DNA of 64,000 bases from Lytechinus pictus (taxonomy: Eukaryota), in assembly GCF_037042905.1 (NCBI RefSeq), contig NC_087245.1:15564001-15628000 (forward strand). Direction: 5' to 3'. The notes under the pieces are model-generated. The model saw nothing but the letters and a program-made list of their open reading frames with translations, was not told the origin of the DNA and made no database searches. Below, one piece after another: positions 1 through 64,000 of this stretch. Each line of letters begins with the position of its first letter. Position 1 is the first letter of the stretch. The translations under genes were made by a program, and so were the position numbers.

Positions 1-2579
1 TAATTAGTAAATTAATCATAAGAATTGCGCATTCAAAGAATTTAGACACAGTTATAAAATTACAGAGGAGCTGAATCAAGGTTGTGAAATTTATTAGCAC
101 CACCAACGGTCTTCCTTGTATTTCCGTAGAAGAGACAAACGAGGTCACTTGCTAGGCCGAGGTAAGCGAAATTTGCTTTTTTTGTAATGAAATTATTTCC
201 AAATCATATGTATAATTTTTTTATGTATTGCTAATGCTACTTACCGGAAAGAGCCCCGGTGCGTAGCGAGAAGGAGTTTCGGCAAATATTACTTCAGCAA
301 TGAAGCGATGTTTGCCGACTACTTCGAAATCCAGGGTCAAACACGGTCCCTTGTACGAGGTTAGTATATATACTAACCTCGTATTAGTCACTTGTTCACT
401 GCAACCACCCTGCCTGTGGGGAATCTACAGGTTGGACTATGGCATGCCAATGCTGTACTGAGCACACACTTTGAAAAATGATTAAAATATCACTTTTGTG
501 ACCAAAATTACTAATTTCCATACAGTTGCAATTTATTTTTCATTAGTAACTTGGGAATAATTTTTGTATTCATTAGAGCGCTAAAAAACTTGAATTTTGG
601 GCATATTTTTGTGTACGCCCTCTATTGGTGGAAAATAATATGGCAAGAAAATTTTCATTTTTTTATCTCTATTTTTAATTAAGAAAAAAATAATTTAAAG
701 AATCAAATTTATTTAAGGGCCAAGTTGTATGACGAATAGGTGTAATGGAAACTGTCAGTGTAAAAAAATCAAGCATTTTGTCCCAAAGAAAAAGAGAAAA
801 TAAGCCAAACATTGCCATCCTTATTTTGCCACACATATAACTGTTCATTGAATGAGTGGTATTATTAGTGAGTGGTCTGGTCCAGCCTCCAGGGGATTTA
901 CTTGGTTGCAGTTTTATACACAGAAGTCAGAAGATTGAATATATCATTATTTGGAGGATATCTCTATGTCATTAAAATTAAATTACAGCAGAAAATGACA
1001 GAAACGTATTGAAATAAATATCAACCTAAATGCACTCTCGTCATTTTCCATTCGTCAATGTCAATGACATTTTGACAACATCGTCGGTCAAGACACGAGT
1101 TGCATTGTAGAACAGCAGATTCGCAGGCCGACAGCTTAGCGTTCGCGGTGATGTGGCTGGCCGATATCTCGCCGCTCGGAACAAAATTCCGATTGAGAAT
1201 CGTATAATAATGCATTCTTAAAGAACTAAAGACGACATAGATGATATTTCATATGTCATAAATGACATGAAATAATAAATTTCTCATACCTGTGCTTCCA
1301 ATACGTGCATGCCACATCACAGGAAATCACTTCCGATTCAAAACAATAACAAGATATTCGGCTCCAACTTTGAACTTTTAATTTTACACGTGTACCGGAA
1401 CTTTTGTGTGTCTTTGGATAAGAGGGCGTGGTCGACTGGCAGAGCGGGGTCAATTTCGTACCTCTAGCTCTCCGATCGATCCGGAGCTCTGGGGGGTCAT
1501 CAAAGTTGTCAGCACTGACTAAATTGTCAGTGCTGACAATTTCAGTGAAATCCTTGGTTTTTATTGGCTGTGAGCACTTTCCTCTGACTGTTACTATGGT
1601 AACTGTCGGAGGAAGGCAACTTGTCAGTGCTGACAACTTTCATGAAATGCTCTGCCATATCTGAAATCTGCAAAGGTGCATCGTCTTATATATGAGTAAA
1701 CAAGATTACCAATTAGTTATTTGAAGAAAAAAACCCGGAAAAGAAACATTGCAAACATTCACTACATTTCAATTGGGGATAAGGTGAAATCAGACAAATA
1801 AAACGTTGAAAATTTCATCAAAATTGCAAGGAAAAAGCAAGTTACAACGTCTTCAGTGAAGTTTTGCATTATTTTGGTGAAACAGTTCTATGCACAGGCT
1901 CGTGAATATGCAATAAGCAAGCTGTTAATATAATATCACCATAAATTCTTTTGTACTTTATCAGGTTAAATTGTATGCAAGATCCCGGAGGGATATTACT
2001 TCTGCAACTTCTTTTTTTTATCAGGTGAGACATATCTGAAAAATTATCAAACATTAAAAAACTTGTGTAATAACATAAGAAAAGGTATTAAAATTTGCTC
2101 AGTCTGATAAGGTTTTTTTCAACATACCACTGACTAATATAGTTTTAACCACTGGCGTAAATCCCGGGGGGGATGGGGGGATATATCCCCCCCCCCACTT
2201 TTCGAGGAGGGGGGGGGGATGGCCTGTACAAACATCCCCCCACTTTTTACGAAAGAAATGAAAATAAATCACAAGAGATAATTGTTTTATTGGTGAAAAT
2301 TCTTCCAAAAATACCGCTTAACAAATAAAATAATATTATTGAATCATAAAATGCAAATAAAGAGCCAGTTCACCATTTCCAAACGAAATACTTATGTCCT
2401 TATTATAACATTGAAGAGAAACCCCCGTTTCTTCCAATTCATCATTGTTGGGGTCTTTGGGAAGGGATTAAGATGGAATGTCCAAAATTTGTTGAATGTA
2501 ATCTCTAATAAAACCATTAAACCATCATGGGGTAAAAAAGATAATAATATTGGAGGGGTATTTGCCATATATGGACATA

Positions 2580-4090
2580 CAGTGGCGTAACTACGGGGGA
2601 CATGGGGGGCACATCCCCCCCCCCCCATCGGCTGACCAAAAAAAAAAAAAACGGGGAAAGGGGGAAATGGAGAAAAGAGGGAGAAAGGAAGAGAAATGTA
2701 GTGGGAAAGAAGAAAATATTATTCATTAGAATGTTATATTAAAGCAATATTGACTGGCCTCGGGGCGATACGACATATATCGCCCAAACTAGATTTATAT
2801 CGCCCGAGTCGTAGACGAGGGTGATATCAATTTAGTGAGGGCGATATATATCTTTTCGCCCCCAGGCCAGTCAATATTGCTATTATTAACCAAATCAGAC
2901 ATCTAGAGCAAAAATCTTTAAAATTTAGATATTTCAAATTTTTAGAATGAGAATCTAGTTTATCATGTTGAGCAGACTGGGCCTCTGAACTTTACCATTG
3001 TGACGTAATTGAAATGACGCGTCACTGGCCTAGGGACGCAGTATCCAGCGTTGTCTGAACTTGATTACCATTATGACGTAAGCACTGCGCGGTTCAAGGA
3101 CGCGTGCAAAAACGCGTAGAATACCCGGATATTAGCGCTGCCTTTTATTGCCCGCTACATTTCCACGCATTTTCTCATTGACTTTCCTGAGCGGGCAATA
3201 AATTGGGCCCGTGGATAAACAATTGGAATTTTATTGACCGGCCATTTGATCCCAGTCTTAAGCAGGCAACAATGTTTCAAAGTTGCCCTGCTCAGATGTC
3301 TGATACGGTTAATAATATATTATAACTATGTTAAGTTACATTACATAAGAAACATTTTTATCATAACTTTATGAAACATAATTTGCCCAGGGCCTACGTC
3401 TTCATTGTTCCTGGTGCTCGCATTGTCTGTTTAACGAGATATATAATCCTGTTGTACTAAAACGTCCCGTTTTCAAGTCAATATAAACCAAATATATTTC
3501 CTAGCACTTGAGTTATCATTGTTTTAAGTAGTGACATATGCTTCTTTTTCATGACTCACAAAAGTGATTGCCCCATGTAAAGGTCTTCGTATATATGAAA
3601 CATTTCCTGTCCGTGATTACGTTCGCATCAGTGGATTGGTGAGATATGTCTGCTCTTCATGAATTCCTAAAATCAGTCCTTAAAATGTCCCTTCTTCTGA
3701 TCTGAATATCAAAAATTTTCAGCTCGCGCTTCGCGCTCGCATCATTTGGTTAATGAAATACATATGGTCCTAGTTAATTCCTACAAAGAAACCTTAGAAT
3801 GCCCCACTTCAGGTCTGAATTATCTAAGTTTTCAGCTCGCGTTTCGCGCTCGCATTGTTAAGCGAGACAGGTACCTATCATGATTACACAAATTTGATTA
3901 TAATGTCCCTTTTTAGGTGTGAATATAAACAAAATTCAGCTCGCGCTTCGCGCTCGCATTATTTGATCAGTGAGATACATATCCGTTTAATGACATTGTC
4001 CTTAAAATGTCTCTATTAGGTCACTCACTCAGTCATTCAACAAATTTGCTGGTGCCCCCCCCCCAATGCCGTGACCCACGGTCGCCACTG
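2580..4090. mobile_element. Non-autonomous hAT-type element nested in the 2150-4197 element
   Basis: Termini CAGTGGCG / CGCCACTG; perfect 8-bp TSD TGGACATA (2572-2579 and 4091-4098); internal CTCGCGCTTCGCGCTCGCA repeats. Confidence 0.85.
2741..3315. mobile_element. Hairpin-headed non-autonomous element, possibly Crypton-like
   Basis: About 139-bp hairpin at 2743-2881 centred on CGAGTCGTAGACGAG, followed by a second inverted pair (2883-2904 and 3294-3315). It sits in a TA-rich site with no clear TSD. The family assignment is inference. Confidence 0.5.
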
Positions 4091-6011
4091 TGGACATATC
4101 AATGACAATTCCTTGCATTTCTAAAAACATGATTGCAAAAAAATGCCAAAATATTTCAGTCATCCCCCCCACCCATCAACACGGATTTACGCCAGTGGTT
4201 TTAACTCATAATCAATCATGGATTTTTATTTTTTAAATAACTGAATCCTTTGACATACCCCCAATCATGATCTCCTGCAATTCTTTATCTCTAATAAGGC
4301 TTCTGCTTTTTATTTGTGATTGTAAACTTTGTAAATTATTTGAAATATTGTTTAACTATACAATGTGCTTACCAGACTACCTAATGGCTTTAAGCTTATA
4401 TACATGCCTGTATTCCATAATACTAATTGATGAAATGAAATATGCAAGGATTGGCATATAAAATGTAAATTTGAAAATAATACAAATCTACATTGCTCAT
4501 TTGCTGTAACTTTGTCAATTTATGTATTTTTATTTTAACTCGGTGAATTCTACCATCCGTACTTTCCATTGCTTCCTGCTTTAATTGCCGTTTTTTGTTC
4601 TCTCTGTGCAATATATCTTACTTATAGCTTATAAGCCTGATTTCACTGGGTTTTAGGAAATATAAGTGTAATTAGTGTCCTTAATTTTTTGTATATTATA
4701 TTGTGTATGCTATATAAATTTTTCATATATTTTAATGGCTAAGGTATTATGTTGTTGTTTCTCTTTTTTTGGTAGGATTTCGATCTGGGTGTTGAATGCA
4801 TGATCTATATAATTACATCCGTCTCATTAGTTTAATTATCAATAATTGCCATATAAGTTAATGTTGAGTATATACTGGGTCATTTTGCGGTGCACTTGAT
4901 TTAATGTTTTATTGTAAATTTCTCTGAGTATATCCATTGGGCCTGATATACTCCATTTTGATTTACTTCTCCTTTTCTTGTTCTTTCTAAAGTGCACTGC
5001 GTGCGGGAATGACATATTTATACTCTTTATTGTTTAATTTCTTGTGATTCTTCTGATTTTTAATTCATGTTCATTTCAGTTTGTACTGCTAGACATGCTG
5101 TTTTCAATAAAATTCATTTATCTAAATCTATCTATGACATCACCAACCAATATATTGAATATTCATGATGGTGTGTATATAATTGTTTTCAAAAATATTG
5201 CTAAAAGGAACCTACAGACTTTACAAACTCTGCTTTTTATGCAGGTTCCTTCATATTTCACTCATTTATTGTCATTATTGGCTATACTGAATAATTCTGC
5301 CACAATGTATTTTGTTATTATGATTAAATGTATTGTCTTGTGTTGATATTTTGTTATTTACCTCGTGAAATGTGAGAATAAATTCAATCAATCAACTATA
5401 TAAAATTTACAATTACAGAACTGTTCTTAATCAGATTTTGATGAAATTTTCAGTGTTTTGCTTGGTGAATTTTACTTTATTTATTTTGATATAGTTATAA
5501 AAGATATACAAAGGCAGATCCAGGACCCCCCCCCCCCCCATTGGCAGAGCAAAATAAAAGGAAAGAAAGAAGAAAAAAAAGGAAAAAGAAAGAAGAGAAA
5601 AGGAAAGGGAAAATAAGAGAAGGAAGACGAGTGAATAACATAAGATGAGGGGAAGACTTGGAAAAAAAATTAATTCAGAATCTGGAAAGCAGAATTTTTT
5701 TTTTGTACAAACCTAGTGTATGGAATCACAACGCTTCTAACACATGACGTCACATTCTTTAGACCAGTGAAATGCACTGGGAAGCCTTTTGTCTAAATCT
5801 CCCGTGAAACCCATTAATTTTAGTTTTTCTTTAGCAGAATACTCAGCTGTCAAGCGTAAATATGCATAAAACTTACAATGTTGTACTAAGTAGCTTACAT
5901 ATTTCCCATTTGTCAATTTGACTTTTAGCTTAATTCTGTGTTTTTAATGAAATAATGTAGATAACAAATTCAGGTTATTTTTTTTCATTTCAATCAAATT
6001 GAATTTTTTTA

Positions 6012-6597
6012 AGGTCAAGTCTACCAAAGAAAATTGTTGAATTGAATTAATCAAACTTACAAACGGCTGAAAATTTCATCAAAATCGGATGTAAAATAAG
6101 AAAGTTGTGCCTTTGTAAAGTTTCGCTTATTTTTTTTTTTACAAAACAGTGATATGCACAATTTAGTGACATGCAGATGAGAGTCAACGATATCCTTCAT
6201 TCACCATTTCTTTTGTTTGAATTATACAATATTTCATTTTTTTTCTTTTGACATATTTGACAATAAGGACCAACTTGAATGTACCATATAGTATTAGTCA
6301 ATGATAATTCCACATGTTCAATGAGGAATTAACTGGTCTCTCACATGACAATGAAGAGAAAATGAGAGTACTTCATATAATACAATACTGTAAAAGAAAT
6401 AGTGAGTGAATGTCATCAGTCTCCTCATTTGCATACCGACCAGGATGTACATATAACTGTTTTGTGTAATTAAGCAAAACTTTAAAATGCCATATATTTC
6501 TTATTTTACATCCGGTTTTGATGATTTCAGCGTTATGCTTGCTGGATTTTTCTCTATTTATTCATATCAACTTTTTTGGTATTGATGGACTTGTCCT
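6012..6597. mobile_element. Kolobok/T2-type MITE (TTAA target, AGG..CCT ends)
   Basis: Long imperfect TIRs; homologous to the copies at 10081-10898 and 21321-21899; flanked by TTAA. Confidence 0.75.
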
Positions 6598-7030
6598 TTA
6601 ACCCTATCTAGGCCGGGGTATTTTGGGAGTTCATATGGCCGGTACCGCGCGATCGCGCCAAAAATTGGCACGCAGGTTGTCTGGGACATCTACAAAATGG
6701 TATATTAATTTATTTCATGCAAATTGCTATCGAGTGATTATGCTAATTTATGCGTAATTAGTATGTGAAATCATACTTTTCCCTCTAACTCCCTAAATAA
6801 AGCTCCAAATGTTCTATTTTTTGGCATAAAAACTCTTTGTGGTGTTCTTAGCAAGTGTACATGAAAAAAAAATTGCGATATCAGATCAACTTCTTATGTA
6901 TTATATTGTTTTTTGCAATTTCTTATGTATTTCTTGTTTTTGGAGTTTGGACCTTTTTTTCCCCTGTTTTTTCAATGAAATTTGTTGGGGACTCTTCTGA
7001 GATCATAAACAGCATAAAGTAAATACATTT

Positions 7031-8837
7031 TATTTATTTATTTATTTATTTTGTTTTATTTATTTTATACTGCAGGGTAGGCCTGTTCAGTTCTTAAAAC
7101 TGCTTTACAAAGGCGCCCTGCAGTTTAAAATACATGTCAAGATAACTATGAACAACAACAACAAACAACATCAAAAATACAAAATACAAAATATCTAACA
7201 TCAGAAACAATTAACACCAAAATATAGAGTGGGAAGTGACAATTTAAACATACATAGCATTGTAAATCAAAGGAATATCATTTCGCTCTTTATCAATTCG
7301 TATGAAAGGCTTTGCATAATTTTTTAAAAACTAACAAGGAGGTACAAACTTGTAAATTTGAAGGAAGTGCATTAAATAATTTGGGTCCGACATATGCGAA
7401 AGATTTTCTTTTATGTTCAATTCTAGCTTTGGGAAGCTGAAGGGGGCATCGTAAAGAATACCGTGTCCTGTATTTCACGGGCCGTTTACATACTAAAGGT
7501 TTTAAATAATTTGGAACTAAATCATTCATTATTTTATATACAAGAACACAATACTGATATTTTATACGCTGATCTACTGATTGCCACTTCAGTGACTGCA
7601 ACAAAGAAATTTGTGATGTATTATAATCTTTTTTCAAAAGCATTCTGGCATATTTATTTTGAAGTTTTTGTATCTTATCTAAATGTATTTTTGCACAGCT
7701 TCCCCAAGATGTAATACAGTAATCAATGTAAGGTAAAACCATAGAAAAGTACAGCTTCTTCATAATATCAAAGGACAGGAAGTGCTTAATCCGCCTTACA
7801 CAACCTATTGCCCGAGATATTTTACAAACGATATTAGTAATATGTTCGCACCAAGTCAAGCCCGGATCGAGCATGACACCTAAGTATTTAATCTTTTTTA
7901 CATTTTCTAATTGTATGTTCCTGAATTTCACTGACAAATGAGCACCCCTCAACTTTTTCTTTTGACCAAATACCATGGCTTTTGTTTTTTGCGGGTGTAA
8001 ATGCATATTATTTAAGTCTAGCCATTTACTTATTGAATCAAAATCATCTTGCAAATACTTTTGTACCTCCTTAATTGATTCACCGTGATTAAAAATGGCG
8101 GTATCATCAGCATAAAGAGACATTTTAGAATGTACATGCAATTTCAAATTACACATGTCATTAATAAAAATACAAAATATCAATGGACCCAGTATAGATC
8201 CTTGTGGGACACCTGATTTTATCTTCAAAAATTCACTGCGACAATTGTTAATCATTACAAATTGCCTTCTGTCTGTTAAATACGATTCCATCCAGTTGTA
8301 TTCATTGCCAGTAATACCATAGTACTTAAGTTTTGCAAGTATAAAATTGTGAGGAATAACATCAAAAGCTTTGCGTAAGTCCAAGAAAATACCACCAGTA
8401 ACATGTTTTCGGTCCATTTTATCATACAAAAAGTCTGTAATCTCAGTTAGACAAGTGGCAGTAGAATAAGACGGTCTGAAGCCAGACTGACAATTTGCAA
8501 GTAGATCATTTACATTTAAGTACTTATACAATTGATCATGTATTGCTCTCTCTAGTATTTTGGACAGGACTGGAAGCACAGAAATTGGTCTATAATTGTC
8601 AATATCAAATGATCCTCCCTTATGTACAGGAGTAATTCTTGCTGTTTTAAAATCTTCTGGAATAACACTAGTTTGTAAAGTTGCATTAAATAAATGGGTT
8701 AAAGGGCCAGCTATACTCTCTGCTGCCAGCTTAAGAAACTTAGGGTGAATGCCATCTACTCCGACCGCTTTCGAACAATCAATATGTAATAGTTCTTTCA
8801 AAACATACTCCTTTTTTATTGCATAAAATTTAAATTT
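7031..8837 (-). mobile_element. 5'-truncated L2/CR1-group non-LTR retrotransposon
   Basis: RT ORF plus an approximately 260-bp 3' UTR ending in a CAGGG..CCCTG stem-loop and an (AAAT)n tail. No endonuclease domain (5' truncated). Confidence 0.88.
7293..8837 (-). CDS. LINE ORF2 fragment, reverse transcriptase domain (uninterrupted for more than 500 codons)
   Basis: Motifs NYRPISVLPVLSKILE, QSGFR, FLDLRKAFD, GVPQGSILGP, YADD, KYLGV. The frame stays open upstream of 8801 to the truncation point, so the listed start is not a real initiator. Confidence 0.9.
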   Translation of the reverse strand, partial: KFKFYAIKKEYVLKELLHIDCSKAVGVDGIHPKFLKLAAESIAGPLTHLFNATLQTSVIPEDFKTARITPVHKGGSFDIDNYRPISVLPVLSKILERAIHDQLYKYLNVNDLLANCQSGFRPSYSTATCLTEITDFLYDKMDRKHVTGGIFLDLRKAFDVIPHNFILAKLKYYGITGNEYNWMESYLTDRRQFVMINNCRSEFLKIKSGVPQGSILGPLIFCIFINDMCNLKLHVHSKMSLYADDTAIFNHGESIKEVQKYLQDDFDSISKWLDLNNMHLHPQKTKAMVFGQKKKLRGAHLSVKFRNIQLENVKKIKYLGVMLDPGLTWCEHITNIVCKISRAIGCVRRIKHFLSFDIMKKLYFSMVLPYIDYCITSWGSCAKIHLDKIQKLQNKYARMLLKKDYNTSQISLLQSLKWQSVDQRIKYQYCVLVYKIMNDLVPNYLKPLVCKRPVKYRTRYSLRCPLQLPKARIEHKRKSFAYVGPKLFNALPSNLQVCTSLLVFKKLCKAFHTN

Positions 8838-10080
8838 AGACCAGTAAAACTAAAAAAATCATACATTTATGATTTTTGGTTGAAATAACAATTTGCATTG
8901 ACTTTGTACACGAAATCACGTTTTTGAACAATTTTTGGTCTGACATGCACGTACATAATGTTGCAGAATTTCGAAACCGCGTACCCGTGTGTCGCAAAAC
9001 TGGTCTCAAAAGTTGCGTAAGACTTGAAAGTAAAAAGTCAGCGAGCGGCACAGTAAAAAAATATTGCGCGAATCGTCAAAGCCCCCCCCCCCCCGGATAG
9101 GGTTAATATAAATGTAAAATTAAAAGTATACAAACAGCAACCTTTCTTGAGAAGAAAAAAAATAATCATTAAAAACGAATAAGCATGAGAAAGTGTTTGA
9201 GTAAAAGTATCTTTTTAATACATTTCACATGTATTCACATTCAAAGTTTCATACATGTACATGTAGCACCAATTATCATAATTCTGATGCAATAAAATAA
9301 TAAAAACAATATGAACTGTTAAAATATCTCATGCAACTAATGCTCATTCATATCTGGCAAAACAAAGTTAAGGAACATTTTGCGTGCAAAGTCAAAGAAG
9401 AATGAATCAACAACAAAAAATGTTGCAGACGATTCTTTTACATTCTTGCTGCAAAGACTGTTGACTAAATAAGTTGTCCAAAGCAGCGTTGACAAATATC
9501 AGAAACGTAACCCATGATATCACTGAAATCATTATGTCATTTTTTAACAATCTTTTAAAGAGCTGAAGTGCACATGATAAATTGTAAAACTGTGATGCTA
9601 CATGGAAGCCTAGTGGATACAAATAATATTACACTGTCTTTGTTGAAAACTTATAAATATAAATTTGATCAAGCAGCGTGATTTTACTTGCCATTTCTGA
9701 GCACTTCATATGTTGCTGAGTTTGCCAGAGGATATCTGAATGAGCCTTACATGTATATTGATAACATACATGTGCAGGTAAAGGGGAGAGGGTTGTTTCA
9801 CAAAGATTTTAAGAGTAAAAATACAGACAGGAATAAACATCTTTTTCTGGGGATTTCTATAACATTTTGTTACATTTTACTACCATCCCTAGAAACAACT
9901 TAAATTCCTTTTAAATTGGATCTGCACTATACTTGCACAAACTTGTTATCATGCGGAAATATAAAACCCTGAATTATAGTAAATTAGTGCATTGTAAAGT
10001 TAGTATTCTATTCCATGCCCTTGTAGGTGGATATATCCATACAGCCTCCATAGAGGATAAAGTATGAACTGATAGTTCTA

Positions 10081-10898
10081 GGTCAAGTCAACCCCACAAA
10101 AATGTTGATTTGAATTAATAGAGAAAAACAAACAAATGATAAAGTTATGACATTTTAAAAGTTTCGCTTATTTTTCACAAAACAGTTACATGTATATGCA
10201 CAACTCGGTGATATGCAAATGAGAGAGTCGATGATGTCCCTCACTCACTATATTTGTTTCTTATTGCTTGAATTATACAAATAAAACAATATTTCAATTT
10301 TTACTGATGTGACAATAAGGACCAACTTGACTGAACATAACAATTTTATAACAATGGTAATCCTACACGTTCAGGGAAGAACAAAACAAAGAAATAGTGA
10401 GTGGATGATGTCATCATCCACCTTATTTGCATAATGAACAGGATGTGCATATAACTGTTTTGTGAGATTAAACAAAACTTCAGAATATCATAACTTTCTT
10501 ATTTTACATCTGATTCTGATGGAATTTTAGCGTTATAATAATAATAATAATATGTTCCATTTATGTAGCGCAGCTAGTCTAATTGCAGATATACTCTACT
10601 GTGCTTGATTCTTGGTATCATATATTACCCCGGCTGTAGCTGAGCCACCGTATAGGCGCTAAAAGCATTCAAGAAATGAATCCTTCCGGGTACCCATTCA
10701 CCTCACCTGGGTCGAGTGCTGCACAATGTGGGGAAAATCAAAATTTCTTGCTGAAGGAAAACATGCCGTGACTGGGATTTGAACCCACGTCCCTCTGATT
10801 GAAAGACGAGAGTCGTAACTTCTAGACTAAGACTTGTTATGCTTGTTGGATTTTTCTCTCTTTATTCAAATCAACCTTTGTTGGGGTGAACTTGTCCT
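10081..10898. mobile_element. Kolobok/T2-type MITE interrupted by a SINE
   Basis: Homologous to the 21321-21899 copy. The left part ends ...TAGCGTTAT (about 10536) and the element resumes GTTATGCTTGTTGG (about 10836). Confidence 0.75.
10537..10835 (-). mobile_element. tRNA-derived SINE (CORE-like central domain, (ATT)n tail)
   Basis: Minus strand shows a B-box-like GGTTCAAATCC, a central TCCTTCAGCAAG...ACCCAGGTGAGGTGAATGGGTACC segment and a TATTATTATT tail. A short GTTAT duplication lies at the junctions. Confidence 0.75.
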
Positions 10899-11868
10899 TT
10901 CTGTTCATATCAACAAAATCTGTAGAGTACTTAACACAACGATCAAAGCCGAAGATTGCTAATGGGTAAAAATCCCTAACACTTTGTCGTTTAAAATTAT
11001 ATAAGAAAGTTATTAAAAAGAAAATGGGTTTTCCATAAGCCAATAAAAAGAGGTAAATGACAGCATGGACCATGATGACAGCAATCAGTTTAACTGCATT
11101 CAATATTCGTATGGGGATGGTTTGCACACTTACACAATAGCAAAGTTAAAAAGTAAAAGTTTTGACAAATAGGTGAAATTGAATGAGTGTAAATAAAAGG
11201 CACATTTCTTTAACGTACAGCAATTAAACATATATATACATACATTTCCTTTGAATGAGGACAAGATAATAAATGTATGAACATGTACTTAACATATTTA
11301 CATGATATGCATTGTACTGACTTCACTGTACAAGGCTATTTTGATCATCTCACTTATTGGGGAGGGGGGGGGGGGGAGAGGGGAGAGAGGGATGGGGCTT
11401 GTTGCAGCAGAAATCAGAATTGACATTGCTTGCAACGTTCTCAGAACTACACACTCGTATCGTCTTTTGGTTATAAATAACACAATGTTAAACTGATTCT
11501 TTCTTCAGTATGTTCTGCTTCCTAATTTTCACAGCTACATGTAGGTGGATTTAATTAAATCCATGGTCTGAAAACATGGATTGTGCTGATTAAAATTTTA
11601 TGCATTAATTACACTTAACTGCAATGATTGACTCAATAGATTATTTAAAAAAAGTCAGTATGATTGCCATGGGTTTACTCAGCTTTCCTATAATTACTTG
11701 ACCTATGAAAAGATGGACTGGTTGTTGTTTCAGAGTGATGAGTGGCCCAGCAGTGTCTGTATGTTTTCATTATTTGGTGAAATGAACCATTTCTTGTTCA
11801 AGTAGATACGTGATCCAGCAGTGTCTGTTTATAAAGAAGGGGCCATTTCCATGTCCTAAGCAGTTGGC

Positions 11869-14800
11869 CTATGAAAGGATGGACCAATTCTTGTTCAAGA
11901 AGATGAGTGGCCCAGCAGTGTCCACATCCAGAAGGGCCCTTTTCATATCCATCTTGGATGATCCTGTTATGATGTCACTCCAGGACTGGACAACAGCAGG
12001 TACGGCAAGATAACATCGTGCAATCTTCGACAGCTCAGGAAATTTACCCTGGTTCATTCTCCACCAGTCCAATGGGCACATGTCTCTTGAAAGGGGTGGA
12101 TAGGACAGGTAAGTTGTGACCTCTGCATCGGTAGTCTCTGGCTTGCTGTTGAACTCGTCTTCACCGAACAGACACAAGAACGGCGAGACACTGTTGGTAG
12201 CAGAGTCCTCAGAGTCATGATTTGCAGTGGCATGATTTGCCACTACCAGCTGCTTGAGTGCATCGATGACATCCAATTTATCATCATCTGCAATGAACTT
12301 GAGTTGCTTAAAACGTGGGTCTAGGAGTGCCGAAAGCATTGTGACTGAAGAAGGCATGATGGCATTTAAATCCCATTTCTCCCGAACCTGTAATGAAGTG
12401 CAATAATTAAAAGACATATCATAGTCACATCCTCCCTACATGTACATGTACATTAGCAATGAATTTTTAGATCCATATTTAAAGCTTTGTTTCAGCAGGA
12501 GACCTTACATTGTTTCGATCCTGTGTGAATCTGTGAAAATAACTCATACACTTAATAAAGCAAATATATTGGTGTACTGATTTTTTTCTTTTGACTAAGT
12601 CAACATTCACCGGTGTGTTGGCTCAGTTGGTAGAGCGTTCGTCTCACAACCGGGAGGTCGGGGGTTCAAACCCCGGCTGCGTCAGCCAAAAGACGTTAAA
12701 AGATGGCAGTTGCTGCTACCCTGATTGGCGTTCAACGATTAAAGGGATAGAGCCTCGTCGATCTGGCGCTGCACAGCGGCTGCCGGGCCCACGATCAATT
12801 GGGCAAAGCAAATTTTCAGAGTATTTCATTTCATGTCTATTTCGAAAAATAAATTATGGATTTCGGATTTTTTTGGATTTTACTCATGAGTTCTAATTTT
12901 CACAATCCCTGTGTTGTTTTCATGAGTAGTAAAATCAAATAAGGGACAAATTATTCATATTTGATGCATAGAGCCAAGGAAAATAAAACCAACGCAAAAA
13001 ATCTCTGCTTCCACAGTAAAGTCAACAAAGGAATGGGGGGGGGGGGGTGCCTTGGTGGAGTCCATAAATTATGAAATTTCTTTATTTAATCATTACAATA
13101 TCAAATATCACATCATTGGTTCATTTTCCCCCATGGAAATCAACTTCAAAATTTTTGCACAATCATGAGACATTTCCCTTAATAGCTTCTCATTAACAGG
13201 CAAATAACATATTGCTTTTCACAATGATTAAATAAAAAAAAAGAATTTTGCTTTGTTTTATTACTGAAGATGGTCATTTGAACAATGATTTGAATATACC
13301 TCCTTGGCAATTACTGTGAGAAATTCAGAAAGCATGGAGCCATCATCTTCTCGACCCTCGCAATGCTGCAGCATGCTGTGAACCACGGGCAAGACACAGG
13401 CAACGGAACCACTCTTCTGATCACCCAAGACTGTCAAGGCTGCCTTCAAGATTTGGAGCGAATGGACCAACTGAGCGACACCCTCCCAATCATGGAGGTA
13501 CATCAGCTGGTTCTTCTCATCCTGGGCTTTCACAGATTCAATCTCGTCTTGTAAAGCAAGGACCTAGAATGAGAAGAAAAATATGAATAAATAATTATGT
13601 CAGACTACGATGAGAATCGATGGTCCTGTAATTTGTACCAGTAAGCCTAATCAAATGTTCTTAAGATCTGAATGGTTGGGTCCAACCAACTTGGTTCAAT
13701 CTTCAAAAATCTTCAAAACATTGAAATCATGGGACTCTACAAATGACAATCATTCAGGATTTCATCAACCTTGTGTACGGAGGATATCTCTGGCTATAAA
13801 TCATCCATCACTTGTGCAAACCATGGGGGAATACTGGGCTGTGAATAAATGTAGTTAAACCCTCCATAATTTAAAAATCTCCCAAGTCAATCTGCCATTC
13901 AAACCACACAACATGAAAAATGTATTCATTTATGAGTAAAAAACAAAATAATCTCTGTGGTCCAGACATATTTGAATTAGACAAAGTTACCAGAGTATCA
14001 AAGAAAGTATCTATTTAAAAGAAAGTTTATTCTATGTGTCTCACCTCCCCTTTTAAAAATTACCACTTTTAAAAATAATACATTCTTGGAATTCCTGAAG
14101 ATCCTATGATACTGATAGAAAGTATTTTCGGTTGATTACGCGCTATTAGTGTGTGTTTCAGAGAGTTAAATTGGTATCACAAGTTTAAACGATTGACAGA
14201 TCCAACATGAGAAAATTCTCACCTTCTGTAGCATATCTGCAATGCCCAACCATGATGACTTGTTGTAGTCTTGTAGCTCTATGTTCAGTTTGCTCTCTGC
14301 TTTTGCCTTATTCAGCTTCTCATTGGGATCCTCATTATGCAAGAAATAGTTGATCATCTTGGCTGCACCCTCCACTACTACCTTCACACTAGGCAACAGC
14401 AATGCCATCGAGACACAATGCTCCAGCTTCTCCGTTGCACAGCTCATGCTGTCACAGAGCAGAGCTTCCCCAACCTTGTTGATTTGTGTAACCTTGAGTA
14501 TCCCTTGCCGATTGACCACAGCGGTTATGCTCTCCAGGGAGAGTTGGTATTGACTGATCAAGTTACGGATGCACATGTTTATCTCTGTGGTGGAGGGCTT
14601 GGTGGATACCCTGTCTGTTCCCAGCACCCAAGACTCCCGATTCCACTGATGTGTCAGGTAGTGGATAGTGACAGTAAGGTAATTGTTCTTGTCATGACCA
14701 GTCCATATCTCGTACACGAGACCAAAGTTTTTGGCATCCTTGTTGAGGCAGATCTTCAGCTTCTCCTGGTAAGAGGAGTAAAAATATTCATATGAGCCTT

Positions 14801-17800
14801 TCTAAAAAATCTGACATCTTTGAACATAGATCTTTGTATTGTCCACAGTACAATAAAATGGAAATGACATACATGCAATGTTCAACCATGGACAGATAAA
14901 CATTGTTTTATTTGCAAATTTATTACAATCTCACTCTCTTTTGAACTGCTAACAAATAAGATGAGGATGAATGGTATTGCACACTTTAGTATCTGTTTTT
15001 AAAAAGCTCTGATAACGAGATATTTATAACCCACAAAATGTTGCTGTCTGTTTGGTAAAGGTTAAATGTGTGTTTAGCTATAGAGATTTGTCCACAAAAG
15101 AAAATATTTTTATTTTTTCTGCTTCGAGGTGATTTGATGAATTAACAACCCAAATACAGTTGAAGGCAATACCCGCATTTCTTCTTGGGCAATACATTAT
15201 ATTATAGTGTCATCAAGAAGACAAAATATGATCAGGCGAGTGAAATATATGAAGGCTGCCATCCCCACTAAAAATCACCAAGTCCAATTGAACAGTCTTC
15301 CATTAGACTCTATCATGGGGGCCTTTTCTGAGATAAAAGACAAGGTTTGAACATGATATCCTTGGATAGGATCCATTAAATTAAGACAAAACCATTAACA
15401 AAAGAATGCCTCATTAAATCATTTTTTTCCAAGACAATGCATGACTTACCTGTGCCTCTTCATATTTTCCCATCAACATTGACTGAGCTACCTTTTTGCC
15501 AAGCATGGGATAACCAGGTTCCATCTCTTGGATAAACCGGATGAACCCTTCGTCTTCAACCATGCTCACTGGTAGAAGGCTCTGAGCCAGGAGCATCACA
15601 ACATGCGAGTGGATAAATTTGGATCTCTCTGGGCCACAGGTAATTTTCGCTATGGTGCCGGATGCTGAGGTGGACGGCATTGCTACATTGTGCCCACGTG
15701 AAGAGCTCTTGCTTGATGGGGATCCACCTACACGGAATGTTGGACCAGACTTGATTGTTCGAACCCTTCTTCCTGTCTTCCATTCTCCCCCTTCTTTGTA
15801 AACTCTTGCAGATGGCCCACTAACCTTCATGACCAAGACAGTAAAAAACAAAATAATCTATTTTAGCTTTCATCAATTATGAACTTGAATTTCTCCATAA
15901 AACATGTGTCCGGATCTCATATTTTTCAACTAACTCTTTTATTTATTTTCCCTTTAACTGTAAGAATCATCAGTCAAATTCTATAAATGTTCCATTATAT
16001 ATTTTTTTCTAATCCTTATGTAAGTCAACTCAACAGTACATGATTATGACTTGAAGACAAAAATAATGAACAGAACATATTTCTTTTAAAGAATTGAATA
16101 TGTGTCAAGTTTCAAACCTCACCATCAGTCTGAAAATTCTATTTACTAATTATACATTTTGGATATCAGGTTAATTTGAGGAGTGGAGTTACAGAAGATT
16201 ACAAAGGACTTCATCACCAAATGTTTACATGTCATGACAGGTGTTTAAATATATTGTTGTAAAGATGCCCCTCTGAACAAGTGCAAAAAAATGGGTATCG
16301 TTTTCTAGTTGTGAACTTGTGATTATATTTATAAGCATGTGGCACAAATGATAAAAAAATTGATAAGGGAATTTTCTAGTTTAAACTTGTTTCAGGGGGG
16401 GGGGGGGGTATACAGTGTACTATAACTCGCCAATCAATATGCGAGCGTGCAGCGCTGGCTTATATTAACTTATACTTTTTGACAATCAGACCTGAAAAAG
16501 GGTATTTTGAAAACTTTATGGAATACAAGAAAATAGAAGTATCTGATAAATCAAAATTTGCGAGCGAGCAGAAAATATTAATATTCAGACAATAAAACTG
16601 ACATTTTTACAGAGCACTTTATAAAAATCAATTTGTAAATCACACAAAATAACGAAAGTTCGATTTCCGAGGTGAAATATGTTTTGTATATTGACTTCCA
16701 AACTTGATATTTAACAAGTTATGTAAATCACCTAACAGGCAATGCGAGCGCGAGCGAAACATTTTATATAGTGACATGAAAGATTCTTTTTATTTTCCAA
16801 ATCTTCCCCCCATTTTGATGTTATGTTATTCACTCGTCTTCCACCTCTTCTTTTTTGTCCTCTCTTTGACTCTTTTCCTTTTTTTGCGCGGCCAATAGGG
16901 GGGCCCGGGCCCCCTGGATCCGTCTATGTACATGAAACATGATACACCGTTACCCAAAAAGCTCTGGCTCGCGAAGTGGGCCGGAGCCCAGGAGTCGACC
17001 ATGCAAAACGAGGGAGACACGGTAGATTGGTGTCTCAATAGTAATCTAATCTTAATAAAATGTGGAAACAGAAATTATGCACTTACCACGATTATATAGA
17101 TGAAGGTCTATCGTGACACACAAATCCTGACATCGAGGAACAGACTGGAACCTCAAAAAACAAAATATAGTCTCGGTCTCGATCGGCCATTTTGTTTTGA
17201 ATTTTTGAAAGGAGAGGTTTCGCGACAGAACTTTTCTGTTTTTTTTAGGTTCCAGTCTGTGCCTCGATGTCAGGATTTGTGTGTCACGATAGACCTTCAT
17301 CCATATAATCGTGGTACTGGTAAGTGCATAATTTCTGTTTCCACATTTCATTAATTTAAGATTACTATTGACTTGTCTATTGAGACCCCAATCTACCCTA
17401 GTGTCTCCCTCATTTTGCAGTCGACTCCTGGAGCTCCCTGGCCTGGGTTAGATACACCGTTGCGTTGGCGCGTTCTAAAGTTGTAACTTGTGATTCTGTG
17501 CAATTGCAACATTGATCGACTATAAACATAACAGTTGTCAGTTAGTAAATCTAGCATAGTGAGTGATTGTATTACCGACCGGTCTTGTATTATCGAACGG
17601 GCGCATCGTACGCATCAGAAAATAATTTCATACGCTCAAAACTTTGCAACATCATCCAAAGGGAACTTGAAAAGAAAGATGATGAAAAATGGTCAAAAAT
17701 ACATTTTCAAAGTCTTAATATTCTAGAAATAATAAAAAATGGTCAAAATAGCTCATCAGTGATTTTGTTGTTTTCTCAAATTTTCCCATAGAAAACACAC

Positions 17801-19755
17801 GTTTGGTAATATACGATACCTTTTTCAAGTGACCAAAATATTTCACATGTGAAGAGGGGTCCGATTGCATTGGAAGCTAATATCATAAAAAAGAAAAACA
17901 ATTTTGGCAAAATATTTACATATTTATATTTTGTAGGTAATTGTGTACTTAAATTATGGTGAAAGTTTGGTGAATTTCATGAGAATAATATTAATAATGT
18001 GTTTGATATGAATTATGATTGAATTCATGAAAAGTGTTCGGTAACGATCCACTACCAAGTATGGCAGTGAGTCCAAACTTCGCGCGTGTCCATACTTCGC
18101 GGACGGTCATTATCTAAAAAACTAGCCAATATCCTTAAAATCTGACATCATCAACGTGAAAAGCGACCTAAAATTACCCTTTGGTGTAAGTTTCTTTAGG
18201 ATGAGTTCAGTATTCATGAAAATATTGGCAAAAGATCGGCAAATTTGTCACCGTTAGCGCCCGTTTTGAAGAAATCTGATATTCTCAACAAGCATCACGA
18301 TATCAGTATCACCATTTTGCAAGCAGAAATCATCAAAAATGTGAGTTAAATGTGGTACTAACCAATTCTATAGCATTTTGCCATCAATCTGATATAAATA
18401 TTTCACTTTTTGAGCTTGAGTTTTTGTTTAAATGTCCACCAAAACTTTGGTACGCGAAGTTAGGTCACACTTTTTCTGAACGTTTTCCAACACAGCGCGC
18501 ATTCGCCGATCGGAATAGAATTTTGAGATCGCGATACCGGCGAATTCCCTTGACCTACTTTACATTTTCGTCCATGATTTTATAGTTTACGATCTTGCCG
18601 TCAATGTGGTTACTATTTCTTGAATTGGTTTTGTATGATTTATGAATATTTTGTGAAAAAATTTAAACCTGATGAATATTTTTGAAAAGTGCGCGAAGTT
18701 TGGACACCCCATCATACCATGCATACGGTAGGATGGGGAGTCGGGTGTCCAGACAGTTTATAATTATATATTCTTGAGGCCTTCTTTTTTGTCTTTGGAT
18801 TGCACTAAAAATATGAATTCGATAGTTGTAATCATCTTAATATTTAGTTCTCTATAATATTTCCTAACATTTTGTAATAAAAATTGATGAAACTTCACTT
18901 GTATTTGTAAATTTTTCCAAATGACGTTCTAAGACTAAGTTAAATTGATCGTCCGGACACACATTTGACACAACCTGTCCGGACACACAACAACTGGGTA
19001 TACGGTACATCTATATTATTGTGACCAAGTGATTGCAAACTATCACTTAGCTTATGAAATTGTGAAAGCCACTAGCTTAGGGCCTAGCCCTAGGCTAAGT
19101 TAAATAACACGAGAGGACAGCAGCAGGGATTTGCTCCCAGCTTGCTCCCGTCCGCTCGGGCGCCACGCCATCGGCACCGGCGGGGCCCGAGCTGAGCGTG
19201 AGCCCTAGGCCTAGGAAAAAGGCGAGAAATCTGTTGAGGCCGAGACTCGACTTAACTCGATCCGACACGGCGACAGCTAAACGTTACTCGTTAGCTGCGC
19301 ACACGATTACAATTGCATGCGGTGGACATCTTAAATTCGTCACCCAGAATACGTCATGCATCTCAAAATACGACTTTTCACTCACCAAACACACTGAAAA
19401 GCACTCTAGAATATTTTCAAAACTCGACTTGATTTACAAAGTCTGATCTAATCGTAACCGATATGAATTACCGATTTAGAATTCACATGTCGATCGTGTC
19501 GCGATAGGACGACTACACGCGATATAATACACATCAAGCACGTACCTCGAATTCTTGCATTTGATGGGACGCAGTCAGATGATAACGCAAGTTTGTAGTG
19601 CCGCCTGTGTACTTCATTGTTTTGTTGCAAATATTACATCGAGCAACTTTCGCATCTATATCGCAGGTAATATACTGCCAGACCTGAGACCTGGTTGGGG
19701 TGTTTCTTTTCCCCGGTGTCTTCGGCATAATCGTGGAGATTTTAGTCTCTTCCAT
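11869..19755 (-). CDS. ZBED1/DREF-like BED zinc finger protein derived from a hAT transposase (5 exons, about 636 aa), probably domesticated and catalytically inactive
   Basis: Exons 19546-19755 (BED finger VWQY..CNIC..GGTTNLRYHLTASH), 15450-15824, 14223-14765, 13300-13563, 11869-12387 (LSALLDPRFK; PLDWWRMNQGKFPELSKIARCYLAVPA, the hAT C-terminal dimerisation domain). All four introns are GT..AG and phase 0, and the joined frame is open. The exon 2 acceptor (AAG at 15825) is the least certain boundary. Confidence 0.88.
12609..12880 (+). mobile_element. tRNA-derived SINE with a Meta-domain-like core, in intron 4 of the ZBED-like gene
   Basis: A box TGGCTCAGTTGG, B box GGTTCAAACCC, then CCAAAAGACGTTAAAAGATGGCAGTTGCTGCTACCCTGATTGGCGTTCAACGATTAAAGGG and a (GGATTT) repeat tail. 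The acceptor stem does not pair. Confidence 0.78.
16950..17450. mobile_element. Foldback (near-fully palindromic) non-autonomous DNA transposon
   Basis: Inverted arms of about 200 bp around an approximately 70-bp spacer; direct repeat GATACACCGTT at 16941 and 17451 (9-11 bp TSD). Confidence 0.85.
18060..18716. mobile_element. TIR MITE, family shared with 54295-54912
   Basis: GTCCAAACTTCGCGC / GCGCGAAGTTTGGAC inverted ends; collinear similarity to the copy near 54.3-54.9 kb. Confidence 0.7.
18724..19008. mobile_element. Small MITE with TGTCCGGACA motifs; a related inverted copy ends near 42801
   Basis: TACGGTAGGATGGGGAGTCGGGTGTCCAGACA resembles the reverse complement of 42770-42801. Confidence 0.45.
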
Positions 19756-20561
19756 CTTAAAACTTTAGTGAAATTTGTTCGGTCAAAAATATCGATCAAA
19801 TTTTCGATGTGTCGGCTTCCCGCTTGCTCACGATCTGATATCGGAGATATACGTACGTGCATGACGTATGATCGAGAGGAGCAGTCTAGTCTATATAAAC
19901 GACGTAAATACAATTACATGCAGCGCGCGCAACCGGATCAAAGTTCATCGAGGCCAAGGAATTTAACGAAAATTCGTATTTACATATGTCTATTAATATA
20001 TAAATTCATTTGAATAAAAATGTTCGGAAATTAAATATTTCTCAAGACAAAAATGGGAATTATTCAATTTACACGATAACACAAAGTTCTTTCTTATTCA
20101 ATTTCAGACTGGCACAAAGTCTAGGGATGTCTGCAAATTGAAGGATATAAAAGGGGCCGCCTGTTTTTTTTTTTAAATAAAGGCTTGTATAACAAATGCA
20201 ATATTTCTGCACAAATTTATCATTTAAATCAAATGTCTTAAGTATATAGGTTTAAAATATTATTGCAAATATGTCATAACAAGTTGATGTGTTAAGTATT
20301 CTATATCTTGACCCGGGGAAATACCCCCCCCCCCCCATCATGTCAACAATAAAGGCTGTCGATCTACCCCTTTTTCCGGATTTAGGGAATTTCAGTATGG
20401 GCTTTTTCACTGAACGAAATCCAAACAATAGCAAGCCAAGTAGACTTCTTATAGGCCTGTATATAGGCATATATATGCATATATATAGCCATTCTCTCTC
20501 TAGGCCGGCCTCCTATCATATAGCTATGATCATTATCATCATATCATTGCTATTATTCAAT

Positions 20562-21240
20562 TTAAAGGAGTAATCCGGGCTGAAAATAATTATATCTAAA
20601 TAGAGTAAAATTAAGTGAGCAAAATGCTGGATCGAAATTTCATCAAAATCTGATGATAAAGTTATTGCATTTTAAAGTCAAGCAATATTTTGCAAACTGA
20701 ACAGTTATCATGTCGTCATGAATATTCTGATGTGACATCATTTCCTTTTTCTTATTTTATTACATGAAATCATAATCATGTCACATTTTTTATATGTGAA
20801 TACAATGAATACCTTATATATGCATTGAATCAGTTGGAAATCCATATTTTTAGTTCTTGGAAGATTTTAATCAATAATTTTATGTAATAAAATACAAAAG
20901 AATGGGGATATGACATCAGATTCCTCATTGAATATTCATGAAGACACATCATGCATAGAACTAGAAAGCGTTTCATCAATGTTTTTGTCTGACAAGTTGT
21001 CAGGTCTGACAACTTTCCGTGATTATGATTGGTTGAGAGTCGCCGTTACCATAGTAACTGTCAGATAAAACAGTACTTGTCAGATAAAACATCTAACAAG
21101 TCCTTCCTTGAAACGGTCCCCAGATTCACCAAAATAATGCAAATCCAAATCTTTTCACTTTTTTATTCTGATTGTGATTGAAAATTCAGTTTTGTCTAAT
21201 TTTCCTGTAACTTCAAGTAATATTACTTTCAGCCTAGGGT
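20562..21240. mobile_element. Kolobok-type MITE with a small Harbinger-like palindromic MITE inserted at about 20967-21122
   Basis: TTAAAGGAGTAATCCGGGCTGAAA start and degenerate TTTCAGCCTAGGG end. The inner CTGACAA/TTGTCAG element resembles 1491-1652. Confidence 0.55.
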
Positions 21241-21320
21241 AACAAATTATCAATATTTTAATATTGTTATTTTGTTATCAGTTCCTTGAGAGTGTTAGCA
21301 AAATATGTCTACCCTTTTAA

Positions 21321-21899
21321 AGGACAAGTCCACCCCAACATAAAATTGATTGGAATAAAAAGAGAAAAATCCAACAAGCATAACACTGAATATTTCATCA
21401 AAATCGGATGTAAAATAAGAAAGTTATGACATTTTATAGTTTCACTTAATTTCACAAAACAGTTATATTCACATCCTTGTCGGTATGCAAATGAGGATAC
21501 TGATGACATCACTCACTCACTATTTCTTTTGTAGTTTATTATGTGAAATATGAAATATTCCAATTTTCTCCCTGTTGTCATGTGAAACAACGATTAATTC
21601 CTTCCTGAACATGTGCAATTAGCATTGTTTAATTCTATATGGTTCAATCAAGTTGGCCCTTATTGTCAAATCTGTAAAAAATGAAATATTGTATAATTCA
21701 AACAATAAAAAACTAAAGAAATAGTGAGGGACATCATCGACTGTTTCATTTGCATATCAGTTTTGTGAAAAATAAGCGAAACTTTTAATGTCATAAATTT
21801 CTTATTTTACGTCCGATTTTGATGAAATTTTCAGCATAATGCTTTTTTTATTTTTCTCTTTTTATTCAAATCAAAATTTTTCTGTGGTGGACTTGACCT
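21321..21899. mobile_element. Complete Kolobok/T2-type MITE
   Basis: TTAA|AGGACAAGTCCACC ... GGTGGACTTGACCT|TTAA, with imperfect TIRs longer than 120 bp. Confidence 0.85.
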
Positions 21900-22774
21900 T
21901 TAAGCAATATTTTCTTCCTTAGTGTACACATGAATGCAAAATGCAAACAAAAAAGTGCTTACATGTATTTTCACTTGATGTCTACCTTTGGCTTAACAGT
22001 TGCTCAATATGTGATTGCTTGTCAAGCAAATGCTATTTTTTGTTATGCATTCTGCAGATTTTCATGCATGCATGAAGTAAGTTTGAAGTTGGTCCCTTGA
22101 AAGTTTCTATGGTTACTACAAGAATATAACATTTTAGGTATACAGTGACATCTGTGAACTATGACCATGTCAGATTATTATCCTCCCAATTAGATGCATG
22201 ACATGACCCATGGGAGAATATTCTCGATACCGGGTATATATTTTTATGAGAGAATATATTGAATAATATCTTGAGAGATATAGTATGAAATATGACTAGT
22301 ACTACTCAATATCAAGATAATCTCTTCATGTCATTTCAGGAAGCCTGGACTACTATCAATTTCAAAGTACTTTCAATATTGATTGCAACTTTGCCGGGGT
22401 GAGGTAAAAAGGGATAGGATTAACCACACATAAATAAAAATCAAAGTATGGAAATGAAATTTTACCATTACCATGGATTCAATTTTTTATTACATTTTCA
22501 CATATAGATGATACATATATTTGATGGTAAATAATCTTTTGCCATCATCCTACTTATAATATTCTGCAGTACAATGAAGTTTACTATACGATTAGCATCA
22601 ATATTTACACATGTACACAATCCTATTTTGCCAGGCTATTTGCCACAACGATAACATGTTATACAACTCATTAGGCTGAGAATGCCTACAAATAAAAATT
22701 TAGTATTAACAATATATGAATGGAAATTATACTTGAATGGCACATTATGTGAAAGAGATGTTGCAAAACCTTAA

Positions 22775-23136
22775 AGATAAATTCCAGTTGTGGGGACGAT
22801 GTCAAAATGACTTTTTACAGAATTTAATATAATGATCACCAAAGTGTCTGTTTGTATGAATAAAAAATATGTGCCAAAGGATTCTAGAAGAAAGTGTGTA
22901 ATTGCTGAGAAATAAGCAAAATAAGCGCGGATTCTGTCACTTCCGTCGGGTCTTTATTCCAGCAATAATGATACACTGTCCCACGTATGCCTATCTGTGT
23001 TGGCGATCTTCAGTGTGCTTGCTTTTTAGCTTAGATATTATTATTTATTATTTATTTATGTAACTGTACCAGATCTAGATCCACGATGATATAGTAATAC
23101 TTAACCTTGGTTTTACAGACTTTCTCACATTTAGCT
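22775..23136. mobile_element. Kolobok-type MITE (second family)
   Basis: TTAA|AGATAAAT ... ATTTAGCT|TTAA termini. Confidence 0.6.
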
Positions 23137-25415
23137 TTAAAACTTATTTCTGAGAATATCTCAAACACCTTCCCCCAAATCAAAGGTAAAAATTGATAGA
23201 AAATATCCATACTTGACACAAACTTGTGAGCTTGGTTTAATAGCTACATATAATAAGACAAAAAAGAAAAGGGTTCTTGATCCCTGCTGTGACAGTGAAA
23301 CTTTGTCATTTGACAAAACATTCAACTACATCATCAACTCTCTCATTAACTGATAAATGTAGGAAGAAAAATATTGTTGAGTGTCAAGAATGGAAGCTTA
23401 ACAGAGCCATGGAAGTAGCACCTGGTAATATTGTAACAGCACAAAATATCAAAACATAGGAAAGTGACTGGCAATAATTTTCACATGAATGCCTGCCTCT
23501 TGAAGTCACCATGAATGTTTCTATAAAAACTACATGTATACGTAAATTTTTAGGGAAAACAGGGTGACAATAATTATGAAACAGTAAAATTCAAAATATG
23601 TTTGGTTTTTTTTTAAACAAAAACTTGTTCATAGGATTTCAGAAAAGTTTTACATATTCATAGGACATGGAAAAATAGACTCTCCTTATGGCCAAATTAC
23701 ATTCATGATGGCTACCAGACTCAGTAGACCATACCAGTATTTTATTTCATATATCAGGGGAAATAGAAAAGAAGGCTGATTTTATTAGGTCATAATTTCA
23801 TTAGAGTAAGAATATCAACGAAATAAAAACAGGAACATAATTTTACATGAAGATGACATAAGTTATTTTGCTCAAAACTTCAAAGTTAAATATCTTAACT
23901 GAGAGGTTTCGAGCAAATTCACATAGACTGTTTCTACCCTTATTTACTAACTTCTGTGTCACATCAAAGGCAAAATTGTCACTTTGTCAATGTCAAGTGT
24001 CATTAAAAAAATTATTCTATCAATTTCTTCAAAAGATTTATGAATACTTTATCAAATTCACAAGTTCCATAAGTCAATGTTAACTGAGACAAAACAACTC
24101 AACCCAATATTCGATCGATGAAAACACGATTATTCTTTTACTCATGACATAGTCTGTGTATACAGACCCCCAACAGAGCAAGATTATAACACCAGTTACT
24201 GTAACAAGATCAGAGTCATACACCTTTATAACTATGTTATTTGTCCCCCATCTTTTAGCGGATACATAATGCAACTTCTTAAATGTTATATCACCTAAAT
24301 GATATCTAAATTAAGTACAGTGATATTTTGAACATGAGGCTCTAACTGGAATTGCTAAACATGTGTATCATAAGACACTACCTCTTCAACTCCATGACAC
24401 CCATGCCACCCCAGAGAAATCACAGAACAGAGCAAGAAACAGAAACACAGGTAAATTTGCATTTATAAATCGACCCTCTGTAAGTCATATATTTACCCGA
24501 GTCCAAGCAATTTCTTCAACCAGATAATGCAAAACTTGTTATACGCCTGTTCAAAATCAAATTTGTCTTAAGTCAACGGATTTGTTTGGTCCCAACAGAT
24601 TCAACTTGAGCAAAATTACCTGTATTCAATTTTCAGAGGGTATTTAATGAGAAATTGGGTAGATGCTGAACAGTTGGTACATGTAGTTTTTCAGGTTGAA
24701 ATCATTACATTTACAATAAATCGATCAGACAATAAGCAAGACTGGGCAGTTCTGAATCTCAGAATCCCACCCAGGTACGCTCCAAGGGAAGGGGACATGA
24801 AAGGCGCGTGGAGTTCCTTCTGGGTATGATATGGCTGCTTCACAACTGAAATAAGAGATAACTTGATGCAGAACTTCTAGTTCAAATTCTTTATGCATGC
24901 TTAAAGTAATTCCAACCTTAATTAGTTCTGATGCCATGTTGGTGTCATACATGGCAATCTGATGCTATCAATCCAGGCATGGGGGGGGGGGGGGTGCTAT
25001 CCCATTGAGGTGGATTGGTTTGAAGAGGACATGCTAAACTGGGCAAAGTGGCAGGATGGGGTATCTGCCTTCTGAAAGCAGGGACATTGGAGGAGGGGCT
25101 ATGGGCAATTGCAGTAAGTATGAGTTAAATCCGGCTACCCTAGTGAACAGGGGACAAAGCCAAATTCAAAACTTTGGATTACCATCTGACTAATATTTTC
25201 ATGAGTAATGCTTGAGCAGGCTCACACAGAGACTCCCATGACAATTTTGCCTTGCATGACCCATTTCAAGTTTGGTATTTTCATTCATGATCGGTGTGTT
25301 TGCATAAATCATTTCTACATCAGTTTTTGTCCTTGCATAAAACCATTTAAAGTCGGGTATTCTCATTCATATTCAATTTCACTAGTCCATGCATGCATTA
25401 GATGTTTGTTGATGA

Positions 25416-28400
25416 TCATAAACTCTCATCACTCTCATTAGCTTGGAGTTGCATGTCCTCTCCATCCAGTATGCTATCCCTTGACGTGTCTTCTGTAGGA
25501 TCAGAATCTTCAACACCTCCTATGTATGTTGGAATCAAAAGAGAGGTAAAAAAGAGGAACCTAGTAAGACATAATATTCAACTGAAAGGTGGGTATTCTC
25601 ATACCAATGATTATATCAACCCTAGACCAATCGAGACCAGGTATGGAGTGCCTATTTCTAACAAATTCACCAAAAACATACAATGATCCTAAAGTGAAAT
25701 TGTCAAATTAAACACTTAATTTTGCATGCTTTGTTACACATTACCAAATGCTCATTTATATTTGTGTGTGTGTGTGTGTGTGTGTGTAGACATTAACATC
25801 TTAAGGTGATGTAATATATAACAAATAACATTCTTTCTGTCTCTTTTTAATTTCAAAGGACATGTTCAAAAGATTAATGGCTTCCATTCCCACCAGCACC
25901 TGTTCCAAAGAATTGACAAGAGCTGTTGCTAACCATCTCACCCAAGATATGAAACCTATCTATAACCTTTAGAAATGGGCTCTGTGAAATGCTAATCATG
26001 TTTGACCCCACATATACGCTTCCTTCAAGAGACATTTTGTACAGTTTTCATACAAGAAATTACATAACGCCATGGTGAACCATTGGATGTCGAGATAAAA
26101 AATTCTGCCTTCGCATTGAATCTTCTCATTTCCAAGAACATGACCCAATACCTCTGACTACATCTCAGCATTAATCTTGTCAACAATAAAAGAGTGGAAG
26201 CATCTAACTTGGCGGTAATGAATACAAACAATACCGCACATAAAAAAAAAATGGACACGGCAACATGCACTAGACTTGAGTGCCAGAGCAGGACTTGACT
26301 GCAAACTAATGCTTATCCCACTGGTAAGATGTGTAAAACTTGCAGTTTATTCAAAGAAGCACTGATAAATTGTATCTACTATTGGACAAGAGGCAACTGA
26401 ACCTTTCTAAAACCCTCCAAACCCATATCTTGCAGAATGATTGAACGAGGTCATTGAGTGACTGAAGCCAATGCATGATCACTCTGATTTCTTTTGTAGC
26501 AGCTCACTTACAATATCTAGTGTTTTAGCTCAAGCGGGTGTTCCAGATCGAAAATTGTTTGATGATAAAGAAGAAGCATAGTGTTTGTTTTTGTGAGATA
26601 ATTGAAATGATGAAAGGAAAATTGAATGACATGTTTTTTTCGTATCAATTTCAGCATTAATTTGATGAAAGGATATTATTTAATTGATGGAATAAACCCC
26701 CCCCCCCAAATAAAAAGGCAGATGTAAGGAATTGATGTACATGGTGTTACTACTGCATACAGAGTACTTCAGTATGTCCTCATCATTTTTCATTTCAATT
26801 TCAGCATTTTTATGACCCTAATTCAGTAGCAGACGACAAAAAAAAAATGCCAAAAATCAAATCTGACATGAAATGGTTAAAAAATGGCCAAAGGTATGAT
26901 CACATAAAGGCCAATCTACACTGATTTCAATGCGGCTAAGTAGGTATTCACAAGGCGAATATATGGGTCCAGATGAACCACTCCATTTGGGCTATGGATG
27001 TTTTTCATCATGCTCCACAAAGAAATAGAATCCAAAATGTTTTATGTAATGTCATTGCTTTAGTAATGTAAGTAATATATTGAGATTTAACATACCTTGA
27101 CTGGGTGTGTCTGCTTGAGCTAGAGCAGCAACTGCTGGTTCATCATCCTCAGGAAGATAATGCTTGTCCAGAGCTTCTTTGATCTGACTGTTGGCTCCTT
27201 TAGGATCTAGGTCTAAGGCCCATGAGAAGTTTGCCAAGGCTTGATGAGTTTGACCTAGCTTCTTGTATACCTGTAAATGCAAGAAGATAGCTGTTACGTA
27301 TAGTATATAAGGCTTTGGAGTGTTGGAGATAAACTAGTTCATTTTTTGACCTGCAAAAGAAAACACTCCATGCTAGCAGGGATTATCCCAGACATTTGCT
27401 CTTGCTTTCATTTTTCTGAAGATATGCATTTTCATGGGAAGTAAAATACTATGAGGATAAAGATTACGGTGAGAATTACTATGATTTTTTTATTAAGATT
27501 TCATTGTAGAAAATGATTTTGTTCTATAATAAGAACTATGAGGTGGAAACGCACCCAACTGTTATCTTTTAGGTGAAACAAATTGATAAAATATCAAACA
27601 AATATAGATATCAAATAACAATTGTTGTTGTTGGTATGAGAGCTTTGTTGGACACATACCTTTCCTATAAGGAAGTAGACTAATGATTCTGATGGTGTCA
27701 TCTGTTTCATTTCTTCTAGCTCTTTCAAGGCATCCTGTAAAGATAGCAGGTACAAAATTATCATTCTCATCATCATCATCATCATCATCATTGATATTAT
27801 AAATATTGCTATCATCCTCACCATGAAATACTTAAACTTCCTGTATTTCATAGTGAGTTTGAAACCACTACAAAGCTATCCTGAATAGAAAAGTCTTCAT
27901 TTATGTTAATAGTGAATAAAAATCATCATCATCATCATCATCACCGCCATCATCATCATCACCACCGTCACTACCACCGCCATCATCAAATTTAGAATTG
28001 TCCTCCATGTGTGATCACTGATTAAAGTTGATTCGCATTGCATGCTCTTGAACCTTTATTTGCCTATCTCCATCTTTCATATGACCTCCTAGTACTAGTG
28101 GTTGGAGTGAACAAGCATCTTTTTAAGACTTTCAAAAATTTCATAATATAATGTTAGACGAAGCATCCTACCTGGTATTTCTCAGTTGCAAATAATATTG
28201 AAGCACGATGAAACCTACAAAGAGGGTTGTTTGAATCAAGGCGTACAGCTTTGGCTAGAGTAGCAAGGGCCTGTTCAGATTTGTGAAGGGCATGTTGAAC
28301 CTGGTTTTAAAGAGAGAGAAAAATTAATAATAGCAAATGTCTATTCAACATACCTACTATTCAGATTTATGTGGAATAATATGGGAACGAAATCCAATAA

Positions 28401-31400
28401 ACAATCAGTTCAGCTCAGGGCTTTTTATATTAGCACAAGGGCCGTCGTACAAAGAGTTACGATTGATTCAATCAACCAAAACTACGGAAAGCCAGCAACG
28501 TCAGCATCTAAAATACATGTTTTTAGAATATTTTCTAGATATGATGTATATTCATATATTTTTTTGAAAATTCAGTGTGCTTCTCGTTGTTTACAAAGGA
28601 CATTGTGCAAATTTCCTGAAGAAAAATTTGTGACATTGATGGATTTCCATATACTTGTGGTTGATCAGGGCACAGCTATATATAGACAACATGAACAGGT
28701 CTAATAACATCATTCAAGGGTCATATATACACTTCCAACAACTCTCAAATTAGCATACTACATTCATTATATTTATTTTTCCTTTTATACATTCATTTGC
28801 CTCTTTCTTAGTTCTTCGAAATCTAAATAGTTTGTTTGATGGAATATGGAATTAACTATTTGATTGGCACATTGGATTTCTTTTGTTAATATGGTCAGCT
28901 TTTGTTCTTTACTGTTGATATAAAAGAAAACAAGTGGAGCGCCTCTGGCAGTCTCACCTGCATTGCGCGATTCAAAATAGCAGCAGTGCTGACTTTGAAA
29001 ACTACTATAAAATAATTATTCACAAAAAACACCATTCATATAATGATACACTACTATGTTCATTGACCCTAAATGACATTTTACCTTGATCATGCGACCT
29101 AAGACTTGTCAGTGATACTCGATTACCCCTATATCCACAATTTATAAACTATATCTATAAACTTTGAAAGTTATGACAGCAATCTAATAATTACCTCCAA
29201 AATGGCCAAAGTTCAATGATCTTAAATGACCTTTGACTTTGGTCATGTGACCTGAAACTCGAATGAGATGTTTAGTGATAATTATGTCCAAGTTTCATGA
29301 ATCAGATCCATAAACTTTCAAAGTTATGATGGTAATTCAACAGATATCCCCCAACATGGCCAAAGTTCATTGACCTTTGACCTTGGTCATGTGACCTGAA
29401 ACTCGCACAGGATGTTTAGTGATACATGTACTTGATTACTCTTATGTCCAAGTTTCATGAATCAGATCCATAAACTTTCAAAGTTATGATGGTAATTCAA
29501 CAAATACCCCTAACTTGGCCAAAGTTCGTTGAACTTAAATGACCTTTGACCTTGATCATGTGACCTGAAACTCACACAGGATGTTCAGTGATACTTGATT
29601 ACTCTTATGTTCAAGTTTCATGAATCAGATCCACACACTTTCAGAGTTATGATGGTTATTCAACAAATACCCCCAACATGGCCAAAGTCCATTGACCTTG
29701 GTCATGTCACCTGAAACTCGCACAGGATGTTCAGAAATACTTGATTACTCTTATGTCCAAGTTTTATGAACTAGACCAATAAACTTTCAAAGCTATGATG
29801 GTAATTCAGCAAATACCCCTTACTTGGCCAAAGTTCGTTGACCTTAATCATGTGACCTGAAACTCACACAGGATGTTACGTGATACTCTTATGTCCAAGT
29901 TGATTACTCTTATGTCCAAGTTTCATGAATCAGATCCATTAACTTTTAAAGTTCTGATGCTAATTCAACAGATACCCCCAACTTGGCCAAAGTTCATTGA
30001 CCCTAAATGACCTTTGACCTTGGTCATGTGACCTAAAACTAAGGCAAGATGTTCAGTAATACTTAATTAACCTTATGTCCAAGTTTCATGAACTAGGTCC
30101 ATATATTTCTTAAGTTATGTTGTCATTTCAAAAACTTAACCTTCGGTTAAGATTTGGTGTTGACGCCGCTGCCCTCGGAAAAGCGGCGCCTATAGTCTCA
30201 CTCTGCTTCGCAGGTGAGACAAAAAGTAGTAAATGAAAAATAAACAAACCTTAAAATTATTCCCAAATCAAATGAACTGTATAATGCGATGAATTACTGA
30301 CAAAAGCTTCCTAATGTAATAAAGTAATCCAAGTAAAGTAAATAATACCTACCACACTTATATGAACGAGTAGTACAGAACTCTGAGGATTAATGGCAAG
30401 TGCTTTACAGTAATGCATCTCAGCAAGGGCAAACTTCTCCTGCTTATAATAGATCATACCAGTACCATACCTGGAGACAGAAAGATAAAAAAAAACAGGA
30501 TTCATATTTGAAACAACATGCTTGAGTGGAATCAATGACCTAAAACAAGATTCACAACCTTGACTGCACAGCAAGTAAATGGCTCCACACCGCATATTCA
30601 GGCTCAAAACATTCAAAAGTTTTACTTTATGTACCTGTACACAAAACATAAGCCTAAAGGGTGAAATATGTTGAAAAATTAGGATTAATTTTTTCTCTCT
30701 TTTTTTTTCTTTTTCAATTTTTTTTTTGCGTATATATACATGAAAATATTGTCCAGCAGGAAAGCCTGAAGAGGTCAATTTACAAAATTGAAATCCAATA
30801 TGGTTACAAAGTACAATAACATAGATGTAAATAAGATATTGTGTTTAAGACGGCATCCCCATCATATATGTATAGAATTTGATAACTCACCATGCATTAT
30901 AATGCCTAGGGTTTATCCTTATAGCATTTCTAAAGCATGCCATGGCCCTGTCCAACTCCTCTGTAGCTACATACTCGTGTCCTAGTAACGTGTACGCATA
31001 CGCAAACTTGGGATCAACCTGGATAATGGACAGAAAATGGTTTTAAAAGTTGTAAGAATTAGATGGGAAAAAGGAGTACAAGTAGCCCCCTCATTATAAG
31101 TATTTCTGAAAGGTACTTTCTGAAAGAGTAGAGCTATACTTTCCTTCTATATTGTACTGTAAAATGAGATGCACCATTCAATCTAATTTTTCTTTTCATT
31201 TCTTCTTTTTGATGACCCCCAAATCTGCTCTCACTTTGATCTTCAATAAAAGTAAAGTGAGCTTGCTCTTGTAATGTTAACAATGAACAGCATGTGGTTT
31301 TGGAGGGGGGGGGGGGGGCATTGCCGTCCTGTACAGATTTTGTATATATTTTTTTTCCACCTTAGTTTGTAATTGAATGAGATCATGTGTTTCAAAAGGG

Positions 31401-34400
31401 TGACAAACTTTATTCCCTCATTTCTCAAATGTAAATTTCAAAGGGTGTGAACATCCTTCTAATTGTAAAGTGGGCAAGGATTATCTCTCAGTAATAAGTT
31501 GATAGTCACATATCAGAGCTGCCAAGTTGTATTTTGCATTTTCAGTATTCTTATCCCCCAAATCAGTATTTTGACAAAAAAATCAGTAATTTTACCGTGT
31601 GAGATAAATATTTTATATTTTTCCCTAAAAAAGTGTATTTCATAATAAAATGCTTGGCGCACTCGCCCATCATGGCGCTCAAGCTGCATGCAAGCTAAAA
31701 TGCGCACTGCTCTTGCAGATGAAAAAAAAACCCATTGAAACTTGTGTATATCTCACCCTGGTTTTTACAAAATGATTGAAAAAAAAACAAGTTACCTGAA
31801 ATTACATTGATCTAATAACCATATTTGTGTACGTTTTATGAAGAGACATATAGAGATGATTTTTCTCAGTAAATTACGATTTTGTAAAAAAAACATATTT
31901 TTTAAAGAAAAAACGTACTATATACGGCTAAAACGTACTTGGTTGGCAGGTCTGACATATGGATTGCAATGGCAAGGCCTGAATGAACACTACATACTCT
32001 CTCTGTATATTTACAAGATAAATATTGCTTGATGACCTACCTGTATTGCTCTTTGGAAAAACTTGATAGCAGATTCATGCTCCTTCTGTAAACTGAAGCA
32101 ATTACCAGCTGCACACCAGGCCTAAATACATTTTTGATAGAAAAGAAAGTGTTATCACAGCAAATTGTTACATCAAGATTTTCATAGGATAAAGACCTGT
32201 CAAGACAACATAAAATTATTGGTATGAATGAAAGCAATTATACTCAGAAATAGTCAGCACCACATAGTGTCATGCCAGTGATTCTCAGAGAAAATATTGT
32301 TCTCAGCTGATCAGCACAAGAATTGCGTTAGTTTAGAACAATTGTCCATGAAAGCCAATGAAAGATTCTTCTGAAAATCTCCCCTAAGACTGGGTCGTGT
32401 GTTGAAATCACAATGCAGCGTTAGCCCCCTTTGGCAAGACATGATTAATCTACACTTTGCCACTCTTTACCCACGTGTTAAATGGGTATCCAGTATAATG
32501 TGAAATAAAATGTACAGTAGCGATTGCCGTAATGCTTCCTGAGAATTAAAGAAGTGCATATATTTGTGTACACACAAGCTACAATATGACCAGGGAAATA
32601 ATGTTGGTAACATGCTTAGAGACATGATGTATCAAGCCCTACATACAAGCTGATTTATCATAATCGTTACGCAACAATAATCTTTATTGATTTTCATCTC
32701 ACCTGAGGAGACTCTGGATTAAAATCAGTAAGGTCTTGTGCAAGGGCAGACAGTGCGGTCTCCTTCTGTAAGTGCCATAACGTTGTTGAGTAGATCTCCA
32801 TATAACCTAGATGGTGGGGTTCTAGTTTCCGTACTTCTGAAAATATTGCCTCTGCCTAAAACATAAACAAATAAAATAAACAAAATATGAATTCTATAAT
32901 TGGCTGAAGAAGTGTTTCAATTATGGATAATTACATAAAGTTACATATGAATATTCTGATAACATTAAAGGGATTATCAATTAATATGTAAATTGTTTAA
33001 AAACAGAAAAGTATAGCACATTCTTACCATGTTTGGAGCTAAATCACTGAAAACTGAATCACCACATTTTACCATATTTTTTTACTATTTGAGAAAGAGG
33101 TGGGTGTTGTAAATATGAAGAAAAAAAACATCTCACAATTAGATAATGAATCCAATATCAGAATGAGATGATGTTTTCTAGCTACATGAAAATAGCTTAC
33201 CTTATGATATTGAGCCATCTCAAACAATGCCTTGCCAACATGACATAGCACCCATGCTGTATTGTAGTGTTGAGGTGGAAGGGATTTGAAGAGCTCTACT
33301 GCTTTCTTCAGGTCATATCGACTAAGAGCCTGGTATGCTTTGCCAACGTCCCGTAATAAGCGAAGAAGACCCTCTGCACATTAACATAACAATATCATAA
33401 ACACCTTCAACTTTGACTTCATCATCAACTTCATTATTATATAACAAATAAATCTTTGAGAGGGGTGTAATTTATCAAAATCATCTACTTTTATACAAGT
33501 TTTTGCCTGCAGTTGTAGAAAGCATTTTGGTTTGATTATGTATAAATATGAGTAGTACACAAAGACGATGCATGTACAAAGCATGTGACATTGTTACCTG
33601 CTGATGTCTTCTGCATGTCAGCGATCTGGAGCTGCAAATTGGCAGCAGCATTATTGGCTTTATTGAGTTCATTTGATTTCTGATTTTCTAGCTTTGTTAT
33701 ATCATCCGTATCCGGAGGCTTCGTAATTGTTGAACTTCTTGTTGTTCTTGCTCTCGTCTTTCCCTTCTGCACTTTACTAACACCCGTTTTTGTTCTATTG
33801 GCGGTGGTCTTGGTTGTTGCACTTGTATTTTCCTGTCAAGTTAGAAGAAGGCGAAAACAACCAAACTTTAAAGTGAATTCAAATAAACAACTCCCGACAG
33901 ATGTACACAACATCTGTGTGACTTCTGAAGATTTTCATTTGTAGAACTGTTGAAGAGGCTTAATGGTACCTCTTTCTTCTTTCATAATAAAGAAAGGTCA
34001 TGAAAAGGACGTGCTCAAACCTGAAATGCTTTTTTTTTTAATATTCAGGAGCATTTGCATAACAGCTTTAACACTCGACTCAAATATGGTAGTTTTTCAG
34101 TCTTTATTTGTAATAGATGAAATTCCTAAATTGAACAGGATTGGATTGAATCTAGGTTGAATCTCACAACTCAATTATTAAAGAGACAACATTACTGCCA
34201 CAGGATTACATCCAATGTTAGAAATCTGTAGCTGTTCACACAATGAGTGTCACTTTTAATTTACAGTATGAGAAATTGACAAAAAATATTTTAGTTCCTT
34301 GCTGCAAAATGTTATGATTTCTCTACCTAAATTGAATTCACATGGTTATCTTCACATGCATGGCATGTAATGTACACAAAAACATTACACATTCATTTAG

Positions 34401-37400
34401 ATATCACTTCAAATGCTTTCTTACCAAGATTTTAGCATCAATGGCGAAAATTGAGGGGCTTAGCACTGTAAGTCATACCCTACCAACCAATGTCATTGTC
34501 TATTTGTTTTCACTTTCCCTTATGAATTTCACACAATAGTACTGAAGCATTAACAGAACATGCACAAATGTAACAATTTGGTTGAGATGCAAGACAAACT
34601 TACCTTAACTGAGTTAGCATTGCTGAATAGACGAGAACTTCTTCTGACCCCATGAGCTGATGGAAAGAGTAGTTGTACTGCAGATCTATATATGAATAGA
34701 AAGAAAAAAATAGAGGTTCTTCAGTCATTCACACTGTGATATGTAGAGGAGTGTTTCAGAGATCTCAAATAGCATATCATATAATTGATTGATCGTAACT
34801 TGCTAAAATGACCATGTACATAAAATGATTATGTTAGGCGTAATAAACAGTCTCACAAAAGAGAAATTATAGGTAGACAGATTTTTGAATTTGTATTTTT
34901 GTTTGATAATTTATTTTCATATTCATAAAAAAACAGGTCATTACAATGTAAATAAAAAGAATGCAAGCATATACCTATTCATACAAATAAAATACATCTA
35001 AAGAAATTACAGAATGTCACTACAATGCCTTTCAATAAAAAAGAAAGGGTAAAACATACTAATTCATCAGTTGAAAAAAAGGGAAACTAAAATAAGGCTG
35101 TGTGGCCCTGTGAAATAAATTCTGTTATATGCCATACAATGAAGTGTTACATAATAGATAAGTTACTGAAAGACATAGAAAACACTGAAAAAAAAAAATA
35201 TAATAAACTTTGTCTGGGAATCTTTGATCGAGGGGTGGGGATTCATATTTAGAGTTTGCATCAAGAATTCTGATAAATTCTTGAGGATCATTAACAGTGA
35301 TTTGTGTGTTCTTACCCAGCCGGGGCAGGACTTTGCTGGAGTGAGGTGAGGGCAGGGTCTTTGGTATTACTGCTGTTACCCGATTGGCTGAATACAGGAG
35401 GCTTGATACCTTGCGGGCCTCTTCTCGTTATCACCTTGAAAAAGAAACAAGTATATTCAAATCATGGATTATTCTTTTTAGAACACATTAAAGAATTGTG
35501 GGAAGATCATACATCAATGCTTTTAAAGGATTTGTCTAAAAGTTTGAACAGTACTCAACAATAGCAAAGAACATAACCCATGGTGAGGGGTGATTCTACC
35601 CTTTTGCAGCCTAATTTGCACCCAAATATCATCAATCCTTAATCTTTGGGAGGACCTTTGTCTTCCTTATCGGCCCAAATCTACCACAAGAATTTTCAAG
35701 GATTCACATTGTACAATAATTTCTATAGTATACCCCATGATTAGTTATAGACCTCATGAGAAAGTCTCATAAACCGATTTGCACTGCAATGCATGTACAT
35801 CCTATTAACTTTGTAAATTACCTAATTGTAAGACGTGCAACAAAATTGTAGCGACCAAAATAAGAAGATTAGCCACACTACCGTAACAAGGAAAAAGCTA
35901 TTTCAAAATTCATACGTTGCTCCACAAAATCAACAATGAGTCTTTAACAGTTTGGTGGAGGAAAAATATATATGTGATACTTACTCTCCTGATGGGTGCC
36001 TTGGCATCAGGTAAATTACTATCTCCTGTAAATGATGTTTGATTGGCAGGGGTAGGACTGGGTGTATCTAGAGGTAAAACACCAAAGCTGCAACAACAAA
36101 AAAGCATGGAAAATTAGTTGATTGAAGTATAAAGTCAATATCTAGATATCAAGATACAGTTACATTTCTGTAGGTTAACATTCCTTATTGGAATAACCAC
36201 ATAAGTGGAGTAAAAGATTTCAGAACATATTATTCAAACATGCATTATTTACCTTTTCTCAGTCAAATTTATGGGGTTGAAAAAATTGCAGTGGTCCTAA
36301 GAATTTCAACTTAGGTAGAGTAACTTGTAAATAAAGTGCAAATAAGAATACATATCCTGTTCATGGAAACAGAATATTGATTGTAGAAATATTTTCCCTG
36401 AAATATGCTATTACATATTCTCTAATTTTATAGGTTACTCAATAAAACATCATGTCCAATCAGTCACTGACCAAGCTGTCACAAAGCACATCTACCTAAC
36501 CAAAAAGTAAACATGAAGTGCAACATATCAATTTCCTCAACATAATATTCAAACTGGTTAAGGGCAATTTAAACATTTTTCACACACCTTGGCGTAAGAG
36601 GACTATATGGTGATGATGAGGTGGAAGAGAGGTGCAGTCTACTTATCCTGGCTTGAGATTGCCTGGAAGACAGGGGTGCATTGGGTATAGTGAAGGGTGT
36701 TATCATGCTGTCAGGGGTAACACCAGGGTCACTATTGAAATCGGGCGCGGTCAATGGTAGAGGCTTGATACCAGAGAGATGGGTTATCAGTTGGTCCTAA
36801 TCCAGAGAAGAAAAAGAACATTGTTATTTCAAAATACACAGTCATTTGATTGAGCCTAAATGTAGATCATGGTTTAAGGATTTCATAAGGCGACATTTTC
36901 ATAAAATATTCTTTTATTTTTGTCAAGTGCAGAGAACAACATATACAGGATTTCAAAAAGGTTTAAGATGATGAAGTGGATTCTAATCAAATGATTGCCT
37001 ATCTACACACAAGTGAAAAGGCATTTATTTTGCCTAACACATAATGTTACTCATCAACCATGATGAGAGGCCACAAAGTTGATTTATCAAATAATAAATC
37101 TATTACCAAAACTCAGTACCTTAAAAACAGACCAAACACCCTCTGCTGTCACTTTTGGCGTGTTATTAACAATCTAAAAGTGCTTAACACCCCGTCTGAT
37201 TTGTAATATTGGAATAATAATGCTATTACTCATGAAAATTAAATGTGAAGGAAAAAAAAATGGGCTTCTAAAGTGCTGTATCAAATAAGATAGTCTTTTC
37301 TTTGAAACGCTGCATTTTAAGACATTGAACCAAGATCACAACATTTACCTATCTTGTTTAAAAAGTATCTTCATCAACAAAACCTACTTACTGGATAACA

Positions 37401-40400
37401 AGCATTCTTAATGGTTCATGGTACGTACCTGAGGTGTTTCTGATGGTACTGGTGTTACTTCAGTTGCTGATGTGTTGAGGTGCCCGGTCCCACCCATGTT
37501 CTCTGTGTCCAAGATGGGGTAGGAATCTTGCTGATTGGGTGTGGTCGTGACAGTTGGTGTGGAAACAAAGTGAAACGTCTTCTCGGGATCCACCTTCTCA
37601 CCTTTAGGTTGATTTGGATGGAAGAAAAAAAGAAAAAAGATTAAATAGTTATATGCTACAGAAACCTGTCACATAAAACAGATATTATCTATTCCACTCA
37701 TCCTTTTCAAACAGCCAATCTAAAAGATGACTGGGGTGAGGTGTGGTGGAAGGACCTCAAAAGACAGTTACTGTCCTTCTTTTTAACTTTGTCCCTTCTT
37801 CTACCTGTTTAACGTTACCTGAAATCAAATATCAATTTACCGGAAATATTGACATCCGCAAGAATAGGAGGGTAAACTATTATTTTGTAGCATCACCACC
37901 ACACGCATGACTTTCCCCGATTCCTGATTATTTTTGTCTATAAGAAATGACATCAGAAGAAAAAGACACTTCCTTTTGAAAGATGAAGCCAAAAGTGGCC
38001 GGGACACTTGCAAAAGTGGCTTACCTAAATCACAGATAGCTTCAAAGGAACTCCACAGGAAAGGGTTGTGCTTCAGAGCTAGCTTGTGTGCCTCTATTGA
38101 TTTAGATAACCTTTCTGTTTCACTGCATTAATACAAGGAAGTAAAACATTTATGACAACAAGCAAAGACACTGCACAATCCAAAATATAAACAGTATTCA
38201 AAAGAAGTGAAGCAATGTCTTCCCCCAACTGACTTAGATGTGTTCAGTGTTGATTTTCAAATTTAAACAGCTACATGAACCATGCAATTACAAAACACAG
38301 ATATAACAAGAAACAAAGGGTGTGTCCATTGCCCCCTATTGACTGTCCAAAGAATAAGATTCAGAGGAAAATTAAAAGCCGAAAAAGGTGTGTTTTGAAA
38401 AAAGATCAGCATTGCGATTGCAAAAAAATGCCACACTGAATCAATTGAGTTTTCAAACGTCTTTTTAAATGGGCTCTTACAGTGAAAGCTTACACATTAT
38501 TTTGAAAAGTGTGCGCCAGAATTGACCTAACTTGTGACAAGTCAAACTGCGCCGTACGCTGCGCTGATGGAACAGGGGAATTTAGATAATCAACATAAAT
38601 CAGCTTTAAATTTTTGACTGTGTATGGTGCACCGATGATCATGATAAAGTTCTGCGTTTTGAAAAATCAACATTCAACACATCCTAATTGACCTTCTTGT
38701 TCGCTGAATATGATACTCTAAAAATACATGCACTATAATTGTAATAAAAATATTCATACAATATTATTATTTTATAAGGGAATATTCCATCAGAAATTAC
38801 CACTGTAAATTCTAATATGGTTTAAATGAATAAAACTGTCGTTAATAATTCATTTCATTATTGTTTTTATTGAAAGGTAGGTAGGTTTCAAACAAAAGGC
38901 ATGCATGTATTAATCACTTTCCATTTCACACTCAATAATCAAACAAAGCTGTGAAAATATACTGGGACCCGATGAAAATGGTAACTTGTTATCAGTGACT
39001 TTTCAGCATATCACTGGTACAATTACCACAACAGGTGGTTTCAAGTTTGGCATTGGAAGCTGGGTTGGAACCCAGAAGCCCATAACACAAAGCTTAGTAA
39101 TTAATCATACACTTGATGATTGCACATAATGATCAATGCAATAAATTGTGAAAATCAGCACTACCGGGGGGTAAAACCCTTGCTAAGCATTGTGCTACCA
39201 GGGGCCACATATTACCTGCATAATTTTCCTAGTACTGAGAGTGCATAGGGTGCTGATTCTTTAAATAATGATACGACATCATCACACGTATTGGGCTTCA
39301 TTATTGGTGATCCTGATAATGCTGTTTCACAGTCTGATAGCCTTAAAAAAATTAAAGAAAAAAAAAATTAATAATGATAATAATAGAACAAGGTAAAAAT
39401 AATTGCCTATATTACAATGAAGTATTACATGCATATTATAATCTTATTTACGTTTCCACAATTGGTAAAATATGTACTTCTGTGTTGTGCATAGTTACAG
39501 ACAATATGATTGACCATAAAAAAAGGCATGTTCAGGAATGAATCAAAACGAATGACTTAAGTTGTAGAAAATTATGTGGAATAACAACATGAATGAGCAA
39601 ATAAATCAAAATGAAACACACAAATCCTCATTATGCAAAAATTGACTTGGTATATAGTGTACTACACTGGTGATCGACAATAATGATATATAAAAAATAG
39701 GTAATCTGACAACCACTAATAATGTGTGAATTTCTGAATTCTTCTTACTCTCGCATAAATCTTTTCTAACTATAGTACCTAAATGTCATACTTAATACTC
39801 ACTTCTCTAAATCCAGGCAGCACCTGGCCATAAGGAATCTGCAAGCTGGAGTCGGACAGCCTTTGGTCTGTAGCAAGGTATAGGCACTCATTGGCTGGCC
39901 TGACCGGTAATAACAGGTGGCAAGAAGGAATAGACCCTCATCTGACCCAACTAAAACAAAGAACATGTGATATATGGTCAGGGGGGAAAAAATGGGTCTA
40001 CATGTTACACTTCAGAAATATCCATTTCTTCCGCCTGTATTACGTGATTCGAATTAGCAGCTGTGCTCACTTTAAAAACAGCTACTGAATAATTATTCAC
40101 AAAAGAAAACACTCATATTATACACTGGTAAAAATAAGTTAAACAGCGCTGTTTACTATGTGAATCGCACAGTAGTTGTTTAAGCAGTTTAAACAAGTGT
40201 TTAAAATCTTAAACAACCATGCTTGAATTTTCAATAATTAAATTTGAATTTAAACTTTGTTGTTGAAGATTTTAAACACTTGTTTAAAATGTTTAAACAA
40301 CTACTGTGCCATTCACATAGTAAACAGCGTTGTTTAAATCATTTTTAACAGTGTAATAAAATACTACATGTATGTCCATTTACCCAATATGACCTTTGAC

Positions 40401-43400
40401 CACGATATGTGACCTGAGACGTGTGCAAAATAATCATTCATATTTGATTACCCTTACATGTATGTCTATGTTTCATGAACTACTTGTGTAGATCCATAAA
40501 CTTTCTAAGTTATGATGCCAATTCAACAAATACCCCAAACACGGCCAAAGTTCATTGACCATAAATGACCTTTGATCTTGGTCATGTGACCTGAAACACG
40601 CACAGGATATTCAGGGATACATGGACACTCTTATGTCCAAGTTTCATGAACTAGATCTATAAACTTTTAAAGTTATGATGACAATTCCACAAGTACCCCC
40701 AACATTATAAAAATTTTGTTGACCCTATTAAATGACCTTTGACCTTGGCCATGTGACCTTAAACTCACACAGGATGTTCAGGGATACTTAATAATTGCTC
40801 TTACGTCTAAGTTTCATGAAATAGATCCATAAAATTTAAAAGTTATGACAATTCCACAAATACCCCCAACATGGTCAAAGTTTGTTGACCCTAAGTGACC
40901 TTTGACTTTGGTCATGTGACCTGAAACTCAGGCAGGATCTTCAGTGATACACACGACATTTCAAAAACTTAACCTTGGTTAAGATTTTGATATTGATTCC
41001 TCCAACATGGTCCAAGTACATTGACCCTGAATGACCTTTGACTTTGGTCATGTGACCTGAAACTCAAGCAGGATGTTCAGTACTTGATTACCCTTATGTC
41101 CAAGTTTCATGAACTAGGTCCATATAATTCTAAGTTATGATGAAATTTCAAAAACTTAACCTTGGTTAAGATTTCAATGTTGACGACGCTGCCGTCGGAA
41201 AAGCGGCGCCTATAGTCTCGCTCTGCTATGCAGGAGAGACAAAAATCAATGAAATAGGTACACACCGATAACCGATAATTTACCTGGGCCATTTTGCAAC
41301 TTACTGAGTCTTTTTCAATTTTTTTTTTGTACATTTCAGGGGCTAAACTGCCCTTACATCTTGACAAACTGTATTTCAACACACATACCTTCAGCATAAA
41401 GTCTCTCTGCCAGAAAGGTAGCATCTTCGTAGGCATAATGGTTTAAGCACTGCCAGATGGCCGCCTGAAAAAGGAAAGAAACGTGAATAGGACATGAAAA
41501 TTGTGAAATTAAGATGTGCTGCATGCGAGAGTCACTGACTTGCACTGCACCGCGCATAATGAATGTATGCAACCAATAAGTTGCAGTGACCATTCGCTCC
41601 CGTATATGCCAGGGGAAGGGGGAGATCCCCTTACCTTTTCAGAGAGGGAAGGATGGCCTGTACAATCACCCATCCCCCCCCCCTTCAAGACAGCATGAAT
41701 GTAATACATGAATTTATAAATAAGCACTGCCAAAGTGCATAAATGGCCTATATTCATTGTAATTCATATCATGGCATCTTTGTGGAAGTGGAGGGCAATT
41801 TGTTCAAAGTGCAAACATACGCCTAGTCACCTACCCCACTTTTCAAGGTAGATTACATGTACATTGTAAAATTAGTTATTGATGACATTGACCAAATTAA
41901 TGCCACTATTAAAACATTAAAGGACAGCAAAATTTCCCATATCTTTATAAATTTTTACATCTATTAATTGACAAACAATTTAAAAGATAATGCAAAGGCA
42001 TTTGATATTTTGTCCAGAATTTTAAAAGCTGCATCATCTCTGAATATGATTTTAATCATTCAAAATCTGTATTTTCTGCAATCTTTTCCTTTTCATTTGC
42101 ATCATTGTGCTTATTCCACTTTTTTGGAATTTTTTATTGCGGTCTGTGATGGCCTGTCACAAGGCAACTTTATTCCTGATAATCAGGATCCCATCTTATT
42201 ATCCTTCTCTAAGTTCTCTTCTCACCTCTAACCAGTGAGTAAATTGAGTTTTTGATGAAAAATATTGTTCTGTTTAATCCTGATTTGTTTGTTCTTTATA
42301 TTTCTTTTTACATAACATGAGATATAACAAAACATTAAAAAATGCCTATAATTTGCAATGACACTGCAGTGAATATTGTCTGTGTATGCATGTAAAATAG
42401 ATTACATGTATCTACCATTTGCACCCTTTCTCATCAAATCCCTGAATCGTGTGTAAAGTGAATGGGTGTTCAGACATGGGGTACCGTTTTTTTTTCAATC
42501 TGAAAATGACTGCCCGAGGTTTTTCCAAGAAAATCCTATATTTCTTTCAAATTCTTATGAGATATTTGGTACACTTACTCATAATATAACAAACATTATT
42601 AACTGAAAGATTTTGTGAAAGAAAAAGAAATTCATATATCTTCACTCATTATTAGATGCGCAGACTTAAGGACCACCATCTTACCACTAAAAAGTTAGAT
42701 CTAGACTACTGAATTCATATTTTTTGTGCAATCCAAAGTCAAGACAAAAAAGAAGGCAAAATTTTAAAGTGTCCGGACACTGGACCTCCCATGCTACTGT
42801 ATGCTTCTCAGAATCAAATTATTCAGAATACCAATTTCGGAAAGAGTTCTTGCGACAGCCACCCAAAATAACAAAAGGTTGTCGAGACTTCCGGTTCATT
42901 CACTTCCTGTTTCTCTCACGTTAGATCTATCTTTTTATTTTTAGTGTTTCTTAACTCAAGTCGTTGCAACTGCAGTCAAGATTCTTCCCGCTATGCTAGG
43001 GAGAAGCGCTGATAGCGGAAGGGGTTTTCTAGCGACCATAAGCCGATACTTCGACTAGTCTAGGCTTTCAGACCCTTTATGGTGGTGTGACCTTAAAGGT
43101 AAATTGTGACATTGGTTTATTTCAAAACTTTCTTTTAGATTTCACTCTTCGCTTTTCAAAATACTCATAAACAAGTTCTGAGTCCATAAAATGTATTGCA
43201 TTGGCCAAAAGAACTGTTTTTATTCTCAAAAAAATATATAAAGAAGAGAAATTTTGCCAAGTGAGCTTTCTTTTGATGCAGATTTTGAAATTGATATAAA
43301 AAATGAAGAGCGCCACCTTGAGACCAAATGACATCAATACCTGCTCATGAATATTCATATCCATCGCCTCTGCGCTTGTCTCACGTGCCGATCTGTATAC

Positions 43401-46400
43401 CGGCTATACAGTACAGTATCGGATTGAACGGCGGAGTCTGTTTGCGACTTTTTCATTCATATCCTGTAGGAGCGTGTGCATTCGCGCAGTCCCTCGACGG
43501 CAATTTAAATAACTTGGAAACAACCAAGGAACTTTTTTAAATGACCATCATAATAATTGTGATGTTATGCACGTTGTTTTTCAAATCGCGGAGAATAGGT
43601 CCTAGACGTACATCTTGATATCTGGGCAGAGTACCAGGTACCGAGAGACGGCTTCCTTCCCTTTCCTTGCTTTTCATCTTTGCTTCGTTTCTCTAGCTGT
43701 ATTTTTTTTTCTTTACTTGTCCAGGGTATGAAGGGAGGGAGAATTATGGTTGCTTGTGAAAGGGCTATTCTTATTTTTTTCCCCGTTTTTTATTTCTATT
43801 TTATAATTATATTTACATACGCATTTTTGTTTCGATTCCGATTCACTGAATCGTTATCAATTTCTTCAGGTTCTGTATTTTGATTTGTTCATTATTATAA
43901 CGTGTTGTAACATTTTTTTTTAAAGGAAAAGGAAATCATTTTGTATTGAACTAGCTTTGCCGCCATTCTTCATTATTTTGCTTTGTGCGTTATATAGGCC
44001 TATAAGATGCTCTTTCTCTTCCAGTGATTATTTGTCAATATACTGCCTCAATGTATTTATCACAAAAAAATGACAAATACCGCGTGGCCTATGCCTTTTT
44101 TTTTAAACAATATATTCTGGGGCGGATCCAGCTTTCACTAATAACGGGGCCGGGGTGAACAATATTTTCATCCACATTTTTCCCGATCGATCGGCAGCTC
44201 AAAGCTAGTTTTTGTTGGAATCTATAGTCGTAACAGTACTAAACCCTATAAAAAATGCGAGCGTGAGGTATTATTTTCGGACTGTGTATATTGTGTCCTG
44301 AAAATTGATCTGAGCAATATGATCATTAAACAATTAAGATGCACACTGACGGATAAGGTGCTCAAAAATTTGAATAAGTAAAGGCCTATTTAGTTCCCTT
44401 GTTCGTTTTACTATAAGCCCTTCAACAATGTTTCCGTGTTTTGTATTACATTGATCAGTTAATATTTCTTTATGTCTCATACTATTTCGATATGAATTAT
44501 ACCTTGTCATTGTACTTGTTACTATGATTTTATATACTAATAACTCTGAACTTGTGAACCTGTTTAACCATGACTGAATGAATAAATCAATAAATGAATT
44601 GGTATAGATGAATATATGTTCCATCGAACAGGCAATGCGAACACAAAGCGCGGGCTAAATTGTTTTTATACTTGTGTAGTGACATGATTGGCTCCCACCC
44701 CTCCCCAAGTCTGAATTCCCCTCACCTTTTTTTATTCATTCTTCCTCTTATATTTTGTCACCCCCCCCCCCCCTCTGCTTTCGTTCATATTACTTTGCGC
44801 CGCCAATATCGGGGGGGGGGGGGGGGGCGTAACGTCGGCCTCCTGGATCCGCCTATGATACCGGTGCGTAGGTCTGTATGTTATAACCATGTAACATCGA
44901 TCCCCCTCCAAGTTTCTCTTTGCATTTTTCTTTTCAACTTGTTATGGTAGTATACTGAACAAGAACAAGTATGACGTCTCCTAGGTGCCTCTCCCTCCAC
45001 CCACTCCTCCTCGGTCGGCTGCATGTGCTCGGATAATAAAATTACGTACTTATCATGGTGATATATATATAATAAAATTGCAAATTTTATTGCAAAAACT
45101 GCATTACTCGTGAATTTGTGTTTCGCATTTCTGATGTCTTATTAAATATATATATATATATTCGAGGACATACAGCTAGGCGGAACTATTTGGGGGAAGG
45201 GGTCTTCCATCTCTGTGTGATTCCGAAGTTCCGATGATGGTTCAGAGAATGTACTTCATGCAAAATCACGTTTTGGCATGACCTCTCAGCGCTGGGCATA
45301 TCGACGGACAAAAAAATGCAAAAATGTGATGGATCGAAATGGTAAAAAATATATATTTTAAAGAAAACCATCGTTATAAAATGCAGTCATACCAACATAT
45401 TTTTGTTAATACCAGTTTGAACTTAGATAAAAATTATAACCCGAGGCTATATTAGCAGCAGGGGCGGCGGAACCGGGGGGCGGCAGGGGCACTTAACCCC
45501 CTATACATAAAAAAATCCCAGTAGGAAAAAATGCCTTTTTTAAATGGAGAGTGCACTTATTTCAAAATGATGTACATGAATGTCCCTTTTCAAAATAAAA
45601 TACCCTTTTTGAAGTCAAACGATACATTTTAGGTTGGAAATCACAAAATTTTTGGCTCGCGCTTCGCGCCCACATCATTTATTTTTTAGGAAGGCACTCA
45701 CTTTGTTTTGGTTACAACTTGTGCTTATAATGTTCAATTTTCAGGTTTAAATGTCACAAATCTTCAGCTCGCGCTTTCCGCTCGCATCAAAGGTACACAT
45801 TATGTTCTTGGTTTCAAACTGCTTAGAATATCCAGTTTTCAGGTTGAAATATTACAAATTTTCGGCTCGCCGCGCTTCGCATCAATTATTATTTATTAAG
45901 ACACACAATTAAGTTCTTGGGTTAAAAAAGTGCTTAGAATGTCCAGTTTTCTGGTTGGAATATCGCGCTCGCGTCCATTCTTCAATTAGATGCACATCTT
46001 TTTCATAACAAAATTGCTCGGAATGTTTGATTTTCATGTCTTATTAGTCATGTTAGTACAAGCAATGTCTAGAATTTATAGCTCGCGATTTGCGCTCTTA
46101 ACACCTCGCAAGAATGCTCTTTTAACAATAATTTGCGCGATTTGACCAAAAAGCGGCGAGTTTCACAACTTCAGATTTGAAAATGTTCAAACTGTTTGCT
46201 TGCTACGCTCGCTCCCGGAAAAATAAAGCCTAAATAGATATTTTATCAATCAGAAAAGACTTTGAAAAGGTTTTGCTCAATTTAATTACTACAAAACGCA
46301 CAACTACTTAACACAGATGATAATCTCATGGTGAAAATATAAGTTTGCATAAAAAATGCAATTTTTTGCATATAAGTGCCTTTTTTCGCTTTGTCCCCCC

Positions 46401-49400
46401 CCCCAAAAAAAAAAAAAAAAAAAAAAAAAAAATGAAAATACGTTCCGTCGCCTATGATTCCGTCACCTATGGCACTCGCTGGTATTTGAATATATCATCA
46501 TTTACACCCTCTCAAAGAAAGCAGACTTACTTTTGCCCTTTATTTTGCCCACAATGGAACTTACAGGAAAGCATATCAAACAGGATGCAAATGGAGGTCT
46601 ATTCAGCCGGACGTTATTATACGCTTTGGAGTTTGGATTCTTGTTTGCCTAGAAAACGTAAAGTATTTCAAGAGTTTTTATATTTTCATTACATCTTTGT
46701 CCTTATTTCTCTATATCCGTAGCTCTACCATGTGCGTATTCGGGGGCGCCAAAATAGGGAGAAAAGGGAAGGAAAGAAAAGGGGTTGACGAATTGCTGTT
46801 TGACATGGGGGGGGGGTGGATGCGCCGAATTGATGTTCAACCTAGAGTATGTATATAGCGGGTGCCGAATTTATGTTTTGCTTAGGGGCGCCGAATTGAT
46901 GTTCGACCTAGGATGTGCCAAATTGATCTTCATCCTAGGGGGGGGGGGGGGCGAATTAATGTTTTACCTCGGGGCGCCGTATAGATGTTCGACATAGGGG
47001 CACCGAAGGGCACCGAAATGATGTTTAACCTTGGGGATGGGGCGCCGAATAATTTGTTTCTATATACGGTTGTCGAGTTGCTGTTTGACATAATTATAGG
47101 GGCGCCGAATTGATGTTCAACCTAGGGGGTGCCGAATGGATATTCACCACACGCCAATTTGATATTTGTCTCGGTGCATCAAATTCAGGTTCAATTTACC
47201 TAGGGAGGGGAGGGGGTGCCAAACTCATGTTTGCTCCCATCAATTACCAATCATGTTCATGATTACCAAAAGTGCCTAGAAAGTCCTAATTTTAGATCAG
47301 AATATAAAAACAAATTCATCCTACTCTTCGCATTAATTGTTTAGTAAGGTGGCGATCCTGTTCATGGTAAGATAAGTGCTTAGAATATCTGACTTTGTAT
47401 CAAAATATATAGATTTTTATTCAGCTCGCGCTTCGCGCTCGCATAAACTGTTTTGTTACTGATCATCCTTTTCATGATAACCGAAAATGCTTACTCAAAT
47501 GTCCAAATTTTAGGTAAGAATATGAAAAAAATTTCATCTCGCTCTTTGCGGACGCATCAATGTTTAGTTAGATGACAATCCTGTTCATGATTACCAAAAG
47601 TGCTTAGAATGTCCACATTTTAGGTCAAAATATCAATCACTTTTTAAGCTCGCGCTTCGCACTCGCACAAATTTACGAGGTCAGAATATCAAAAATTTTG
47701 AACTCGCGCTTAGCGCTCGCATTAATTATTTAGCTATATACCCATCCTGTTCATGGTTATAAAAAGTGCTTATGATGTCCAGTGTTGGATTGGGAATTCA
47801 AAAATTGTCAGTTCGCACTTTGTGATCGCATAAAATGTTTTGTTACTGATCATCCTTTTCATGATAACCGAAAATGCTTACTCAAATGTCCAAATTTTAG
47901 GTAAGAATATGAAAAAAATTTCATCTCGCTCTTTGCGGACGCATCAATGTTTAGTTAGATGACAATCCTGTTCATGATTACCAAAAGTGCTTAGAATGTC
48001 CACATTTTAGGTCAAAATATCAATCACTTTTTAAGCTCGCGCTTCGCACTCGCACAAATTTACGAGGTCTGAATATCAAAAAATTTGAACTCGCGCTTAG
48101 CGCTCGCATTAATTATTTAGCTATATACCCATCCTGTTCATGGTTATAAAAAGTGCTTATGATGTCCAGTGTTGGATTGGGAATTCAAAAATTGTCAGTT
48201 CGCACTTCGTGATCGCATAAAATGTTGATAGATACTCATCCTGTTCTTGATTGCCAAAAGTGCTCATAGATTTTTTTCCCCTCAAATTTTAGGTCAGAAT
48301 ATAAAAAAAATTCAGCTCACGTTTCGCGCTCGTATCAATAATAATTGTTTAAATAATTCATATACATATCATGTTCACGGTTGCAAAAAGCGTAGAATGT
48401 TTGATCGGAAAACAGATGAAAATATCCCCCTCCCCTATTGGCGAAAGCTGGATCTAGCCCCGGTTAAGAAATTACAGCTCCCGCACATAATTTTAATATG
48501 GTCTACCACTCTGATGAAAAGTTGAACTAAATTGAAACCCCAAAACGCTTAAAAATTCTATGCTTTCTGGTCGCATTTATTCTTTTCAAGAAGTGGATAC
48601 AACTTTGATCTTTTTTTACATGGACACACTATGGACACATTAAAAAAAATGGTCTTCGATTGCCTTTTTCACGTGGTTGTGGAATAAGACAATTCAAAAT
48701 GCATTTAGGCACTTTGATTGCCTGAGTGGTCGGGTCGGGGTGCAATTTTCCGAAAAGTTCACAGGGGCGCAAAAATAGTGACCCCCTCGTGGTGCAAAAT
48801 CCTGGATATGCGCATGTCCGTCGGGCATCGTTTCCACTTTTGTACCTCTTTATCTATACCGGTGTGATACTATATAAGTCCATGGATCAGTTTACTTCCA
48901 TTTCGTCTGATGCCAAATCGTCAAATTGCCAACTCGCCTACTATCATTAAAGTCTACCATAATTATGTTCATCCACTATCGTCTAGTAACCAGTTGGTCC
49001 AATAGCCATTCAGTCCATATACCATTTGGTCTAATTGGACAACGTGCTATTGTGCAAAATGAATGAAAATGAATTGGATACTGGACCAAATAGTTGTTCG
49101 ACGAAATATTGATGGACGGAATGGATATGGACTAAATTAAATCAGACCATGTGGTGAGTGCAAGTTGGCACTTGGCAGTCGACGACTTGGCAATTTACCA
49201 ATGGACCTACTAGGCCACTAAATTGAACTTGTCCGAGTGTGCCATAACACCTAAACTGCAGGCTTTCTCATATCCGATACCCCCCCCCCCCCACCCCCGC
49301 CGCCCCAAGAAAGGGAAGGGGGGCATGGAGGAGAGAGAAGAAATAAAGAAAGAAGTAGATTGTTGAAAGGGAATCAAAATAATATGAATCAAAGGGAATG

Positions 49401-52400
49401 TAAACGCAATATCATACTCTGTTTGAATCGCTTCTCTTTCATGGAATTTATATTTTGAATAGATCGTTTCATTTCAGTCTTTCACATTATTTTACTTTCA
49501 ACCCTGTATTTCATCAGCTTTACTATCAAAAGCCTGCGTAGCGAATTACAAAACGTCCCATCCTTGTTTCACCACCCATGACATTACGTAATTATCATTT
49601 TATTATTATCATGTAATGAAATTCATACTGTGTTTACACGCTGCATCTGCTGTCAGTTTGACTACCTTGTAAATATTTATTTACAAGGTAAAGCTTATTT
49701 CCAAGGTAATATTTATTTACAAGGTAAAGCCTATTTCCCCACTGGAAAATAGCTTTAGAGCTTTCGTGGGTCATCCTGTGTAAGCCTGTTGTTTTTAATG
49801 CTACTGTATATATATTATGGTGACTTGCGAAATAAAATCAATCAATCAATATTTTTTGACGATATCCAGTTGAAATCAGTGGCGTTCAAAATAATGGGGA
49901 AGGATTGGGGCTATATGGATTCCCAAATTTGTCACGGCCAATACAAAAAGAAAGCGAGAAGGGGAACTAATATCTGAATATTATGTCAAAATCTATCACC
50001 GATAAAAAATGATTTGTGCCCGACACATATATCTGGCCCCTTAATTCATATATTTTACGTTTATTATTTACGCCAATAGTTCAAGCAAGGTTCCTAACAT
50101 CTTTCTGTATTTTTCGATGTTTACACAATTCCTAGCCTTGGGTTGGGGGTTGTGTGTATTCCTTATGTTCGCATTTTTTAATGTTATTTTTCTATTTATT
50201 TCAATATTATCCTCTCCAACTTTATTATGGTATGACTATTCAAGGAATTATAATTACTCGTTTGCTTGCATGCTCCATGACCGCTTTGCCTTCACTCCGG
50301 GGGGGGGGCAATTACATTGACGAGTGGATACCATGCGCGACCCCAAAAACACGTAAAAAGGATGTCTTTTTGTCAAAAACACAAAAATATTTAAAAAAAG
50401 GGTATCTATGTTGCTAGGAAAGCTACGTGTTTAGGGTAATATTTTCGGGGATGATGAAACAAAATTAAAATGTTTTATAAAGGATGTCCTTTTTGCCCCA
50501 ACACTACGTGTTTAGAGTCCGACTTGCGCGAGTTGTGGAAGGTGCATGGGGCCGTACTAAACCAAAATAATGATGTGTAAAGGTAAAACCAACGACCGAC
50601 GGACCCGACATAACAATAAAATATCGCTGTACTTGTTTAGGGGTTCATTTCGGGAATACTTGCCAAGAGTATCGTTTTGTTTCCAATACTTGTTAAGGGT
50701 CGGTTTGAGACGCCAATACTTGTTAAGGGGTGCAGTTTGAGAATATGGAAAATACGTGTTTGGGTGCTTTTCGAGACCCCATGGTCGCGCATGGTATCCA
50801 CTCGTCAATGGAAGTGCCCCCCCCCCCCGGCCTTCACTTCTCTCAGTGCGTATTCAGAACTATTACTGTATTCTCATTGATCCCCCTGGAGTTGTAAAAA
50901 ACCCATAAAGGCAAAATATTATATTTTCATCGGCAGCACATGTGCATTAATTACATCATCATAAATTAAGTACATCAGGGTCCATGATCAGAAAAAGCGT
51001 ATACCCATTAAACCTCGCCAGATGGGGCTTGTCCCAAAATAAAAATTTTATTTTTGTCTCGTTTCGAAATTTCATTTTTATTTTGGCTGCTATATGCTTC
51101 AAGCACATATTTGCTTACTGTATATAGTTTGCCTATGCATTTTACTCATTATATATATATTTTTTTATATATTGTATTTCTCCAGTCACTACATATACGA
51201 TTGTCACTTGTATTATGATCATGTCTCAAGCATTGTAAATTTGTTTTGTATATTATTCCAATAAATGCAAAAAAATCCTGCAAAAAAAGCCACATCACCA
51301 CATAGTTGAACCATTCCAACTATTTATACGATCAATACGATCGCCTCGACTGATCTGATACGATTAATTATTCCGCGATTATAATTAAGGCCCTTGGAAC
51401 CGGGGGTGCAAAGCACCCCCAAGATTTTACAAAGGGGTGCGGCGTGCATTATTTTCCATGTAGGCAGCTCCCCCTGGAATTCTGGTATAGGTGTCGAATT
51501 GGATAAATGTAGGAAAATTACCAACATTTTGTATTGGAACCTTTTTTAATGTTTTTCTTTTGCTTTGTCAAATTTTCCTCAGCACCGCCACCAAAAAAAA
51601 AAATCGTGACAGTGTGAACTTGGCACTTTTTTTTCAATCATAAAAAATGATTATATTATTTTCCCGCATGAGTTTTGAAATATTGACACGTACGCCAGAA
51701 TCTCTTTGGTCCTAATATGAAGCATAAATTTCCACGTCTATAAAACAACAGTTATCATTCGTTTTTCCTATAGTTATAGCAGGGAAATGGGAGTTACAAT
51801 TCCATTGATAAATAAGTCTAAAATGTTATGCCAATCAAGATGCAAGTCCCGGATGCAAGTAATGTCTTTGTCCTGCTCATGTCGCAGTCATTCACATTTT
51901 TTCAACGGTTGAACTGCTCGTGCACACTCTGTATGCGTATAGGCCTTTCCCGGAGGCCTTTCTTCCTCTCATTCGTTATAAAATTTCATCTTTTTATCAA
52001 TTCTTTCTACTTGTTTACTGTCTATGAAGGGGTAGCAAGTTGATCTCCCATGGGGTGCCCCTATCTATTGCTGCATCATTTGTATCCATTTCTCTTTGAC
52101 CATCCATTTCTTGGGAAAATACATCAATTGGATGATCCATTTATATATGCCTATCCATCCATTCTTTCAGTCATCCATCCACCGGTCGTGCTGATGGTTT
52201 GATTATACATGTAGTATGGACCTAATAGGTCCATGATTGTATAAAGTATAAAGCGCCCTACTATATCATTATAGGCTACCCCCCACCCCCTCCCCATACT
52301 ACATAAAAACTCGGCGACCCATGTACACATTTCAAAGCAGACGTAATGTACATGCACAATTCCCTTGTACATGTTGCACCTTGCTGCTTCTCCAGGTTTG

Positions 52401-55400
52401 CTTAGTCTTCTTTCACATACGTTGTTGCACTTTGCCCCACGGCGTGCCTTGTAAAGTTCTGTTGTAAGACTCTACATGCTGGTCGGCCCTGGAAATCACA
52501 ACTCTGAAGCACGTGCACCGCGCAATACTCAACTTCTCATTTTTCCATATCTCGATGCAAGCTTTCTTGTGTGGATGCAAAAATAAGAGTTTTCCCAGAA
52601 ATCTTGTCCCTGACGTCATGTCTGCCCCCCCCTCATTTTTTGACTCATGACGCCTTTACTCTGCTTGTTCGACCTTGAGCCGTTGGTCCCCTGGTTGCTT
52701 GCTCACAGGCATTCGTGCTTTCTTAGCAGTCAGGTAAAAACCTCGGCACAGAAATAACAGAAATTAGCAACTTGATGCGTACGTTGGTCACATTCATGCT
52801 ATCACGGTCTACACAATGTAGACTACACGTACGTACTTCGCATCAACAGGTTTCTCAGCTCACCTTTTGACCTCGCGAGTTCAATCTAAACAAACGAAGA
52901 GTAGTCAAGTGTTGCATTGGGATTGTATCTTCGTTATGTTTTACTACAGGCCTATATTTAACCCCGCATTGGGGTTGCATCTTCGTTATGTTTTACTATA
53001 GGCCTATATTTGACCCCGCATTGGGGTTGCATATTCGTTATGTTTTACTATAGGCATATATGATTGCATCTTCGTTATGTTTTACTATAGGCCTATATTT
53101 AACCCCGTATTAAACAAACCCTGTTTTATATCGTAGAACCTGCTCTGAAAGTAATCGTTTTTCTCTTCGCCCTTTCCCTTCATGCTTGGCTGTAGACAGA
53201 ATGGTGGTGGCCGTCTGTTTAGAGTTTTAAATATTTTTGGTTTAACTTTTTTTTCCAATTTCTCCTCTGTACTTTGCGAGTGGATCTAAATAATCTGAAA
53301 CTGACTGAAACATTCAGGAAAGATAAAAAAACACCAAAATATCAAATTAGGGTATGTTGTATCCATATCCCTTTATGATGGCTCTCCTGATTCTCTTTCA
53401 CCAATCCACTTCTTTCTTTCTTCTCTCTCCTCCCTCCCCCTTTCCTTTGGGGAGGGCCAAGGAGTCAGTATACAGAGTATACATACAGTGAGCTGCGCTA
53501 TAGCGCCTCGCTGTAGTTCCCGTATATGTATCACGCCAAGCTATACATGAAGGGAAAGGTGCATAAAAGAGCTACAATCCACATGAATAAAGATCAAACT
53601 CGGAACTCGGCCCTTGCCCATCTCTGGGATTCTCGTATCTCTTTTAGTCTTGGAGTACTTTCAGATTCATGACATAAGAGTCCGAAAGTAAGCCGTATTG
53701 GGCAATCCTTTGCTTCGTCATTCACGTCAGATAATCAACGTGTCTGAATCCTTTTTCACGCGTACGATACATTTATGGATATAGCTCAATATAGTATTCT
53801 TATCCTGTGTGTGCTATCGCAAATAGTGGATTATAACTGAAACTAATGCAGAGCGCAAGCATGTCGCTAGCCGCCTAGCATCGGCTCATTGAGCTTGCAC
53901 GCACCGTTCGATGTTTGCTTTCTACTCAGCTACACACACAGAGTACTGCACTTTGTTGATACGGGGATTTCTTGATACTGCGCATGCGCCATGACGTATT
54001 TCATCAATATGCATGAGTCGTAATGAATATGCATGATTCGAACGGTGTTCTAATATCAATTTATTTTTTAACCCGAGAGGGCGTCAATAAGAAAGTTCAA
54101 ACTTTTATCGTTTAACCGACATTTGTTATAATATATGTTTCACCCCTCAATATCATGAGAATATAAAAGTTATGCAAGTTTCTTTTCCGTGATAAAATAG
54201 AGCAATAATATAGGTATTTAATGAATGTAATAATTTCAAAATTGATTCATTGCCCTTGTCTGAGATCAACCAATCATACACTATACCTTTAATTCCTGCG
54301 TTACCTAATTTTGCGCACTGTCGAATATCTCTATATCTAATTAATATCTTGAAAAACTGATATCAGAAAAAGCGACCCAAAATTACTCAGTATGGTTATT
54401 TTCTTGAAGGTAATGTCTCAATTTGTGAAAATCTTGGCAAAACATTGGCAAATTTCGTTACCTTTTGCATCTGCTTCGGGAAAATTTGATCTTCTTGACA
54501 AGCATCAAGAAATCACCAGTTTGCAAGCAGAGGTCTCTAAATAAGTAAGTAAGATGTGATACCAACCAATTTATGGCATTTTAACCTCCATCTGATATAA
54601 TTAACTTATCTTTGTCTGCTTGATTTCGTTTCAAAAGCTTTGCAAAACGATCATTGGCAAATTAAGGTCACACTTTTGTATGACACTTTTCAGCCGACCG
54701 CGCACTAGTCGATAGCCATGGAATTTTGAGATCGTGATACCAGCAAAACCCTCGACCTATTTTATAATTCCGTCAAGCGAATTTGACTTTGGGATCTTGG
54801 CGGGTATTTATGATTTCGATTAATTTTGTGTGAACTTTGAATTTTTTTTAATTGAAAACCAACTTCATGATAATTTTTACAATGTGCGCAAATTATGATC
54901 ACCTCATCATACCACTAAAGGCGCTGGTCAGAAAATTGGGATCGTCCCACTTTACCTGTTTTCAAAGATTTCTCCACACAAGAAATCTAGGAAAGTTTAT
55001 TCACCTGTCAAGTGCCGACATCCATCAAGTGCGCTAACATTAGTCAATGTAGATAGGAGGTCCTAAAGCAAGGCTTCACTCTAATTTTTTTTCTTGGTGG
55101 CCCGAAGAGTTTACCAAAATTATAAATTTCACATTCTTGGTGGCTCGCAAGGCAAATTTGGTGGCCCTTAAACAATAGAAAACATTACAATTTCTCAAAA
55201 CTTTGGTAGCCCAACTGGACCACCAAGCGTGGGCTTTTGCAGAATTTTGGTGGCCCTACTCTGATGTTTGGTTGCCCTGTGACACCGGGCCAATGCTAAT
55301 GTCAAGCCCTGCCTAAAGCTACGCACCAGCGGCACCATTCCATTGCGAATGCAATTTCAATGGCAAAATTAATGCGCACTCTAGCTCTGTGTGTGAAGCT

Positions 55401-58400
55401 GTGACTGCAGAGTGATGAACGATCTCTATTCAATTTTTCTACAGACTACAGAGGCTGAAATAAATCCTTGCATGCAGATAAAACCAGCAAATGTTTGGAA
55501 TTTAGGAGTTATATTCACTTTAATTTCAGATTTTCCTATAATAAAACGGACATATTTTAGAAATTGAGGCACAGGAAATACTATTTCTTTGTATGATAAA
55601 TCGAGTGCGTAAATTTAAGACCCCTTTGGCGAAATCAAGAGGTGTTCGGAAAACACGGCAGGATTTTCGTATTAGTGAGGTTTTTAAAAAATATTTTCTT
55701 CTTGGTTAAGGATCTTTAGAATAGTTATTACATATTAGTGAAAGATAATTTGTTCAAATATTAAAATTGGCATAGTTTTTATCGTTTGAAAACAATGTGC
55801 GTAGTTTTATGACCCCATCATAAACATGTATGTAAGGCCGATGTAGAAGGGGTCTTAAAGCTACGCACTTGATTTATCATGCAAAGAAATAGTATTTCCT
55901 ATGCAGTAACTTCTAAAATATGTTCATATCATTAAAGGATATATGAAATTGAAGTGACTATAAGTCTATAACACCAAAGTTCCAAAGAGTTGCTGGTTTT
56001 CTGTGCATTTAGTGATTTATTGCAGCCTCTGTAGAAAAAATAGAATAGGAATCGTTCGTCACTCTTCAATCACAGCTTCCAACACAGAGTGCACATTTTG
56101 CACTTGACATTGCATGCGCGATGAGTGTTGCGTACCTTTGGGACCCCTAAGTACCATAACTTAATGAGGATATCTTTGTTTTCTGGGACAATCCCAATTT
56201 TTGGACCAGCGCCTCTAATGTTATATTGTTTAGATCTTGAGAGTTCTAGAAGTCCTGGGGTGGTATTCTGAAACAGTCATAAATTATGTCATAAATTTTG
56301 TCATTTCTCTCCCAGATGTGACACCGCTATGATTGTTACAAATCGGTATTCTGTACATTGTCTTTTCCCTATCATATCTCTCAAAGTTCCCACCCATCTT
56401 TTCGGAAGCAAACCAATCAAAATCATTGTTAGTTCCCAGTGGGAGCCCTTCTAGCCAATAGGAAGGCCCTGTGACAGGTAGGGCGTATCCCCAATACAGT
56501 TGGTGGCATCGCGCAACTACACAAATATTGATGCGCTTAATTACAAAGAGAGACAGGGAGCTGTGAAGGATTTTAGAGAAGTAGAAAAAGAAGGAAAACA
56601 GAGAAAAAGAGAGGAATTAATATGTAGGGCCTAAGTAATTGTAGCATGAAAAAATAACTTTGAAAATTGTCATGGATGATGAGTGAAACTAATACTACAA
56701 TTTAATCTAAATATTATCATTATATGCTTGACATTCAGTCAGCAGGGTATCGGGATATTTGGTACTAAAAGATATGACAAAATTTATGACTGCTACTCCC
56801 TGTCATAACTTTTGTCATATCTTTTGCTTGTATAAAAGGATTACGCGAATTTAAAGCAACATATTTTTGGTGCGCGCTAAAGAGAAGAGACAAAATTTAT
56901 GACAATTTTTGTAAGAAAAAGTTATGACATCCACCAGAATACCGATTTTGTCATATCTCTGAGAAAAGATAAAATATGGAGAAAAGACAATGTTCAGAAT
57001 ACCGCCCCTGGCTAAAAATAATCCAATATCTAGATCTATGGACAATTACACGCATTCGATCCTGCTCGAAAATTTGACGGAACAAAGCCATAATTTGGTA
57101 TGTACAATGTATTCCCATATTATTTTGAACCTTATCCATAACCTTATTACTAGACCAAGAGTCATCATCATCATCATATCAGCCATGTTCAGCCCACTGC
57201 AAGGCGAAGGCCTCCTCAAGTTGGTGCCAAAGGTGCTTGTCTTGTGCTGAAGCAATCCAATTTATGCCAATGAATTTTGTGAGCTCGTCACTCCATCTCA
57301 ATTTTTGTCTACCCTGATTTCGTGATCCTAGCCATGGTCTCCATTCTGTGATGCGTTTGGTCCACCTATTATCGTGTGATCTTGCAAGGTGGCCAGCCCA
57401 TCCCCATTTCGTTGATTTAATTGCTTTGATTATGTCTATTACTCAAGTCTGGCTCCTAAACCATTGTATGGTTTTCCTGTCATGTTTTGATATCCGTAGC
57501 ATTATACGTTCCATACTCTGTTCATGTGTTGAGTGGTTTTTAATTTCTGTTCCATTTTCTTTCTTACAGACCAGGTTTCGGAACCATAGGTCATTGCCGG
57601 TATAACGCATTGATTAAATACTTTTCTCTTAAGGCAAATTGGCATATTGCTCTTCATAATGTCATTGAAATTCCCAAAAGCGATCCATCCAGCTCTTGTC
57701 CTCCTTTTAACTTCATCCAGTTGTTCATGATCCATTCTGACGTGTTGCCCAAGGTAGATATACATGTAATGATCTACTTTCTCGATTTCAGGATTATCCA
57801 TTATGATTCTTTCCTCCTTAGCAAATTTGTTGAACATTACTTTTGTCTTTTTCATGTTGATCTTCAGACCTACTTTGTTACTTTCAGTGTTGAGATCGTT
57901 GAGCATATTTTCTAGACCAAGAGTAACACACCCTAAATTTGACACGTGCCCAGATTCGACATGGCAAACCAATTTTACAAGCCAGCACTGTCAAACACCA
58001 AAACACACACCAAACACATTTTTATAAAAAAAGACACTATCACTTACATGTATAGTGAGACCACCCCATATCAACCACCTCTTTTGAAACCGACCACCTT
58101 GCGCGCATTAAAATTATTGCGTATTACAAATGATACGCGTGGGAGAGTAGGCGCAGTGTCCATAGGAACGGTAAGAATCGATTTTACGACAAAAGAAATG
58201 TAAAAATTTAGTAGAATTCATCATTGACCAGACCCGAATCCCGCCGAAAAACAGTTGTTCATACCAAAAATCCGAAAGGAAACAACTTTAGAACAAATAT
58301 CCGTCGTCAATCGTTGAATCATGTGCCGGAGCTCGCAGTGGAAGTAGTGAGACGATCAATTAGCATGTTGACATCATAGAACTGATTTGGAAGAGTAAAA

Positions 58401-59864
58401 ATATTTCACCAACGCGACAAGAATCAGCCGTAAACTTAGTGTATCGCGGGTGATCGGTTTCAAAAGACGGGTGCAAATGAGCAAATGTAAAATCGTCGCA
58501 TTTGTTGTTCGCCGATATATACGCGAATAGAATCGGAGTCATCGATCGAAATGTGGGAATCTGATATACTAAATTTTCTGCACAAATTAGATGAATTCTA
58601 GGTAAAAGTGATAAATATTTTCGCAGATACGATGCTTAGAAAATTAGGTGGTGGATAAGGGGTAGTTCCAACCATACAGACCAGTCACTCACAAGTCTTT
58701 GACTGCCTGATTACCTGTTTCACCAGAAAACAATACCGGGTAGATTCAGTGGTCCTCATTTTATCTAGAAAATCACCTTAAAAAAGTCAAAATTTTCCCT
58801 AAAATAGCCGGAATTAAGAAATTCTTGGTTCTGTTCCAAGTTCCATAAACTTTTGAGAAAATTTAGGATAGTATCTTCAAATTTCCAATAAAAAAAGAAA
58901 AATTCAACGGCATTGAATTTGCACAGAAATCAAGTTGACGACAGCGTGCGGCAAGCCTTCATTCGACAGGGGTCCAGATTGCAATGCGGGAGCGAATGAC
59001 AGCTGCAACTTCCAGGTTGCACATCGCATGTGGTGTGATGCAATTCAGCGGCTTTGATCTAGCACGCATTGACTTTTGAACGTGTGATGCGCTATGTCGA
59101 ACGAAGGGTAGGGGATGTCGAATCTCGGCCGTGAAACATGGCGATACATTTCAAGACTTTATGAATTATTGAGATGGAAAATCAACATTGCAATTAAAAA
59201 TAGACAAATATAGCCTATAGGGCCTAGAGTCTAGACCCTTATTAACAAACTGGTGGAAATTTAAACATTTTGTGAAAAGAAATTTTACTTTTACTTTTAG
59301 AACAAAAAAATATTGCAGAAAAGCTTGTCATGCTTGTCATGTCGAATCTTGGGCATGTTACTCTCACCGTCTCGGCCTAAGTAAATTAGACATCTAACGT
59401 TAGATCTACGTTACAGTTACTGAGTTAGGCCTAATGTTGTTTATAATTTTTTAATATTTAAAAAAAATATTATTTTCAACTTTTTTTGGGTGTGCCAAAA
59501 CAAAAAAAAAAAAGTCAAAAGGATCTCTTTCCCCCAATTTCAATTTTAACTGTAGACTAGATTTAAAATATTTTAAAGATGAAACTTCCTCAGATTCAGA
59601 ATATTATCTCAGTTCATTTGGTTTGGGGTTTTTTGCTCTCATTCATCCATCAATGTCCATCCATTCATTCAATCATCTCAATTCTCATCAACATGCATTC
59701 GTTCACGATCGACGTTCATTCAATTTCAGACAGTTCACTGGCACTGCACCGACACTGGAGTGGAGTCACATTCACTGCACAAACGCCAACTGAAGAACTA
59801 CAAAATGTTATTTTACGATTACGGTGGGAAAAATAGTTACCTGAACGGGCTCTTGAATTACCAT
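25416..59864 (-). CDS. CDC27: Cell division cycle protein 27 homolog (APC/C subunit APC3, TPR protein), 20 coding exons, about 842 aa
   Basis: Exons reconstructed with GT..AG boundaries and consistent phases: 59841-59864 (MVIQEPVQ), 41389-41464 (AAIWQCLNHYAYEDATFLAERLYAE), 39803-39950, 39216-39341, 38025-38122, 37429-37601, 36588-36796, 35985-36087, 35316-35434, 34604-34685, 33598-33832, 33201-33373, 32703-32855, 32041-32121 (AWCAAGNCFSLQKEHESAIKFFQRAIQ), 30891-31018 (VDPKFAYAYTLLGHEY...PRHYNAW), 30353-30470, 28172-28300, 27660-27734, 27096-27270 (VYKKLGQTHQALANFSWALDLDPKG), 25416-25519 (ends QANESDESL*). Total 2529 nt, one open frame. The peptides closely match the CDC27 N-terminus (human MTVLQEPVQAAIWQALNHYAY) and the TPR region. 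Confidence 0.96.
25764..25788. repeat. (GT)n microsatellite
   Basis: Run of GT dinucleotides, directly visible. Confidence 0.9.
25862..26480 (+). pseudogene. Fossil hAT (Ac/ZBED1-like) transposase fragment in the last CDC27 intron
   Basis: Frameshifted peptides SKELTRAVANHLTQDMKPIY / NGLCEMLIMFDPTYTLPSRDIL / QHALDLSARAGL / GKMCKTCSLFK resemble hAT transposase consensus blocks in the expected order. Confidence 0.6.
27765..27987. repeat. Two (CAT)n / (CAY)n trinucleotide tracts
   Basis: CATCATCAT runs at about 27768-27792 and 27923-27987. Confidence 0.85.
28929..30225 (+). mobile_element. Helentron-associated (HINE-like) element with an internal tandem array of about 135-140 bp units
   Basis: Subterminal GTCTCACCTGC is inverted relative to the terminal GCAGGTGAGAC; 3' hairpin GTCTCAC..GTGAGAC; A-rich flanks without a TSD; about 8 units containing TGACCTTTGACCTTGGTCATGTGACCTGAAACTC. 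Confidence 0.72.
32385..32665 (+). mobile_element. Degenerate CORE-like tRNA-derived SINE
   Basis: CCTTTGGCAAGACATGATTAATCTACACTTTGCCACTCTTTACCCACGTGTTAAATGGGTATC resembles the core of the SINE at 10537-10835. Confidence 0.45.
40030..41245 (+). mobile_element. Second, 5'-truncated copy of the HINE-like tandem-array element
   Basis: Same repeat unit and the same 3' end (TCGGAAAAGCGGCGCCTATAGTCTC..GAGACAAAAA) as 28929-30225. Confidence 0.75.
40123..40353. mobile_element. Palindromic CACTG-ended MITE (CACTA/EnSpm-type) inserted in the HINE-like element
   Basis: TA|CACTG ... CAGTG|TA; inverted arms of about 95 bp; absent from the 28929 copy. Confidence 0.75.
44117..44857. mobile_element. hAT-like MITE (GGCGGATCCAG termini)
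   Basis: GGCGGATCCAG / CTGGATCCGCC inverted ends. A related end occurs at 16915-16928. No clear TSD. Confidence 0.55.
45459..46456. mobile_element. hAT-like MITE with CTCGCGCTTCGCG internal repeats
   Basis: CAGGGGCGGCGGAAC / GTTCCGTCGCCTATG inverted ends. Confidence 0.55.
46729..48463. repeat. Composite repeat: degenerate units of about 32 bp (GGCGCCGAATTGATGTT), longer CTCGCGCTTCGCGCTCGCA-containing units, and a 387-bp tandem duplication
   Basis: Short-period array at about 46780-47225; near-identical duplicate 47449-47835 / 47836-48226; hAT-MITE-like end CTGGATCTAGCCCC. Confidence 0.75.
50297..50830. mobile_element. Unclassified TIR element with CCGGGGGGGG termini and an 8-bp TSD
   Basis: TIRs of about 45 bp (CATTGACGAGTGGATACCATGCGCGACC / GGTCGCGCATGGTATCCACTCGTCAATG); perfect TSD CCTTCACT at 50289 and 50831. 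Confidence 0.85.
52915..53111. repeat. Minisatellite with units of about 52 bp, about 4 copies
   Basis: Repeats of TTGCATCTTCGTTATGTTTTACTATAGGCCTATATTTAACCCCGCATTGGGG. Confidence 0.85.
54919..56214. mobile_element. TIR element containing a foldback element (about 55056-56148), which in turn contains a small MITE (55069-55311)
   Basis: Outer TIRs AGGCGCTGGTC.AAAATTGGGAT.GTCCCA; inner inverted arms of about 300 bp (55320-55625 versus 55848-56148); innermost CAAGGCTT..AAGCCCTG flanked by duplicated CCTAAAG. Confidence 0.7.
56258..57007. mobile_element. PIF/Harbinger-type MITE
   Basis: CTG|GGGTGGTATTCTGAA ... TTCAGAATACCGCCC|CTG; 3-bp TSD and G-rich TIR. Confidence 0.7.
57163..57911 (-). mobile_element. 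5'-truncated, frameshifted RTE-clade LINE
   Basis: Peptides GLKINMKKTKVM, YIYLGQ, PAMTYGSETW, WAGHLAR; (TGA)n tail; perfect 13-bp TSD CTAGACCAAGAGT (57150-57162 and 57912-57924). Confidence 0.88.
57921..59365. mobile_element. Probable degenerate DNA transposon
   Basis: GAGTAAC..TGCCCAGATTCGACATG at the left is inverted relative to CATGTCGAATCTTGGGCATGTTACTC at the right. Confidence 0.4.
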
Positions 59865-59982
59865 TATGAAGGCAAATTAATTACTATGCAGCTTTTATCT
59901 TATCAAATGACGTTAACGTGAGCATTAGTTGTTGTAAATGTCCTTTTACAAATTTAATCGCAGTCCAAAATCACAGTGTATT

Positions 59983-60020
59983 CCGCCATTTTGGATTCTG
60001 AAAAAGCAGCGCATGCGCAT
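59983..60020 (-). promoter_or_regulatory. Putative CDC27 core promoter: NRF1-type TGCGCATGCGC and YY1-type AAAATGGCGG motifs
   Basis: GCGCATGCGCA at 60009-60019 and CCGCCATTTT at 59983-59992, 120-155 bp upstream of the CDC27 ATG. This is a typical housekeeping-promoter motif pair. Confidence 0.55.
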
Positions 60021-61133
60021 AGATTGAATTTGAAGAGCATGGTAGTCTGCAGGCACAGACCCTCACAGACCCTGAATGAAACGTTGATCAACAAGACTGT
60101 CTCCACGCAAAGACTAGCACATACAAAACTTGCTGTTTGAGCAAGAGTGCCTTCAGAACACAAGGCATGAGGAGGCTGCACATTCAGACCCTTAACTCGA
60201 GTAAAGGGTTTGCACAGCAGACCAGGCCCATGGCTGGAGATATCGATCCACCCCGAAGCAAGGTCCACTGGACGTGTTAGGCCTATTTTTGTCAGCTTTG
60301 TTTTATTTTGGTTGATTAAATACTGTTTTCTTTTGATAATGATTGTGAATGGTGGGATGAGAAAAAAAAAAAAACTGAAATAGAAAAAGAGAAAACAATG
60401 AGATAACATCATGGACAAAAAAGTTGATAAGTTAATATTGTCTGTCTCTCGAGCTGCTTGTTAAAAAAAAAGGGGGGGGGGGAGGGGGTGCCTTAAAAAG
60501 AAAGAAAAAACTTACATGACTGAAGATAGGTTGGAAGCAGTGGTGTACCGTACTAAGAAAACCTTGTCAGGACTGGGATAACCATATATATTCTCGGTAG
60601 ACCTGATGGACCGTCAAATAATTGCAATTTATGACTTTAGTTTTTATAACATATGGAGAAGCTGCATGGGTGTAACACATCGGAACATATCACAAATCAT
60701 TTTGGTCATTCAAACTCTTTATAGGCCTACTTTGTTGGATTTTGGGGGAGGGGGGACAAGTGGTAAACTCCCTCCTGAAATTCAATTTTAAAAAGTACAC
60801 GAAGAAAGGTTCGAAGCCATGGATTAAATTGAATGTAATTAAATGAGAAAAATCTGAGATGAGTATTTTGGCAAATATATTTTTAAGTCTCATAAAATTG
60901 CATATTAGAACATCATTATTTGGCCTGTAGGCCTACATGTATTTGATTTTTATTTTTTTAATTTTTTTGGGGGGTGGGGGGCACATAAAAGAGGGTGGAT
61001 AAAAATGGAAAAAGCATGGGCAAAATGTTTCATAAACTGCTTATTAAGATACAAATGACTTTACATTGGCTGAGGAATAGACAATATAGTGGTTTCTCTT
61101 TTCATGAGCATTTTAAATTGTGAAGATATTAAC

Positions 61134-61366
61134 CAGGGACAAATCCAGGATTTTCCAAAAGGGGGTATTTTTGTACAGAAAAAATTTAAAAAGCCCCCCC
61201 AAAAGGCCTTCTCTCCCAATTAATGGAAAATTTTACAAGCGGCAAACAAGGGTCTTCATTTGTGTATGCACGACAAAATCCCCTAACAAATATTTGTTAT
61301 GGCTCTCAAAAAGGGGAGGGGGGGGGGGCATGGGCCGAATGTGCCCCCTACCTGGATCCGCGGCTG
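61134..61366. mobile_element. Small hAT-type MITE
   Basis: CAG..ATCCAGG / CCTGGAT..CTG termini; perfect 8-bp TSD ATATTAAC (61126-61133 and 61367-61374). Confidence 0.8.
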
Positions 61367-64000
61367 ATATTAACATTCTTACTGTGGTGTTGCAATTTGC
61401 AAAGTATATTATAAGTTTGGATGAAATAATTTGATATATAAGGCAACCTTGAATCAGGAACAACCCACAACTCATAAATGTGGAAATTCATACTCCAATT
61501 TATTTATGCATAACTTTGAATTTTGCAGATGGAACCCCCAGTTGGTCAAAAAGACGATGATGATCTAAAATTGCAGACGAATTAAGATGAAGGAAAACTG
61601 AGTAATGATGCTGAACTTGTGCTGAAATGTTGACTAAGGAACCCATTAGGGTCTGTGACATACTGTACACAAATTAATGAACAGCTTCATGCCCCCCGCT
61701 TTCATGCATGCATTGTGAATATTTCAATTAAACTGAGCCTATACACACAAAAATGACACTCTACACAAAGAAAAGTAGAAGTTTGACATCTTTATTTTTT
61801 AAACATCCTTTGCATAGAAACACACAAAATTCAAAATTTAGTACTGTTTGACAGTAATTTCAATGGAATGCATTAATATTCATACAAAATATACAAATTA
61901 CACAACTTGAGAAGTTTACAAAATCACTCTGAAAAAAAAAGAGATCAATCCATAAGAAAACGGAATGACAGAAAGAAAAATATATTTTTAGTCAACAAGA
62001 CACATCACTTTTCACAAATTGAAAGCATATTACTATTAGATGTTTACAGACTTAACCTTGTTTCATAGTTGTAATGATATCTTCATTACTCACGACAAAT
62101 TCATTTATCTTTATTCTTCCGACATGGAACTTTAACAGAAAATCTTTGGCATAACCATGATCGGGAGAAATATACTTTCATGAATAAAAAGAAACAGTGT
62201 GATATTACTTTTAAACATGCTGGTGTAGAATATGAAATTTGCTAGTAATCATACAATCATTTCTACTTGGGTTATGACATCGGTTCTTGAATATGGAAGG
62301 TAAATACTGTTCACAATCATGAATACACATTAAATCATGGCTGAAAAGCTTCAAAGTAGCCCGGTTCCTTGTGAAAATTAAAGTATGAACCAGAATTACA
62401 TAGTTTACTAGTACTTGTTCAGACAATGAGAGTGGGTGTGAGGTAATGTAAATGTAAGGAAAATTTACCAAATGACAAAATCACCCATTGGAAAAATAAG
62501 AAAACTGTCCTAAACAATTACAACGTCCCCCTTCAAATGATCAAAACGAAAATCACAGTAATCCCTCAAGGACAACAACTGCAAGGACGATAGCTTATAT
62601 ATGATGGAAACAACTTTTTTTAGATTTTCACTGATTACCATTGCTTTACTATATAAATTTTTCGTACATATCACCGAAGGCCACAAACTTTGAGGGTAAG
62701 AAAGAACATTGAAAAAAAAAAAAGAATTTACATTTTAGGAAACTTGGGACTCCAAATTACCCCAAGAAAGTAATCCTCATAAGGAAAATTACACCAGGTA
62801 TGGTTACCCCCTTCTATGATATCTACCCATCATGCCATATATTTATGACCCACTCACTCACATGGCATTTTTCCTACATATTGAATCATAGCTTGCTCTT
62901 TATATCGAGAAAGCTTTCTCAACATGCAATGCATACTAGGTTGTTAAATTTATTTTCATTTGTTTATTTTTGATACAATTCTTTTTTCAATAAAAAAAAA
63001 CTTGATCCCTATGCACTGAAAAAAAGCATTTAGGTAAACTGACATTTGAATGGCAATCAAGTTTGATGAATACATAGTCAGAAAACAAATGAATGTTTGG
63101 ATAAATCACACACTAAAGATTCAAGGTAGAATGAATTGATCAGAAAGTTTGAAACTCAACGTTAAGACACCAAGTAATCAAGGCCCTGTAATATTAACAT
63201 AAAATCTACAATTAACTGTACAATACTAGTAAGCATAGTTGTACATCTATGGCAAACTGTGTACAAAATGTATGTTAATGGGTGCAGATCATACAGACAA
63301 GGGGATAGATAGAGCTACATATGGGGTAATAATAGTTGTGCTTGGTATCATCTGGCAAAAAGTACCCTAGGTATAAGTCCAGCTATCATTACATTCATGA
63401 AGTACTGTATATTGTATGAGAGTATTGTACAACGTAAACTACATAAAACATTCAGTTTTATGACATTCCCCAATTGTATGGCATTATTAGTTCTGATTCT
63501 GGTTCACAGCACTCGGCTCAATTTCCTCAAGGTCTTACAGCAGATGGAATCTCTTTTGTCGAGCCATATTTGAGTTAGCACACCAAAATGAAAAGCCACT
63601 TTTGATCACACTCATAACTGTTTCCCTTCTAATATTCCCATTTCACATTAAACAATCAAATAGGACACTTCTTATTGGTATGCTGCGTTAGGTTGAAAAA
63701 TATTAATTTTGTACTTTGATATGATATTGAAAATAAATAGTCAAATGCGCAATTATGTGAATTACAGAAAAAAATGTACTGACAATATGATATTGCAAAT
63801 GAATACAGTCAAATGCACAATGAGATGAATTACAGAAACTGATCATTACCTACAAATTTATTCAGTTCTAATAATCTGATGCATATAAAGGCCTGAGAAT
63901 GATTGCTTTCTGCAAAAGTACAAAATACAAAATAGCCAGATCAGGTACCATTCATTATATATGATGGATTAATGGATGGATGATTTTTGACTAAAAGCTT

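What the first reader, a model, noticed from the sequence alone, without database searches (positions are those of the whole stretch)
11869..19755. Candidate domesticated hAT transposase: intron-containing ZBED-like gene with an intact BED finger but a dead DDE triad
Seen: five exons join into an open frame of about 636 aa; all four introns are phase 0; the introns host other elements (MITEs, a foldback, a SINE); no TIRs or TSD are evident around the gene. Established: hAT transposases need a DDE triad in motifs like TTD.WT, TDN and PATS..SER.FS, plus CxxH and RW. By-eye alignment gives VYEIWT (D to E), VVNRQG (D lost), CATEKL (H lost), SSW (R lost) and PAVVQSWSDIIT (E lost), while the BED CxxC..HxxxxH and the dimerisation domain are retained. 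Inference: a host gene exapted as a DNA-binding regulator, analogous to DREF/ZBED1 but probably an independent, lineage-specific domestication. It could also act as a dominant repressor of the many hAT elements in this genome.
Basis: partly seen in the sequence, partly recalled or inferred. Interest (0 to 1): 0.78.

Follow-up and report, generated by a model that had tools for sequence, protein, structure and literature searches.

The report
Sea urchin tamed hAT transposase gene
This is a real, spliced, single-copy sea urchin gene descended from a jumping-gene enzyme that has lost its DNA-cutting residues but kept its DNA-binding finger, and it is one of three related genes kept in distantly related sea urchins, most likely as gene regulators.

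Summary
Observation confirmed. Five minus-strand exons give a 636-aa protein identical to RefSeq XP_054752503.2 (Lytechinus pictus, auto-named 'ZBED1-like'). All four junctions appear in two stranded RNA-seq runs. The gene is single-copy, with no hAT-type TIR/TSD. It folds like Hermes, but the second Asp, the Glu, the CxxH His and the RW Arg are gone; the first Asp is Glu here and Asp in Diadema. Orthologues are 98% (L. variegatus), 82% (Strongylocentrotus) and 71% (Diadema) identical, so it is over about 200 Myr old. Rough dN/dS is about 0.13. A and B share three introns and an identical BED recognition helix. Best reading (about 70%): a dimeric, sequence-specific DNA-binding host regulator, analogous to but independent of ZBED1/DREF. 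The 'hAT repressor' idea has little support. Introns alone prove nothing, since active-looking hATs in this genome have them too. Restriction to sea urchins and all function are unshown. It is a new member of a well-known kind, not found in my paper searches.

The parts
19546..19755 (-). Exon 1 coding part, aa 1-70: BED zinc finger (C40, C43, H59, H64) with recognition helix TTNLRYH
19756..19847 (-). 5' UTR (spliced contigs of organism B end at 19839-19847); lies in a CpG-rich, promoter-like stretch (CpG o/e 1.5-1.65 at 19251-20250)
15825..19545 (-). Intron 1, 3721 nt, phase 0; position shared with paralogue B; holds multicopy repeats and a foldback (17035-17371)
19497..19506 (+). Exact match to the 10-bp human ZBED1 binding consensus (hDRE), 40 nt into intron 1; not found near the starts of paralogues B or C; post hoc lead only
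15450..15824 (-). Exon 2, aa 71-195: basic, disordered linker, then N-terminal helical domain; predicted homodimer interface aa 140-172
14766..15449 (-). Intron 2, 684 nt, phase 0; position shared with paralogue B
14223..14765 (-). Exon 3, aa 196-376: RNase H-like core and start of the insertion domain; D1=E214, D2 lost (N280/R281), CxxH His=E307, RW Arg=S366
13564..14222 (-). Intron 3, 659 nt, phase 0; position shared with paralogue B
13300..13563 (-). Exon 4, aa 377-464: helical insertion domain
12388..13299 (-). Intron 4, 912 nt, phase 0; absent from L. pictus paralogues B and C; holds a tRNA-headed SINE at about 12609-12863 (+ strand)
11869..12387 (-). Exon 5 coding part, aa 465-636 plus stop: hAT C-terminal region (W572, W573, L583 kept); catalytic Glu = S601
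11200..11868 (-). 3' UTR; stranded reads run at least to the edge of the stretch laid (11200)

Best explanation
An Ac-type hAT transposase was tamed once in an ancestor of euechinoid sea urchins and duplicated into three host genes, ((A,B),C); this window holds A. The protein can no longer cut DNA. It keeps the transposase scaffold, pairs through its N-terminal helical domain (with the hAT C-terminal region helping self-association, as in ZBED1), and so presents two BED fingers to a short, probably palindromic DNA motif. It most likely acts as a nuclear transcription or chromatin regulator, with the dead catalytic body serving as a partner-binding scaffold. A and B carry the same recognition helix, so they should read the same motif. 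Shown: gene structure, expression, single copy, conservation, loss of catalytic residues, one clade, predicted fold. Modelled only: homodimer. Inferred: DNA binding, target motif, regulatory role.
For: Spliced and expressed from the minus strand. One DNA copy in the 812-Mb assembly for both stretches searched. Orthologues in 5 named species at 98/82/71/71% identity to the L. pictus protein. BED (80%) and C-terminal region (82%) are the best kept parts against Diadema, the linker the worst (53%). Rough dN/dS for exons 2-4 is 0.12-0.13 (7 amino-acid changes among 22-23 nucleotide differences; binomial p below 1e-5; see caveat). AlphaFold model pLDDT 78.6, pTM 0.70; the top 10 Foldseek hits are all Hermes chains, E 5e-16 to 1e-13. 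A+B+C form one clade at FastTree 98 on 154 rows, IQ-TREE C20 100/98 on 40 rows and 100 after dropping 9 other dead long-branch rows. A and B share 3 intron positions. The segment YTGGTTNLRYHLTA(A/S)H is invariant in 7 of 7 A and B proteins checked, although A and B are only 42-46% identical; it covers the positions that read bases in Hermes (T65, S66, N67, R70; PMC10368747, passages). W572/W573/L583 match by spacing the ZBED1 residues W590/W591/L601 needed for self-association (PMC7471704, passages). Homodimer model of aa 133-630: score 0.42, best of 3 controls 0.00, runs agree in at least 63% of contacts, pLDDT at least 76. That mark was reached by 21 of 30 solved homopairs and 0 of 23 single chains (eukaryotes 17 of 29, animals 7 of 16, single chains 0 of 30), and may come from likeness to solved Hermes dimers.
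Against: No binding, localisation or loss-of-function data exist here. The dN/dS figure is rough: it pairs nucleotide counts from unnamed organism B with amino-acid differences from P0004 and assumes they encode nearly the same protein. No SUMO-acceptor consensus was found in 3 of 3 A proteins, so nothing supports the RefSeq 'SUMO ligase' label. The hDRE match is not repeated near B or C. The whole transposase body is conserved, not only the BED finger, which also fits a structural or protein-scaffold role. An acidic residue is kept at D1 in all A and B proteins tabulated and D602 sits next to the lost Glu; this is unexplained.
Confidence: 0.7

Rival explanations
1. Host defence protein: the dead transposase blocks active hAT elements, either by occupying their subterminal repeats or by poisoning transposase oligomers.
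For: The genome holds hAT transposases with intact D, D, E, CxxH and RW motifs, some in several near-identical copies (L009/L010/L015/L028; L019/L025). The dimer scaffold is retained.
Against: The BED fingers visible in the 20 other hAT loci examined have other recognition helices (e.g. TTMNSH, SNLMSH, TNLARH, SNLRRH), and a BED-exon search of the genome finds only A and B as strong matches (5 matches of 10 candidates scored). The active elements are only 21-29% identical. An invariant helix over more than 200 Myr fits fixed host targets better than an arms race. These searches score only the best candidates, so a matching family could be missed.
Confidence: 0.1
2. Chromatin-architectural or scaffold protein (insulator or boundary type, as BEAF-32; name recalled) whose main output is not gene-specific activation or repression.
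For: The full fold is conserved, including the dead core (73% against Diadema). Three paralogues could form mixed oligomers.
Against: It cannot be told apart from the best explanation by sequence. No direct evidence.
Confidence: 0.12
3. It is the sea urchin orthologue of vertebrate ZBED1 (or of another vertebrate dead ZBED clade), i.e. one deuterostome-wide domestication rather than an independent one.
For: RefSeq name. The best PDB match to the BED exon is human ZBED1 BED (2ct5, E 3e-5) with a similar helix, including the Tyr before the first His. In the careful tree a group of dead proteins that includes a stingray protein named ZBED1 (P0078) sits near A+B+C (91/94, not starred).
Against: The BED lacks the 7-residue loop of ZBED1. 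That Tyr occurs in 15 of 172 BED fingers among non-family hits. The coelacanth ZBED1-like protein P0021, which has the loop, is 23% identical and falls elsewhere in the tree. Unnamed transposases with intact motifs score better than any named vertebrate protein. PMC3606216 (parts 1-2 of 4 and passages) places ZBED domestication in jawed vertebrates and reports the DDE triad conserved in vertebrate ZBEDs. The grouping of dead proteins may be long-branch attraction. Full-length ZBED1 was not available for the tree.
Confidence: 0.05
4. A decayed or non-autonomous transposon copy with no host function.
For: Introns and an open frame also occur in active-looking hATs of this genome.
Against: Single copy, no TIR/TSD, intact orthologues at 71% across the euechinoid root, low dN/dS, spliced mRNA in two organisms.
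Confidence: 0.01

Closest known systems
Vertebrate ZBED1 (hDREF/TRAMP) and the Ac-derived ZBED genes (PMC3606216: parts 1-2 of 4 and passages; PMC7471704: passages)
   Same: Full-length hAT-derived host protein with one N-terminal BED finger, RNase H-like core, helical insertion and hAT C-terminal region; WW..L self-association residues kept; similar recognition helix.
   Different: Not shown orthologous, and probably independent. PMC3606216 reports the DDE triad conserved across vertebrate ZBEDs, whereas here two of three residues plus CxxH His and RW Arg are gone. It lacks ZBED1's long BED loop. It has four coding introns and belongs to a three-gene sea urchin family. SUMO-ligase activity is untested.
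Drosophila DREF (PMC7471704, passages) and BEAF-32 (recalled)
   Same: Invertebrate domestication of a BED-finger hAT protein; likely dimeric DNA binder.
Hermes and active Ac-family hAT transposases (PDB 4d1q, 6dww, 8edg; PMC10368747, passages)
   Same: Same fold over about 530 columns; predicted N-terminal dimer interface; BED Asn kept.
   Different: Catalytic residues lost; single copy; no TIR/TSD; Hermes R70 position is Tyr.
Plant DAYSLEEPER/RICESLEEPER and vertebrate GARY-type domesticated hATs (recalled; RefSeq names the L. variegatus orthologue 'RICESLEEPER 3-like')
   Same: Catalytically altered hAT-derived host genes.
   Different: Unrelated host lineages; the name is an automatic best-hit label.

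Membership tests
Active hAT DNA transposon | Intact D, D, E triad with CxxH and RW | tested here: not met
Active hAT DNA transposon | TIRs with 8-bp TSD around the gene | tested here: not met
   0 found at up to 2 TIR and 1 TSD mismatches (4000-11300 against 19850-28000); 17 against 11.8 shuffled at looser settings
Active hAT DNA transposon | Multiple dispersed copies | tested here: not met
Domesticated hAT-derived host gene (ZBED-type in the broad sense) | hAT transposase homology with BED finger and hAT C-terminal region | tested here: met
Domesticated hAT-derived host gene (ZBED-type in the broad sense) | Single-copy, immobile, orthologues in related species | tested here: met
   tree of A follows the species order Diadema, Strongylocentrotus, Lytechinus
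Domesticated hAT-derived host gene (ZBED-type in the broad sense) | Purifying selection on the reading frame | tested here: met
   71% identity to Diadema with intact frame; rough dN/dS 0.12-0.13 (with the stated caveat)
Domesticated hAT-derived host gene (ZBED-type in the broad sense) | Expressed, spliced transcript | tested here: met
Domesticated hAT-derived host gene (ZBED-type in the broad sense) | Conserved gene neighbours (microsynteny, e.g. CDC27) | not testable with these tools
   CDC27 lies upstream here; no other urchin genome DNA could be fetched. Only same-chromosome location is inferred from equal contig lengths
Domesticated hAT-derived host gene (ZBED-type in the broad sense) | Sequence-specific DNA binding and a host function | not testable with these tools
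   inferred from conservation only
ZBED1 orthologue | Groups with ZBED1 in a tree | tested here: inconclusive
   No full-length ZBED1 in the set; ZBED1-like P0021 does not group with it; a weak, unstarred grouping with other dead proteins is seen
ZBED1 orthologue | ZBED1-type BED loop and retained DDE residues | tested here: not met
   7-residue gap against 2ct5; triad lost, against PMC3606216's report for vertebrate ZBEDs
ZBED1 orthologue | SUMO E3 ligase activity | not testable with these tools
   label comes from RefSeq only

The most novel reading that the evidence does not exclude
A and B, which share an invariant recognition helix with the ZBED1-type N-x-x-Y-H base-reading positions, bind an hDRE/DRE-like palindrome in CpG-rich housekeeping promoters, including A's own first intron. 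With C they form homo- and heterodimers. Sea urchins would then have built a DRE/DREF-like regulatory system a third time, independently of flies and vertebrates, from a different hAT lineage, and elaborated it into a three-gene combinatorial family at the root of euechinoids.
Probability: 0.12. Interest if true: 0.75.

Novelty: new member of a known kind. Interest (0 to 1): 0.43.

Why it matters
Repeated taming of hAT transposases into regulators is well documented in vertebrates, flies and plants, so the kind is not new. What this adds is an old (over about 200 Myr), three-gene, fully dead family in a main model of developmental gene regulation. It hides under misleading automatic names ('E3 SUMO-protein ligase ZBED1-like', 'RICESLEEPER 3-like', 'ZBED4-like') and can be tested directly in L. 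pictus embryos. If its motif turns out to be DRE-like, it becomes a clear case of convergent recruitment of transposases to the same promoter element.

Tried and rejected
Paper searches (9): 'sea urchin+domesticated+hAT+ZBED' 0; 'ZBED+hAT transposon+domestication+Strongylocentrotus' 0; 'echinoid/transposase-derived/lineage-specific genes/zinc finger BED', 3 of 4 terms, 0; 'sea urchin+hAT transposase+domesticated' 1, a Drosophila MITE paper, listing only; the same paper alone; 'sea urchin+BED finger+transcription factor+transposase' 2 unrelated, listing only; one search gave the ZBED papers; two searches were for dates. PMC3606216 has no occurrence of urchin, purpuratus or echinoderm. Subscription papers (e.g. 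Arensburger 2011, recalled) and supplements were not seen and might list these genes. PMC9859435: abstract and outline only, not used. PMC9339218: passages, no usable date. Metagenome scan: 21 loci, none above 43% identity except one 16-residue match, none recognisably of this family. ESM Atlas gave only generic BED/hAT clusters for P0001 and did not identify P0073. Flanking inverted repeats as element ends: rejected, two separate MITEs. Introns as proof of domestication: rejected. hDRE autoregulation: the 10-mer is unlikely by chance within A's own 1.3-kb region (1 of 300 shuffles) but was picked after seeing it, and it is absent from the same regions of B and C; the 6-bp core and DRE counts are not enriched. 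No indexed run holding the stretch was on record as RNA; this is no evidence either way, and the raw RNA runs were laid instead. No AU test was run. A codon-level dN/dS was not possible, as no orthologous CDS could be fetched. Earlier scan notes had nothing on this sequence.
Full report
Observation. The window is part of contig C1 (44.3 Mb; 15,564,001-15,628,000) of an 812-Mb assembly. Five minus-strand exons (19755-19546, 15824-15450, 14765-14223, 13563-13300, 12387-11869), all phase 0, join to 636 aa. The translation is identical to RefSeq XP_054752503.2 of Lytechinus pictus, auto-named 'E3 SUMO-protein ligase ZBED1-like'. Two raw stranded RNA runs, of which about 6% were read, show all four junctions (X19: 13, 7, 9, 11 reads for introns 4 to 1; X21: 9, 2, 10, 7). 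Depth in mainly exonic bins is about 6-18x from one strand and near zero in introns 2 and 3. Two contig sets of a second organism (RNA is a guess there) hold 2.5-kb contigs with the same four joints. The upstream neighbour on the same strand is CDC27.

Catalytic state. phmmer to Hermes (E 5e-12) and alignments with closer transposases put D1 at E214, D2 at N280 or R281 (aligner-dependent; no acid at 276-290), the CxxH His at E307, the RW Arg at S366 and the catalytic Glu at S601. The roles of these motifs are established knowledge of hAT transposases (recalled). D1 is Asp in Diadema A and in all five B proteins tabulated, so it stays acidic. The AlphaFold model (pLDDT 78.6, pTM 0.70) matches Hermes in all top 10 Foldseek rows. 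The fold is whole and the active site is gone.

Not a mobile element. Two DNA stretches of the gene each match one place in the genome. A directed scan found no hAT-type TIR with 8-bp TSD. The long inverted repeats around the gene (10080-10900 and 21317-21903) are two palindromic MITEs. Introns do not count as evidence: among 20 other hAT loci of this genome, some with intact D, D, E, CxxH and RW motifs are also split by apparent introns (L009/L015, L019/L025).

Conservation. Orthologues exist in L. variegatus (98%), S. purpuratus (82%), Diadema antillarum and D. setosum (71%). Diadematoids belong to Aulodonta, and the earliest euechinoid splits are dated around the Permian-Triassic boundary and within the Triassic (PMC8940180, passages), so the gene is over about 200 Myr old (period boundary recalled). 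Against Diadema the BED (80%) and C-terminal region (82%) are best kept and the linker worst (53%). In exons 2-4, organism B differs at 22-23 bases while P0004 differs at 7 residues. With 913 N and 269 S sites this gives dN/dS of 0.12-0.13. This is rough, because it assumes organism B encodes nearly P0004.

Searches found two further dead paralogues, B (42-46% to A) and C (about 29%), each with named records in L. pictus, S. purpuratus and D. antillarum. In this genome C and B lie in tandem at C1:36.81-36.83 Mb, 21 Mb from A. Equal contig lengths suggest A shares a chromosome with B and/or C in four species. Consecutive D. antillarum accessions for C, A and B (XP_071489460-462) hint at an ancestral cluster; this is a lead only. 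A and B share three intron positions; C has two others; intron 4 is private to A among the L. pictus genes. A+B+C is one clade in three trees: 98 (FastTree, 14 family and 140 other rows of 450-999 aa), 100/98 (IQ-TREE C20, 40 rows) and 100 (31 rows, nine other dead rows left out). All three replace the CxxH His by Glu and lack the RW Arg and the catalytic Glu. C may keep a shifted second Asp, but its D1 is lost in Diadema. Diadema is the first branch in each paralogue, so both duplications predate the euechinoid split.

Range. No protein named from outside sea urchins fell in the clade. Only the best 150 of 6292 representative hits were listed and most are unnamed. Two unnamed dead proteins (P0073, P0108) are sister at weak support (90/76). 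Restriction to echinoids is therefore likely, not shown, and no cidaroid record was identified.

Mechanism. The stretch YTGGTTNLRYHLTA(A/S)H is invariant in 7 of 7 A and B proteins checked. It spans the positions that read bases in Hermes BED (T65, S66, N67, R70; PMC10368747, passages), with Tyr at the R70 position. W572, W573 and L583 match by spacing the ZBED1 residues required for self-association (PMC7471704, passages). A homodimer model of aa 133-630 scored 0.42 against 0.00 for the best of 3 controls, with runs agreeing in at least 63% of contacts and pLDDT at least 76; the interface is aa 140-172. That mark was reached by 21 of 30 solved homopairs and 0 of 23 single chains (animals 7 of 16), and the pass may reflect solved Hermes dimers. 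The best reading is a dimeric, sequence-specific DNA-binding regulator whose dead core serves as a scaffold (0.7). Binding and function are inferred. The transposon-repressor reading is weak (0.1), because no other hAT examined has this recognition helix and active elements are 21-29% identical.

Relation to ZBED1. Human ZBED1 BED is the best PDB match to exon 1 and shares the Tyr, and an exact hDRE 10-mer lies 40 nt into intron 1. Against reading much into this: the Tyr occurs in 15 of 172 BED fingers from 103 of 151 non-family proteins, the 7-residue ZBED1 loop is missing, the hDRE is absent near B and C, and the ZBED1-like coelacanth protein groups elsewhere. PMC3606216 (parts 1-2 of 4 and passages) places ZBED origins in jawed vertebrates, reports their DDE triad conserved and does not mention sea urchins. 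So it works like ZBED1/DREF but is probably not their orthologue; full-length ZBED1 was not in my trees.

Verdict. This is a real, well-supported domestication, older and larger than first read. It was not found in the searches, which do not cover subscription papers or supplements. It is a new member of a known kind. Interest 0.43. The convergent DRE-like system is the boldest open reading (0.12; interest 0.75 if true).

Noticed in passing
L011/L014 (G000:C8:13.289-13.293 Mb): Another hAT-derived gene with two BED fingers, CxxH His and RW Arg lost but D1 and Glu kept; its apparent intron falls at the same protein position as in the active-looking L009 family. Possibly a second, separate domestication (P0107 looks like its relative).
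   Followed up: partly
L031-L033 (G000:C1:36.811-36.831 Mb): Paralogues C and B in tandem on the minus strand. RefSeq lists two B loci in L. pictus and two C loci in S. purpuratus; only one B was seen in the 40 kb fetched.
   Followed up: partly
P0005, P0010: RefSeq predicts a BED-less isoform X2 of gene A in both L. pictus (518 aa) and D. setosum (512 aa). No alternative joint into exon 2 was among the joints shown (32 more were not shown); a few minus-strand reads lie at 19104-19407. If real, it could be a natural dominant negative.
   Followed up: partly
window 10080-10900 and 21317-21903: Two copies of one palindromic MITE family flank the gene; the right one has TTAA-AGG ends (Kolobok/T2-like, name recalled).
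   Followed up: partly
window 7293-8849 (-): 518-aa open frame with a reverse transcriptase domain (Pfam RVT_1, E 7e-38), a LINE remnant downstream of the gene.
   Followed up: no
window 11691-11922: Short internal duplications (21-44 nt) between the last codons of the gene and its 3' UTR (D5, D6, D8).
   Followed up: no
P0021, P0157: Coelacanth ZBED1-like protein with an N-terminal SET/PR domain (PF00856, PF21549) fused to a dead hAT body.
   Followed up: no
P0073, P0108; P0078, P0079, P0094, P0104: Two further clades of catalytically dead BED-hAT proteins, one unnamed and one including ray proteins; possible other undescribed domestications.
   Followed up: partly
L034: A repeated block of about 4 kb (near-identical ORF translations about 4080 nt apart) upstream of paralogue B.
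   Followed up: no
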